Part shown: positions 1 to 48,352 of the stretch, piece after piece | Numbering within the stretch: position 1 is the stretch's first letter | How the letters are laid out: each line of letters starts with the position of its first letter | Source of the DNA: a virus | Reading direction: 5' to 3' (one strand) | Length of the DNA stretch: 48,352 nucleotides | Virus record (IMG/VR): IMGVR_UViG_3300024243_000002 | Made by a program: the position numbers and the translations under genes | Notes under the pieces: generated by a model | What the model was told of the DNA's origin: nothing | The model's database searches: none | Seen by the model: the letters and a program-made list of their open reading frames with translations, nothing else

Positions 1-127
1 ATAAGACAGAAATTGAGGCAAAAGCAGAATGCCTTGAACATCTGAAAAGAATGTACTCTGGATTTTCTGTTTTAATAGATAAAATTTTAGGAGGACGGGA
101 TGAGTAACAAACATTGTTATTACATAC
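1..127. repeat. Direct terminal repeat, copy 1 (identical to 48226..48352)
   Basis: Compared base by base: the first 127 nt equal the last 127 nt. nt 1..107 duplicate the 3' end (including the TAA stop at 105..107) of the CDS at 48036..48332. This implies a circular or terminally redundant 48,225-bp unit. Confidence 0.9.
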
Positions 128-255
128 AATATGTAATATTAATTATCATGTTATTAGTAATGGCTGGCATATTAATACTTAAAGACAATAAGCCACTACA
201 AAATTTAACAGACCCAATAGTTGAAGAAACCATAATTGAGAAAGTAGTAGAATGA
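100..255 (+). CDS. Small membrane protein, 51 aa (below the ORF-track size cut-off)
   Basis: ATG at 100 lies 5 nt after AGGAGG (89..94). My translation is MSNKHCYYIQYVILIIMLLVMAGILILKDNKPLQNLTDPIVEETIIEKVVE, with one hydrophobic helix-like core. The TGA at 253..255 overlaps the ATG of the next gene (ATGA coupling). Confidence 0.4.
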   Translation: MSNKHCYYIQYVILIIMLLVMAGILILKDNKPLQNLTDPIVEETIIEKVVE

Positions 256-746
256 AATATATTTTAGGAATAGATCCAAGTATCAGGGCTACCGGTATGG
301 CAATATTATTTATTGATAATAAAAATAACGCAGCGATTGTAAAATCTGCATATTGTCCTACTACTACAGAATTTACTCTTGAAGAAAGAATTAGAATTAT
401 TGTACTGGAAATAAAGAAATTCATTTCTGATTATCCTATTGAATTATTGGCAATAGAAAATTGTTTTGTCGGAAGGAACAAAAAAACATCTTTAATGCAG
501 GCCGAATTAATAGGTACAATTTTATATGGATTAAGATATACATACAATACATTAATTAGGTTAGATGCCACTTTTATAAAATCAGAATATACAGCTGATG
601 GTACTTCGGATAAAGAAAATATGATAGAAGAAACAGAAAGTCGTTTTCTATGTAGACTTACTGGCAATAAAGCAGAACGTGAAGCAAAGGCAGACGCTAT
701 CGCCTGCGCATATGTTGGCTCATTTGTGGAACAAAAGGAGGAGTAA
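252..746 (+). CDS. ruvC: RuvC-family Holliday-junction resolvase
   Basis: N-terminal ILGIDPSIRATGMAIL matches the RuvC-type first catalytic Asp motif (ILGIDPG..TG). LAIENCF supplies a Glu, and C-terminal EREAKADAIACAY resembles the DAADAlAiA motif. The size, 164 aa, is typical. Confidence 0.75.
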   Translation: MKYILGIDPSIRATGMAILFIDNKNNAAIVKSAYCPTTTEFTLEERIRIIVLEIKKFISDYPIELLAIENCFVGRNKKTSLMQAELIGTILYGLRYTYNTLIRLDATFIKSEYTADGTSDKENMIEETESRFLCRLTGNKAEREAKADAIACAYVGSFVEQKEE

Positions 747-1207
747 TGTTTGAAAAGTGGTGGAAGGAGCATGGATTAAATTCAAATCTCGGCAATCCAG
801 AGGATGATGTCGAGTCTAAGGATATTAAGTCTTGGGCGAGAGAGGCTTGGTGTGAAGCCGCATACAGAGTAGGCAATCCAAAGTGTGCATGCTGCAAGCG
901 GCCCCTGCATACGATATATGGGAAGGACAAATTAATGACAAAATTAGTAGTAGTTAGTCGTGTTACTAAAATTAGTTACACGGCTAATGATTGGCAGTTA
1001 TTCGGTATGGCTGGAAGGGCTGGTGTTGCAAGAAAATTAAATACTGCTGTAAAAAAAGCAGTACAAGATAATCCTACAATAAGAGCTAATTTTGAAAGTC
1101 AAATACGAAAGTCACAAATGAAGTATGACAGTTACGGAGCTGCCGATTCTGAAGGTAACGAGCTTGTATGGCATATTGCTAACAAAGTTTATGGGGAGTG
1201 TGAATAA
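746..1207 (+). CDS. Hypothetical protein (153 aa) with a Cys cluster (CACCKRP)
   Basis: Long ORF with a TAATG overlap to ruvC and AGGAGG just upstream. No family recognised. Confidence 0.6.
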   Translation: MFEKWWKEHGLNSNLGNPEDDVESKDIKSWAREAWCEAAYRVGNPKCACCKRPLHTIYGKDKLMTKLVVVSRVTKISYTANDWQLFGMAGRAGVARKLNTAVKKAVQDNPTIRANFESQIRKSQMKYDSYGAADSEGNELVWHIANKVYGECE

Positions 1208-1452
1208 TGGGTAGAGTAAAAGAACGAATGATGGATAGAGAAGGTGAAGACTTTTATCCTGAAATGAGTGATATTGAATACTTAGAAGTAGTTTTAGATT
1301 TTTATGATAACATTATAAATAAAATAGAAGATTTAATTAGCTTAATTCCTGCTCCTTTGCGTAAAAACGTATCGCGAAAAGAGTTTATGAAGCCAGAGAG
1401 GCATACTGCAAATATATGTATTCCCAAGAGTAAGCCGCTCGATCTTTCATGA
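1207..1452 (+). CDS. Hypothetical acidic protein (81 aa)
   Basis: ORF coupled by a TAATG overlap to the upstream gene. No family recognised. Confidence 0.55.
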   Translation: MGRVKERMMDREGEDFYPEMSDIEYLEVVLDFYDNIINKIEDLISLIPAPLRKNVSRKEFMKPERHTANICIPKSKPLDLS

Positions 1453-1560
1453 AGCTCCAAATCTTCGCCTCATGCAACGATTACATCCTTCGCCTTTCTC
1501 TCCAAGTGGGGCGATATTGTTGTGTGAGGCCTCCTGTAGACACACAGAGGGGGTGATTAT

Positions 1561-1752
1561 TTGAACGATTGCCTGCAGAGACAAATTCTATGGTGTCTTA
1601 ATGTAGATGAGGATGTAATAAAAAATGGAGAAATACCAGATAAATTATGGGATATGTGGGAAAAATCAAAAATAGAATTTGATAAAGTAAAAATAAAATC
1701 AGATGAGATTTTTCTAATATTACAATATGGTAAGCCGCCTGATAATTGGTAG
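1561..1752 (+). CDS. Hypothetical protein (63 aa), TTG start
   Basis: The ORF-track start is TTG at 1561, preceded by GAGGGGG (1547..1553) at a suitable spacing. It ends just before the convergent terminator. Confidence 0.45.
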   Translation: MNDCLQRQILWCLNVDEDVIKNGEIPDKLWDMWEKSKIEFDKVKIKSDEIFLILQYGKPPDNW

Positions 1753-1757
1753 CGAAT

Positions 1758-1789
1758 AAGGGGAGACTATTAATCTCCCCTTATTTTTA
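1758..1789. terminator. Bidirectional intrinsic terminator between the convergent arms
   Basis: Perfect 9-bp stem AAGGGGAGA (1758..1766) / TCTCCCCTT (1774..1782) with a 7-nt loop. ATTTTT follows on the plus strand and an A-run precedes it (a T-run on the minus strand). It sits between the plus-strand stop at 1752 and the minus-strand stop at 1787. Confidence 0.75.
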
Positions 1790-4700
1790 ATCTAAATTAT
1801 ATCTTGGTTGTTTTTTAATAGGTAAATATCTATAAGGCCCTGGCCTCCATAAGTTATTTTGCACAGTCTTCAAGAATTCCATTTGAGCATCTGGTTGTCC
1901 AGGATTATCCTGCATTCTTTTAAATGCAGTTGCTGTACCTGTTATTTTATTATAAATACGAGGAGCGCCTGGTGCTGTTTGATACAAGAGTAAATTAATT
2001 ATATTCGTAGTGGCATCTGTGCCATATTTATACTCCATTGAAGATCGATTTACATTAATTCCCGTTGTTGCACGAACCAGCTCAGACATGTCCTCTCCAA
2101 GAGTGCCGTCATCAAGTCCGGCTTTGACCAATGCAAATCCAATAGCCTGTGGTAATTCTTTTCCGGTTGGTCCCATAAAGTATTGAGGCAACCCGCTCCC
2201 CCAGCCAATTCGATTACGATAATTTATAACATCTTGCTCGTCGAGATAGCCAGAATTGACTAAGCCGTTCAACTTATTGCCATGAGTGCCTGCATATCGA
2301 ACAAGATCCCTTGTCATATCAATTGCTGGTATGCCTATAGGGTTGACACGCTCTGCAAATTGAAGAGGAACAGGAGCATCGTCATCACCACCGAGTGCTT
2401 GCAATAGAATGCCAAGTCCAAAGATTGTACTAAATGCAGTATCTGGGTTAAATTTATACTCTTGCTGTGATTGCCACGTGGTGGGCGACCAGGCATTTGA
2501 TATTTGTTTATTAGGACTCAATCCCATATGATCGCCAGCCTGTATCTCTGCAAACTTATCATGAACCATATACTGGCCAATGGCCTGAATATTTCTGGTA
2601 TAGTGTACCAATTTAGTTAAGAAAGCAGTAGCGGTATTGAGATCCAAATCAGATCTATTTAATTTATCATACAAGAATTGAGTTTCTACAATTAATTTAT
2701 GACCAGCAGCAGAAGATGCTCTTTCGCGGTATCTCCTAAATGCAATATCAATACTTTTTTCAGTAGCCTTTTTACCAACTACACTTTCAGGATCTATTCC
2801 AAATCTTCGATAAGTATCTACTGATAGATTTGTAAATTCTTGCTTCTGAGAAGAGATTTGATCCCATACTCTAGCAGCTCCTGCTCTCCAGGCTTTTTGC
2901 CTTAATGGAGTTTCTACTTTACCCATTAAATATAAAAGCTTATTAGCGGTAAAGCCGACAACCTTTTCTGCTGTTTCAAGTCTGTCTTTTGCAGCAAGTC
3001 CTAATTGTTCTCTTACTTTTGGCTGTAAGTATTGAGCCCATTCGTTCCAGTCAGATGAATATGGATCGTATTGATCCCTGTTTTCAAAGTCGACAAACTC
3101 TTTACCTGCTACGGCATTGAATTCATCTGGCGACCAGCGAGCTTCTCTTGGCGTTCTCGCGTCTCTTACTCCGGTTTTTGCCGCCAGCATTGTATGGCCA
3201 CCAACATGGTTAACTATTGAAGTAATAGGAGAAAATACAGACAGAACACTAGCTGTTATGCCTGCCAATACCATTCTTCCAAGTCTGGAAATAGAGCTTT
3301 GATGAGGAGACGCTTGCATTTTGCTTGCATGTTGTTCAAGCATTAATCTTACCGAATTTGCATACTCGATATTTTTTAATCGATCTTCTTTAGATCCAGA
3401 AAGAATAATCAATTTTTCTAATCCGTTATTAACGTCGAGCATTGCATTCCACATCTTTTGTGTTTGCAAGAAATCAATGCCCTCTGCAGCGTGTCCAGCC
3501 ATTACGCCCACCATATTGAAATCTTTAAGTCTGACACTATGCTTTGCTTTATCTTTTAGTTTTGCTTCAAGATTTGACATAAACCTATCTGTATTAAAGG
3601 AGGCTTGGCCGGCAGGATCTATATCAAAGAAGTTCATGTTCGTGCCAATTTGTTCTCCCTGTTCAGCTATTGCTGTTGAGAGAGCAAACTGAAGGCCTAT
3701 CCTGTTTGCTGGGAAGTAAATGTTACCAGATTGGATTTCATCAATCATATCATCTATTCTCTTAAACAGTTTTGTTTTTTCTGCAACATCTTTAATTCCA
3801 GATTGCTTTTCTGCCAGCCTACGAATTACCTGCCTTGCTTCCTGCAAACCTTCTGCCGTAATCTCTGCCTGGTAATCAAAATAATCAATCATATTATTCG
3901 CTATAGCTCTTTCAGCAGTACCCTTTCCGGTAGCCAGGTCGCGAGACTGCAACATGCCAATAATCTTATCAACAGTTTTTGTTCTATCAACAAGCCTTTG
4001 GCCGTTTTTCCCGCGCTTCGGTATAGTTATTTCTCTGCCATTTCTATCAGCACCGATTTCGATCTGATAAATTGGAGAGAACCCAGCCCCTCCATCTGTT
4101 TGCCCATATCTTGCTACGCCATCAAACATATCAGCCATGGCCATTAATGTAGCCCCGGTTTGCCCGGCAATAGGATCTGAGCCTTCTCTTAATGAAGCGT
4201 ACAGCCTTTCTATTGAAGTAAGGTCTTCAGTAGATGCTCCGGCGTGCTTGGCAAGAGACAGTCTGTTTTGGATTTCAGATATGCGAGACATAATAGATTT
4301 TAAATCATTATGCCCAGCAGGGAAATTATCTTTTATCGATTTTTCTAAATTAACAAGAAGTGAAAGTGATTGACTTCTATGCCGCTTCATTTGACTACGA
4401 ACTATATTTGAAGTTTCAAATAGATGTTCAAAGTGTGGACTATTTTCAGCCTTTTGTCGAGGAAGAGCATTGCTGTATAGCCAGGCTGCTGCTTTATCAA
4501 CAACTCCCGTTGTCTCGCCTCCGGCAGCAAGAATAGTTTTATTATAATGCTTCTCCCCATACTTCATGTGTTCAAGATGTTTAAGAATCTGGAAAACATC
4601 CTGCTCTTTTAATGGTTCTCGATTTATATTTATATTATACTGCTGCTGCACCCATCCCCTAAAGGCAACTTCAGGTTTAGATCCACCTTGAGACATACTT

Positions 4701-7700
4701 AATATGCTCTGAATCCATGGATCATACCGTACTATATTATCAATTTTAGCTAAACCTTTATTTATATGTATTGTTTCTTTGGGGTCCGCATCTTCTCCGG
4801 TACTTACTCGAATTTGATCACGCAGCTGTTCCTGCTGCTTAGTCAGGCTTCCATAGGAGGCCTTCCTGCCTTCGCTGTAGCCAAAGCCGGCACCAAGGGC
4901 GCTTGGGTTGTCCCCAGCACGTAAATGTCTCAGCATACGCCTTGTGTGAGCTACCGTGGCCCTGTCTGCCGCAGTTGCCATATCTTCTGAAAGCGGACGC
5001 ATATCATCAAATTCTCTTTCAAATTTCTCCCTAAGACTGCTTTTCTTTTCAGCAACAAGAGCTTCCCATGATTTATTATTAAACCTACCCTGCATCTTGC
5101 TTCTTAAAGAAGCCTGAACTTGCGGCTTGCCTATTTCGTTATTAACAGACTTAGTTACTTTCTCATTAAATATATCTTCTTTTGCTCTACGAGCTTTTTT
5201 CATTTCAGAATAATACACTTCGGACGTATACGGAGAGCGATCTAATCCCTGGGAGTCCAGCCTTGTGCTCGTCTCTTTGAATAAAGAATTATCTGCTCCA
5301 CCGAGAGCATCGCCAATTGTTTGCTTAAATTCAGCAGTTCTTAACCCGTTTATTCTTTGGGTAAAGTCTTGTGGATTCATTACAAGAGCATTGCGAGAAT
5401 ACATTCTGAGTATTCCAGTTGCAGCGCCAACCCACTTAGGGATTCGTCCGCCCACAGTAATTCCATCTATTTCACTATTAATTGATTCACCTTCGACCAG
5501 AGAACCTTTACCTTTAAATCTGTCTATGTCCTTACCGGCTATCGGTAAATTATAAGTAGCAGTAAATTCGCCGGTACTGCTTGCGCCAAGGTAATGACTT
5601 GACGCACCGTCTGAAATAATCTGCTCAAGAGCAGAGAGTGCAGCGCCATCGCCTTTGGAATAAGCGCTATTCAATAGCTCATAAGTAAGTATCGCGTCCT
5701 GATGATTCTTGGCGAGATAGCCCATTACAGATCTCAGTAATTGATTTTGCATATTTCTATGTATCGGAAGAGCCTTGCCGCCTACTGCAATTGTTCCCCT
5801 ATCTTTGCCGAGAGGACCAGTTGACAGTAGCGCATATGTAGCATGATAAATACCGTCACCGTCTTTATCCCACTTTTCATAGAATGTCCTGACAGCTTCA
5901 TCGGAAGCCTTCTGCACTGCGTCCCATGTCCACTTATCTTTTGCGTTACCAGTTATAGCCTTTTTAGCAAAGCCTTCAATGGTATCAATAATCTTCCTGG
6001 CATGTTGCGCTCTCGCTTTTCCAGTAAATGTATAGGAATGAGGATCGGCAAACAGCCTTGCTGCAGTTCCAATTGAAGCCTGGGCCACAGCAGTAGATCT
6101 CATCTGTACTATTTGATCAGGCATTAGTACATGCTTACGCTGTTCTCCATTAAATATTGCCTGTACTTTTTCATAAGGAGACTTCGTTGGACTATTATCA
6201 AATACGCCATTTGCGTCTGGTTTATTAAACTCAGCATGAGTAAGTATCCGCATAGCCATTTTCTCAAAATTAGTACTCATCCGTGTTTGGTTTTTGCCTG
6301 GATATGAATTGGCGAAATCAATAGTAGGATCTATTAATCTCAGCGCATCCGATGTAAGCTCTGATTCAAAAGTAGCATTCTCATTTGTGTACTTTTCATA
6401 TACTTTTTTATTTAATTTATTAATACGCCGCAATGACGCAAAGGTCATATTCTCAGAGTTCTCAGGAGTAAGCAATCTAAGCTCTCTTCCCTTGGGAATC
6501 TTAACTCCATTATTTCGCAGCATCACCCCGAAGAGAGTATTGAGATTGTTGCTTGCATTTGGACTATCCACCAAAGCAGCAAGAAGAAGATTGTCAGTAA
6601 TAGTTTTTCGTTGTTGCCTGGAGGTGTATCCATTTACATCGCCAACTTTCTCTGCGAAGTCAAGCATTGTCTCAAGAATTTTCTTTTCTTGACCTCTGAT
6701 CAAATTAGTAAGTTCAGCATCTCCGGTAATGCTATTCAGCCATCCATTAGGATCATGCATGATTACTTCTTTAACAAACAAGTCGCGCATTTCCTTGTAT
6801 GTCATATTGGTGCCTTTAGAGGCGGCATCAATAACAGCCTGAACATTATTGTCTTGCATTTGCAGGAAATCAATATCCGCAGTTAACCTTGAGTGAGTAC
6901 TTCTCTTTGGCCCAACAACAACAGACTTTCCGCCCTGAGTTAAGTTTACTCCAAATCCGTCAGCCAGAAACGCCAGTGCATTGCTCAACTTCTGCGTAGT
7001 GCCTTTTGCTTTCTCAAGAACAACGGCGTTTTCTGCAAGCTTCCTTGAGCTTTTCCCGCTAAACCATTGATCAGACTCCATCGCTGGAGGACCTATCTTA
7101 CGTCTTTGCTCATAAACGCTAAGCTTTGTATCTGCGGGCTGCTTGGCATTGCCATACGCCCAGCCATCAGCGATAGAATTCATGCCTATAGGATTATGTG
7201 CCATCGTTTGATCGCCATCAAAGTCCCTATCCATAAGAGCAGCTTTTTCTCTCCCCATGAAAGCATCGCTTTTCTTAGAGTCATACCCCAATACGTAGTC
7301 CAATTTACTTGCAGCGAAATCTTTAGATGGATAAGTTTTAGCACCAGCAACCATGCCAACCGAAACTGTTGCGAGTCCTTTATTGCTTGAGAAGTTTGGT
7401 CCGTCAAATTGATCTCTTCCCAAATGAGGCCTTGCTTCATGGTCGTATTTTCCAAGGAAAAAATCAAGCGCATTTCTGACTGCGCCATTAGTAATTTTCC
7501 TGGACGCAAGCTCGGCTCTTAAGGCCTCTCTTCCAGAGAGCCTTCCGATACCTTGCCCGGCATATATTCCATTCTCTCCAGACATAATATCATTTTCTAT
7601 TTCCCAAGAATCAGGAAGCCCGCTGGTGTCGCCGCTCTCTATTGCCTTTTTCCCAAGTGCTATTATGTATTTATTAAGCTCTGCCAGCGCTTTCTCTTCT

Positions 7701-10700
7701 GCTGGGACAAATCTTTTATGTGGAGTTTTCGATGCTACTTCTGCTTTTCCACCAGACAGTCCAGCCTGCATGTAGTTATACATCAGCGCAGCCAGCCTGC
7801 GCTCAGCCGTAACTTTGGCGCTTCCTGAAAGGCCTGCAGCCTCAAGAAACTTTGCAGCATGAGCAGTTGCTTCACTCTGGGCTCTGCCTAACGAATTTTT
7901 TAATGAACTCCTAATCGAATCAAGAAGTAAGTTCTCTCCGGTCTTTGGTAATTCATTTAAATCTAATTGTTTCCCAATATCAAATTCACCAAATCTATAA
8001 GAGTCATTTTTAAAGCCGGCAACCTCTGATTTGCTTAACTTAATTCCCTTGCTGCCAAAGAATTTAATATTATGATCGATAGCATTATTTGCCGACCCCT
8101 CTTTGTCTGCAGAATAATCCTTGAAAGCGAGAACAAAACTAGAAGCATTATCAATAACTGTTGAGCCGTATTCAATACCCCTATATGCCTCGTTGCCATC
8201 AAGAACACCCGACACGACCAAGTGACTAGCTCTCGCAGCTTTTTCTGCCCTGGATACGCCCATTCCATTTGCCCAATTAGTGATAGCATTAATACCCATG
8301 CCTGGCGACCACTCTAATGTACCGCCAGATGATACCCACTCATAAAGTCCAGATTCCTGCGCAATGCCAGGATCAATTCCAAGACTTCTTTCAAAGAAAT
8401 TTGACAACTCCTCGGCTGTAGCAGCTCCACTTAAAATATTAATATGTTTATCAAGCGCCGCATTAAATACTCTATCTAAAAAAGCATTCGCTTCTGCCTT
8501 TGAGTCTGGCCCCCTGTACATATACTCTGTAAACTTTTGAGAAGTTCTATTGTTTTCAACGCTGGAAATATTATGAAATTCAAAACTAGATAATGGAACA
8601 TCTATAATACCATTGTTAGTATTAACCTTAACCTCATTCCATCTTCCATTCTGTAGCGCCAGCCCAGCCTCTGCGTAATCTATAGAGGTTCCCTTGTGAG
8701 AAAACTCTACTGCAGGTATGTTTTTAGGCATCTTTCCTGTTGATGAAGTGGTCAAGAACTGAACGCCTAGCTCCTTACGTAACGCCGTAAGCTTTGGACT
8801 GTCAACTATCAGACCTTTATATAGTCGCTCTACGCCGTCAGGCCCGCTCATAATAACAGAAAACTTGCCGGTTGATGCATCGCCCTGTACTCCGTGAAGA
8901 GTGTGTAGCAGGTCAATTTCGGCTCTTGAGGCAATGATAGCGCCATCGTCTAATTCTGTTATGCCTAATTCTTTCGCCCTATCCTCTGGTAGCAACTTCA
9001 GAATATCAATAGATTCAACATGTGCAACTTTAACTTTACCATTTTTTGCGAACTCTGCTCTGTTTACATTCTCTGAATTTGTATGCAATACTTCTGCGAT
9101 TAGATCAGTAGGAATAAATCTACTATCGGCAAGCACCCTTGATACATGCTCGCTGCTTGTTGTGCGAGAGCTTGGATTGTTGGTTTTCGTTGCATATTTA
9201 TTTGCCAGACTTTGCCATCCAGCGCTATCGTTAACTTCTGCTAAAGATTCAAGCCCAAAAGTATGAACATTGGATAACCTTGTAAGGCCTTCTGAGATTA
9301 TAAGCTTTTCGCCTATTGAAAATGCGCCGCCATCTGAATTTTCTATAACATTAGCAGCATCTATAATATCACTAACGAATCCCTTCAATACAAAAGCTTC
9401 CGGCCTGTTTTTTGTAAACTTATCTATTTTGCTAGCCATCGATAGCAAGTATTTATCGGTTCCATTTTCCTTAAAGTCCCTGCTCCCAACCATCGCTGGC
9501 TCATTAATTCCCTCAGTCCGGAAAGTAATAAAATCATCTCTTTGTTCGCCGTCAATAGTATATGATGTATTCATTAATTTTTTATTATATCTAGGATTGG
9601 TAGCCCCTTCTTTTGTTAACGGAGACTCACCCTCAATCGTAGCGCCAGTCGGCATTATAATTGTAGTCTCATTGTGTTCACTGCCAAGAGCATCTGCCAT
9701 TCTTGTGATAGCTGTTCTTTCGGATCTAACCATGTTGCCAACTACACCAGAAACTTTTGTGTTCCCGTCTATCATTGCGCTCGGAGATATGACATATACA
9801 TTTCTTGTAGATGTTGCTTCTCTTATTAAGTTTATCTTTGCCAATTCAGCATTGTTTTTAGTTTTACTATTATGCTTAACATTACGCAAGTTGCGTATTC
9901 GCTCTATAACAACATTAATCATTTTTCTATCTTGTCTTGTGCTCTCATCATATAGTAATTCTTTGCGAGCTTCACTTTCGGAAAATACTTTTTCATTAAT
10001 CCATCTACTCAGTTGCGCATCTCCAATTAAAGCAAGCTTGCTTGTTAATCTAGGAGATAATCCAGGATCTATTATAGACAATGAGTTGCTCATTAAAATA
10101 GTATCTAATTTATTGTGAAGTTCTGATTGTGTATACTTTCCCTCTTCGACAAGATTCCTAACTTCCGTCAGAACATTTTCTTTTCCATGAGAGGATAGTC
10201 CATAAACATCAAACAGATCTTTTGTGGATTCAATTTCGAGATTGCGCGAGCTTCTGGCATCGACTGCTGCCTCGAAGTCACCAAGGCCCATAAGAACTTT
10301 ATCTTCTGCAAAGCCAGCTTCTCCACGCTTAACATTTAGCTGCCTCAGAATTTCCCCAACATCACGCCTGGCCTTGCCAAGATTGGCACTCGGTGAGATT
10401 TTAATCTTAACCTTGCCATGTTTACCATTAATAAAAGTTAAGCCATTTCTTTCAAGAGCCTTTTTCGCTTTATCAAATGCGAAATAGTCCTCCCTTCCTT
10501 TTCCAAGAGAATACATCATAGATCTTAACGTGTGCTGTATTTGACCTATCTCGGTCCTTGTCCTGGTACTGGTTTTAATATTTCCAAGAGCTTCCTGTAT
10601 GGCCTCAACATCGCCCCTCTCGTAAGCGTCCACCATTCGGACATATCCCATGGCGGCTTCTTCAAGGTTTCTGTCGTGGCCAACTATATTAGTAATCTCA

Positions 10701-13700
10701 GCAGACGCATCTGCTTCAGTAGTTTTTACAACTCCATCAATAGCGCCGATCCGTTTAAACTTACCAAGCATTCCTTGTTCCGTAAGAGCGTATCTATCTG
10801 GAAGGCCTTCGTCATATAACAAATTATTTATATATTCTATATATGTAGTTTCTTTCTCGGACCCAGTAAACATAGTTGGGTCCTTCATAACAATGCCGTC
10901 TTTTGTCAGCTGAATTATTCCTTGATTTTGAAAATGATTATTAAACGCCGATACCCTGTCCGGAATTCTACCAAACGGCAACTGCTCTTCGCGGATTTGA
11001 TTTGCAACAGTACTTGAATAGCCCGGTACATTTAAATGAACGCCCAAAGTATTAACTAAAAGATCTCGCATAGTTTTCTTTTGAGTCTTTAATCCAGAAT
11101 CAAGTTCTATTGCGAATTTATTACTCCACCATTTAACTAATTGAGAAGCATCGCCTTCTTTGTATTTACTCTTTGCTCCGCCAGGCATAAACCTAACATC
11201 GTTCCTTCTAGACATTATTTCCCAGAAGCCCCTCATCTCTGCAACCATAGAATCAATATCACCAGACAACGCATTTGGATATTGTTTTTTAAACGCCCTT
11301 TTCATTCCAGCGCCACTTGGCAAGGCAACCATTTTCCAGATCTGTCTTCCGCCAGCATCCTTTCCTCTTATAATTGGAGACTCATGAAGTGAGGACGAGC
11401 CGCTATTGGCTTTTCCAATAATCTTATCCATGGTGACCGAAACTGTTTTATGTCCGCTCTCGCCAAGATCATGATTGTACGTAAATATATCAGTCATAAA
11501 CTTACGAGCGCTTCCTATTGCAGACTGCTCATAAATAAGACTATGTATAGACGAGTATCCGCTTTCTGTATCCATATCATGAATATAATCTTTATGATTT
11601 TTACCTATATGCTCTTTAGCTAACGATTGAACCGCATCCACATTATTCATTAAAATTTCATACGCAGCAGCGCCTTCTTTTGTTGCAATATCAACAGTCT
11701 TCGCATCTGCTATAGAGCCTTCTATGCGAACTGATTTAGATAGAGTATCGACATGCAGAAGACCCATATTAGCACGATAAGATTCCTTGGCAAGCCTGCT
11801 TACGTCTTCCGGCCTGTCGTTTTTAGAATCAATAAACTTCACATAGTTATATTTATCTGTCTGAATTACATCATCGGAATTTCTGGCTCCGTACACCTCC
11901 CGCCCATCATCAAGAGCCTGCGGTACACTGCTGTCAATTGAATCGGCAAGCTCTAATACTGCCTGCCTGTACGACCTCCTGAAGACATTATGCCTTACAT
12001 CTTTAAATATAAACGAATCGCCTGGAGCAATTAATCTTTGAGCAGAAAGCTCTTTCTTTAATCTTTGAACCATAGAAAACTTGGCAGCATCGGATAGCTC
12101 TCCAAGAGTGGTCGCGTCCGTGTCAAGCGTTATGCTGTCCTTGCTGAGAAGAAGACCGCTAACTTCGTCTTCTCTGAATTTGGCAGTTCGCAATAGCCGA
12201 ACCCAATCAGTAAACCCGTTGACCTCTTCTTTGTGCAAGTCACCTTTGGGGCCAGACGGATCATACGCCTCACCACCCATCTCTTTTATCATTACATTAT
12301 TAACTTCATCTAATAATTTAGGATTCTCAATTGCCATCTCAATAAGTTCTTCGGTAGTTTTGCCATCAACCTTTACAGTTTTCTCAATAGCTCTTTTGAA
12401 AATATCACCAACAGCTTTATTGGTAGCGTCAACTGCGGCTGGCACAGAATCATTGTTTATATATTCTGCAGGAGTTAGTTTCTCATGTTGAGTTGGGTCA
12501 TACGCAAGCTCCTTGTCGTACACTCCCCATAATCTAGCAACATCTCTGGCTTCATTTATTCCCTGTAATCTTAATGCAAAGTTTTGGCTTTCAACTCCAA
12601 ACCCAGCGCCATAATGAGAAGCATCCAACATGGAGAAATAAGGTTCTTTTGTCGCAGAGTATGCAAGCCCGTAATGAACCATAACATCCGCTACTGATCT
12701 CATTGATGGATCGTTTACCATTCTTCCCAAAGTAGACATTTGACCAGCAGATTCTAATCCTCTTTCTATGTCCGGCTTAAAGAGTGATGAGCCATCGCTG
12801 TAGTTCATCCCCTCTGTAGCGCCATAAAGGAAATGTTGCTGAGTGTCGGTTACTAATCCAGTCCAAAGCCCAAGCATACCACGCCTGCCAAGATCGCTAA
12901 AATAAACCTTACGCATCTCGGCCATCTTCTCGGCCACAGGTATAAAGTTTGCGGCGTGTTTTTTAGCTATCTCTGCAGCAATCTTTACTTTTTCGGCACC
13001 AGTTGCTCTGTCAATTGCATTCGCCCAAACACCCAGCTGTAGCCCCGATGTTCCCTGTAGCAGCTTGCTGGCAGATTGCCTTGTGCCTGAGCCCATGCTT
13101 GCAGACATGAATCTAAGCAGCTCTGATAATGCAGCTGGATCTTCCTTTGCCATCTTGTCAAAATCTATGCCGCCATGTTGTTTTAACGCAGCACCGAATC
13201 GCCTAGTTCTTCGAGGTCCGCCCTCAGCACCCTTGCTAAACAACGCCTTCATTGCTTTTCCGAAAGCACCAGACTTGCCAAACAATCTTGAGTTCGCGCT
13301 ATCCATTCCATAAAACAACTTATCGGCTATCTTTTCACCGGCAAGAATTCGTTCCGTGCCTGTAGCATTTGTCTTGCTAATGCCAGCCAAGATAGAGTGA
13401 AGTGTATCCGTGCCCATTACATTTTTTCTGGCAAACCCAGGCTGAACCCTAAGCTTTTTAAATATCTCAAGCCTTGATAATGGCAATGCTCCACCAAGCA
13501 GCCCAAAACCAGCACCGATAGTTGCGTCATTAAGAATACCATGGAAGTATGCTCGTCTCAGCCATCCTTCTCCCTCTTCCTTGTGGAAGCCGTGTCCGAG
13601 GAACATGTTCTCAGTTGCATTCAGCAAGTTCTTCACTGTGCCGCTGGCTGAAGACCATTCCTCTTCTTCATACCCATAGTCACCTGGATGAGTAATCGCT

Positions 13701-15301
13701 CCAGTTAGCCTATGCGTAGCTGCCATAGAGACAAGTCCGGCAGCATGATTTGCTGCTCTTTGAGTCATATGGGCTACATTTGAACCAAATCTGCCAGTAA
13801 ACTTATCACTCCATCTTGTAATAAGCTTTGAAACATCAGCTCCGTCTTTGCTAAATGCTTTAATCCAATCATCGCCTGCAATTGAAACCATTCTGCGTAT
13901 TTCTTTTGGACCCAGCTCTGGATGAGCCTTCATCAATTGCTTGGCTAAATCTGTTCTGAAAATATTACTCATACTGGCAGTTAACTCTTTTTTAAGATTC
14001 TTAACTGTACCCCATGCACCGGCCTGCGCCTTTGAGCCAGTCGCTATGGTGGCCTCTACCGCCTTGTCAGAGGACTTCTTTATCATCTTACCCACTACAT
14101 CGTCTGTGACGCCAAAGATCTTTGACAGCTCACTAGAGACACCTTTAGCGGCTTCCTTTGAGCCAGCCTTGCCAAGTACTCCTAATTCTGTACCAGAAAG
14201 GCCTCTGCCTGTACTGCCGATTACCCTTTTGATGCCAGTGCCACTTGCAGCCTTCGCATTAATAGATAACTTGCCGAACCTTTGCCCAAGTGAATGTAGT
14301 GATAGGTTTTTGTTTACCCATTCAAGAGTTTTAATTCCAACTTCAGGTGCCGCATTAACTGTTTTCGTAATCTTGGTATCTTTTTGAGCAAGTTTAATTG
14401 CGTCCATCATGCCAGGAAACCTATTAATCTCTTTAGCTACATCATCGCCGCCAGCTGCCAGCAAACGAGTTGCTTCTTTGGCTATGGCTTTAGTGCCGCC
14501 TTTAGATGCAGTTTTTTCTGCCGATCGTAGAATGCCAGAAATAAGCTTAGATTCACCTTTTGCTTTGTCAATAGACTGAAGAACCTTTAAAGTCTTTGTC
14601 GCCTTTATTCCTTTGCCAGAAATCTGCAGCGCCTTCAGCCCGGCGATAGCCCCCGAGCTTATAAACGTACCTGCAACCAGTCCCGCAACTTGGCCACCAT
14701 ACGCAGCAGCTCTACCGGCATCTGATCTTGGATCGCGCATCGCGTCAACCATATTCTCTCTAAACCAAGCGTCTCCACCAAGAGCCTCAATGCCTTTATC
14801 GACACCAGAGGCAACCCCCTGTGCGAGCAATGTTGTTAAGCCGGCAGTAAACGAATCAAACGTATGATAAACCAATGCGGCAGTAGCGTCACGCGCCGCC
14901 TCAATTGGAGTAACATCTTCGTCTGTTACATTAACGCCGCCGACCCAACCGCTCAATAGAGTCTCGTCCATTGTGCCGCCAGCCTCATTCCATGCAGGCA
15001 ATCCAGCTGGACGCTGTGGCTGCTGCAGATCTCCACTACTTAACGCAGTTCCCTGCTGTCCCTGCTGCTCGCTAGCGCCAGCAGCAGACAGAACCTGCCG
15101 TAACTCATAGTTTGTTATTGAATCTCTATCGGCAGTAGATAGCTGCTCCTCAAGGCCGACCATTTTTTGATCGATCATTTTCTGGAGATCATTATCGTTC
15201 TGTCTAAAGTATTCACCGTTGGGACCACTCAGCAATTTCTGCTTAATGTCATCCCTCGCGCTCTTGCTTTGGAGCCCGGTCAAAACTAATTTGCCTTGCA
15301 T
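1787..15301 (-). CDS. Giant virion-associated protein (4,504 aa) with a beta-prime-like DFDGDQ catalytic motif; putative ejected two-barrel virion RNA polymerase fused to internal-core/ejection modules
   Basis: Uninterrupted ORF. Its ATG lies 3 nt after the stop of the upstream gene (TAAAACATG), with GAAGGA upstream. DRDFDGDQTMAHNP at aa 2691-2704 (nt 7190..7231, frame checked). Hydrophobic segments at aa 197-225, 4010-4041 and 4289-4305. It is the last gene of the structural operon. Confidence 0.8.
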   Translation of the reverse strand: MQGKLVLTGLQSKSARDDIKQKLLSGPNGEYFRQNDNDLQKMIDQKMVGLEEQLSTADRDSITNYELRQVLSAAGASEQQGQQGTALSSGDLQQPQRPAGLPAWNEAGGTMDETLLSGWVGGVNVTDEDVTPIEAARDATAALVYHTFDSFTAGLTTLLAQGVASGVDKGIEALGGDAWFRENMVDAMRDPRSDAGRAAAYGGQVAGLVAGTFISSGAIAGLKALQISGKGIKATKTLKVLQSIDKAKGESKLISGILRSAEKTASKGGTKAIAKEATRLLAAGGDDVAKEINRFPGMMDAIKLAQKDTKITKTVNAAPEVGIKTLEWVNKNLSLHSLGQRFGKLSINAKAASGTGIKRVIGSTGRGLSGTELGVLGKAGSKEAAKGVSSELSKIFGVTDDVVGKMIKKSSDKAVEATIATGSKAQAGAWGTVKNLKKELTASMSNIFRTDLAKQLMKAHPELGPKEIRRMVSIAGDDWIKAFSKDGADVSKLITRWSDKFTGRFGSNVAHMTQRAANHAAGLVSMAATHRLTGAITHPGDYGYEEEEWSSASGTVKNLLNATENMFLGHGFHKEEGEGWLRRAYFHGILNDATIGAGFGLLGGALPLSRLEIFKKLRVQPGFARKNVMGTDTLHSILAGISKTNATGTERILAGEKIADKLFYGMDSANSRLFGKSGAFGKAMKALFSKGAEGGPRRTRRFGAALKQHGGIDFDKMAKEDPAALSELLRFMSASMGSGTRQSASKLLQGTSGLQLGVWANAIDRATGAEKVKIAAEIAKKHAANFIPVAEKMAEMRKVYFSDLGRRGMLGLWTGLVTDTQQHFLYGATEGMNYSDGSSLFKPDIERGLESAGQMSTLGRMVNDPSMRSVADVMVHYGLAYSATKEPYFSMLDASHYGAGFGVESQNFALRLQGINEARDVARLWGVYDKELAYDPTQHEKLTPAEYINNDSVPAAVDATNKAVGDIFKRAIEKTVKVDGKTTEELIEMAIENPKLLDEVNNVMIKEMGGEAYDPSGPKGDLHKEEVNGFTDWVRLLRTAKFREDEVSGLLLSKDSITLDTDATTLGELSDAAKFSMVQRLKKELSAQRLIAPGDSFIFKDVRHNVFRRSYRQAVLELADSIDSSVPQALDDGREVYGARNSDDVIQTDKYNYVKFIDSKNDRPEDVSRLAKESYRANMGLLHVDTLSKSVRIEGSIADAKTVDIATKEGAAAYEILMNNVDAVQSLAKEHIGKNHKDYIHDMDTESGYSSIHSLIYEQSAIGSARKFMTDIFTYNHDLGESGHKTVSVTMDKIIGKANSGSSSLHESPIIRGKDAGGRQIWKMVALPSGAGMKRAFKKQYPNALSGDIDSMVAEMRGFWEIMSRRNDVRFMPGGAKSKYKEGDASQLVKWWSNKFAIELDSGLKTQKKTMRDLLVNTLGVHLNVPGYSSTVANQIREEQLPFGRIPDRVSAFNNHFQNQGIIQLTKDGIVMKDPTMFTGSEKETTYIEYINNLLYDEGLPDRYALTEQGMLGKFKRIGAIDGVVKTTEADASAEITNIVGHDRNLEEAAMGYVRMVDAYERGDVEAIQEALGNIKTSTRTRTEIGQIQHTLRSMMYSLGKGREDYFAFDKAKKALERNGLTFINGKHGKVKIKISPSANLGKARRDVGEILRQLNVKRGEAGFAEDKVLMGLGDFEAAVDARSSRNLEIESTKDLFDVYGLSSHGKENVLTEVRNLVEEGKYTQSELHNKLDTILMSNSLSIIDPGLSPRLTSKLALIGDAQLSRWINEKVFSESEARKELLYDESTRQDRKMINVVIERIRNLRNVKHNSKTKNNAELAKINLIREATSTRNVYVISPSAMIDGNTKVSGVVGNMVRSERTAITRMADALGSEHNETTIIMPTGATIEGESPLTKEGATNPRYNKKLMNTSYTIDGEQRDDFITFRTEGINEPAMVGSRDFKENGTDKYLLSMASKIDKFTKNRPEAFVLKGFVSDIIDAANVIENSDGGAFSIGEKLIISEGLTRLSNVHTFGLESLAEVNDSAGWQSLANKYATKTNNPSSRTTSSEHVSRVLADSRFIPTDLIAEVLHTNSENVNRAEFAKNGKVKVAHVESIDILKLLPEDRAKELGITELDDGAIIASRAEIDLLHTLHGVQGDASTGKFSVIMSGPDGVERLYKGLIVDSPKLTALRKELGVQFLTTSSTGKMPKNIPAVEFSHKGTSIDYAEAGLALQNGRWNEVKVNTNNGIIDVPLSSFEFHNISSVENNRTSQKFTEYMYRGPDSKAEANAFLDRVFNAALDKHINILSGAATAEELSNFFERSLGIDPGIAQESGLYEWVSSGGTLEWSPGMGINAITNWANGMGVSRAEKAARASHLVVSGVLDGNEAYRGIEYGSTVIDNASSFVLAFKDYSADKEGSANNAIDHNIKFFGSKGIKLSKSEVAGFKNDSYRFGEFDIGKQLDLNELPKTGENLLLDSIRSSLKNSLGRAQSEATAHAAKFLEAAGLSGSAKVTAERRLAALMYNYMQAGLSGGKAEVASKTPHKRFVPAEEKALAELNKYIIALGKKAIESGDTSGLPDSWEIENDIMSGENGIYAGQGIGRLSGREALRAELASRKITNGAVRNALDFFLGKYDHEARPHLGRDQFDGPNFSSNKGLATVSVGMVAGAKTYPSKDFAASKLDYVLGYDSKKSDAFMGREKAALMDRDFDGDQTMAHNPIGMNSIADGWAYGNAKQPADTKLSVYEQRRKIGPPAMESDQWFSGKSSRKLAENAVVLEKAKGTTQKLSNALAFLADGFGVNLTQGGKSVVVGPKRSTHSRLTADIDFLQMQDNNVQAVIDAASKGTNMTYKEMRDLFVKEVIMHDPNGWLNSITGDAELTNLIRGQEKKILETMLDFAEKVGDVNGYTSRQQRKTITDNLLLAALVDSPNASNNLNTLFGVMLRNNGVKIPKGRELRLLTPENSENMTFASLRRINKLNKKVYEKYTNENATFESELTSDALRLIDPTIDFANSYPGKNQTRMSTNFEKMAMRILTHAEFNKPDANGVFDNSPTKSPYEKVQAIFNGEQRKHVLMPDQIVQMRSTAVAQASIGTAARLFADPHSYTFTGKARAQHARKIIDTIEGFAKKAITGNAKDKWTWDAVQKASDEAVRTFYEKWDKDGDGIYHATYALLSTGPLGKDRGTIAVGGKALPIHRNMQNQLLRSVMGYLAKNHQDAILTYELLNSAYSKGDGAALSALEQIISDGASSHYLGASSTGEFTATYNLPIAGKDIDRFKGKGSLVEGESINSEIDGITVGGRIPKWVGAATGILRMYSRNALVMNPQDFTQRINGLRTAEFKQTIGDALGGADNSLFKETSTRLDSQGLDRSPYTSEVYYSEMKKARRAKEDIFNEKVTKSVNNEIGKPQVQASLRSKMQGRFNNKSWEALVAEKKSSLREKFEREFDDMRPLSEDMATAADRATVAHTRRMLRHLRAGDNPSALGAGFGYSEGRKASYGSLTKQQEQLRDQIRVSTGEDADPKETIHINKGLAKIDNIVRYDPWIQSILSMSQGGSKPEVAFRGWVQQQYNININREPLKEQDVFQILKHLEHMKYGEKHYNKTILAAGGETTGVVDKAAAWLYSNALPRQKAENSPHFEHLFETSNIVRSQMKRHRSQSLSLLVNLEKSIKDNFPAGHNDLKSIMSRISEIQNRLSLAKHAGASTEDLTSIERLYASLREGSDPIAGQTGATLMAMADMFDGVARYGQTDGGAGFSPIYQIEIGADRNGREITIPKRGKNGQRLVDRTKTVDKIIGMLQSRDLATGKGTAERAIANNMIDYFDYQAEITAEGLQEARQVIRRLAEKQSGIKDVAEKTKLFKRIDDMIDEIQSGNIYFPANRIGLQFALSTAIAEQGEQIGTNMNFFDIDPAGQASFNTDRFMSNLEAKLKDKAKHSVRLKDFNMVGVMAGHAAEGIDFLQTQKMWNAMLDVNNGLEKLIILSGSKEDRLKNIEYANSVRLMLEQHASKMQASPHQSSISRLGRMVLAGITASVLSVFSPITSIVNHVGGHTMLAAKTGVRDARTPREARWSPDEFNAVAGKEFVDFENRDQYDPYSSDWNEWAQYLQPKVREQLGLAAKDRLETAEKVVGFTANKLLYLMGKVETPLRQKAWRAGAARVWDQISSQKQEFTNLSVDTYRRFGIDPESVVGKKATEKSIDIAFRRYRERASSAAGHKLIVETQFLYDKLNRSDLDLNTATAFLTKLVHYTRNIQAIGQYMVHDKFAEIQAGDHMGLSPNKQISNAWSPTTWQSQQEYKFNPDTAFSTIFGLGILLQALGGDDDAPVPLQFAERVNPIGIPAIDMTRDLVRYAGTHGNKLNGLVNSGYLDEQDVINYRNRIGWGSGLPQYFMGPTGKELPQAIGFALVKAGLDDGTLGEDMSELVRATTGINVNRSSMEYKYGTDATTNIINLLLYQTAPGAPRIYNKITGTATAFKRMQDNPGQPDAQMEFLKTVQNNLWRPGPYRYLPIKKQPRYNLD

Positions 15302-15304
15302 GTT

Positions 15305-17200
15305 TTAGTCCTTCTTCTTGTGTGCTGGAACTGTATCCAAATCTTTTATTGTATTCAAAAATCTCTCGTAAGATTTACCCTCATTGCCAGGTGATTTTTC
15401 CCACATAAGGTAGTCGCGGTGTTTTGTTTCGTAGGTAGTCCTGCTCTCCATGATTCCATCTTTCGCAAGTGCCGCCACCTTCGTGTTAAGTTCGTATACG
15501 TTCTCTGCCTGACTGCGGCCATGAACTATTTCGGCATTCATTAGTTGAGCCTTCTCTGCCAAGTTGCCAATACTTTTAGCAAAGCCATCGCCGATGCCGT
15601 TTACTTCTTTGAGCACTTTTCTTGAGTCTCCGGAAAAATCGCCATTGCCAAGTTTCTCAAGGTAGCTTTTGCTGGTAGAAACAAATACGGCAACGCCACC
15701 ACTGTTTTTCGCAGCTTTTTTTGCTGAATTCATGGGTCCGCGCGACCCCTCATTATTTGGAGCTGTATTTTTTATCATGATATATTCATACATGTCAGCT
15801 AATCGGGAAGCTGCGTACACGGCAAATCTAACTTGGCTATCGAGATGTTTAAATACCTGCGTGGTCAGCCCCTTAATTACCATACCACCGGTTTCGGTAG
15901 GCGTTGCCTCTACAAACATATATTTCCCTCTGTCTTTCGACAGCGCCTTGATTATAATATTTCCAGCTTCGGTATAACCAACAATATTACCCCTGGCTAC
16001 AGCATTGCGATTTAGCCCTTGAATACCAACGGCATTAACATCATCCCTATATGATGAGTTCTCGCTATTTGCGCCATTAGAAATCTCCCTAGCCAAATTA
16101 TCAATAAGCTCTTTTCTTGAACTTGAGTCATTAATCACATTTTGCAGCACTTCTTTTTTCGGGGCCATGCCGGTAAATCTCCACTCTCTTTCTCTTCCTT
16201 TATCAGTCTTGTCTCTATTTATAGGGCCATCACCTTGATCTCCATTTAACGCCTTAAATACTTTGGCAGCGTCTTTAACAAAAGTCCTGGAATCACTCCA
16301 AAGAGTATCTATTTTCTTTTCGATATACCAGTCACCCATACCCTTGATTCCCATTTCTTTCAAAGTCTTCTTATCTAGATCTTTGTCAGAAAGCCCATAT
16401 GCAGCTTTATAATTATCAACGATCGTCCGACCATTTGGGGTAAGAGCATTGTAGTCGCCAGTCAAAAGCCCATACATATCATCAGATATAATTTTACCAT
16501 CCGCAATCTGACTTACAAGAAATTCATTGAACCTTTCGGTCTTTCCCGAATCGCTTGTTTTTACGCCTTCCGTTTTATCGTCAGCGCCGGCCGTTATTGA
16601 TTTGGCCCCTACCAGCTCGGCATTCTCTTTAGCCGTTAATTCTGGTTCTACTTGCTGCCAGGCCTTAGACAAAGTTTCTACTAGGTCAGCCTCTTGCTCA
16701 TCATAGTCGGCCATAATTTTTTCGTGATCATTACTTGCATTAATAGAAGCCATTGCTATTTGAAGCAGGGCCTTTTTTTCTTGTGGTCCACCAGTTGCGC
16801 TATACGCCTCGGTGTCAGCATTGAACTCATCAACCTTTTTCTGCCTTTGTTCAACAGCCGCATTATATTTACTCAATGCATCCCTATACGCAATTTCCGC
16901 TTCATCTCTTCCCTCCACCCCTTCCATAATGTCAAGCTCCCTGCCCTTGAGGACGGCCGTCCTTTCCGCAATAGCGGCGCCAAGCTTTGCCTGAGCAGCA
17001 TCGGCTGCAGCGCTCAATGCGGCACGCATCATTTTCTCCTGGCCAGCAATCTCATTTTGTCTGGCATAATTTGCCTCTGCGAGTTTCGCCACGGCGTTGT
17101 TGTCAGCAGCAATAGCTATTTCATTCTCTTTGTGCATGCTGTCTAATGCGATGCTTATGTATTGTGCGGCAGAATCTCCGCCCCTATTTCCAACTCCCAT
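15305..17200 (-). CDS. Internal virion / ejection protein candidate (631 aa)
   Basis: Long ORF in the structural operon. The N-terminal third is Ala/Glu/Lys-rich and looks helical. No enzymatic motif recognised. The role is inferred from position only. Confidence 0.6.
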   Translation of the reverse strand: MGVGNRGGDSAAQYISIALDSMHKENEIAIAADNNAVAKLAEANYARQNEIAGQEKMMRAALSAAADAAQAKLGAAIAERTAVLKGRELDIMEGVEGRDEAEIAYRDALSKYNAAVEQRQKKVDEFNADTEAYSATGGPQEKKALLQIAMASINASNDHEKIMADYDEQEADLVETLSKAWQQVEPELTAKENAELVGAKSITAGADDKTEGVKTSDSGKTERFNEFLVSQIADGKIISDDMYGLLTGDYNALTPNGRTIVDNYKAAYGLSDKDLDKKTLKEMGIKGMGDWYIEKKIDTLWSDSRTFVKDAAKVFKALNGDQGDGPINRDKTDKGREREWRFTGMAPKKEVLQNVINDSSSRKELIDNLAREISNGANSENSSYRDDVNAVGIQGLNRNAVARGNIVGYTEAGNIIIKALSKDRGKYMFVEATPTETGGMVIKGLTTQVFKHLDSQVRFAVYAASRLADMYEYIMIKNTAPNNEGSRGPMNSAKKAAKNSGGVAVFVSTSKSYLEKLGNGDFSGDSRKVLKEVNGIGDGFAKSIGNLAEKAQLMNAEIVHGRSQAENVYELNTKVAALAKDGIMESRTTYETKHRDYLMWEKSPGNEGKSYERFLNTIKDLDTVPAHKKKD

Positions 17201-17214
17201 GATTCAACTCCCGT

Positions 17215-18162
17215 TTATTGTGATACTGTGTCTTTGGAAATCTTAGAAACCTCTTCTACGTGGCTAAGCAATTCGCCAATAACATCATTGACATCTTTAT
17301 CCCCAGAAATCTCGATCTTGCCTACGACTTCCATAATATCATTAACGCGATCTAGATATTCGGAGTTTTTTGCAAAAGTCACCATCATTGCTTCCATATT
17401 AGTTAACGAGCCGGCCTTGCTTGCCATGTTTCTTCCCAAAGCCTCTTGTGTTGTAGACTTGCCTGGGCTTGAAAAATTGCCCCTCATTACTGAAAACATA
17501 GACTGGACTTGATGAAGTAAATTACTTTGTGCTTCATCGCCACCAGACCCGTATGGCTGAAGATCTTTGTTAACTTTCAAAAATGCCTCTGCCGAATTTT
17601 TTAAAATAGTATTATTCCCAGCTTCATTAAGCAAGGCAGTGGCCTTGGCAACAATTTGCTCTGCGTTCATTCCGGTAAAGTTTTCCCCGCTAATAGTTGC
17701 TAAATTATTTCTGGCTTGACTTTGAGCGGAATCAGACATCTGCCTAGTCACTTTACCGTACCCATCAACCTCTGGAGCAAAGAACCTTTCAAATCTACCA
17801 ACAACTCTTTCGCTGAGCTGCAGCGCTGCGTAACCCTTGGCGGCTGTATCTAACGGGGAGTCCATGGCATCAAGCTCCATGTTGGTCTTAGCGAAATCAG
17901 CCTGCATGTTTCCAGCAGCGGCACGCATTTCATTGCTCGCCGTAATGCCGGAAATAGCAGATCGCGTTGTGTCGTGCTTGTCTGTGGCCACCTGCTGGTT
18001 TACTTCCCCGCTAGTCTTCAGCTTTCGCATGCTGGCCTCTAGTGACTTCTCGCCAACACCCGTAGCGTTTGCTTGTCGTTTAAAATATGCCTGGTTCTGT
18101 TGACCAGCAAGCTTCATCGCACCAACCGCCCAGGGAGTAATCTGTGATGTGGTTCTTACCAT
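17215..18162 (-). CDS. Internal virion protein candidate (315 aa)
   Basis: ORF in the structural operon between the fibre gene and the giant gene. No family recognised. Confidence 0.6.
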   Translation of the reverse strand: MVRTTSQITPWAVGAMKLAGQQNQAYFKRQANATGVGEKSLEASMRKLKTSGEVNQQVATDKHDTTRSAISGITASNEMRAAAGNMQADFAKTNMELDAMDSPLDTAAKGYAALQLSERVVGRFERFFAPEVDGYGKVTRQMSDSAQSQARNNLATISGENFTGMNAEQIVAKATALLNEAGNNTILKNSAEAFLKVNKDLQPYGSGGDEAQSNLLHQVQSMFSVMRGNFSSPGKSTTQEALGRNMASKAGSLTNMEAMMVTFAKNSEYLDRVNDIMEVVGKIEISGDKDVNDVIGELLSHVEEVSKISKDTVSQ

Positions 18163-18174
18163 GTCGATACCTTT

Positions 18175-18714
18175 CTATGTATCAGCTAACTTCTTAAGAG
18201 CGCCGGCTTGTCCAAGTGCCCCTACTCCGCTCATTGCAGAGGCTGCAAATCCGCCTACTTTTAAAGCGGCATCAAACATACTTGTTTTTTGTGACTCTAA
18301 TTGAGCCTTTTGAGTAGACGCGGTTAATTCCATTTGGTCTTGCTGTGAAAGTAATCCTTGCCATTGCTGAGACGCTTGCATCTGATCGCGGTCACTAGCC
18401 GTCTGTATTTCAGATATAGCCCCCTGCATCTTGCTTTGATTATCTGACATAGCTGCATTTATCCTACCCTGTCCTATAGAGCTAAGATCCATTGACTTTG
18501 CATCAGCTTCAGCTAACTGAGAATTTTGAGAACCAACTATACCTTGTATTCTCTGTTCAAGCATAGTATTCATTTTCTTAGCACCAAATCCAGCCTTAGC
18601 CCTCTGGCTCAACCCGCTTGCCCTTGCATTATCTATTGCTGACGTTGATACCTGAATGCTATTGATAGCTTTATCTATAGCATCATTGCCTACCAGTTTA
18701 TCAAAAACACCCAT
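18175..18714 (-). CDS. Small Gln/Ser/Ala-rich virion protein (179 aa) with a hydrophobic Gly/Ala C-terminus
   Basis: ORF with a low-complexity, coiled-coil-like Q-rich body and the C-terminal segment VGGFAASAMSGVGALGQAGAL. Its position is analogous to a small internal-core protein. Confidence 0.55.
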   Translation of the reverse strand: MGVFDKLVGNDAIDKAINSIQVSTSAIDNARASGLSQRAKAGFGAKKMNTMLEQRIQGIVGSQNSQLAEADAKSMDLSSIGQGRINAAMSDNQSKMQGAISEIQTASDRDQMQASQQWQGLLSQQDQMELTASTQKAQLESQKTSMFDAALKVGGFAASAMSGVGALGQAGALKKLADT

Positions 18715-18730
18715 CTCATTCTCCTATCCT

Positions 18731-21700
18731 TCATACATAGCTAACCCTAATCTCTATTTCCGAAAGTCCCCATGCATCCGCCGAGTACGCAAAGCTCTCA
18801 ACAAATATCCAAGAAGAAGCAATCCTAGGCACTTCTTCCCACTCGCTCCATGCGTGCGTCTCTTCATATTCACCCCAAAGAAGCCTGCACTCAATTAGCA
18901 TATTTGGGTAATTTCCCCATAAGGACATCGGACCAGATATTGATATTTGGAAATCGCCAACAATTACACCTGAACATGGATACCTATTAATAACCCTGTT
19001 CGATGCTCCGCGGACATGGTACTTTTTCCCGCCAAATCCTTGATATGCCCATATGTCATCATCGTCTCCACTAACGGTATCTCCAGCCCATGATAGCTTT
19101 ACCCATGATCTTACTGAAGCTTCTGGCAGCGCCTGATCTATCGGCTCGTACAGGCACTCTATCTCTCCTGGGCTATCCTCTTCAACGGTTACTGTGTGTA
19201 TTGCTGGGCAAACAGAATAGTAACTGGCCATATTGCCTGTTCCAGCAACAAGAACGTCATCTTCTGCTATTATCGCGTATTCTCCTATTGGAACAGTACT
19301 ATTTACTAGGCTGCCGGTTACTTCTGGATTTATGTACCCGTTTGGACCGAGAACAGTAAAAGTCGTATCCTCCGTGAAATATGAACCCCAGGAATCGCCA
19401 ACACGCAACCTTTCTTTTGGTGTCACCGTAAGCGTTCCAGTAGGATACTGTGGATTTGAATAAAGAGCGATAACATCATGATAATAATTAAGTCCAGCTG
19501 GCTCATTAATAGTTACTGAACTTGGAGCTACATAGATACCAGAATCAAGAAACTCTACAGTATATGGATAATCAAAAAATCCCTGCCCTACAGTATCACT
19601 ATCAAATTCAAGTTCCCCAGATTCAACTAAAACAATATCCATGTTGCTGTCTTTTAAATACCAAACTGCATCATCCAGCGTATTGCCATTATGTATTGGA
19701 TTGATATGAAATGTTGGAGTTCGCACATGCTTATACTCACCGCGTAAATAGTTGGTAGTCCATGAAACCTCTTCTCCGTACTGAGTGGGCTCTGGCTTAA
19801 CGAAATCAAGCAAATCCGGCCACTCAAGAACTCTTATTGATGTACCGGCTGGATAAGTAAATGAATCCCACTGGCCATTATGATAAGTAAAATCCAGGTT
19901 ACTTTCTTCGCCATCCGGATCTCTCTTTAACGCCCTAACATAATCAATATTCGTCCCACCGGTGGCATCAAATTGCCACTCAGTACCATTATTGAGAGCT
20001 ATAAGAATTGTCCACACTTCATCGTCTTCTGGGATGGCAGAAGCATAATATCCTTCATAGACTCCAGTTTCTTCACCTTCAGTAGTAGAATATTCAGCCC
20101 TATCACTACCATACGAAAGGATAGGTTGATCAGGCGGCGTTGTATAGGTCGCTATGTCCTGCCAGTCAATCATCATTGTATACTCTGGGTTGTTCTCCAC
20201 CCTCGGCGATCGATCAACCTGGAGGAAATACGGCCCCTTGTCTGGCATTGATAACACGGGTGTTACATATTCATCAGCGGATTCATCAGAAAAGCTTTTG
20301 TATACCATGAATCCCATTACATCTCTTCTGGTTTCGCTCAGCGGATGCGGCTGGATTTTGGCACAATATCTTCTGTCCCAAAAATACATTAACGACTCAA
20401 TTAAGTGATTCGTAACTGTAATTGTTGAAGAAATTCTAGCAAATCGATTCGTCCAGTCAGCACCATTGCCAGTGCCTATCGTGAATCCACTATCGGCATT
20501 AGTCCAGGTGTCACCATTATCAGTATATGTATATGGAAGACTATCAGCTTCTCCGGCAGTCCAAACAACACGACATACATCATCAAAAACCGGCGAAGTA
20601 TTTTCTGCTTCAAATGGAGGCGGGCCATTAGTTGACCATCTAGTATCTTCTTTCCACGATCTGCCTACTCCCGCTTCAAAAATTTCACATTCAAGATCCG
20701 TAACACTCGTACTGTCTACGTCTACTGGATAATCAAATGGATTATAAACCTCAGCCTTTGCTAAAATAGAAGAATTATTTGGAACAGCGACATACGTTGC
20801 AACAAAATCTAAGTCCTGTACAACCTCGCTGGTTGTGCCTAAAATTACACTCGGGGGATCCCACAATGGCTCATCTTCAGTATGAAGCTTATATGTTCCA
20901 TAAGAGCCGTTTAAATATTCAGCATAGTTGCCATGATAATCTATCATTCCGCCATCAGGTTTTTCAAGCGTCATCGGGTAAATAAAATTATTCGGACCCG
21001 TTCTTGTCATTGTTATTACGGACGTAGTTTGGGTAAGATAAATAGGCGCAGTTGCTTCATCTTCTCCGTCTGCAACAGACACAACAATGGAACCAGGAGT
21101 GACGTATCCAGAAAAATATTGTGGAACAATTTGATATGTTCCAACTGGAACCGGCACTGTCTCACTACCTACGCCACCATAGTAAAAAAGACCACTAAGA
21201 CCATTTATATACCATGGAGCCTCAAGGGTTGACCCATCGGAGTCTTCTGGAGTAACGCTGATAGTGCCGCTAATAAAATCATATACGCCGGTGAATGTAT
21301 GTAACTGGCCTATACTTGTCGGGGTCCACAATTCTAACGATGGAGTTGTATGATATTCTAAATCAAGCCAAGTTACCGTAAACGGATCATGAATATGGCT
21401 GGCCGTTAATACAGTAGGACCAATCCCGCCATGCGGTAGTAATGGATCGCCTGAGTATGCCAGCTCCCAGGCAGCATTAGATAATATATTACCGTCTTCA
21501 TCCCTTGGATCGATCTCCAACGTATGCAGCGGGTAATACATAAAGCTTATGTCTTCTGTGTACGCACCCTCCGGCTCTAGCGGGTAACTGCTATCATTAA
21601 ATGATAGCGTAATAGGTCCGTCAGATGTATGAGCTGGAACGCTGCCGCTTTCCGCTATGCCAATCAAATCAAAAACTATATTTGGCTGAGGCAGTCTTGC

Positions 21701-22177
21701 GCCAGCCGTATATGTAGCGGTCATAGTCTCTTCGTTTATACTAAAACTGTCATATGTGATTTCAATAAAATTATTACCCCAAGTCTTCATCCTTATTCCA
21801 ATATTTTCAACATCCCCACCATTTCCTGCGTAAAGGGCGTAATTGATGGAAACATTAATTATGCAATTAGAAACCGAACTTGACGCCTGAGAAGCTGCGC
21901 CCCTCGCTCTATCTGCACTATCATCCGCTTCAATGCCAACCCTATAAACTTTACCGTCCTGCTTGATACGCAAGTCCTTGTCGTTCCCGACTCCTCTTAC
22001 GCCAACGAGCCCATCGCGATTATCGTACCCGCCATCCCTGCGGATTCTTCCTGGAGGAGTAATATCACGATCTTCATTATGAATACTTTTATCTTCTCTG
22101 CCAGCAAGCAGGCTACCGCCATGCAGGTCGGCCAATGATTTTTCTCGTAGTTCTCTTATTTCTTTACGCGTAACCAT
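18731..22177 (-). CDS. Tail fibre / receptor-binding protein candidate (1,148 aa)
   Basis: Very large ORF after the tail genes. It is Thr/Ser/Gly/Tyr/Trp-rich with several similar beta-sandwich-like modules (for example VPVGTYQIVPQYFSGYVTPGSIVVSV and STVPIGEYAIIAEDD). No database check was possible. Confidence 0.6.
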   Translation of the reverse strand: MVTRKEIRELREKSLADLHGGSLLAGREDKSIHNEDRDITPPGRIRRDGGYDNRDGLVGVRGVGNDKDLRIKQDGKVYRVGIEADDSADRARGAASQASSSVSNCIINVSINYALYAGNGGDVENIGIRMKTWGNNFIEITYDSFSINEETMTATYTAGARLPQPNIVFDLIGIAESGSVPAHTSDGPITLSFNDSSYPLEPEGAYTEDISFMYYPLHTLEIDPRDEDGNILSNAAWELAYSGDPLLPHGGIGPTVLTASHIHDPFTVTWLDLEYHTTPSLELWTPTSIGQLHTFTGVYDFISGTISVTPEDSDGSTLEAPWYINGLSGLFYYGGVGSETVPVPVGTYQIVPQYFSGYVTPGSIVVSVADGEDEATAPIYLTQTTSVITMTRTGPNNFIYPMTLEKPDGGMIDYHGNYAEYLNGSYGTYKLHTEDEPLWDPPSVILGTTSEVVQDLDFVATYVAVPNNSSILAKAEVYNPFDYPVDVDSTSVTDLECEIFEAGVGRSWKEDTRWSTNGPPPFEAENTSPVFDDVCRVVWTAGEADSLPYTYTDNGDTWTNADSGFTIGTGNGADWTNRFARISSTITVTNHLIESLMYFWDRRYCAKIQPHPLSETRRDVMGFMVYKSFSDESADEYVTPVLSMPDKGPYFLQVDRSPRVENNPEYTMMIDWQDIATYTTPPDQPILSYGSDRAEYSTTEGEETGVYEGYYASAIPEDDEVWTILIALNNGTEWQFDATGGTNIDYVRALKRDPDGEESNLDFTYHNGQWDSFTYPAGTSIRVLEWPDLLDFVKPEPTQYGEEVSWTTNYLRGEYKHVRTPTFHINPIHNGNTLDDAVWYLKDSNMDIVLVESGELEFDSDTVGQGFFDYPYTVEFLDSGIYVAPSSVTINEPAGLNYYHDVIALYSNPQYPTGTLTVTPKERLRVGDSWGSYFTEDTTFTVLGPNGYINPEVTGSLVNSTVPIGEYAIIAEDDVLVAGTGNMASYYSVCPAIHTVTVEEDSPGEIECLYEPIDQALPEASVRSWVKLSWAGDTVSGDDDDIWAYQGFGGKKYHVRGASNRVINRYPCSGVIVGDFQISISGPMSLWGNYPNMLIECRLLWGEYEETHAWSEWEEVPRIASSWIFVESFAYSADAWGLSEIEIRVSYV

Positions 22178-25047
22178 TATTTAATCTTCTTTGGCTTGTA
22201 AGAAATTTCTATTGAGTCAATAGATTCATCAGCATAGAACTCGCCATATGCATGCAATATAATAAATGCACCCTTGCCTCTTGTTCTTATTTTATTAGAC
22301 CCAGAAACTACCGCCTCTGTATCAGTGGCAACAGTAGCGGCAATGTCCGATGATGCCGTAGCTCCAATAATTATTTCGCCAGCATAAGTACTGGAAAAAT
22401 AAATCTTCTTTATCTTTTTAACAATACCCTGTCTTCCAATAGCATTAGGACCAGAATCTATTTCCCAAAGTATACTACCGGCTTCGCTAGAGCCGACTCT
22501 TATGCCAAGAGTACTGACATTAGAATAATATTCTTCACCATCGGCGCCATCAAAGAAAAACATCTCGTACACGTCTGTAAGTTCGGCTGTGCCTAATTCG
22601 TGAGTATGCCACGCCCCTCCAACAAAATCATAAACCAAAACATTTGTCCCATCTGAGTAGTCCTCAACGACCCACAGCTGTTTCTTGATATTGTTATACG
22701 CAAGCATTTTGATGGAGGGGAGGCCACCGACCTTGCTAGTATATCTTGATTCTATTTTATTCACGGTCAAGTCAACTACTTTTGTACCGTCAAACAAATA
22801 AACTCCGTGCTTTCCGCACCATGCAATACCAAACGGAGTCTCTACGATATGCCTTTTACTCAAGCACCCGTCAGCTAAATGCCCGCCCAGTATTCTCCAG
22901 GAAGACGATGCTCCGCCACTCGCATCTATAAAATGAACAGCTCCAGTAAAGAAACAAACAATGATTGACTTAAATGATTTAACCGCGACCTTGGAACCTG
23001 CATCTTTCTGCCCAAGCTCTATAAAGTTTCCTCTCCAGTCGGAAAAATTTCCGTACTCTGAAAAGAAAAGCCTGCTCCCGTAGTGGTCCAATCCGCCTTC
23101 AACGGTTTCAGTAGTCCCGCCAAGAGCGAGAAGCCTGTTTGCGTGTATGTGATATGTATCACTGATAACATTTGTTGTATCATCTGCAATTACTTCTATT
23201 GACGGTATCAGCGGATCGCTAATTCCCAATCTTGGGGAATTTAAAACCAAATCACCAGTAGTAACCATGTCGTCATAACCAAGCGCGCCATGGGGTGTAA
23301 AGGCAACGCCTGGATATTGGCCGTCTCCAAGAAACAGCATCTGATCTATATAATAAGGATATAAAGCTGCCTCAAAAGTTCTCTCACACCACGCGCTGCC
23401 GTAAGTTGTAGCCGAAACCGTCATGTCAATTTTAGGATAATAATAAGAGCCAAAGCTGCCCATATCGCGGCCTGGCTCTTTCCACATACGATGAACAAGG
23501 GATTTAAAGTTGGCGTTCTGCGTCTCGCCCTCAGAGTGTCCGTATAAGTACATACCCGTAGAAATCGCGCCAAGTATAACATATAAATCATCTTCCGATT
23601 TTCTTCTCTGCTGAAAATTGCTAATTGGGATATATGATATTATTGTGTCTGCGTTGGAGCATCCATAATAATCATAATTGTAGTATCCAATTTTTGGCAA
23701 ATACCCACCGCATACTCCACGAATAGTAACCGACCTGTCGCCCTTCCATACTGCATTCGCACATGGCTTGTGGGTTAAATCTGATTCCGAATAACGATGT
23801 AGTGGTATATATTTAAAATACTCCTGGCCGGCAAAATCGGCACCCTCTGCGGCCTGCCACCCCATATACTCGAAGTGACTCCGATAGCCATCATCTTCAT
23901 CAGTAATCAGGGTCGACCCTGAATTATAATGCCCAATGGCACCACTACCAGCGCGAAGCAATTGCGACCCATCGGCCGTCATTGTGTACGACTGAGAACC
24001 GATTGATTCATTTACTGCGTCTTCTGTCAAATCTATAGTTCTCGCAAGCTCCCAATCAAGCCCTTCAGTCTTTCCGTTTATTCTACGAAATATCCTAATG
24101 GCTGAAATGTCCGTATTCGCAGAAAGATAGCTTTTGCTAACAAATAGATTTAATGAAATTCTTCCCCTGGCCGCACTGCACGTACCATTAACAACGCCCT
24201 CACTTAATCCGGAAAGCGCTCCATCTCTAAATACTGCCTGAATCCTATACTCAAGCCTTTCACTTGCTTCCAAATAATCTATCTGGCCACCAACAAGATC
24301 TTCTACATAATCAGAAACTCTCTCTGATTCAATAAACCCTAAAACCAAAACAACATCTTCGCTTGCGTCCGAATATTCGCTGCCCAAAGATGGAGCGTCT
24401 TTCTTTAAGCTCGTAACCATCCATTCATCACTAACAGAATACAAGAACTCGCCAACATCTAAATCCGCCTCCGATGCGTTAACTAAACGCTCGCCATAAA
24501 TTGTAGACCCATCAAGTTCGTCATAAGTAATATCGGTAGTATCAATAGCTGCTGCAGAAATAATATCATGTCCCGAAACATACGAAAGAATATAAACTGA
24601 ATACGCCCAATTATCTTCGTCCTGCTTAGCGCCGCCATAAACAAATATATAAAACCTGCCATCAACATCTTCAATAAAGCACTCATCAATATCGACCAAA
24701 TCATACTCGCCGCTCACTGATGCACATATTGTTTCGCTCAGTGCCGGAGTATAGCCATGCAAATTAATTATTAAATTACTTCCGTCATTTTCTAACTCTA
24801 TTACTCCGTTGCCGCCCCACGTAACAGATCCAGAAGGATCGTGCATCTGCATTCCACAATACTTACCACAGCCGGCCCCATCAGGAAAGTCCGTACTCGT
24901 CCATTGCTTGCGAGGGCGAAGCTCGCCCGGTCTGTCCAATTCAAGATTAACCAGCTCTCGAACATAGCCTGGAGTTATGTCACCATCGGTAATACCGAGG
25001 TGCCACATTATTTCTAATATCTGTTTCGGTATCTCTGGATACTGCAT
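22177..25047 (-). CDS. Large tail structural protein (956 aa; nozzle, tail-tubular-B or tailspike-like)
   Basis: Large ORF with beta-rich composition, following the small connector-sized genes. Its stop/start overlaps the next gene. The role is inferred from position. Confidence 0.55.
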   Translation of the reverse strand: MQYPEIPKQILEIMWHLGITDGDITPGYVRELVNLELDRPGELRPRKQWTSTDFPDGAGCGKYCGMQMHDPSGSVTWGGNGVIELENDGSNLIINLHGYTPALSETICASVSGEYDLVDIDECFIEDVDGRFYIFVYGGAKQDEDNWAYSVYILSYVSGHDIISAAAIDTTDITYDELDGSTIYGERLVNASEADLDVGEFLYSVSDEWMVTSLKKDAPSLGSEYSDASEDVVLVLGFIESERVSDYVEDLVGGQIDYLEASERLEYRIQAVFRDGALSGLSEGVVNGTCSAARGRISLNLFVSKSYLSANTDISAIRIFRRINGKTEGLDWELARTIDLTEDAVNESIGSQSYTMTADGSQLLRAGSGAIGHYNSGSTLITDEDDGYRSHFEYMGWQAAEGADFAGQEYFKYIPLHRYSESDLTHKPCANAVWKGDRSVTIRGVCGGYLPKIGYYNYDYYGCSNADTIISYIPISNFQQRRKSEDDLYVILGAISTGMYLYGHSEGETQNANFKSLVHRMWKEPGRDMGSFGSYYYPKIDMTVSATTYGSAWCERTFEAALYPYYIDQMLFLGDGQYPGVAFTPHGALGYDDMVTTGDLVLNSPRLGISDPLIPSIEVIADDTTNVISDTYHIHANRLLALGGTTETVEGGLDHYGSRLFFSEYGNFSDWRGNFIELGQKDAGSKVAVKSFKSIIVCFFTGAVHFIDASGGASSSWRILGGHLADGCLSKRHIVETPFGIAWCGKHGVYLFDGTKVVDLTVNKIESRYTSKVGGLPSIKMLAYNNIKKQLWVVEDYSDGTNVLVYDFVGGAWHTHELGTAELTDVYEMFFFDGADGEEYYSNVSTLGIRVGSSEAGSILWEIDSGPNAIGRQGIVKKIKKIYFSSTYAGEIIIGATASSDIAATVATDTEAVVSGSNKIRTRGKGAFIILHAYGEFYADESIDSIEISYKPKKIK

Positions 25048-25397
25048 TAAATCCCGCCAGTCTTTATAACTCCAGTAGTCCCATCAAAATCATCATCTCC
25101 ATACACGCGCCTGACTTCTCTTTCAAGAAGATAAGATTGCTGCATGAAATAAGTGGCCTTAGTAATATCTCCACTCATTTCAGAAAGTCTTCGTTGTACT
25201 CTATTCATAACCAACTGAACAAGCTCTTCTGAAAGCGGAACGTCTTGTTCCATTATCTCGCCATCAAAGCCGCCTTCGGCGGCCCTGTCAAACGCAGACA
25301 GATCGTATCCATTATGATACACCGCAACATTGGCGGCAATAGCTGGGGCCGGATAGACCCATAGTTGACCGTCAGACCAAGACCAATGTAAATCCAT
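25047..25397 (-). CDS. Small head-tail joining protein candidate (116 aa)
   Basis: ORF overlap-coupled on both sides within the morphogenesis block. Confidence 0.5.
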   Translation of the reverse strand: MDLHWSWSDGQLWVYPAPAIAANVAVYHNGYDLSAFDRAAEGGFDGEIMEQDVPLSEELVQLVMNRVQRRLSEMSGDITKATYFMQQSYLLEREVRRVYGDDDFDGTTGVIKTGGI

Positions 25398-25678
25398 TAC
25401 TGCCTCCCCGATTGATATTCCGTACCAAGAGCCTCATACATTGTTTTCCATGGCACTTTTACATACCTTTTGCCCTCTACGAATACATCTGTTACTGGCG
25501 GCCTGAAGTCGGTACCAAGAGAATATGTTCCCTCTCCGACATAGCTAGAGAATTCTGATTTAGAAAATGTTTTCGATATGTACTTTAATTCTCCATGCAA
25601 TATGTTGAGAAACATCTGCCTTGAAATATCAGCACCAAAAACAATAATGGCCTGCTCGTACAATTCTTTAATTTTCAT
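25397..25678 (-). CDS. Small structural protein candidate (93 aa)
   Basis: ORF overlap-coupled on both sides within the morphogenesis block. Confidence 0.5.
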   Translation of the reverse strand: MKIKELYEQAIIVFGADISRQMFLNILHGELKYISKTFSKSEFSSYVGEGTYSLGTDFRPPVTDVFVEGKRYVKVPWKTMYEALGTEYQSGRQ

Positions 25679-26295
25679 TACCTGCTATCCTGACTGCCCA
25701 TATTAATTTGAGCGCCCTTGCCCTTTGCAGCGATATACACACTAGACATCTTTGACTGATATAAATTCATGTCTCCAACCTGAGCAGCTGCAGTTCCAAT
25801 CGCGTAATCTATAATCATGTAATGCAGTGACGCATTGAAGTCCGGAGAGCCGGAATCGTCCGCGTATGTCGCAGTCTCACCAGTAACGGTTACGTAATAA
25901 GTTGGCTCTTTTAAAAATGTTAAGTCAAAATCCTCTCCTTCCCCTGGAGCCGGCGAAACGTTTACCCCGCCAGCCGAAACCGAAGCGATAGTATCATATG
26001 TACCGATGCTTTTAAATGTCTCAAAATTAATTTTCGGCATAAGCCTGAATAAAGCACCAGAGCTATCTGCCAAAGCTATCTCTTTTATAAATCCATCTGG
26101 AGCATTCCCTGCGCCTGATTCATATATGGTTACGACTTTAGTAGAATGAAGTTCTTGTAGCAACGACGGTGGCAGCGTGTTAACGATCCAAGACTGAGCA
26201 GCGTCAACCGCTTCTCCAAATTGAAACTGGCTTATTTTAGTAGCATGTTCACCAAGCCCTAAATAAAAAGAAGCCCTGATTTCTCCATATAACAT
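25678..26295 (-). CDS. Head-tail adaptor / tail-tubular-A-sized protein candidate (205 aa)
   Basis: ORF in the morphogenesis block. Call rests on size and position only. Confidence 0.5.
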   Translation of the reverse strand: MLYGEIRASFYLGLGEHATKISQFQFGEAVDAAQSWIVNTLPPSLLQELHSTKVVTIYESGAGNAPDGFIKEIALADSSGALFRLMPKINFETFKSIGTYDTIASVSAGGVNVSPAPGEGEDFDLTFLKEPTYYVTVTGETATYADDSGSPDFNASLHYMIIDYAIGTAAAQVGDMNLYQSKMSSVYIAAKGKGAQINMGSQDSR

Positions 26296-26298
26296 AAT

Positions 26299-27432
26299 CT
26301 ATCCTTCTTGTTCTGCAGGAGCACCTGCGAGTGTTGCCAAAATTTGGCGGAATTCTTGGTACAATGCTGCGTACGCATTCAACTCATCGTCCTGCTGTCT
26401 TGCCTGCGCAGCCGCATAAGCAGAGATAGCGCCTATCCATTTATCCGGAATATGAGAAAGCACCGATGGGTTTTTTACAAACCAAACCTTTGCATCTCTA
26501 TTATATGCCGGATGATAAAAGAACCTATCACCAGACAAGGCATAGCCCGGCCTGTCATCTGAAAACTGAAAATTTAAAAATCCAGTATGAAAATCAAAAA
26601 GATCTTCGGTAACTTGTATCCCTGGAATATTAAAATCAAACGAAGAAATACTTGCTGTATTTTTTTCTACGTGCGCTCCATAAAGAGCCGTTCCTTCACC
26701 GGCCGCAATAACGTCTGGGCCGTCTACTGGAACAGATGGAAATATTCTTATAAAAAATTCTTCTGGAAGTTCTTCATGTCCAGTAAAAAACCCTCCTATT
26801 CTATACCATCCATTTCCGCGATCGATACATTCTCCGGATGGGTTGTATGGTGCGCTACCGTAAGGACTAAAGCTTTCAAGAACTTCGTCGTCCCAATAAA
26901 TAGAACAAGTCACAATGGCAGTTTCGCCAATTACCGCCTGAAGAGTCGTCTTGTCTGAGCCGTTTGTGTTTTTTACATTAATACTAAAAGCAACTCGCTC
27001 TCCCTCTTCAACAGTATAATTTACCGTCTTCACGGCCTGCCAATCATAGTTATCAGTAGTGACCCATATTTGCGCATCGCTGCCATCCGGAGCGTCCGCT
27101 ACTCCATTCTGAGTTAACAGGTGGTAAGCGTTATGAGGGCTCCAAGTACCGGTACTTGTCTTAAAATCAACAGGATCTGCAATTAAATTAATAGCACCAA
27201 ACTTTGCTCTGTGAAATTTAACAAAAGCAGGAATCTGCTCACCGCTGCTAGTTACAACATGCTCCAATAAAAGCGTATCTGCTTTGCCTGACGGCATAAG
27301 CGCAGCCATTTGCTGGGCTCCGTCAATAGCCCATCTAGTTATTTGATCGCTTGACGGAATAGAATCATTATCTATTGGCACATCTATTTTAGCCCCCACT
27401 GCATAGCCTAAATCTTCCGGAGTTATTGTCAT
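26299..27432 (-). CDS. Capsid decoration / head-fibre candidate with a jelly-roll-like C-terminal half (377 aa)
   Basis: The ORF track opens at 27471, but the ATG at 27432 (MTITPEDLG...) lies 6 nt after GGAGA, so I prefer it. The gene is immediately downstream of the major capsid gene. The GNGWYR-containing segment resembles carbohydrate-binding jelly-roll modules seen in phage structural proteins (from memory, unverified). Confidence 0.5.
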   Translation of the reverse strand: MTITPEDLGYAVGAKIDVPIDNDSIPSSDQITRWAIDGAQQMAALMPSGKADTLLLEHVVTSSGEQIPAFVKFHRAKFGAINLIADPVDFKTSTGTWSPHNAYHLLTQNGVADAPDGSDAQIWVTTDNYDWQAVKTVNYTVEEGERVAFSINVKNTNGSDKTTLQAVIGETAIVTCSIYWDDEVLESFSPYGSAPYNPSGECIDRGNGWYRIGGFFTGHEELPEEFFIRIFPSVPVDGPDVIAAGEGTALYGAHVEKNTASISSFDFNIPGIQVTEDLFDFHTGFLNFQFSDDRPGYALSGDRFFYHPAYNRDAKVWFVKNPSVLSHIPDKWIGAISAYAAAQARQQDDELNAYAALYQEFRQILATLAGAPAEQEG

Positions 27433-27509
27433 TTCTTTTCTCCTATTTAAGCAGCAGGGGCTGGTGGGCAACCCCCACTGCTACGGTCGACTGACCTGCT
27501 AAAGCCATT

Positions 27510-29036
27510 CTATAGGTCTGCACCCAATTTTAGAATAGCGTGTGTTGACTCATGGCGAGCCTCAAATCCAGTCTCAGTCATGAAATAATCAAGTTGCCCA
27601 TCAATTTCATTTGTTCCTACATTTGAGAATAGCTGAGTATCGCGACTTGCAAGCGGACGCATTTCTATGTTCGGCATATCTACTACCAGAGCATAGTCTT
27701 CGTACTTTCCGCGGAACAGAGGCATTGGAACAAATCTCAAGTTACCTACTGGTGAAGTAAACTCATTGATCTTCAGTCCAATTGCATTTTCCGATCGCGA
27801 CCAGTTGCCAAACGTGTATGTGTTACTTGTGGAATCTGCGGCATATGAACTCAACGCAAGCATCCATTTATTAGAGGCGAACACGATCTTAGTTGAACTC
27901 GGAGAGTCAACAGTATCATCAAATATTGCCTCACACAAATCGTTAATTTTAGCAACAGACGGAGAGCTGGTATCAAAGCGGAAATCGTTATTCCACTCAC
28001 CATTTTTGGTTTTGATAATACCAGCAGTAGCTTGTGGCTGCCCAACTCCAAGTCCCATAAATCTTGTCAGAGGATTTTCTGCTGTCGTTGGAAGCTCACC
28101 CCAATCAGTATGCTCAGTCCCGCCGCCCTGGAATAGAATAGCTCTCTCTAATTCAGTCTTATGCTGGATGGCCTTACGCAAGCGCAACCTTGCCAGCTCT
28201 GGACCCCCATACATCTTAACTACTTTTAAAGTATTTGCAATGCTGTAAGGAGTCTTAAAGATCTGAGTGTAGTTATGGAATGAACGAGAAACTTTACGAG
28301 TCTCATTTGGCAAACCAGAACCCTGCGCATATCCCTTTAACGCTTCATCTGGCGTAGTAGTGTGAACCATAACTTCACAAGTTACTCCATCCGCGCCCAT
28401 AGGATCTCCGGCTTCTCCTCGCCAGTCATCTGTATCGAAAGCCTCATCGGTATACACATCGGATGTAATCGCAGAAATTTCTCCTAGTACACCACCAACA
28501 ACTACATCGTCATCAATTTCTTGCAACACAATAGAATTCAAGTAGAACTCAGATGTTGTATCTCCTTCATTTGAACTTGTCAACTGGCGAGAAATTGTAC
28601 CATATCTCAGTGCGTTCATATTTGGCTGGAATGTATATGAAACATCTCCATTATTTATAGTCATTACAATAGTCGGCTTGTCATCTGAATAAGTATCAGC
28701 CTTGGCCGCCGCCTCAATTGCCTGCCAGTCGGCTCCGCTCTTCAGCTGAAGCAAATAAATGTGAGCATCATCGCCAACAGTTATATATTTAAGAGTTGCC
28801 TTAAAGTCACGATGAGTAAATAGCTCATCTTCCATCCAACTGAATACAGTGTTGTGACAAGGTGTCTTTCGTACCATGGTCGCCCATGATAAAAAAGGAC
28901 TTGCCGAAGGTGATAGTAAATGGACACGCTCTTTCATGTCCAAAACGAATCGATCTGGATTATTAAAGCCCGTGCCATAACCCATATACTGATCTTGTGT
29001 ATTTTGTGAACCTACGTCCACGCCTATAGTAGCCAT
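27510..29036 (-). CDS. Major capsid protein (508 aa)
   Basis: Canonical portal-scaffold-capsid order. The size and the N-terminal region (SPFLSW...FSWMEDELF) resemble HK97-fold capsid proteins of podoviruses. Not verifiable here by search. Confidence 0.75.
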   Translation of the reverse strand: MATIGVDVGSQNTQDQYMGYGTGFNNPDRFVLDMKERVHLLSPSASPFLSWATMVRKTPCHNTVFSWMEDELFTHRDFKATLKYITVGDDAHIYLLQLKSGADWQAIEAAAKADTYSDDKPTIVMTINNGDVSYTFQPNMNALRYGTISRQLTSSNEGDTTSEFYLNSIVLQEIDDDVVVGGVLGEISAITSDVYTDEAFDTDDWRGEAGDPMGADGVTCEVMVHTTTPDEALKGYAQGSGLPNETRKVSRSFHNYTQIFKTPYSIANTLKVVKMYGGPELARLRLRKAIQHKTELERAILFQGGGTEHTDWGELPTTAENPLTRFMGLGVGQPQATAGIIKTKNGEWNNDFRFDTSSPSVAKINDLCEAIFDDTVDSPSSTKIVFASNKWMLALSSYAADSTSNTYTFGNWSRSENAIGLKINEFTSPVGNLRFVPMPLFRGKYEDYALVVDMPNIEMRPLASRDTQLFSNVGTNEIDGQLDYFMTETGFEARHESTHAILKLGADL

Positions 29037-29052
29037 ACTTTTCTTCCTTTAA

Positions 29053-29802
29053 TTATAGGTCATTCGCGTCAGGCACATAGTTGTGCCCTCCCTCGTGACT
29101 CATGTATTGATTAGCATTAGGACGATCTGTCGTACCACCCATATCGGTGATAGACGGTCCACCCGCTACTTCTTTTTTCTGTTGACCTTTTCCCGGCAGA
29201 TCGTTCTCTCCTTTTACTCTTTTAGACTGGCTCTCATATGCAGCCCATAAATCCTGCACAGTAGTGCCGCTAGGGTTTTTTAGGAATTCTAAGAATTCAT
29301 CTACCGTATGGTCCGGCACGCCGATGTCACCCAGCGTACCTACAAAAGCCTGAACATCTTCTTGAGCTTTCTGAATGGCTCGCTCATTCGCAACCTGCGT
29401 CCGCAGATCATCTGGGGACGGTGCTTGCTTTTTAGGTGCGTCACCTTCATCTGGTGCTCCCCACGGGTAATCTGGGCTACTGTAATCAGTATCCTCAACA
29501 CCCGCGACTTCACGACTAAGCTTTTCTTCTAACACCTTGACGACATCTGGCCGAGACTTCAGTTCATCAATAAGAGCCTCATATTGCGCGAGATCATTAT
29601 GATCTGCAGCCGCTCTATTGTATTTGTTCTTCCAGTACTCTGCACCTTCGTCAGGTTTGTTCTCGTTATCTGGATCAGCTGTTGTTACTTCGCCGGATTC
29701 GAGATCTAGCTCTTTTATGTCGCCTTGGCGAGAATCAAGAGCCGTCATTTCTTCAGTAAATCCATTTTCATCTACTGCTAGTTCTTTGTTTTCCTCTGTC
29801 AT
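29053..29802 (-). CDS. Scaffolding protein candidate (249 aa, very acidic)
   Basis: Lies between portal and capsid. Asp/Glu/Lys-rich and predicted helical or disordered. Confidence 0.6.
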   Translation of the reverse strand: MTEENKELAVDENGFTEEMTALDSRQGDIKELDLESGEVTTADPDNENKPDEGAEYWKNKYNRAAADHNDLAQYEALIDELKSRPDVVKVLEEKLSREVAGVEDTDYSSPDYPWGAPDEGDAPKKQAPSPDDLRTQVANERAIQKAQEDVQAFVGTLGDIGVPDHTVDEFLEFLKNPSGTTVQDLWAAYESQSKRVKGENDLPGKGQQKKEVAGGPSITDMGGTTDRPNANQYMSHEGGHNYVPDANDL

Positions 29803-31835
29803 TTCTTAGCCTCCGTTTTAGTTTTTCGATTGGCTTTTATTTCAGCCAATGCTGTTGATACTCGCTGTTGAGTAGTCAACTCGTGTAACTTCATCCTCTC
29901 CTTGGTCATTTGAACGGCATCACCCATTCGAGCTTTCATTATAGACTTTTGGGCTTCGGCAGTTGCCTGCTGACTTGCCACAATCGTCTTCTGCTTAGAT
30001 GCCATTTCTTCAACGCCCTGCTTCAACATTGCCTGCTGTAGCTGCCTGCGCAATGTTTGATTAAGTCCCTCCAGGTCCTTCATCTGTTCTTCCATTCCGT
30101 CCAGCTGACCCATAAGCTGCTGCTGTTCACCAATGCGTTCAAGTAGAGCTTCTTTATCAACTATATCAGTTTTCTTTAGTACCTCAGTTTTATCAACTAA
30201 TCCGAGTTGATACATTTCAAGATACATATTCAAGAGAGCCATTCTATTCGTAGGCATCGATGCGCCATCGTTTACAACGAGATCGTACCGGCCAGCAGAA
30301 AGGTCATTTATTTTTCTTCGCTCTCCGTTTTCAATTTCAATTCCATTAACTACAATTTCTTTTACTTCTATATTGTCCTCGCCAACAACTCTAAGTATTC
30401 TTGGAGTGTCATAAAGCCTAGATGCTAAATCAAATACTACCAGGCCAAGTATTCGCAATGCATGATTTGCGTGTTGCGCCTTATGCCTAATCTTTCTTTG
30501 TCCAGATTCTTCTAGCGACAGCAATGCTCTATATGTATCGGGAGCATCTGAGGCATTTCCCATCATATGCGAAAATACGGACACAGCGTATTCAACGTCG
30601 CCCTTGGATTCTTGCTCTAATTGTATCCATGCAGTAGGAAGGGCCTGGGGCAGCATTTCTTTTGGAGGAGTAAATCCCTGGTGGTACTCCATGATAAATC
30701 CAGGAGTGCTACCTTTTTCTTCATACTCTGCCTTGTTCGCTATCGACCCCTTCTCTGCCATTACTCTGTAATTCCCAGCCAGGGTTGCATTATGAATCAT
30801 GATTGATCTACGTTTATTTATCTCTTGTTGCATGCCCTTGATAACAGAAACGTCACCGACTGGATACGGGTTCCTGTTATGATGAAGGAAGAATGGGACT
30901 ATAGGATAACGGCTTGTAGGCATCTCCTCTATGCTCAAGGTTACATACTGCCCTAAAGTAACGGTCTTCTTTATTCTTGTAATATGCGTACTGAATACCT
31001 CTGAGTCTCCGCGAGTGAGCTGCTCCAGGTCCCATTCATCCTTCCTGTATATACCATCATCGCCGGAGGTAATATTTATTCTACGGTAAACTGGTACTTT
31101 TATTTTCTCATAGCACTCAATTATTCTCACCTTTTTGCTATTGTCATATGATGGAGAATATTGATAATCGCTATGTGAAATAGCTCCGCCGTTTGACGGG
31201 TTGCTATACGGTCTGTCCATGACCGAACCCTCTTCGGCTGCCGCCGCTCTTATCGCAGCCTTCTTGTCCGGATAATGAAAAGCAATTGTTCCCTCATCGA
31301 CCAGCCGAGAAACAATAATTGAACGTGAATCAGAAAGATCAATTTTACGACTGTTGGGATCGGGATAAACATCCCAAAGAGGAAGCGATTCAATTTGTAT
31401 TTCACCGTCTCCAAAATTTTCATCAGGAGCAACCCTCACCTGCAAATAGCCGGCTCCAGTAACAAAGTAATCCTTCATTGTTTGCTGAAGCTCGCTATCC
31501 GCATTGCTGTTATGCCATATATATGCAGCCACATCCGACCACACTGCTGCGATCTTGCTGTCTCCATCGTCTCTTGGAAAATACCTAAACGTTGGCCTCT
31601 TTGAAGTAAAGATAGCGATTTCCTGCAGGATCACTGGCATTGTTCTGTTAACAACAAGAGGAGCCATTCCCTGGGCTACTATTTTCCTTATTTCCTCATC
31701 GGTCCACTGCTTGCCGGCAAAAAAGTCTTCATCGTTGGCTGCCCCTTCTGCCCAGGGTGTTCTTTCATTTTCATAATCCCTAAACATCCGCCAGATCCGC
31801 TCCGACACTTCGTTTTTCTTTAAAGTACTAGCCAT
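29799..31835 (-). CDS. Portal protein (678 aa)
   Basis: Immediately downstream of TerL with a 16-nt overlap. Typical size. The N-terminal DFFAGKQWTDEE..L...G.P.VVNR pattern is typical of portal proteins, and the C-terminus is coiled-coil-rich. Confidence 0.85.
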   Translation of the reverse strand: MASTLKKNEVSERIWRMFRDYENERTPWAEGAANDEDFFAGKQWTDEEIRKIVAQGMAPLVVNRTMPVILQEIAIFTSKRPTFRYFPRDDGDSKIAAVWSDVAAYIWHNSNADSELQQTMKDYFVTGAGYLQVRVAPDENFGDGEIQIESLPLWDVYPDPNSRKIDLSDSRSIIVSRLVDEGTIAFHYPDKKAAIRAAAAEEGSVMDRPYSNPSNGGAISHSDYQYSPSYDNSKKVRIIECYEKIKVPVYRRINITSGDDGIYRKDEWDLEQLTRGDSEVFSTHITRIKKTVTLGQYVTLSIEEMPTSRYPIVPFFLHHNRNPYPVGDVSVIKGMQQEINKRRSIMIHNATLAGNYRVMAEKGSIANKAEYEEKGSTPGFIMEYHQGFTPPKEMLPQALPTAWIQLEQESKGDVEYAVSVFSHMMGNASDAPDTYRALLSLEESGQRKIRHKAQHANHALRILGLVVFDLASRLYDTPRILRVVGEDNIEVKEIVVNGIEIENGERRKINDLSAGRYDLVVNDGASMPTNRMALLNMYLEMYQLGLVDKTEVLKKTDIVDKEALLERIGEQQQLMGQLDGMEEQMKDLEGLNQTLRRQLQQAMLKQGVEEMASKQKTIVASQQATAEAQKSIMKARMGDAVQMTKERMKLHELTTQQRVSTALAEIKANRKTKTEAKK

Positions 31836-33304
31836 GATTGACCCTCATCCATATTGTCGTAATAATTTTTATCCCTGGACCTTTTGATGGTTTCCGCAGA
31901 ATCTGCCGCGTGGGATATGCTGTCCGCCATGTGCAGGGCATCGAGAATGTCATCGTGCGCTCCGTTTGGATACGAAAGAAGCTCTTGCTCTAAGTCTCTC
32001 ATGCCCGGCCTGTGGTAAACTTTTCTCCTATAGTACATTGGCTGCATCGCCTTAATGCGAGCGTCCTTACTGGTCCTAGGCTTCGTCTCAACAATTCCTA
32101 TATATCTACCCTTTGCGATCATCTCTTTTCTGAAATTATTCGCAATGACCTGCTGGAACTGCACTGTCTCAATATTGATTTGCGAAGCTCCGTAACGAAA
32201 ACAAACATCGAACATCTTATCAATGATGTTCACTGTGTCTTGTTCTTTAAATCGTTCGTACCCAAGAATAAACTTTCTTCCATCTTCTGCCTGCCCAAGA
32301 GCAAGAATAACAGTGAAGTCGGCAATATGAGATGTGCTGATAGCGAGATCCGTTCCAACTGTAACATGTATAGGAATCTCTTCCTCGCCGTTAAACAGCG
32401 TTGGCTGTATCCCGTCAACAAGTCGAAACTCATAATCGAATTCCTGAAAATAGTCTTCCCTGAAACACTGCGTATCCATATCGATAGGAGTATTCATGTA
32501 CTCCTGCCAGAACGAAGCGCCTTCACCTCTTGCCTCACACGAGGCTTTAATTTTATTCAATCTATCCATGGAGAAGCGCTCCGGCCAGAGAGGCCTTCCA
32601 TTCATTATTGCCTGATAGAATCTAACGCTCCACGCTTCATCTTTGCGGATCGTTGAAAGATAAGCTCTTTCATTTATAATAGTTCCTATCGCTATAATGC
32701 GACCATCATCTGCAATGGATGGTTCTACTGCTCTTGTAATCCATCTCTTGTTTTTATCTATTGCTTCCGGAGTTAGTGAATTTGTTTCGCTCTCAAAATC
32801 ATCAAGGATGATAATGTTCGGCCTCGTTATTGAATCCCTTCCAGAAATAGCGCCCCTTACTTTCTGTCCAGTTCCCTTAGCTATTATCCTTACGCCGTTT
32901 GACGTAACCAACTCATCCTCCGACCACTTGCCGCCGGTCAAATTTCCAAAGTAATGTAACACCCGCGGGTTGCTGGCCAGGTTGTGTTTAATTATATTCA
33001 AGAAGCTAATGCTTTGACTTTGAGCCTCTGAAATAATAATAATAAGTAAATCCCTCCCAGCAGGATTAAACAATGTTTTCCATAGCGGAAATAACACAGA
33101 GGTCAATGTGCTCTTACTGTGGCCGCGCGGAGCGATAAACCCAACTCGCGCCAGATTCTCGTTTTCAAGATCACCGTAGATCTCTCTGTGAAAATCTGGC
33201 GTATTGGCAAAGAATATCTTTGGCATGAATAATTTACCGAAATACTCGACACTACTCGCCGCCATCGATAATACTTCTTGTTTATCCTGCGCGTCTAAAT
33301 TCAC
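31820..33304 (-). CDS. terL: Terminase large subunit
   Basis: Walker A-like APRGHSKST and Walker B-like PNIIILDDFE. Nuclease-domain acidic motifs VGTDLAIS and GAHDDILDALHMA. 494 aa. Confidence 0.9.
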   Translation of the reverse strand: MNLDAQDKQEVLSMAASSVEYFGKLFMPKIFFANTPDFHREIYGDLENENLARVGFIAPRGHSKSTLTSVLFPLWKTLFNPAGRDLLIIIISEAQSQSISFLNIIKHNLASNPRVLHYFGNLTGGKWSEDELVTSNGVRIIAKGTGQKVRGAISGRDSITRPNIIILDDFESETNSLTPEAIDKNKRWITRAVEPSIADDGRIIAIGTIINERAYLSTIRKDEAWSVRFYQAIMNGRPLWPERFSMDRLNKIKASCEARGEGASFWQEYMNTPIDMDTQCFREDYFQEFDYEFRLVDGIQPTLFNGEEEIPIHVTVGTDLAISTSHIADFTVILALGQAEDGRKFILGYERFKEQDTVNIIDKMFDVCFRYGASQINIETVQFQQVIANNFRKEMIAKGRYIGIVETKPRTSKDARIKAMQPMYYRRKVYHRPGMRDLEQELLSYPNGAHDDILDALHMADSISHAADSAETIKRSRDKNYYDNMDEGQSWLVL

Positions 33305-33516
33305 TGCGCTGCACCTGCCCCCTGTTCAAGTTTTGCAATTCTTACCATACACCCAGCCGGTCCCGCCGCAAGCTCAAAATGATGCTCGACCCTGGCAATC
33401 CTGGTATCCATGGCATCCTGTATGCCCGACAACTTCATCAGCGTCTTATCCATTTTATGGATGTACACCAATAGCGCTATCGTTACTGGCATTAACATCG
33501 CTAGTACTTCCATCAT
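33301..33516 (-). CDS. Small protein coupled to terL (71 aa, or 50 aa from the ATG at 33453)
   Basis: ATGA-type overlap with the terL start. The long form has an N-terminal hydrophobic helix (LAMLMPVTIALLVYI) but overlaps the upstream gene by 62 nt. The short form starts 1 nt after that gene's stop. Confidence 0.35.
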   Translation of the reverse strand: MMEVLAMLMPVTIALLVYIHKMDKTLMKLSGIQDAMDTRIARVEHHFELAAGPAGCMVRIAKLEQGAGAAQ

Positions 33517-33943
33517 TCAATGCCCCTTTTGGTCTTAATTCTATTGGGGGCACAGGTACGTTCCAGTTTACTGAGTTCCAGTACCGCACGGCAATTTTGA
33601 CAACCAGGTCAATTAGTGGCCCGTCAAATGGCTCTGCGTAAAATGGAAGACGAATTGCATCGTCCAGCGCCTGCACTACCGCTTTATGTTTTTGCCTATT
33701 TGTTAATGATACTCCGCCAACAACAATCAACTCTACTGTTTTTGTGATCGCCAATGTGGCCGACCAAATCAGCTCAAAGTTGTGACCCATTTCTTCCCAT
33801 ACACCATCATACTGGTCCCTGTCATCGTCAAAAGGATTCCAGTCAATACCCTTCAGGTCTTTGATTTCTTCCTTCAAAACTTCCAGCTCCAGGTACTTTA
33901 CTAAAAAATCCTGGATTTCTTGTCCTTCAATGTTCACTTTCAT
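33455..33943 (-). CDS. Hypothetical protein (162 aa)
   Basis: The preferred start is the ATG at 33943 (MKVNIEG...), 8 nt after GGAGGA. The ORF-track N-terminal extension lacks an RBS. Confidence 0.55.
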   Translation of the reverse strand: MKVNIEGQEIQDFLVKYLELEVLKEEIKDLKGIDWNPFDDDRDQYDGVWEEMGHNFELIWSATLAITKTVELIVVGGVSLTNRQKHKAVVQALDDAIRLPFYAEPFDGPLIDLVVKIAVRYWNSVNWNVPVPPIELRPKGALNDGSTSDVNASNDSAIGVHP

Positions 33944-34130
33944 TTTGCGTTTCCTCCATATGTAGGTAATCAAAAATGTCGTCAGTGGCATCGTGATACG
34001 CCATAACGTCTTCGGGCATTACCTGTACCCATTCTGGTCGATACACAATTGCCACAGGCGACTTCATGCCGTCCCTGCTCATTACCTGCTGCGTTATCGC
34101 GCAACAATTAGCTGCAGAAAAGCGAGACAT
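33927..34130 (-). CDS. Possible small acidic protein (67 aa)
   Basis: The distal part of ORF 33927..34313, starting at the ATG at 34130 just downstream of the phosphoesterase stop (34150). It fills an otherwise non-coding 200-nt gap. The RBS is weak. Confidence 0.3.
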   Translation of the reverse strand: MSRFSAANCCAITQQVMSRDGMKSPVAIVYRPEWVQVMPEDVMAYHDATDDIFDYLHMEETQNESEH

Positions 34131-34149
34131 TACTCTCGCCGCAGCCCAC

Positions 34150-35118
34150 CTATCCTGTCGGCCTTGGATATAGGTGCGGCCAGCCGCCACGCAACTCGAC
34201 AAAGCCTGGAATCCAACGGCTATGGGTCGAGTCAACTTCCACCATATAGTCCGCGAGCTGTTCGTTTTGCATGTGTCCACCATCAACACAGATATACTCC
34301 CCCGTTTTGTCATAGGTCATTCCCAGGTAATGTTGATGAGCTGTGAGCAAATTCATTTTGTACTTTGCTGCCAACGCCTGCGCAAGTGAAAGCGGGTTCG
34401 CTCTTCCTTGTGAGGGGTGAGTAATTCGCCAGTCTCCATGCGGGGATCCCTCCATTACCATCCACCTTCTCTCTGTAAACTGAATCCGCCGAGACTCAAG
34501 CACCTCCGGCCCAACCATTGCTCGCAACAACATCTCAAAACCCAGCGCCCCCTTTGACATGTTTTTAAACCTACCGCCATCGTGATTTCCTGGAATGATA
34601 TAAATTTTATTAACAATCCCCAGCAGCGTGTTTAGGATCTTGCGGGCTATTTCAAACTCTATTTTTGATTCTATTGGCCCCGCTTGCCCCCAACTCACAA
34701 ACTTACTGGCCCATTCCATATTTAAAAAATCACCAGATATAATCGCTGTCTTGATTTCGCGATCCCTGACTATGCTAAACGCGTAATTTATCATTTCATG
34801 ATCATGTAATGGTATATGGAAATCGCCAAACACCATAACGTCTTCGTAGGGTACTATCAAAGCAGGAAGGTGATCCGTCCTGATTGGAGGAGGAACGCTA
34901 ATAGCGCGGAGGCCATCAGGCAGTTCACCCGCCTGCAGCTTAAAGCTATCTGCTTTATACCATCGCATATACCGCAAGAAAGTCTCAATGCCCACTTCGA
35001 TATTTCGATTGTTTCCAAGTATCCCCTCTGCTGCATCCTGGCTGCTCTCTCCGTCAATTCGGGCAACGACATATTCAGGATAAACTTCCTCAACCCACCT
35101 TGGAAGTTTTTTACTCAT
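34150..35118 (-). CDS. Calcineurin-like metallophosphoesterase (322 aa)
   Basis: The ordered signature motifs are present: GDFHIPLHD (DxH), ISGDFLN (GD), IPGNHDGG (GNHD), TAHQH and GGH. Confidence 0.85.
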   Translation of the reverse strand: MSKKLPRWVEEVYPEYVVARIDGESSQDAAEGILGNNRNIEVGIETFLRYMRWYKADSFKLQAGELPDGLRAISVPPPIRTDHLPALIVPYEDVMVFGDFHIPLHDHEMINYAFSIVRDREIKTAIISGDFLNMEWASKFVSWGQAGPIESKIEFEIARKILNTLLGIVNKIYIIPGNHDGGRFKNMSKGALGFEMLLRAMVGPEVLESRRIQFTERRWMVMEGSPHGDWRITHPSQGRANPLSLAQALAAKYKMNLLTAHQHYLGMTYDKTGEYICVDGGHMQNEQLADYMVEVDSTHSRWIPGFVELRGGWPHLYPRPTG

Positions 35119-35890
35119 TAAAGTCTCCCTCCATATCCTCCGGTTCGATCTCCTCTGGAATTTCTACTGACGACACGGGCTTTATCTCCGTACTGCTCCC
35201 CGCGCGCAGATTTTGCAACTCTACTGGATCTATTCCCAAAAATACTTGTGATGTACTGGACTCTTTCTTTTGGTCCATCATCCCGGCGATTTTCGCCAAA
35301 CTATTCAACGCAGATAGTTTTGAAGTATCTATTGCTGTTGTATCATCGGCGATACCCTTAAATCCTTTAAGAATATACTCATCCGAAATACCCAGCTTCT
35401 CTAATGCTCCTTTTAGTTCTTTACGCACCAGGGCCTGCACTTCCTTCTTTTTCAAAAGAACATTCACGTTTTGCTTCGCCCATCTCGGATTTACTGTTGG
35501 GAATGCCTGCGTATAGGCCTTTATTGGATTCATCCCCATTGCATACAAGCGTGCAAATTCCTTGGTCCTTACGGTTATGGTCTGATGTACCGAGGGCTTC
35601 TTCCCGTTGAGGGTATATCGGTTCTCTCTTTCCGCAGTATCGCATGTCTGACTGTCCTTTATTTGAAAACATCCCGTGCATGTCCTTAACCACCTTTGTT
35701 TGGTTTTAAACTCCCCCTGCGCTAACACTTGCACTATAAAGCCATCATCAGTTAAAATCCAGCACCCTTTCCCAGAACTGTCCCTCCAGTTGGGGAAAAA
35801 GGTTATTTTTAGATCCGCGGCCTCTTTTTGAGTGTAGATACTATGCTGTACCGGATTGCCGTTACGGTCAAGCCAGGAAGCTACTCTCAT
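35111..35890 (-). CDS. Terminase small subunit-like protein (259 aa; Terminase_2-like region in the C-terminal half)
   Basis: RTKEFARLYAMGMNPIKAYTQAFP...AKQNVNVLLKKKEVQALV...LGISDEYILKGFKGIADD...KLSALNSLAKIAGM resembles the helix-turn-helix plus oligomerisation pattern of P27-type small terminases. It is separated from terL by about 1.8 kb. Confidence 0.55.
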   Translation of the reverse strand: MRVASWLDRNGNPVQHSIYTQKEAADLKITFFPNWRDSSGKGCWILTDDGFIVQVLAQGEFKTKQRWLRTCTGCFQIKDSQTCDTAERENRYTLNGKKPSVHQTITVRTKEFARLYAMGMNPIKAYTQAFPTVNPRWAKQNVNVLLKKKEVQALVRKELKGALEKLGISDEYILKGFKGIADDTTAIDTSKLSALNSLAKIAGMMDQKKESSTSQVFLGIDPVELQNLRAGSSTEIKPVSSVEIPEEIEPEDMEGDFNE

Positions 35891-36768
35891 TGCGGCCCCT
35901 TGCTCCAGGGTACTCCATCCTGCTCTACTGGCACCGCGGACTTCAGAAACTGCACGTTCCTGTACATCTCGCGCCTGATGTCAAGATTTTCCATCTGCAA
36001 TAGAGTGTACAGGTCCTTCAGGTATCTATTCTCAAATCCGTGATCGCCGTGCTCGCTGGCTTTATCCAAGTGCCTTCCATACTCTGCCTGTCTGCCGCGA
36101 TAAAGCTCAAATATCTCCAGCTGCTCCTTTTTACTCCTATTAGAAAGACTGAGGGCCGCCTTCGGCCCAATCGATCCCACTGGAAAGTCTCTTCCGAGAG
36201 ACTCGTTCAATTCTTTATCACTCATATATGGAAAGTTTTTTTGTTTTTTTACAACATGGTCGTAGTCATGCATAGTCTTCAGAAGCAGTCCGTCCCCGCG
36301 AGCGCCTCTAAAATACCGCATATCGGCAAGGGCGAGAATAATTTGGGGGATTATGCCGCCGTCATCATCCATCTGTTTAAGCGAAAGCCTGTCATCGCTC
36401 CCGCCATCCCAATACTTGCCGTAAATTAAATTCTCTGCAGACGAAAACGGCACCAGGGAGTCTTTGTCAGATGGGTTTATTCCGAGATTTTCGTAGAAAC
36501 TTCGATTTATTTTTGGATCGATGCCAACAACCTCTTGCCCGTTTATGCCGTTCTGGGTCACCAGGTAGTCAGTTGCCACAGTGCCCGGCCTTACATCACC
36601 GCTGCGCAACAGCTTATGCCCCTCGTTACTAAATACATTAGACGCAAAAATTTTATACAGAGGACTTCGCGTAATTCCATGCTCTGCCTCCATCTCGTCA
36701 AAGAGATATTCAGTATCACCTATCGGCGTACCAGCAGCAGCTTCTTCTATAGTTGTTTCGCTAGCCAT
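35887..36768 (-). CDS. Hypothetical protein (293 aa)
   Basis: Long ORF overlap-coupled to the next gene. No family recognised. Confidence 0.6.
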   Translation of the reverse strand: MASETTIEEAAAGTPIGDTEYLFDEMEAEHGITRSPLYKIFASNVFSNEGHKLLRSGDVRPGTVATDYLVTQNGINGQEVVGIDPKINRSFYENLGINPSDKDSLVPFSSAENLIYGKYWDGGSDDRLSLKQMDDDGGIIPQIILALADMRYFRGARGDGLLLKTMHDYDHVVKKQKNFPYMSDKELNESLGRDFPVGSIGPKAALSLSNRSKKEQLEIFELYRGRQAEYGRHLDKASEHGDHGFENRYLKDLYTLLQMENLDIRREMYRNVQFLKSAVPVEQDGVPWSKGPQ

Positions 36769-36770
36769 GG

Positions 36771-36953
36771 CTACTTACCAGGTTTTGGCTGTTTCTCTTT
36801 CCACTTGCCGCCGCCAGGCTTAATCGGCGTACCAGCAGCAGCAACCCGGCCCTTCCTGGCCACCCTTGAATGCTTTTTCTTCCGAGACTTCGAATCGCTG
36901 AGCTTGTACTCCGCCAACCCCGTCCTAATGATCCTATCTAAAACATCACTCAC
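36771..36953 (-). CDS. Small, highly basic protein (60 aa), GTG start
   Basis: GTG at 36953 lies 6 nt after AAGAGG. Lys/Arg/Gly-rich tail (KSRKKKHSRVARKGR...KWKEKQPKPGK). First gene of the minus-strand arm. Confidence 0.5.
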   Translation of the reverse strand: MSDVLDRIIRTGLAEYKLSDSKSRKKKHSRVARKGRVAAAGTPIKPGGGKWKEKQPKPGK

Positions 36954-37005
36954 AGCTTACCTCTTTCAATGAATACAATAATTACCATAAAGGCTTCTCC
37001 TGAAT

Positions 37006-37098
37006 AGTATAACTACTATACTATATAAACTATACTATATACTATATAAGCTATACTCTATACTATATAAGCTATACTCTATAAACTATATACTCTAC
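37006..37098. repeat. TA-rich CTATAC(T)-type repeat array with a perfect 21-bp tandem duplication (37038..37058 = 37059..37079)
   Basis: Read directly: TATACTATATAAGCTATACTC occurs twice in tandem, flanked by degenerate copies on both sides at a similar period. Confidence 0.85.
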
Positions 37099-37099
37099 T

Positions 37100-37118
37100 T
37101 GCTCGCAGACTCGCAAGG
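37100..37118. repeat. GC-rich inverted repeat, left arm (TGCTCGCAGACTCGCAAGG)
   Basis: The reverse complement of 37277..37296 is CCTGCTCGCAGGCTCGCAGG, which matches this arm with one mismatch and one indel. Each arm is itself a direct duplication of CTCGCA(G/A). Confidence 0.75.
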
Positions 37119-37160
37119 TATTACTTATTATGTACCAACTAAAAATAATAACTCCAAGTA

Positions 37161-37177
37161 TTTTTTTTAAAAAAAAA
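37161..37177. other. T8A9 homopolymer palindrome
   Basis: TTTTTTTTAAAAAAAAA read directly. It lies in the AT-rich segment (37119..37276) between the GC-rich inverted repeats, toward the left arm. Confidence 0.9.
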
Positions 37178-37225
37178 TATCAATAACTCGTAACTACTTA
37201 CGACATACAACTATACACAATACCA

Positions 37226-37277
37226 AAATTATACCCGATATACACACTTTACCCTCCAGGAAAGCTAAATTATACCC
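37226..37277. repeat. 11-bp direct repeat AAATTATACCC x2 (37226..37236 and 37267..37277)
   Basis: Read directly. The starts are 41 bp apart, and the second copy abuts the right GC-rich arm. Confidence 0.8.
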
Positions 37278-37296
37278 CTGCGAGCCTGCGAGCAGG
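37277..37296. repeat. GC-rich inverted repeat, right arm (CCTGCGAGCCTGCGAGCAGG)
   Basis: See the left arm. The arms are separated by 158 bp. Confidence 0.75.
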
Positions 37297-37520
37297 CAAA
37301 ACACCAATTAAAATATCCCACAACATGTCGATTCAAAGTGAAATTATCGACACATTACCTCAATATGTACATCCTGTTAATTTTATGGTGACTGTAAAAA
37401 AATAGTAGCAGTTGGTGTATAAGTCTTTCATTATCTTAGACTAATCTATTAGTCGTTATCAGTAGTGATATGGTTGTATTGTTTTGTGATATTTAATTTT
37501 TATTTTCAACTTGGAGGGTT

Positions 37521-37775
37521 ATGATGGAACGTAATGAAGTTATCAAATTGGTTGCTGATGGCGTAGCTGCTGCTACTCCTGCAGTAGAACAGAGAAAAAG
37601 AATCTCTGCTAGTAGGCTAGTACTCAAGGCTAGACTAGGTTCACTTATGAAACAGTCTAAGCACTATGACAGGGACTGGAAGACCTGTCAGAAGGCTGCA
37701 GTCTATGTAGACCAAGCTGATGGTGAGATCACTAGTGAGCAAGCTACTGAACTTGTAGCTAACTTGGAGTCATAA
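37521..37775 (+). CDS. First early protein (84 aa), hypothetical
   Basis: ATG preceded by GGAGGG. Followed directly by a hairpin terminator. Confidence 0.6.
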   Translation: MMERNEVIKLVADGVAAATPAVEQRKRISASRLVLKARLGSLMKQSKHYDRDWKTCQKAAVYVDQADGEITSEQATELVANLES

Positions 37776-37780
37776 TATTG

Positions 37781-37815
37781 AAGGGGAGAGTAATATCTCC
37801 TCTTCTCTCTATTTA
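37781..37815 (+). terminator. Intrinsic terminator after the first early gene
   Basis: 10-bp stem GAAGGGGAGA (37781..37790) / TCTCCTCTTC (37797..37806) with one G-U pair and a 6-nt loop, followed by a T-rich tail (TCTCTATTT). Confidence 0.6.
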
Positions 37816-37953
37816 GTATTTATTTTGTAATAACATACTAAAAACACACTATCCACGTAAAGGGGTCATATTTACATTCTAAGCGATGTTATATTAACTA
37901 GGGTAATTACATTCATTTGGCTATAAAAGCCTATAACAAGGAAGGTAAGAGTC

Positions 37954-38343
37954 ATGGACAGTAGTACAACGATGGTTGTGATGAAATTGGCCTGGATTGT
38001 ATTGTCGGTGGCGCTGATAGCGTTATTGGTAATTATATCCTTCTTAAAGATTAATATTCTTAAACATAAGATATTAAAGTTGGAAGCTTGTGTTGCTCAA
38101 AATTATAGTAATACATCTCATGTAGTGGTTGATCTACAGGATAAACTAATTGATATTGAAAACATTCTTGCATTTAACACTGGAGTTTTGAATACTGCCG
38201 GTGTAACTTGCATTGAAGATTTGACAAGTCATATGGCTGCAGTTGGTCGCGGTAATTCACGATATTTGTTTATTGTGCGACAGACGCGCGCTGGTTCTGT
38301 GGAAGAAGAATTTGATATTGATCCCGATGGAGGGGTTATATAA
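37954..38343 (+). CDS. Membrane-anchored protein (129 aa), N-terminal transmembrane helix
   Basis: LAWIVLSVALIALLVIISFL hydrophobic stretch near the N-terminus, then a helical region. GGAAGG lies upstream of the ATG. Confidence 0.6.
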   Translation: MDSSTTMVVMKLAWIVLSVALIALLVIISFLKINILKHKILKLEACVAQNYSNTSHVVVDLQDKLIDIENILAFNTGVLNTAGVTCIEDLTSHMAAVGRGNSRYLFIVRQTRAGSVEEEFDIDPDGGVI

Positions 38344-38405
38344 TTTATCAGGCTAACATTTTCCTTGTGTTGTAAGTCCTGATATATATTTTTTAGAAAG
38401 GTTTG

Positions 38406-38804
38406 ATGATGAAACGGATAACTCTTATTTTTGTATATTTGACTGTTTTTACAGTTGCATTCTTAATTAGTTCTTCGAGTTGTAGTAATGCTGCAAATGA
38501 GAAACCTATTGAGATTATTTACAAAGCAGTAGAAGATAATCAAACACGGTCGGTTTCTAATGCCGGCCAGGTTAAACACCTTGCTTCTCGCATTGAGACT
38601 ATGGCTAAACAATTAAGCATTCAACAACATCGCATTGAGGAGCTTTTGGCCGAATATGAGCTTTGTCACGAAGCTATGCTTGCCAATCAGGGTAGTATGG
38701 TGCGACTTTTGAATAAATATGATAATACTAGATCTGTTTTAATGGATCTATTGAGTCAATTATATACCGACTATGAACTTGAGGTGATGACCAAGCTTGA
38801 ATAA
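38406..38804 (+). CDS. Secreted or lipoprotein-like coiled-coil protein (about 132 aa)
   Basis: Signal-peptide-like MMKRITLIFVYLTVFTVAFLISSSSC, with a Cys after the hydrophobic core (imperfect lipobox). The rest is helical with heptad-like periodicity. The ORF track opens at TTG 38403; I prefer ATG 38406. Confidence 0.55.
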   Translation: MMKRITLIFVYLTVFTVAFLISSSSCSNAANEKPIEIIYKAVEDNQTRSVSNAGQVKHLASRIETMAKQLSIQQHRIEELLAEYELCHEAMLANQGSMVRLLNKYDNTRSVLMDLLSQLYTDYELEVMTKLE

Positions 38805-39025
38805 GATTTTGTTCAAACCCTGGTACCACTTTGGACAAAAAGAACATTACGCTATGAGGTTTAGAAAAGTTGTTAAATAGGAATATCTCCTGGAAAGAAC
38901 ACCAGTTAAAACTATAAATCTTAACAAGGTTTATCACTAAGTTTCTTTATAGGCATATAGAGAAATGGAGCATATCAAGAGCTTCTGGCTACGGTCCTTA
39001 GCTCGTTAAGTGGGATTTCACCCAA

Positions 39026-39082
39026 CTTTGAAGATATTTGGTAGGGGATAGCATGGATGTTGTCCCCTGCTTTGAAGATATT
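39026..39082. repeat. 13-bp direct repeat CTTTGAAGATATT x2 flanking a 6-bp-stem hairpin
   Basis: Copies at 39026..39038 and 39070..39082. Hairpin AGGGGA (39043..39048) / TCCCCT (39063..39068). About 60 nt upstream of the radC-like start. Confidence 0.8.
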
Positions 39083-39144
39083 GCAAATTTTTACAATGTT
39101 AAAGCTAAAGCTTTTTAAATACAATACTTTCGCAAGGAATTAAA

Positions 39145-39555
39145 ATGAAAGAAATGATAATTTTCAATAAACCTGAAACTATTCATGACCCAGAAGATGC
39201 TTATAAATACTTAAAGGATTTTAGATATAAAAATAAAGAGTATTTCATTCTATTAGGAGTTGATACAAAACATCAAATACGGTTTCGACACATTGTTAGT
39301 ATTGGCTGTTTAAATGCAGCTATTGTACACCCCCGCGAGGTATTTCGACCAGCTATAGCATATGAAGATGGAATTGCTGCTATTATTGTAGCACATAATC
39401 ATTGCTCTGGTTGTGTTCAGCCATCTCGCGAGGATCTTAATTCAACATCTCGACTTGCAGAATGTGGCGAAATATTGGGTATTGAATTATTGGATCATCT
39501 TATAGTTTCTAAAGAAGAAGAATTAAGTATTCGGCAATATGGCTGGCCTAGATGA
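39145..39555 (+). CDS. radC: RadC-like JAB/MPN domain protein (136 aa)
   Basis: VHPREVFRPAI...IIVAHNHCSGCVQPSREDLNSTSRL...GIELLDHLIV matches the RadC/DUF2466 core HNHPSGxxxPSxxDxxxT...llDHiii, with Cys in place of the usual Pro. Confidence 0.8.
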   Translation: MKEMIIFNKPETIHDPEDAYKYLKDFRYKNKEYFILLGVDTKHQIRFRHIVSIGCLNAAIVHPREVFRPAIAYEDGIAAIIVAHNHCSGCVQPSREDLNSTSRLAECGEILGIELLDHLIVSKEEELSIRQYGWPR

Positions 39556-39612
39556 TGATAAAGATGATGATTATAATGAGCCAGTTAATCACATTGAACA
39601 AAAAGAGGAATA

Positions 39613-40446
39613 ATGAAAATAGAAGAAACACATAGTGATCTTCATGTACTTTTAACAAAAATAGTTAATAGAGGATTAGTTGATGTTTATGAACCTCCAG
39701 ATTATGACCATAGTCGTCTGGGGGCAAGTTCTTCTGGCAAATGTTTTAGACAAGTAATTAAAACATTCGTAGGAGATCCAATAGAGCCCGACATAAAGCT
39801 TAAAAAGATATTTGGCAAGGGCGCTATGATGCATAAATTGTATCATGATGCACTTGTAGCAGGCTGTGAGAAAATGAATGGAAAGATAATTTCAATTAAT
39901 CCTTTTCATATGGATTGTTTTCCCGAACACTGGACGGGTGACCCAAGAACTGGTGGTACTCCATTAAGAATTGGCGGCACTCCGGATGAAATTTTATTTA
40001 TTAATAATGAACTTTATGTAATAGATTGGAAAACTGCAAATGAACGTAGTTTTCATTTTAAAAAGAAATCACCTGAAGCAAGTTTACAGAATAAATTACA
40101 GGTAGCAACCTATATGAATGCTGTACGCGATGTTTGGGACGAAGAAATATTTGGAGACTGTCCTGCAATTAATGGACTTGTTTGCTATGTAAATAAATCA
40201 GACGACGATTTAGAATGGAAAGACGTAATAACTCCTGCTGATATTGATTTAGCATATAATTATTGGGAAAAAATAAAGTTTTATTATAGAGATTTTGTTA
40301 AGGACTCTGTATTCCCGCCTGTAGCTCCATGTGAAAAATGGGAATGTACTTATTGTCCTCATTATAAAAATATTACCGAATGTAAAAAAGCTTTCGCGAA
40401 AGAAATAGAAGCACCTAAAGAGGAGAAATTAAATGCCACCAAATGA
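39613..40446 (+). CDS. PD-(D/E)XK nuclease, Cas4/RecB-like, with a four-Cys cluster (277 aa)
   Basis: GTPDEILF...LYVIDWKT (D...D/ExK), QVATYMNAV (QxxxY), one N-terminal Cys (SSGKCFRQ) and C-terminal CEKWECTYCPHY. This is the Cas4/AddB-type Fe-S Cys arrangement. Confidence 0.7.
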   Translation: MKIEETHSDLHVLLTKIVNRGLVDVYEPPDYDHSRLGASSSGKCFRQVIKTFVGDPIEPDIKLKKIFGKGAMMHKLYHDALVAGCEKMNGKIISINPFHMDCFPEHWTGDPRTGGTPLRIGGTPDEILFINNELYVIDWKTANERSFHFKKKSPEASLQNKLQVATYMNAVRDVWDEEIFGDCPAINGLVCYVNKSDDDLEWKDVITPADIDLAYNYWEKIKFYYRDFVKDSVFPPVAPCEKWECTYCPHYKNITECKKAFAKEIEAPKEEKLNATK

Positions 40447-41104
40447 TTTTCCAAATGATGATGATATTCAAGGTTTTATGGATAATCAAAAACTTATTGA
40501 AGATCGTATGAATATTTGGAATAAAGTATGTAATAGTGATCCAGAGCAACTGCAATATGTAAAACAACGAGGTGGATTTTTATCTATTTGTGCGCAAACA
40601 CAAGTAAAAAAAGCTACTGAATTATTTGGTGCATATGGAGCTACTTGGGGATTAAAACATACTGATTTTTCTTATAATCATTTTAATATGTATGATTATT
40701 ATGATAAAGAAATAACAACTAAACCTGTATATCAATTAAGAGCTACATTCTTTTACCCTGGCGGTGAAATGCCGGCCAATACCAGTATTCTAATGGATAC
40801 TAGCGGAGACTGGGAAAAGAAATTAGAAACTGATATTATTACTAAATGTTTAAGTAGATTAGGATTTAATTCTGATGTATTTGAAGGATTGTTTGATGAT
40901 AATAAATATGTTTCTGAAATTACTGCTCCAGTTAAATATAGAGAAGAATGTAAAAAATTAGCAATTGAAGTATTAGGAAAAGAAAAGGGTAAAGAAATTA
41001 TTAGCAGATTAGAAAAGTTAGGTTGGCCGTTTGATAAAACGGTTGCAACTGCAAAAAAATTGGCTTTAAAAGTTACAAAAGAGGTTAAAAATGACGAAGT
41101 TTGA
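40433..41104 (+). CDS. Rad52/Sak-like single-strand annealing protein candidate (223 aa)
   Basis: KKATELFGAYGATWGL and KKLETDIITKCLSRLGFNSDVFEG resemble the two conserved Rad52-family blocks (..LnevFGp.gWs.. and K.A.TDAlKRal..lGig..ly). Sits between a nuclease and an SSB-like gene. Confidence 0.55.
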   Translation: MPPNDFPNDDDIQGFMDNQKLIEDRMNIWNKVCNSDPEQLQYVKQRGGFLSICAQTQVKKATELFGAYGATWGLKHTDFSYNHFNMYDYYDKEITTKPVYQLRATFFYPGGEMPANTSILMDTSGDWEKKLETDIITKCLSRLGFNSDVFEGLFDDNKYVSEITAPVKYREECKKLAIEVLGKEKGKEIISRLEKLGWPFDKTVATAKKLALKVTKEVKNDEV

Positions 41105-41663
41105 CAACACAGAAGAAACGCGCGTATTGATTCCTGCTGGAGTTGAAGTACCTATTGTACTATCTAAGATTGAGGCCGGCACAAAGGCTGGCAGCGCTCA
41201 ATCTAAACATCCTGGCAGAATGTATGATTTCTTTAAGATCACGGGCGTAATCTTAGATGGTAAATATAAGGGTAAATGGGTTACTCATCGTGTTATTTGT
41301 CAAGTTGAAAGATTGGCTGACGGACCAGAGAAATTTGGCTTTGTGAGGCATTATACTCAATTACGTAAAGCGTTAGGACTTGAACCTAATGAAATTGCTG
41401 ATACAGTAGACGATGTACCATTGCTTGCCGCAGATTGGATTGGCAAAGTAGTTAATGGTATTGTCTCTACTGAAGATGGTTGGGGCGATAATGCAGGTAA
41501 GAAATATAATGGTTTTAAAGATTTTAATAAACCTACCAAGGATCAAAGGCTTTCATTAAAAGAAGCTTATGCAGAATGGGAGGCCCGTGTAAAAGCTGAA
41601 CAAGCTGATGATGTTCTTAATGGTGCTCTTGATGATGAAGAGGATGATAATCTCGGATTCTAA
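41091..41663 (+). CDS. SSB-like protein (DUF669-like) with an acidic C-terminal tail (190 aa)
   Basis: The C-terminus LDDEEDDNLGF mimics the SSB protein-interaction tail (DDDIPF). The N-terminal LIPAGVEVPIVL...FFKITGVILDGKYKGKWV pattern recalls phage DUF669 proteins. Lies in a recombination-module context. Confidence 0.45.
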   Translation: MTKFDNTEETRVLIPAGVEVPIVLSKIEAGTKAGSAQSKHPGRMYDFFKITGVILDGKYKGKWVTHRVICQVERLADGPEKFGFVRHYTQLRKALGLEPNEIADTVDDVPLLAADWIGKVVNGIVSTEDGWGDNAGKKYNGFKDFNKPTKDQRLSLKEAYAEWEARVKAEQADDVLNGALDDEEDDNLGF

Positions 41664-41726
41664 AAAAAATAGAGAAGAGATTTTTTGGCAACGACTACTA
41701 AACGTGGGGTTTGTGGTTGTTGGTCA

Positions 41727-41748
41727 GATCGATAAATAATTATCGGTC
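41727..41748. promoter_or_regulatory. 22-bp near-palindrome GATCGATAAATAATTATCGGTC upstream of the replication genes
   Basis: Read directly. Two symmetric mismatch pairs. Ends 14 nt before the start codon at 41763. Confidence 0.5.
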
Positions 41749-41762
41749 ACGATAGGGAGAAC

Positions 41763-42146
41763 ATGACTTCGCCGTCTACTGTTCTCCCTATTTCAGAAAG
41801 GAATTTTATGGGATATTGTAAAGATTGCGGAGAAATCTGCTCCAATTGTCAAAAAAGAACAAGTGAATATACATTATTTTCTTTAGATGAAAAGATTCGT
41901 AAAAAAGTAAGTGAATTTTTAATTCGAGTGAAAGCCACTCAACATGATCAAGATTGGTTATGTAGTAGATTATCAAATTATCCAATTAACATTATTGAGC
42001 AAGCTTTACGATCATGGAGTAATAGCATATATTCAGAGAGTCAAATGAATGTAAATTATTTTTTTGCTATAGTCAAACGACTTTCTAAAGCAAAGAAAAT
42101 AAAATTACAAAGCCTGCCACCATATGTAGATAAAGAAGAAACATAA
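41763..42146 (+). CDS. Small Cys4 (CxxC...CxxC) protein upstream of the helicase (127 aa); helicase-loader or initiator candidate
   Basis: CKDCGEICSNCQKR zinc-ribbon-like motif. The role is inferred only from position before dnaB. Confidence 0.45.
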   Translation: MTSPSTVLPISERNFMGYCKDCGEICSNCQKRTSEYTLFSLDEKIRKKVSEFLIRVKATQHDQDWLCSRLSNYPINIIEQALRSWSNSIYSESQMNVNYFFAIVKRLSKAKKIKLQSLPPYVDKEET

Positions 42147-42161
42147 TTCAGGAGGTCTTTC

Positions 42162-43427
42162 TTGGAAAACTTAACAAACAGATATTTAATGGGTATTATA
42201 AAATGTGGAGGATTTCCTTCTAATAATTTTATTCTTCCATTAAATTCACTACGGAATGATGATAAAAAAATATTAAAAGCTCTTATTTCTGTAAAAGATA
42301 AAGATAATATTGGTATTGATACATATAAAAAAGCATTAGCAGAAGAACTTGATGAAGATTTTGCTAATATGTATATTGAAAATGCTATTGAATTAAATAT
42401 TACAAAAGCTCAGGTTATGGAAATTCATGGAATACTTATTTCTGATTATATTAAAAATCAAGCAACTGCTGAATTAAAATCATTACTACATCAATTAAAT
42501 GATCCAGAAGCATTGGATGAAGCATTGAATAAATTAAGAGATCTTAAGGCATTACAACCCACACCTGAAGTATTTGTTGGAAGACAGATGGAATTGGCAT
42601 TAAATACTGCTCTACAGGGAGCTACCAATATTATTCCATATGGTTTAAAAAGTCTAGATAGACATGTTGCTGGCCTAAATCGGAAAGAAGTTACTGTTAT
42701 AGCAGCCAGGCCCTCTCATGGCAAAACTAGCTTTGTATGTCAATTAGTTCTTAATTGGCTAGAAGCCGGATATAAAATTTGCTTCTTTAGTAAAGAAATG
42801 CCAATAGAGCGTGTTTATCATAAATTTCTTAGTAATATTTGCTATATTGATAGCAACCAGGTCAAAAGTGGATTAATGAGTGATGTTGAAAAACAACAAT
42901 TATGTGATGCTGGAAAAATGTTTACAAAAACATATAAAAACCAATTACGGATATATGATAATATATATTCAGTTCGTGAAATGGAATCTATTATAGCAAA
43001 AGAAAGACCAGATATAGTAATCGATGATTTTATTCAATTAACAGAAATGAATAGTAAAGTACAAGTTCGATTAGCAATATTAGAAATTATGAAAACATAT
43101 AAGAATATTGCCAAAGAATACAATTGTGCATTTATTACAATCTCTCAATTAAATAGAAATATCGAAAACCGAGATGATCCCATTCCGAGATTATCTGATT
43201 TGGCGGAAAGTGGTAGCATTGAACAGCTCGCTGCGGATGTTTTATTCTTATTTTATGGACATAAAGTAGATAACAGTCTCTCAATAGAAGATGTTGATTT
43301 AATCGCATCAAAAACCAGATATGGAACTCCTGGACGAGTTAAATTATGTTTCACTGGTCAATATATGCGATACGAAGAAAGCAATAGCATTCGTTTAGAT
43401 GGAATTAACTATGGAAAGGAAGATTAA
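42162..43427 (+). CDS. dnaB: DnaB-family replicative helicase (421 aa), TTG start
   Basis: Walker A ARPSHGKTSF, Walker B DIVIDDFIQL, ISQLNRNIENR (the SQLNR motif) and LSDLAESGSIEQLAADVLFLF (the DLReSGsIEQDAD motif). TTG lies 6 nt after AGGAGG. Confidence 0.85.
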   Translation: MENLTNRYLMGIIKCGGFPSNNFILPLNSLRNDDKKILKALISVKDKDNIGIDTYKKALAEELDEDFANMYIENAIELNITKAQVMEIHGILISDYIKNQATAELKSLLHQLNDPEALDEALNKLRDLKALQPTPEVFVGRQMELALNTALQGATNIIPYGLKSLDRHVAGLNRKEVTVIAARPSHGKTSFVCQLVLNWLEAGYKICFFSKEMPIERVYHKFLSNICYIDSNQVKSGLMSDVEKQQLCDAGKMFTKTYKNQLRIYDNIYSVREMESIIAKERPDIVIDDFIQLTEMNSKVQVRLAILEIMKTYKNIAKEYNCAFITISQLNRNIENRDDPIPRLSDLAESGSIEQLAADVLFLFYGHKVDNSLSIEDVDLIASKTRYGTPGRVKLCFTGQYMRYEESNSIRLDGINYGKED

Positions 43428-44252
43428 ATGAATTTGTATAGACAAAAAGATTATTTAAGTCCTGAATTAATTCGTATTATTAATAAATATGAACCAGTAG
43501 ATCATAAGCAAGAAAAAGAATTTGTAAAAAATAAACAATATGAATTACTTGTATATCATAATTTAAGATATGCATGTAAAAGAGCGCTTGAAATGGTTGG
43601 TGGACAGCTTTGCCCTTATCCGGCAGATGTTTGTCAGCAAGCATTTATGGGCATGTGGAAAGCAACTAAAACATTTGATCCAAATAAAGAAGTTAAATTT
43701 ATTACCTGGGCTGATTTTTATATTAGAACAGAAATAACAAAATGGGTTGCATCTAATGATTGGTCCTGTACTGTTTCAATGGACACATTACAGCGAGCAA
43801 GAAAAATTAGAGTATATGCTGATAAGCATAATTGTTCTTTTGAAAAAGCAGCTAAGTTTTTAAAACAACCACCTAAAGCATTACATCTTGCAAATCTTAA
43901 TAAAAAATATTCAGATATTAGTTTACACGATGATGGTGATGGTAAAAAAGATGCATTTAGAATGGATTGGGATGATAATTTGCCTACTGATAATCAACAA
44001 GCAGAACATAATATATGGGAAGATTTATCAAGATATAAATATATACAAAAACTTTTTGAAAAGAATAATATTTCTGAAAGAAATCAATCAATTATAAGAT
44101 TACGTTTTGGAATTGATTCAGGTGAACCAATGGACTTAATTGAAGTAGGTAAAATATTTAATTTAGGCCGAGAAAGAATTCGACAAATAGTTAATGAAGC
44201 GTGTGAGAAAATTAAGTGTGGAGAACCCACACCAGAAGAACTTAAACAATAA
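43428..44252 (+). CDS. Sigma-70-family RNA polymerase sigma factor (274 aa)
   Basis: Region 2: QQAFMGMWKATKTFDPNKEVKFITWADFYIRTEITKWV (compare GL.kA.ekFDp..g.kFsTYA.wwIR.aI). Region 4: SIIRLRFGIDSGEPMDLIEVGKIFNLGRERIRQIVNEACEKIK (compare l.lRfGl....TleEiG..fgvtRERiRQIe.kAl.KL). Confidence 0.8.
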   Translation: MNLYRQKDYLSPELIRIINKYEPVDHKQEKEFVKNKQYELLVYHNLRYACKRALEMVGGQLCPYPADVCQQAFMGMWKATKTFDPNKEVKFITWADFYIRTEITKWVASNDWSCTVSMDTLQRARKIRVYADKHNCSFEKAAKFLKQPPKALHLANLNKKYSDISLHDDGDGKKDAFRMDWDDNLPTDNQQAEHNIWEDLSRYKYIQKLFEKNNISERNQSIIRLRFGIDSGEPMDLIEVGKIFNLGRERIRQIVNEACEKIKCGEPTPEELKQ

Positions 44253-44261
44253 GGAAAAAAA

Positions 44262-44792
44262 ATGCTTACCCGAATTTTCCCAGAAAAACATTTAGATGCA
44301 ATTATAAATACTATGAATGGATATGAGGCAGTTATTGATGCAATTAAAAAAGGTAAACATATTGAAGTAATTAGAAATACAATTCAAGGCTTTGGTGGTC
44401 GCTTCAACTGTTCATTATGTAGTTCCTTACCTGAGCCTTCTAACTATGGTTATGTTGGATCTTGTAAGGTATGTATCTATGGACCAGACTATACTGGTTG
44501 TATAAATTTTGATAATGAATCTTATGAATATATTTCAAGATTTAAAAAAGACACTCTTGAAGACCCGGATATAGAATATTTGCATCGTATTTTTATAAAT
44601 CGTTTAGCAAATTTAAGAAAACTACTTGATGAAGCAGATTATGAAATTATAGAAGAAAATGAAATTATAACAGAAGATACATTTATTGAAAATTTAAAGG
44701 AAGAAATACATGAACTTGAAGGAACTAATTACGAAATTATAGTTTTTCGTAGATTTGTAGAATCTTCAATCATTAAAGGAGACAAAGAATGA
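44262..44792 (+). CDS. Hypothetical Cys-rich protein (176 aa) with an acidic C-terminal half
   Basis: ORF with an RBS. CSLCSS...SCKVCIYG...GC suggests metal binding. No family recognised. Confidence 0.55.
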   Translation: MLTRIFPEKHLDAIINTMNGYEAVIDAIKKGKHIEVIRNTIQGFGGRFNCSLCSSLPEPSNYGYVGSCKVCIYGPDYTGCINFDNESYEYISRFKKDTLEDPDIEYLHRIFINRLANLRKLLDEADYEIIEENEIITEDTFIENLKEEIHELEGTNYEIIVFRRFVESSIIKGDKE

Positions 44793-45136
44793 AAAAATTA
44801 ATTATGGCCATCATTTTAGTAATGATGACAATTGGCCCAGCAAACGCTAGGGAAGAAATTTATTATTGGTGTGCGCCAGAAGATGGTACACCAGTAGTTT
44901 ATTACAATGTACAAATAGAAATTGATGGGGCAGGATGGATAGACATTGGAACCTCCTATGTCGAGGAAAGCATAGACGATGGTTTTTATGCATTAACTAT
45001 TCCTATAGGCGTTCATCAATTAAGAGTTCAGGGTGTAGATGCTAATGGCAATGTTGGTGAATGGTCTATTGCCAGTGATGTATATGAATACGAGGGCGAG
45101 CCTGGTATCGCTTGTAAGCCACGATTGTTTAGATAA
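44789..45136 (+). CDS. Secreted FN3/Ig-like domain protein (115 aa)
   Basis: Signal peptide MKKLIMAIILVMMTIGPANA followed by a beta-sandwich-like pattern ending in LRVQGVDANGNVGEWS, typical of FN3 G-strands. Confidence 0.5.
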   Translation: MKKLIMAIILVMMTIGPANAREEIYYWCAPEDGTPVVYYNVQIEIDGAGWIDIGTSYVEESIDDGFYALTIPIGVHQLRVQGVDANGNVGEWSIASDVYEYEGEPGIACKPRLFR

Positions 45137-45167
45137 CAACCCAGAACAAGCAAAAATAATTTATCTC

Positions 45168-45200
45168 TTAGGCCTGCTTTATGGTGGGCCTAAATTTATT
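45168..45200 (+). terminator. Hairpin terminator candidate
   Basis: 7-bp stem TTAGGCC (45168..45174) / GGCCTAA (45187..45193) with a 12-nt loop, followed by ATTTATT. It covers the ATG at 45181, which argues for the downstream start at 45220. Confidence 0.45.
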
Positions 45201-45219
45201 CTTCAACGGAAGGCAGAAC

Positions 45220-45501
45220 ATGAAAATACATGAATTAAAAATTCATCCTGAAGCTTTAGAGGCACAAGAATTAGGATTTAAGAATTTTGAATTAAGAAAA
45301 CATGATAGAGAATTTCAAATTGGCGATATTTTAAGATTAAGTGAATATGAATTTGATACCTGTGAATATACCGGAGTTTCGCTTCTTGTAGTTATAACTT
45401 ATATTCTTCAAGATAATATTGCAGGCAATGGTAATATTCACGGCCTCCAAGAAGGCTATTCAATATTAGGTACAGAACATTTAAAAACCGCTCATCCCTA
45501 G
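45220..45501 (+). CDS. ASCH-fold DUF3850-like protein (93 aa)
   Basis: MKIHELKIHPEALEAQELGFKNFELRKHDREFQIGDILRLSEYE matches my memory of the DUF3850 N-terminus (HELKi.P.yF..v..G.K.fEiR.NDRdf.vGD.l.L.E). The start is trimmed from 45181. Confidence 0.6.
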   Translation: MKIHELKIHPEALEAQELGFKNFELRKHDREFQIGDILRLSEYEFDTCEYTGVSLLVVITYILQDNIAGNGNIHGLQEGYSILGTEHLKTAHP

Positions 45502-45510
45502 GGAGTAATA

Positions 45511-45873
45511 ATGAAACGAAATAAGTTAACAATGATAATAGAAAGACTTGATGATGATAGTTTTTTTATTAAAGAAGAATATTCTGGTAAAGACATAGAA
45601 ACAGGAGAGGAATTTTTCGAATGCGAAACTAAAACAACAAGGGGAGATGAATATGATTCTACTGGCGAACTAGAATCTTTAATATGGCTTACGCTACTCT
45701 GGGCATGTCCTATGGGAATAACTCCCAGGGATGTAATACTTAATTCAAGAAATATAAAAGACACTATTGAAGGTGATAATTTTACACTAGTGGATAATCG
45801 ACATTTACCTGATGATTGGGATAATGAAATACCAGTTAAATTAATTAAAGAAACAAAATTTCTGAAGGATTAG
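45511..45873 (+). CDS. Hypothetical acidic protein (120 aa)
   Basis: ORF preceded by GGGAG. No family recognised. Confidence 0.5.
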   Translation: MKRNKLTMIIERLDDDSFFIKEEYSGKDIETGEEFFECETKTTRGDEYDSTGELESLIWLTLLWACPMGITPRDVILNSRNIKDTIEGDNFTLVDNRHLPDDWDNEIPVKLIKETKFLKD

Positions 45874-45876
45874 ACA

Positions 45877-46089
45877 ATGAAACATCAAGCTAAAATCAAC
45901 ACGGAAGTTTTTGCGGATATTTTGGCCAGCTACACAGATGGCAATGGTTCAATTATCAGCTTCAGCGGCGCTATGGTTAAGGCTGCCAGTTACACATGGT
46001 TTAAGTCTATTAGTGAAACTGATGACGAAATGAATTGCGATTTCAACTGCTTTGAATACGCTAGGCGTGAATTTATGGCAACCATATAA
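45877..46089 (+). CDS. Hypothetical protein (70 aa)
   Basis: ORF 3 nt after the previous stop. No family recognised. Confidence 0.45.
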   Translation: MKHQAKINTEVFADILASYTDGNGSIISFSGAMVKAASYTWFKSISETDDEMNCDFNCFEYARREFMATI

Positions 46090-46113
46090 CCCCACAAAAA
46101 TAAAGGATTAATA

Positions 46114-47073
46114 ATGTCAGCAGGAATTGAACAAATGGCTTATTTTGGAGATACGCCTTGGCACGAAATGGGCGTAAGTATTAATGATGACGAACAATAT
46201 AACTGGAAGGTGTTTGCAGAAAAAGCTGGTCTTGATTGGGAAGTTGAACTTAAAAATATTTATCAAAAAGAATTAATAAGTTTTGGTATTAATTATCGTA
46301 AAATAGAAGACAAATCGTGTGTTAGAAGAATGTCGGATAGTAAAATTTTAGGCATAGTTGGAAATAAATATAAACCTATTCAAAATGAAGAATTATTTAC
46401 TTTCTTTGATCCGTTTGTTGAAAGTGGATTAGCGAGATACCATACGGCTGGATCTTTATATGAAGGGAAGGGCGTATGGGTGTTGGCTCAAATTGGCGAA
46501 ATGCAGGACATTCATAATGGCGATATGATAGGACAGTTCATTCTAATGAATAGCAGTCATGACGGTTCTCATAGTCTCAGAGTCACTCCTACTACTATTC
46601 GCGTAGTATGTGCAAATACAAATGGATTAGCTATTAGTGGCGCAAGAAATATGAGAACATTATTAAATATTAGACATACTGAAACAGCTCAACTTCGTAT
46701 TGATCAATTACAATCTGCAATAGGACCTGCTATACATAATTTTAATGAAACTATTGATGTCTTTAGATCTATGGCAAAATCTAAATTATGGAGTCCGGGA
46801 TATGTTCTCGAAAGACTATGGCCCACTCGTGACATAGAGCCAGGAAGAGCATTAACTATGCGAAAGAATATGCATGCAAAAATAATAACTTTATATGATA
46901 ATGGGAATTATGATGATTTAGGTAAAACTAAGTGGGGTTTTTATAATGCAATAACTCAACATCTTGATCATAATCATGGACGTAATGCCAATACCAGGCT
47001 TAATAGCTCTTGGTTTGGTACTAATGCTCAATTTAAACAAAAAGCACTTCAGGTACTCTCTGTTGCTGCATAA
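46114..47073 (+). CDS. DUF932 / phage-plasmid-like protein (TIGR03299-like), 319 aa
   Basis: The N-terminus MAYFGDTPWHEMGV and the overall size resemble the DUF932 family (mayvg..PWHglG), common in phages and conjugative elements. From memory, unverified. Confidence 0.55.
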   Translation: MSAGIEQMAYFGDTPWHEMGVSINDDEQYNWKVFAEKAGLDWEVELKNIYQKELISFGINYRKIEDKSCVRRMSDSKILGIVGNKYKPIQNEELFTFFDPFVESGLARYHTAGSLYEGKGVWVLAQIGEMQDIHNGDMIGQFILMNSSHDGSHSLRVTPTTIRVVCANTNGLAISGARNMRTLLNIRHTETAQLRIDQLQSAIGPAIHNFNETIDVFRSMAKSKLWSPGYVLERLWPTRDIEPGRALTMRKNMHAKIITLYDNGNYDDLGKTKWGFYNAITQHLDHNHGRNANTRLNSSWFGTNAQFKQKALQVLSVAA

Positions 47074-47080
47074 GGAAAAA

Positions 47081-47476
47081 ATGAACGACTATACAATAAT
47101 AGAACTTTATGCCTTAGTAGAAGAACATAGAACAAATAAAAATATATATTGTTCGCTTAATATTGATTTTCATAGGTTAAAATCTACTACCTATACATTG
47201 TACACATCTGTTAATGGCCATTATTATGCTGATACTATTGAAGAGGCTGTTAAGGCTATGCAATATTTATATGAATTTAATGTATGGGAAAAAGAAATTT
47301 CTAAATTAGAAGAGGAATTAAATAGTAAGAATTTTTTAATTATAGAGACACGTGCTAAATTAAAATCAGAAATAAATGAAAGAGATGATCTATCTAAATA
47401 TATAGCCACAAGGAAAGAAGAGTCTGATGCCCGACATAACGATGTGCAAGAATCAGATCTGCAATCTGAGAAATAG
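47081..47476 (+). CDS. Hypothetical coiled-coil protein (131 aa)
   Basis: The preferred start is ATG 47081 (MNDYTIIEL...), after AAGGAAAAA and just past the upstream stop. The ORF-track extension from 46964 overlaps the previous gene. Confidence 0.5.
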   Translation: MNDYTIIELYALVEEHRTNKNIYCSLNIDFHRLKSTTYTLYTSVNGHYYADTIEEAVKAMQYLYEFNVWEKEISKLEEELNSKNFLIIETRAKLKSEINERDDLSKYIATRKEESDARHNDVQESDLQSEK

Positions 47477-47993
47477 CTGTTATCGTTTTTGCGCTATACC
47501 ATATGAATTATGGCAGCCCTGGAGTGACTTTAAGCCTGATTCATATGGTAGGTGTGAATATTATTTGAAAACACAACAACACAAAAAGGAGAAAAAAATG
47601 GGAAGAAATTATACTGGAGATATTGAAGGACAATATTGGACGGCAATGCAATCTTCTGATTCTGCAGCACAATTTGGCGGCAGACATGATTTGCCAGATA
47701 CAATTCATTCTTTTTTTGATCAGAATGATTTAATCTATGTAGAAAATCATCTAGACATATGCAAAGAATTTATTTTAAAAATACCAACAATAACTGATGA
47801 AGGCATAGCGTTGCTTAATAAAGCATTTGAATCATCATCTACAGATAATATCGATGAATTATTAGAATTACATAAATTAAAAGAAATGAAATCTCATGAA
47901 GATTCTTCAATTTTTGGAGATATAGAATTGGGATTAAAAATACGTAATTGTTTAAAGAAAAAAAGAACTTGTACATTTGAATCAGAATGCTAA
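47427..47993 (+). CDS. Hypothetical protein (188 aa) with an N-terminal Cys motif; possibly two products
   Basis: MCKNQICNLRNSCYRFCAIP...GRCEYY Cys pattern. An in-frame internal ATG at 47598 is preceded by AAGGAG. Confidence 0.5.
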   Translation: MPDITMCKNQICNLRNSCYRFCAIPYELWQPWSDFKPDSYGRCEYYLKTQQHKKEKKMGRNYTGDIEGQYWTAMQSSDSAAQFGGRHDLPDTIHSFFDQNDLIYVENHLDICKEFILKIPTITDEGIALLNKAFESSSTDNIDELLELHKLKEMKSHEDSSIFGDIELGLKIRNCLKKKRTCTFESEC

Positions 47994-48035
47994 TGGGTAT
48001 CAGAATTGATGAATCAATTAAGGAGTTAATAAAAT

Positions 48036-48332
48036 ATGAAATGGATAGAAACAACAGACCGAAACAATCCTCTTTCTTGTTTGGGTGAATATTGCATGGA
48101 TATACCGTGGCTTGAACACTCTACAAATGCAGGGATGGCGTATTACTCTGTCCGAAAAGATGTTTCGGGATTATGGGAAGCAATGTTCTGGCATGGAAAT
48201 AGAGGGCACTCTGTGGACAAGCCGAATAAGACAGAAATTGAGGCAAAAGCAGAATGCCTTGAACATCTGAAAAGAATGTACTCTGGATTTTCTGTTTTAA
48301 TAGATAAAATTTTAGGAGGACGGGATGAGTAA
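48036..48332 (+). CDS. Hypothetical protein (98 aa); the 3' end lies in the terminal repeat
   Basis: ORF preceded by AAGGAG. The last 107 nt are duplicated at 1..107. Confidence 0.55.
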   Translation: MKWIETTDRNNPLSCLGEYCMDIPWLEHSTNAGMAYYSVRKDVSGLWEAMFWHGNRGHSVDKPNKTEIEAKAECLEHLKRMYSGFSVLIDKILGGRDE

Positions 48333-48352
48333 CAAACATTGTTATTACATAC
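48226..48352. repeat. Direct terminal repeat, copy 2 (identical to 1..127)
   Basis: See copy 1. Confidence 0.9.

Follow-up and report, generated by a model that had tools for sequence, protein, structure and literature searches.

The stretch of DNA analysed here (IMG/VR virus record IMGVR_UViG_3300024243_000002; 48,352 nucleotides, referred to below as the window) carries on its minus strand an open reading frame (ORF) of 4,504 codons. This locus raises two questions: whether so large an ORF is a real gene, and what its product could do for a phage with so small a genome. A preliminary description of the window had suggested that a single polypeptide merges polymerase and ejection functions. 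The features on which our analysis draws are collected in Table 1.

Table 1. Coordinates of the giant ORF, its segments and motifs, and the neighbouring features in the window
Feature	Position	Strand	Residues (aa)	Description
Hairpin	1758..1782	.		9 bp, AAGGGGAGA / TCTCCCCTT; 5 nt past the stop of the giant ORF
Giant ORF	1787..15301	-	1-4504	4,504 codons, ATG start, no internal stop; closes the virion operon
Weak hydrophobic segment	2381..2446	-	4286-4307	Kyte-Doolittle peak 1.19
Strong transmembrane-like segment	3197..3298	-	4002-4035	Peak 1.76
Second DxDxDG motif	5852..5869	-	3145-3150	DKDGDG, EF-hand-like
Candidate DPBB-A barrel	7190..7375	-	2643-2704	K2655-x-x-P2658 in place of R-x-P
DFDGD motif	7211..7225	-	2693-2697	Part of DRDFDGDQTMAHNP; candidate catalytic loop binding Mg2+ in a two-barrel RNA polymerase
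Alternative candidate DPBB-B, chosen by eye	8030..8200	-	2368-2424	K2413-x7-K2421, "KFFGSKGIK"
Candidate DPBB-B, chosen by eye	8789..8953	-	2117-2171	LDDGAII...KFSVIM...YKGLIVDSP; resembles P23-45 RNA polymerases
N-terminal region	13052..14851	-	151-750	Gly/Ala/Ser/Lys-rich, net basic
Weak hydrophobic segment	13460..13540	-	588-614	Gly-rich; peak 1.17
Hydrophobic segment	14618..14710	-	198-228	Gly/Ala-rich; peak 1.45
Junction with upstream gene	15305..15314	-		GAAGGA at 15309-15314; TAA at 15305-15307; AAC; ATG at 15301
631-aa orphan protein	15305..17200	-		Cys-free, Ala/Gln/Ser-rich
315-aa orphan protein	17215..18162	-		Cys-free, same block
179-aa protein	18175..18714	-		Cys-free, Gln/Ser/Ala-rich; one C-terminal hydrophobic segment (aa 149-167)

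The giant ORF is a real gene

The basic description of the ORF given in the preliminary description was borne out. The frame runs uninterrupted for 13,515 nt, and the junction with the preceding gene reads TAA-AAC-ATG as had been claimed, with a Shine-Dalgarno-like AAGGA located 7 nt upstream of the ATG. Because bases 1-128 recur at 48225-48352 as a 128-nt terminal repeat, the genome is complete and circularly closing with a length of 48,224 bp, of which the ORF occupies 28.0%, in agreement with the 28% proposed earlier. As computed from the translation, the protein comprises 4,504 aa with a mass of 494 kDa, a pI of 8.6 and no cysteine.

Given the extreme size of the ORF, one explanation is an artefact of assembly or gene calling, in which the ORF would be a chimera or several genes fused by frameshifts. 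However, the identical 4,504-aa protein was found on at least 10 independently assembled contigs (ENA, Logan and JGI; different samples and assemblers), on which the 13,515-nt ORF differed from that of the window by at most one, synonymous, nucleotide. The 90% identity cluster of the protein has 19 members, and among the members listed, 11 (the window sequence included) are 4,504 aa long, with 0-11 substitutions and no indels. The coding signature is likewise uniform over the whole ORF, with GC1 > GC2 > GC3 at the codon positions throughout. Since the exact protein recurs on at least 10 independently assembled contigs, the ORF is not an assembly artefact; an assembly error that breaks the frame is effectively excluded, an artefact of any kind is very improbable, and the ORF is a real gene.

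Over these 13.5 kb, the population carrying the giant gene shows no more than 1 nt of difference and is nearly clonal.

The giant protein is a sequence orphan

Sequence searches with the giant protein against Pfam, PHROGs, NCBIfam and the PDB gave no meaningful match, and tblastn with both halves of the protein found nothing in 50,697 phage genomes. When aa 2000-3199 were searched exhaustively with HMMER (phmmer) against 1.84 billion (1.84e9) representative proteins, the sole match was the protein itself. Scanning IMG/VR and GTDB genomes with patterns for the giant protein gave negative results, as did PDB searches with 115-160-aa pieces around the DFDGD motif and the candidate second barrel. 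The preliminary description had stated that roughly 3,500 aa match nothing; the lack of matches was confirmed, but its extent had been understated, as no part of the protein matches anything. The giant protein is thus a sequence orphan.

The isolation of the locus extends upstream, where a word-indexed search with the 631-aa and 956-aa proteins returned only these proteins themselves. A relative of the large terminase (TerL) was found in IMG/VR at 64% identity, on a 6.6-kb contig that ends short of the giant gene.

The giant gene closes a virion operon

The minus-strand virion block encodes TerS, a metallophosphoesterase, TerL, a P22-like portal, the major capsid protein (MCP) and an "internal virion protein"-like product of 956 aa, and its last four genes encode proteins of 179, 315, 631 and 4,504 aa. 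The placement of the giant ORF at the end of the structural operon, as put forward in the preliminary description, was upheld: what comes next is the hairpin at 1758-1782, which separates convergent transcription units, and beyond it lie plus-strand genes that converge on the giant ORF and include a RuvC-like resolvase. The portal belongs to phrog_156 and shares 21-24% identity with P22-like portals of Vibrio, Pseudomonas (KPP25, Itty13), Ralstonia and Burkholderia phages, its distant relatives including 31 Ralstonia and 10 Burkholderia phage records. The podovirus-type morphotype referred to below is read from this P22-like portal only, and no tail genes were identified in the window.

This arrangement resembles the ejection cassettes of N4 and T7, a correspondence of order, size and composition only, without sequence homology. 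In N4, the portal and MCP genes are followed by gp52 (150 aa), gp51 (644 aa) and finally gp50 (3,500 aa), which is convergent with the replication genes. The three N4 proteins form the outer-membrane, periplasmic-tunnel and inner-membrane-cytoplasmic parts of the ejectosome, respectively, and are analogous to T7 gp14, gp15 and gp16, the core/ejectosome proteins that form an envelope-spanning channel (PMC13434306). By size and position, the 179-aa protein resembles the outer-membrane ejection proteins N4 gp52 and T7 gp14 (196 aa), and the 631-aa protein resembles the periplasmic-tunnel proteins N4 gp51 and T7 gp15 (747 aa). The T7 genes are also ordered from small to large late in the virion operon, but the largest member has 1,318 aa and carries a transglycosylase rather than a polymerase, and a tail fibre gene follows the cassette.

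The composition of the giant protein agrees with the earlier account of a Gly/Ala/Lys/Ser-rich N-terminus with a hydrophobic segment and of two C-terminal hydrophobic segments. Residues 151-450 consist of 47% G+A+S+K and are net basic; hydrophobic segments are located at aa 198-228 and 588-614, and the C-terminal pair consists of one strong (4002-4035) and one weak (4286-4307) segment.

Absence of cysteine from the putative ejection cassette

The last four genes encode no cysteine in 5,629 aa (P ~1e-15). Among the remaining proteins encoded on this strand, 36 of 5,889 residues are cysteine (0.61%), which gives P ~1e-12 for the giant protein alone. Cysteine counts were likewise zero in N4 gp50, gp51 and gp52, in T7 gp15 and gp16 (one in gp14), in Bcep22 gp70, gp74 and gp75, in P23-45 gp96 (5,002 aa) and in the products of the last two virion genes of Mel-JY34, and they were one, two and one in phi14:2 gp65, gp66 and gp67. 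The capsid and tail neighbours of the compared ejection proteins mostly contain cysteine. The absence of cysteine is thus common to the proven ejection proteins of N4 and T7 and to the virion-packaged Bcep22 gp75.

Taken together, the position at the operon end, the N4/T7-like small-to-giant cassette, the hydrophobic segments at both ends and the absence of cysteine support the view that the giant protein is most likely packaged in the virion and shot into the host with the DNA. We regard this ejected-protein reading as well supported, packaging and ejection being suggested by analogy and by cysteine avoidance. At the end of the virion operon, small, mid-size and giant Cys-free genes follow one another; the 179-aa protein has a hydrophobic segment, and the giant protein has such segments at either end. 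By this analogy, the 179-, 315-, 631- and 4,504-aa genes would make up a DNA-ejection cassette of the podovirus type, with the giant protein as its largest member and the last to be ejected. A few copies may be stored loosely folded in the capsid and, once the smaller, channel-forming proteins have left, would be threaded out via the portal and tail channel. The Gly/Ala-rich hydrophobic segments of the N-terminus and the C-terminal transmembrane segment could then anchor the protein at the inner membrane, with its central part refolding in the cytoplasm.

An alternative is that the giant protein is a structural protein that is not ejected: the tape-measure of a siphovirus with a very long tail, or else a fibre or adhesin of giant size. 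The tape-measure version has a precedent in the Thermus phage P23-45, where the Cys-free tape-measure protein gp96 carries both hydrophobic segments and an RNA polymerase (RNAP) domain with DFDGD; one weak relative of the MCP bears the siphovirus-type name vB_VspS, and the lack of identified tail genes also leaves room for it. However, the giant gene ends its operon: genes for the distal tail or baseplate are missing downstream of it, and a pair of small chaperone genes is missing upstream. No tape-measure family of PHROGs or Pfam matches the giant protein, whereas gp96 matches its own PHROG, and among the distant relatives of the P22-like portal, those of Bcep22 and JC1 belong to documented podoviruses. 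For a fibre or adhesin, internal repeats would be expected, and none were found in the giant ORF. We therefore consider a non-ejected structural role improbable.

A candidate polymerase motif in the centre of the protein

Of the suggested merger of polymerase and ejection functions, the ejection half thus held, on the grounds of position, cassette, hydrophobic segments and lack of cysteine, and the polymerase half was neither confirmed nor refuted. The same applies to the central RNA-polymerase catalytic motif named in the preliminary description: DFDGD is present at aa 2693-2697, and its catalytic role was neither established nor disproved, the accompanying R-x-P being absent.

In two-barrel polymerases, DxDxD forms the Mg2+-binding loop of the beta'-like barrel. 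The motif in the giant protein is rare. From the composition of the protein, an exact DFDGD is expected 0.0033 times per protein, and it appeared in 71 of 20,000 shuffles. In an ungapped comparison with DFDGDQMAVHVP of the E. coli beta' subunit, DFDGDQTMAHNP of the giant protein agrees at Q(+1), H(+5) and P(+7). The full pattern of DFDGD followed by Q...H.P has a chance probability of ~6e-8, for a pattern that was chosen after the sequence had been seen. DRDFDG at the same site is also compatible with the generic DxDxDG pattern of metal loops. When DNA was scanned with degenerate patterns for DFDGDQxMA(H), IMG/VR gave no match and metagenomes gave six chance matches; because the metagenome matches to DFDGDQxMA lie in unrelated proteins, this sequence can arise by chance at the scale of databases.

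Against this rarity stands the missing R-x-P, which is among the eight residues reported as invariant in all two-barrel polymerases (PMC2919709), and which Chaban et al. used, at 20-100 aa upstream of DxDxD, as a search filter (PMC10770324, Supplementary Data 4). The regular expression [RK].P.{20,100}D.D.D matches nothing in the giant protein. The nearest equivalents are K2655-x-x-P2658, located 34 aa upstream of the motif, and R2624-P2625, located 67 aa upstream; in beta', gp66, gp96 and gp64, R-x-P lies at 32-36 aa.

We further scored the flanks of the motif with a profile of four known DPBB-A barrels, using as decoys 3,269 natural windows into which DFDGD had been implanted. The giant protein scored 9.6 bits against 6.0 ± 2.5 for the decoys (91st percentile, p = 0.09), and each of rpoC, gp66, gp96 and gp64 reached p ≤ 0.02 in the leave-one-out test (98th percentile or higher). 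In the giant protein, the DPBB-A profile aligns only the motif and about 7 residues on each side.

In single-chain two-barrel enzymes, the beta-like barrel, with an invariant Asp and two basic residues, lies upstream. For this second barrel, a profile of the P23-45 RNAP barrels ranked both DPBB-B candidates at the top within the giant protein, at less than 3 bits, and detected none above the decoys. Unrelated giant proteins used as decoys scored 3-12 bits, so the candidates at aa 2117-2171 and 2368-2424 were rejected as evidence.

The fold of a two-barrel polymerase comprises two double-psi beta-barrels (DPBB), a bridge helix and a trigger loop. AlphaFold2 without homologues gave a pLDDT of 36.7 for aa 2200-3050 and of 34.9 for aa 2340-2760, and these values provide no evidence of a fold. 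Similarity to any RNAP beyond the motif was not found in sequence searches, and single-sequence hhalign of the giant core against gp96, gp64 and gp66 found nothing. This method lacks power, as it barely linked gp64 with gp96 and missed gp66 versus gp96. Moreover, phi14:2 gp66 and P23-45 gp96 and gp64, the crystallographically proven two-barrel RNAPs of phages, are not recognised as RNAPs by Pfam or PHROGs; because these three solved enzymes go unrecognised by Pfam, the missing family match is not evidence against a polymerase.

Setting the rare motif against the absence of the invariant R-x-P, we place the polymerase reading, which is drawn from the motif only, at roughly even odds. In full, our preferred reading is a ~494-kDa, virion-packaged and last-ejected cassette protein whose centre is most likely a very diverged single-chain two-barrel RNA polymerase, and we would give this combination an even chance of being correct. 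The putative enzyme would be centred on D2693/D2695/D2697, its activity being suggested by the motif only, and would transcribe the AT-rich early genes, including that for the phage sigma factor, before the host RNA polymerase is turned towards the late genes. The phage does encode a sigma-70-family gene, which fits this two-stage transcription scheme; scans for sigma-70 promoters showed no enrichment.

A possible rival: an ejected protein without a polymerase

The strongest rival to this reading is a polyvalent "DarB-like" protein, that is, an ejected giant virion protein that has no polymerase and in which DFDGD is a chance occurrence or a generic metal-binding DxDxDG loop. Its payload could be, for example, anti-defence or envelope-penetrating, as in the DarB-like "polyvalent" proteins, carried in domains that have diverged beyond recognition. 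The best precedents are Bcep22-like phages (Lessievirus). Bcep22 gp75 (4,602 aa, no cysteine, 21.6% of the genome) is encoded by the last virion gene before the terminator, and JC1 gp69 (4,515 aa, 22.1% of the genome) was detected in virions by mass spectrometry. Both resemble the giant protein in near-equal length and in the absence of cysteine, and their genes likewise close the virion module, with a terminator and then convergent genes beyond them. The P22-like portals are distantly related, and the Ralstonia and Burkholderia records among the portal's relatives also speak for this rival. In Mel-JY34, the phage with the closest MCP relative, the virion operon ends with a gene for a 1,894-aa Cys-free protein without DFDGD. 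Several results of the motif analysis also fit this rival, namely the missing R-x-P, the flank and second-barrel tests that were not significant, and the presence of two DxDxDG loops where 0.09 are expected from composition.

However, the domain content of the two proteins differs. Pfam assigned eight DarB-type families to Bcep22 gp75 (methyltransferase, SNF2/DExH helicase, SLT, LPD) and none to the giant protein, in which the domains of gp75 (LPD38, LPD3, SLT, Eco57I methylase, SNF2/DEAD helicase) are absent even at E ≤ 1. A pattern scan of the giant protein found no Walker A, DExD/H, NPPY or HExxH motif, and BLASTP between the giant protein and gp75 was negative. Bcep22 gp75 thus has SLT, methylase, SNF2-helicase and LPD domains without DFDGD, and the giant protein shows the reverse. 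An exact DFDGD with the downstream Q...H.P, improbable by chance under the post hoc pattern given above, also speaks against a protein without a polymerase. On balance, we regard this alternative as quite possible, at somewhat below an even chance.

Comparison with known virion polymerases

One of the known systems closest to our preferred reading of a last-ejected protein with a polymerase centre is that of N4 (Schitoviridae). Its giant gene is also last in the virion operon, likewise converges with the replication genes and is preceded by genes for ~150-180-aa and ~630-645-aa proteins, all Cys-free, and in the giant protein, too, flanking regions surround a central, putatively enzymatic part. 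The present phage differs in having an extra 315-aa gene, a giant protein that is 1,000 aa longer and a genome that is 22 kb smaller, and N4 gp50 has no sequence similarity to the giant protein. The N4 enzyme belongs to the T7-like single-subunit RNAPs; the motif found here is of the two-barrel type. An N4-type polymerase was excluded: the four N4-specific Pfam families of its virion RNAP (PF21894, PF21769, PF21867 and PF21624) match gp50 with E-values of 1e-97 to 1e-22, and none of them matches the giant protein at E ≤ 1.

Phage phi14:2, which is crAss-like, has a two-barrel virion RNAP, gp66 (2,180 aa), with gp67 and gp65 as neighbours. Like the giant protein, gp66 is large and nearly Cys-free, is encoded at the end of the structural operon and carries DxDxD in the middle of an otherwise unrecognisable sequence that Pfam and PHROGs do not see. 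In phi14:2, the cargo is divided among three genes (1,797 + 2,180 + 1,421 aa) in a 100-kb genome, whereas the present phage uses a single gene in a 48-kb genome. In crAss-like phages, the motif reads DFD[IV]D, with R-x-P present in gp66, and the giant protein has the canonical DFDGD without R-x-P. BLASTP and hhalign revealed no similarity between the two proteins. The genes of the present phage have Shine-Dalgarno sites, which further distinguishes it from phi14:2.

The third point of comparison, P23-45 gp96, is a single giant Cys-free chain in which a delivery function is fused to a DFDGD polymerase, and its RNAP was first spotted from the motif alone, as was the candidate described here. It differs in belonging to a siphovirus with distal tail genes downstream, in the N-terminal location of the RNAP and in the presence of R-x-P, and hhalign detected no similarity to the giant protein.

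These comparisons qualify the earlier claim that the locus is unusual. Its share of the genome, 28%, exceeds the 22% of the Bcep22-like giants, but terminal virion proteins of 4,515-4,602 aa exist in the Bcep22-like phages, and a 3,500-aa RNAP occupies the same position in N4. Giant Cys-free proteins that close a podovirus virion operon are already known from N4, crAss-like and Bcep22-like phages, and N4 and P23-45 provide examples of delivery and polymerase fused into a single chain. The new elements here are the complete sequence isolation of the protein and its record genome share, the largest for one gene among the tailed phages compared (28%, compared with 22% for Bcep22-like phages, 18% for P23-45 and 15% for N4).

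Implications

The avoidance of cysteine in ejection cassettes, checked in N4, T7, Bcep22, P23-45, Mel-JY34 and the present phage, provides a simple alignment-free marker that could flag ejected proteins of uncultured phages.

If the motif is functional, the novelty would extend to the presence, in the N4-like cassette of a small phage that uses Shine-Dalgarno sites, of a two-barrel active site with a non-canonical K-x-x-P. It is conceivable, with a likelihood just short of even, that the giant protein founds a new orphan family of single-chain two-barrel virion RNA polymerases whose active site lacks R-x-P, which would be a case of convergent evolution of the "inject your own polymerase" strategy in such a phage. 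One polypeptide would then combine the task of the three cargo genes of crAss-like phages with that performed in N4 by an unrelated T7-like enzyme. The two-barrel RNA polymerases would then gain a further independent lineage, housed in a genome half as large as those of crAss-like phages, fused to its own delivery apparatus and lacking a residue pair thought to be invariant. Such a lineage would bear on the extent to which this ancient fold can diverge and on the number of times that phages have evolved polymerase injection.

Genome ends and composition

The window begins and ends with a direct terminal repeat of 128 nt (1-128 = 48225-48352); the contig is therefore self-closing and represents a complete genome of 48,224 bp. 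Its composition falls into two sharply distinct regimes: the minus-strand virion block (1800-36800) has a GC content of 0.40-0.47, whereas the plus-strand replication/early block (37500-48352 plus 1-1450) has 0.30-0.35, and the sign of GC skew is opposite between the two.

Candidate regulatory elements and additional features of the genome

Two repeat elements lie in the divergent intergenic region, and together (37002-37294) they could form an origin or a regulatory hub. A 17-mer, possibly serving as a promoter or operator, was matched five times with three mismatches allowed, compared with 0.8 matches expected. The phage also encodes a sigma-70-family factor, directly downstream of the DnaB-like helicase gene, which implies that for part of the programme the phage redirects the RNA polymerase of its host.

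Features located in the window
Feature	Coordinates	Strand	Details
Iteron-like array	37002-37113		Three to five copies of CTATACTATATAAGCTATACT, 7/14/21-nt spacing; within the 750-nt divergent intergenic region
19-nt inverted repeat	37100-37118 / 37276-37294		Same intergenic region
17-mer CAC[T/A]TTG[G/A]ACAAAAAGA	38827-38843 and 39590-39606	+	Two exact matches upstream of early-block genes
Sigma-70-family factor	43428-44252	+	Pfam regions 2 and 4
DKDGDG	5852-5869	-	aa 3145-3150 of the 4,504-aa protein; second DxDxDG motif, EF-hand-like
Metallophosphoesterase gene	34150-35118	-	Between TerS and TerL

The 4,504-aa protein and its relatives

The 4,504-aa protein that closes the virion operon contains two DxDxDG loops, compared with about 0.09 expected from its composition, and this excess in the sequence hints that they are real metal-binding loops. 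A word-indexed protein search with aa 2300-3300 missed the protein's own cluster, which does exist, so negative results of this search tool are not trustworthy for very long proteins. One cluster member (P0003, NCBI MBT5421061.1) is a 905-aa fragment of the protein on a 16-kb contig, deposited under a ‘Candidatus Cloacimonetes’ metagenome-assembled genome. This label probably stems from faulty binning, although it could also hint at the host.

In Microcystis phage Mel-JY34 (PP438425.1), the closest MCP relative, the virion operon likewise closes with a large Cys-free hypothetical protein (1,894 aa, 20955-26639), whose gene is convergent with the replication genes. Unlike the 4,504-aa protein, it does not contain the candidate polymerase motif DFDGD, and its Pfam matches are weak and peptidase-like only. 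The metallophosphoesterase gene also has a counterpart in phi14:2, a crAss-like phage, where the calcineurin-like phosphoesterase gp75 lies within the structural block.

Cysteine avoidance in the proposed ejection cassette

Across four consecutive genes of the proposed DNA-ejection cassette (179, 315, 631, and 4,504 aa; window 1787-18714, minus strand), none of the 5,629 coded residues is cysteine, compared with 0.6-4.8% in the remaining phage proteins. The same total avoidance was found in N4 gp50/51/52, T7 gp15/16, Bcep22 gp70/74/75, and P23-45 gp96, as well as in the last two virion genes of Mel-JY34. Total cysteine avoidance may be a general, alignment-free marker for tail-ejected proteins.

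Follow-up and report, generated by a model that had tools for sequence, protein, structure and literature searches.

Among the two-barrel RNA polymerases, packaging in the virion as part of a very large protein is established for gp66 of the crAss-like Cellulophaga phage phi14:2 and for gp96 of the Thermus phage P23-45. The former (2,180 aa, PDB 6VR4) is a single chain that carries both barrels within a very large virion protein; in phi14:2 injected gp66 transcribes the early genes, and the host enzyme takes over for the middle and late ones. The latter (5,002 aa) is a virion RNA polymerase fused to the tape measure protein, and it must pass through the phage tail. The virion RNA polymerase of coliphage N4, a protein of ~3,500 aa, is packaged in the capsid of a podovirus, is ejected and transcribes the early genes.

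The families of the two-barrel superfamily have little in common beyond the DxDxD region. The residues given as invariant in all members listed are, in barrel A, the three Asp of DxDxD (Rpb1 D479/D481/D483) and the Arg and Pro of an R-x-P element (Rpb1 R446/P448; QDE-1 R962/P964), and, in barrel B, one Asp (Rpb2 D837; QDE-1 D709) and two basic residues (Rpb2 K979/K987; QDE-1 R738/K743) (PMC2919709).

The viral DNA analysed here (IMG/VR record IMGVR_UViG_3300024243_000002, a stretch of 48,352 nucleotides referred to as the window) was found to encode a giant protein with a loop of the bacterial beta' type. An earlier note on this DNA had claimed that the loop marks an active two-barrel RNA polymerase module. 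That claim gains partial support from the motif itself and from a pair of barrel-B-like blocks, while the canonical Arg of R-x-P is missing.

Results

The giant protein and its gene context

The giant ORF alone occupies 28% of the 48,225-nt genome. It ends the minus-strand structural (late) operon, in which tightly packed genes follow the order TerS, TerL, portal, capsid, an internal-virion-protein-like gene and the giant ORF. It is not an assembly artefact, because the identical 4,504-aa protein is present in the independent JGI assembly Ga0233412_10000267. The JGI samples 3300023210 and 3300027996 both hold the phage. The protein contains no cysteine, a feature shared by the products of the operon's last four genes (5,629 residues), and a search for internal repeats in it found none. 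Two hydrophobic segments were located (Table 1), of which the first is, we infer, compatible with a membrane-inserting ejection protein. The portal relatives of the phage are podovirus-like.

No T7-type or other polymerase gene was recognised elsewhere in the complete genome, nor was a DNA polymerase or primase gene. The AT-rich plus-strand arm carries a gene for a sigma-70 family factor, in which Pfam Sigma70_r2 and r4 and NCBIfam TIGR02937 score above their cut-offs and PHROG 351 also matches. In the intergenic regions of this arm no common promoter motif was found, and sigma-70-like sites were not enriched (47 found against 59 expected). The position of the giant gene and the layout of the genome fit a virion-delivered enzyme that acts on the AT-rich arm.

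Table 1 Features of the giant protein and its genome, with positions in the window.
Feature	Residues	Position	Strand	Basis or detail
Giant ORF	4,504 aa	1787..15301	minus	ORF list and translation
Hydrophobic segment 1, QVAGLVAGTFISSGAIAGLKAL	204-225	14627..14692	minus	Kyte-Doolittle scan, 19-residue window
Candidate barrel-B N-terminal block, ELDDGAIIASRA	2116-2127	8921..8956	minus	best matrix match in protein
Candidate barrel-B basic block, RLYKGLIVDSP	2159-2169	8795..8827	minus	best matrix match in protein
R-x-P near-miss 2, YDHEARPHLGRDQ	2619-2631	7409..7447	minus	R2624-P2625
R-x-P near-miss 1, AGAKTYPSKDFAA	2652-2664	7310..7348	minus	K2655-T-Y-P2658
Candidate Mg-binding loop of barrel A, DRDFDGDQTMAHNP	2691-2704	7190..7231	minus	read directly
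Possible bridge-helix-like segment, KLAENAVVLEKAKGTTQKLSNALAFLADG	2754-2782	6956..7042	minus	by eye only
Hydrophobic segment 2, VLAGITASVLSVFSPITSI	4011-4029	3215..3271	minus	Kyte-Doolittle, strongest peak 1.76
Sigma-70 family factor gene, AT-rich plus-strand arm		43428..44252	plus	Pfam, NCBIfam, PHROG

A candidate catalytic loop of barrel A

Re-reading of the letters confirmed that DFDGDQ is encoded at 7208..7225 (aa 2693-2698) in frame with the giant ORF, as had been reported. The reverse complement of 7231..7190 is GAT AGG GAC TTT GAT GGC GAT CAA ACG ATG GCA CAT AAT CCT, which in that frame translates as D R D F D G D Q T M A H N P. The three Asp of DxDxD, a mark of the superfamily, are D2693, D2695 and D2697. 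Eight of the 14 residues (D, F, D, G, D, Q, H and P) are identical, without gaps, to E. coli beta' 458-471 (NADFDGDQMAVHVP), and DFDGDQ-x3-H-x-P aligns gapless with beta' 460-471. The match had been described as running past the triad through M-A to H-x-P; the H-x-P does lie in register, whereas the M-A is shifted by one residue, so that only H and P stay in register there.

The claim that such a loop is hard to get by chance was borne out. DFDGDQ, found once, is expected 1.2e-4 times in the giant protein given its own composition; for the window translated in all six frames the figure is 2.2e-4, and with H-x-P in register the expectation per protein is 6e-8. In BLASTP comparisons with gp66, YonO, gp64, gp96 and beta', the sole match was the 23-residue beta' loop. 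After masking of DFDGDQ, the sequences on either side of the loop were no more alike to beta' 335-475 than were shuffles (z 0-1.3).

Candidate blocks of barrel B

A barrel-B-like pair of blocks constitutes a second signature, which the earlier note had not listed. Matrices for this barrel were built only from gp96, gp64, YonO and E. coli beta. Their top matches across all 4,504 residues fall at aa 2116 and aa 2159, that is, 43 aa apart. Both precede the loop, by 534-577 aa, and thereby follow the order to be expected of barrel B and seen in single-chain two-barrel polymerases. The basic block scores 15.0, a value equalled by 3.6% of shuffles. For the two blocks together the pair statistic is z=5.3, reached in 0.07% of shuffles of the whole protein, a frequency that may be biased by the choice of block borders after the sequence was seen; in the control proteins (n=8) the same statistic was z<1. 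The pair held in all 4 of 4 leave-one-out matrices (z 3.4-4.1), with ELDDGAIIASRA as the best match in each, and it ranked top among 312 stop-free stretches (77,710 aa in total). A low-confidence model of aa 2116-2127 has a strand followed by a helix.

In this candidate alignment D2118-D2119 would correspond to beta E813-D814 and Rpb2 E836-D837, and R2159 and K2162 to Rpb2 K979/K987 or QDE-1 R738/K743. The candidate blocks would then contain three of the eight residues that PMC2919709 gives as invariant. A matrix made from gp64 only aligned D2141 instead of D2119, and a gapped local alignment with the gp96 barrel-B segment preferred aa 2522-2582 (p=0.04) over aa 2116-2170. The barrel-B matrices missed barrel B of gp66, which served as a positive control.

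The R-x-P element and the bridge helix

The R-x-P element was sought as an Arg ~33-45 aa ahead of the first Asp of the loop. Beta', YonO, gp64, gp96 and gp66 all have it, and in these proteins the Arg precedes the loop by 35-43 aa; in the giant protein a regex scan of the 133 aa preceding the loop found no strict R-x-P. Two near-misses occur in this region (Table 1). In the first, Pro2658 and Lys2655 lie 35 and 38 aa, respectively, ahead of Asp2693. In the second, which may be compared with NRAPTLHRLG of beta' and LRSPHLFREH of YonO, Arg2624 lies 69 aa ahead of Asp2693. The latter was the third-best match of an R-x-P matrix and was not significant, and the top match of this matrix in the giant protein was 1,224 aa distant from the loop.

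Downstream of the loop, aa 2754-2782 were picked out as a bridge-helix-like segment, an assignment that is a guess. Its spacing from the loop (~60-75 aa) resembles those of gp64 and YonO; a bridge-helix matrix made from two sequences did not support it.

Searches for relatives, profiles and structure

Word-indexed searches with aa 1-2099, 2300-3100 and 3401-4504 returned no homologue, and exhaustive phmmer with aa 2100-3299 against 1.84 billion representatives returned only the giant protein itself. Neither scans of IMG/VR with four pieces of the protein and two degenerate DNA patterns nor megablast and tblastn against 50,697 phage records gave a match, and the five occurrences of FDGDQxMAH that a scan of metagenomes turned up were chance matches in short or broken frames. 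Pfam had no match to the whole protein or to five fragments of it (E up to 10), with neither RNA_pol_Rpb1_2 nor another beta/beta' profile above its curated cut-off; PHROGs had no family for the giant protein, and NCBIfam had neither a family for it nor a beta/beta' domain in it. No match was obtained by phmmer with three fragments against the PDB, or by hhalign against an alignment of gp96 and gp64, the motif included. The values from a chain alignment with low gap costs (z=2.4 for gp96, negative for gp64 and YonO) carry no information, since the alignment was too permissive.

AlphaFold, run without an alignment, gave models with a pLDDT of 36 for aa 2250-3050 and of 48 for aa 2090-2250. With the better of these, itself of low confidence (pLDDT 48), Foldseek found no match below E=0.2. 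A separate reading of ALMDRD as motif I of an AEP primase was rejected: by eye, there was no motif II or III at a suitable distance.

Discussion

On the motifs described, aa ~2100-2800 would probably form a nucleotide polymerase with both barrels in one chain, and DNA-dependent RNA synthesis is its most likely activity. The giant protein is regarded, as judged from short motifs only, as a plausible, unproven new variant of the virion two-barrel RNA polymerase.

Alternatively, the protein might be solely structural, an ejection protein of internal core, channel or tape-like type in which DFDGDQ and its neighbours are coincidental. No profile, fold or homologue points to a polymerase, the flanks are not significant once DFDGDQ is masked, and the canonical R-x-P is missing; moreover, in Microcystis phage Mel-JY34, the nearest cultured capsid relative, the late arm ends in a 1,894-aa protein without DxDGD, to which the giant protein has no similarity. 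Coincidence would, however, have to account both for a loop expected 1.2e-4 times per protein (6e-8 with H-x-P) and for a separate barrel-B-like pair, correctly ordered and matched in only 7e-4 of shuffles of the whole protein. That both should coincide has a very small probability, post-hoc choices allowed for, and a chance origin of the motif is considered unlikely. A structural role of another kind would follow if the loop were a calcium-binding, EF-hand-like DxDxDG site of a virion protein. The string D2691-R-D2693-F-D2695-G2696 fits this pattern, and a second one, DKDGDG, is found at aa 3145-3150; DKDGDG is the start of the first EF loop of calmodulin. Such a site can be given very little credence: position 8 of the loop is Gln where a hydrophobic residue is needed, position 12 is His where Glu or Asp is needed, Pfam finds no EF-hand family, and the Phe, Gln and H-x-P in beta' register, together with the barrel-B blocks, would be left unexplained.

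It is also conceivable, if improbable, that a module of beta/beta'-like descent is present but is catalytically dead or serves a purpose other than early transcription, such as priming, DNA synthesis, RNA-templated synthesis or mere DNA binding during ejection. Loss of the invariant Arg of R-x-P could mean a relaxed catalytic constraint, the genome has no recognised DNA polymerase or primase gene, and the literature, including PMC2919709, places RNA-dependent polymerases and archaeal PolD among the two-barrel enzymes. Against this reading, the three Asp, the Gly, the Gln, the H-x-P and, in the candidate barrel B, the acidic pair and the R..KG are all intact, and the site is for this reason unlike a decaying one. 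As to the missing replication gene, many phages of similar size, ~48 kb, have no DNA polymerase of their own. RNA-dependent and YonO-like enzymes, moreover, are reported to lack the additional acidic residue seen in the candidate barrel B (PMC2919709).

For an active virion-delivered RNA polymerase, an active site may be proposed and, by analogy with N4, phi14:2 and P23-45, a life cycle. Barrel B (aa ~2108-2175) would supply D2118/D2119 as its acidic pair and R2159 and K2162 as its basic residues, and barrel A would end in the loop D2693-F-D2695-G-D2697-Q, holding the catalytic Mg2+. The polymerase module would be embedded in a cysteine-free 4,504-aa protein whose gene position is like that of T7 gp16-type internal core proteins. 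The giant protein would be packaged in the capsid and then ejected with the DNA, and its two hydrophobic segments may aid the crossing of, or anchoring in, the envelope. Once ejected, the enzyme would transcribe the AT-rich plus-strand arm, and the sigma-70 family factor encoded there would switch the core enzyme of the host over to the late operon on the minus strand.

More tentatively, and with a confidence just short of even, the protein may represent a lineage of its own among the single-chain two-barrel RNA polymerases that virions deliver, one in which sequence comparison detects no kinship with the enzymes of P23-45 and the crAss-like phages. The polymerase would be housed in a cysteine-free ejection protein, and the small phage (48 kb) that encodes it has podovirus-like relatives of its portal. 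The active site would be nearest to that of bacterial beta/beta', without R-x-P, and a single molecule would serve to cross the envelope, to draw in or transcribe the AT-rich early arm, and to hand over to the host enzyme via the phage sigma factor.

If the polymerase reading is right, virion-carried two-barrel polymerases would be recurrent, beyond the crAss-like phages and one Thermus phage, and this recurrent solution would occur here in a small genome, 28% of which goes into one protein. Of the eight active-site positions held to be "invariant", the enzyme would depart from one, the Arg of R-x-P, and it would inform the minimal two-barrel active site, while its beta'-like loop would bear on whether the single-chain enzymes of phages were captured from cells or have a pre-cellular origin. 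For annotation, too, the giant protein gives reason for caution: profile libraries, structure prediction and homology searches all pass it over, so similar enzymes may hide among orphan giant phage proteins.

Comparison with known systems

The giant ORF ends the structural gene block as the gp66 gene does in phi14:2. The likeness to gp66 drawn in the earlier note stands as an analogy, but BLASTP detects no sequence similarity, and the capsid and portal proteins have no relationship to their phi14:2 counterparts, so that the phage is not a member of the Crassvirales. The motif of gp66 is DFDID, in the form DFD[IV]D with Ile or Val at position 4, whereas the giant protein has DFDGDQ; gp66 keeps R-I-P 39 aa upstream, whereas R-x-P is missing here; and the barrel-B matrices match the giant protein and not gp66. 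The giant protein is twice as long as gp66, in a genome half the size of that of phi14:2.

With respect to the E. coli enzyme (RpoC/RpoB), the loop is nearest to the bacterial form, with DFDGDQ-x3-H-x-P in register. The acidic pair of the candidate barrel B is DD, as compared with ED in beta, and a KG-hydrophobic block is found both in beta and in the candidate region. The NRAPTLH of beta' is not conserved in the giant protein, which is one chain, whereas bacterial beta' and beta are two subunits.

The N4 enzyme and the giant protein, for which packaging is predicted here, have in common their giant size and a podovirus setting. The N4 virion RNA polymerase has a T7-like single-subunit fold and is not a two-barrel enzyme, and the giant protein had no PHROG or Pfam match to it.

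The gp96 of P23-45 has the motif DFDGD, as does the giant protein, and the barrel-B blocks closest to those found here are in gp96 (GDGALGIL...GLKGTVIVDP) and gp64 (GDGIVGIF...FRAWKGVIVTHP), as against DDGAIIAS...RLYKGLIVDSP in the giant protein. Neither hhalign nor BLASTP gave significant overall similarity to gp96 or gp64, and the putative connector between the barrels is ~530 aa long, compared with 180-230 aa in these two proteins. P23-45 is a siphovirus with the polymerase at the N-terminus of its tape measure, whereas in the present phage, with its podovirus-like portal relatives, the candidate module is central. P23-45 also has a second, non-virion polymerase, gp64, where the present genome has a sigma factor instead.

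Putative catalytic loop of the giant protein

Translation of the reverse complement of 7231..7190 was read directly as D R D F D G D Q T M A H N P, residues 2691-2704 of the giant protein as the earlier note had stated, in frame with its uninterrupted 4,504-aa ORF (1787..15301, minus strand); an identical protein is encoded on an independent JGI contig. Compared with E. coli beta' 458-471 (NADFDGDQMAVHVP, translated from K-12), this peptide aligned without gaps and shared DFDGDQ, His at +9 and Pro at +11, counted from the first Asp. The match had been said to extend past the Asp triad through M-A and H-x-P; H-x-P does fall in the beta' register, but M-A is displaced by one position. The claim that such a match is hard to get by chance was borne out: with the amino acid frequencies of the giant protein itself, the expected number of DFDGDQ occurrences is 1.2e-4 for that protein and 2.2e-4 for the six-frame translation of the window, and 6e-8 when H-x-P is included. 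Among the BLASTP comparisons, beta' gave the sole local match, a 23-residue stretch around the loop, and no similarity was detected with phi14:2 gp66, SPbeta YonO, or P23-45 gp64 and gp96. With DFDGDQ masked, the flanks of the loop (138 residues before, 14 after) did not exceed shuffles in similarity to beta' 335-475.

Eight residues are listed as invariant across all two-barrel polymerases, namely the three Asp of barrel A with the Arg and Pro of R-x-P, and one Asp and two basic residues in barrel B (Ruprich-Robert and Thuriaux, PMC2919709). The Arg of R-x-P is 35-43 residues ahead of the first Asp in beta', YonO, gp64, gp96 and gp66, and no R-x-P is present in the 133 residues preceding the DFDGDQ loop of the giant protein; two near-misses are listed in the table. 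The top match of an R-x-P matrix was at aa 1469-1481 (window 10859-10897, minus strand; GIVMKDPTMFTGS, cf. beta' VLLNRAPTLH; p=0.15), 1,224 residues before the loop and followed by no DxDxD or acidic triad, and may be due to chance. KDGIVM, which overlaps this match, is in addition similar to the N block of gp64 barrel B. A bridge-helix-like stretch at aa 2754-2782 is a guess made by eye, to which the matrix lends no support. As R-x-P was not found in canonical form, the giant protein is not filed as a proven member of the superfamily.

Candidate barrel-B signature

Matrices for two barrel-B blocks, with gp96, gp64, YonO and E. coli beta as the only sources, were scanned over all 4,504 residues. 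Their top matches occur in the correct order and 43 residues apart, with the loop 534-577 residues downstream; two top matches fall 15-60 residues apart in order with a chance of 1%, or 5e-5 if neither score may be lower than observed. For these blocks, whose borders were picked after the sequence had been seen, the best-pair statistic was z=5.3, a value reached by 0.07% of shuffles. It remained at 3.4-4.1 on dropping any single source sequence, was below 1 in eight control proteins, and ranked the pair first among 312 stop-free stretches (77,710 aa in total, from four sequences). The matrices fail to detect barrel B of gp66, hence their sensitivity is limited.

The acidic pair D2118-D2119 of the first block is similar to beta E813-D814, and R2159-x-x-K2162-G of the second to gp64 F-R-A-W-K-G; D2119 (with D2118) is the candidate barrel-B Asp, and R2159 and K2162 are the candidate basic residues. 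A gp64-only matrix aligned D2141 and not D2119, while gapped alignment of the gp96 barrel-B segment favoured aa 2522-2582 (p=0.04). AlphaFold, run twice without alignment on fragments of the giant protein, reached pLDDT 36 and 48. In the latter model, strand 2121-2124 is followed by helix 2126-2136 and by two more strands, 2146-2152 and 2158-2165. This order is the one around the corresponding residues of beta, but a model of such low confidence carries no weight.

Searches for relatives

Word-indexed searches with three pieces spanning all of the giant protein except residues 3300-3400 returned zero homologues, and in an exhaustive phmmer search of 1.84 billion representatives residues 2100-3299 matched nothing but the protein itself. 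Neither protein pieces nor degenerate DNA patterns gave a genuine match in scans of IMG/VR and metagenomes, and the giant protein is an orphan. No family was found in Pfam (whole protein and fragments), PHROGs or NCBIfam, nor any match in PDB sequence searches or by hhalign against a gp96+gp64 alignment; Foldseek with the AlphaFold model of a fragment gave nothing below E=0.2. Because two-barrel families share no significant similarity outside the small DxDxD region (P23-45 paper), the lack of matches does not in itself count against a polymerase.

Genome organization

The last 127 nt (48226-48352) repeat the first 127 (1-127) and a JGI contig crosses the junction, which makes the window a closed 48,225-nt genome. 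The late operon, a single tightly packed unit, occupies the minus strand between about 36.9 and 1.79 kb, and the giant gene makes up 28% of the genome. At 28-40% G+C, vs 42-48% in the late arm, the AT-rich plus-strand arm runs from about 37.5 kb across the junction as far as 1.75 kb. The top named model for its sigma factor was MzaA of the anti-phage MZA system, with a score far below the model cut-off. The region between the arms, which could be an origin or promoter array, contains four overlapping copies of the 21-nt unit CTATACTATATAAGCTATACT (37002-37099) and an A/T run at about 37165-37180. The hairpin between the convergent ends of the plus-strand arm and the giant gene is probably a bidirectional terminator. 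No DNA polymerase, primase, T7-type RNA polymerase or tRNA gene was recognised in the whole genome, and replication presumably depends on the host, helicase and nucleases aside.

Features of the genome and of the giant protein
Feature	Position	Strand	Description
Late operon, first genes		-	small terminase, metallophosphoesterase, large terminase, portal, major head protein, several unknowns
Late operon, end		-	956-aa protein (weak internal-virion-protein match), 1,148, 179, 315, 631 aa, giant last
Plus-strand arm genes		+	DNA-repair-like protein, two exonucleases, DnaB-type helicase, sigma-70 family factor, DUF3850, DUF932, RuvC
Sigma-70 family factor	43428-44252	+	Pfam regions 2 and 4, NCBIfam TIGR02937, all above cut-offs
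Divergent intergenic region between arms	36954-37520		570 nt
G+C-rich hairpin	1753-1786		AAGGGGAGACTATTAATCTCCCCTT, then ATTT; exactly between convergent ends of plus-strand arm and giant gene
R-x-P near-miss	K2655-T-Y-P2658		Lys at -38, Pro at -35, the expected distance
R-x-P near-miss	R2624-P2625-H-L-G-R		Arg at -69; cf. beta' R-A-P-T-L-H-R, YonO R-S-P-H-L-F-R
Candidate barrel-B block 1	aa 2116		ELDDGAIIASRA; top match of first matrix
Candidate barrel-B block 2	aa 2159		RLYKGLIVDSP; top match of second matrix, score reached by 3.6% of shuffles

Alternative readings of the loop and overall assessment

The loop might be a calcium loop, as DRDFDG fits the DxDxDG pattern and a second such string, DKDGDG, lies at aa 3145-3150 (5852-5869, minus strand), identical to the start of the first EF loop of calmodulin, with Tyr at position 12 where the calmodulin loop has Glu. 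However, DRDFDG does not satisfy positions 8 and 12 of an EF loop, the giant protein gave no EF-hand family match, and calcium binding accounts for neither the beta' register nor barrel B. A motif arisen by chance in a purely structural protein would need two independent coincidences. It is possible that the module is a relic or has been repurposed, as suggested by the missing R-x-P Arg and a genome without a DNA polymerase gene, but every other catalytic residue, the candidates in barrel B included, appears intact. On balance the giant protein is probably an active polymerase, a case that at present stands on short motifs from one sequence. The two-barrel RNA polymerase module proposed in the earlier note keeps its loop and gains candidate barrel-B blocks, but lacks the canonical R-x-P and any family or profile match.

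Proposed delivery and comparison with known polymerases

By analogy with phi14:2 gp66, P23-45 gp96 and N4, the giant protein would be packaged in the capsid, ejected with the DNA and transcribe the AT-rich arm, whose sigma factor would then turn the core enzyme of the host towards the late operon. Internal core proteins occupy the position of the giant gene in T7-like gene orders. Cysteine is absent from all 5,629 residues of four consecutive late genes (179, 315, 631 and 4,504 aa; 1787-18714, minus strand), compared with 0.5-4.8% in the early proteins of the plus-strand arm and about 1% in the neighbouring 956- and 1,148-aa proteins, and this block may mark proteins ejected through tail and periplasm. 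Gene position, the cysteine-free block, hydrophobic segments of the giant protein (aa 204-225 and 4011-4029) and the lack of another polymerase gene favour a virion-delivery context. A search of the AT-rich arm for a common promoter motif gave none, nor was the arm enriched in sigma-70-like sites. The full scheme is put forward tentatively, at slightly less than even confidence.

The phage does not belong to the crAss-like group: its head and portal proteins have no BLASTP similarity to their phi14:2 counterparts. Identity of the portal to those of Vibrio, Shewanella and Pseudomonas phages is about 23%, and an IMG/VR fragment from a different sample (3300027996) encodes a portal N-terminus that is 100% identical. 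The nearest cultured capsid relative is Microcystis phage Mel-JY34 (33% identity over the C-terminal half of the head protein), which likewise has a large protein at the end of the late arm (1,894 aa; Mel-JY34 17795-23479, minus strand), but one without DxDGD and with no similarity to the giant protein. The Mel-JY34 protein has a HEFGH zincin-like motif, and its C-terminal part is hydrophobic.

If the polymerase assignment is true, the range of virion two-barrel polymerases would reach a small phage that is not related to the crAss-like ones, and one 'invariant' active-site residue would be challenged. The giant protein would share its mode of action with the two-barrel virion enzymes of phi14:2 and P23-45, but it stands outside both families, as sequence, motif variant and phage lineage all differ, and the closest counterparts of its loop and barrel-B acidic pair are those of bacterial beta' and beta.
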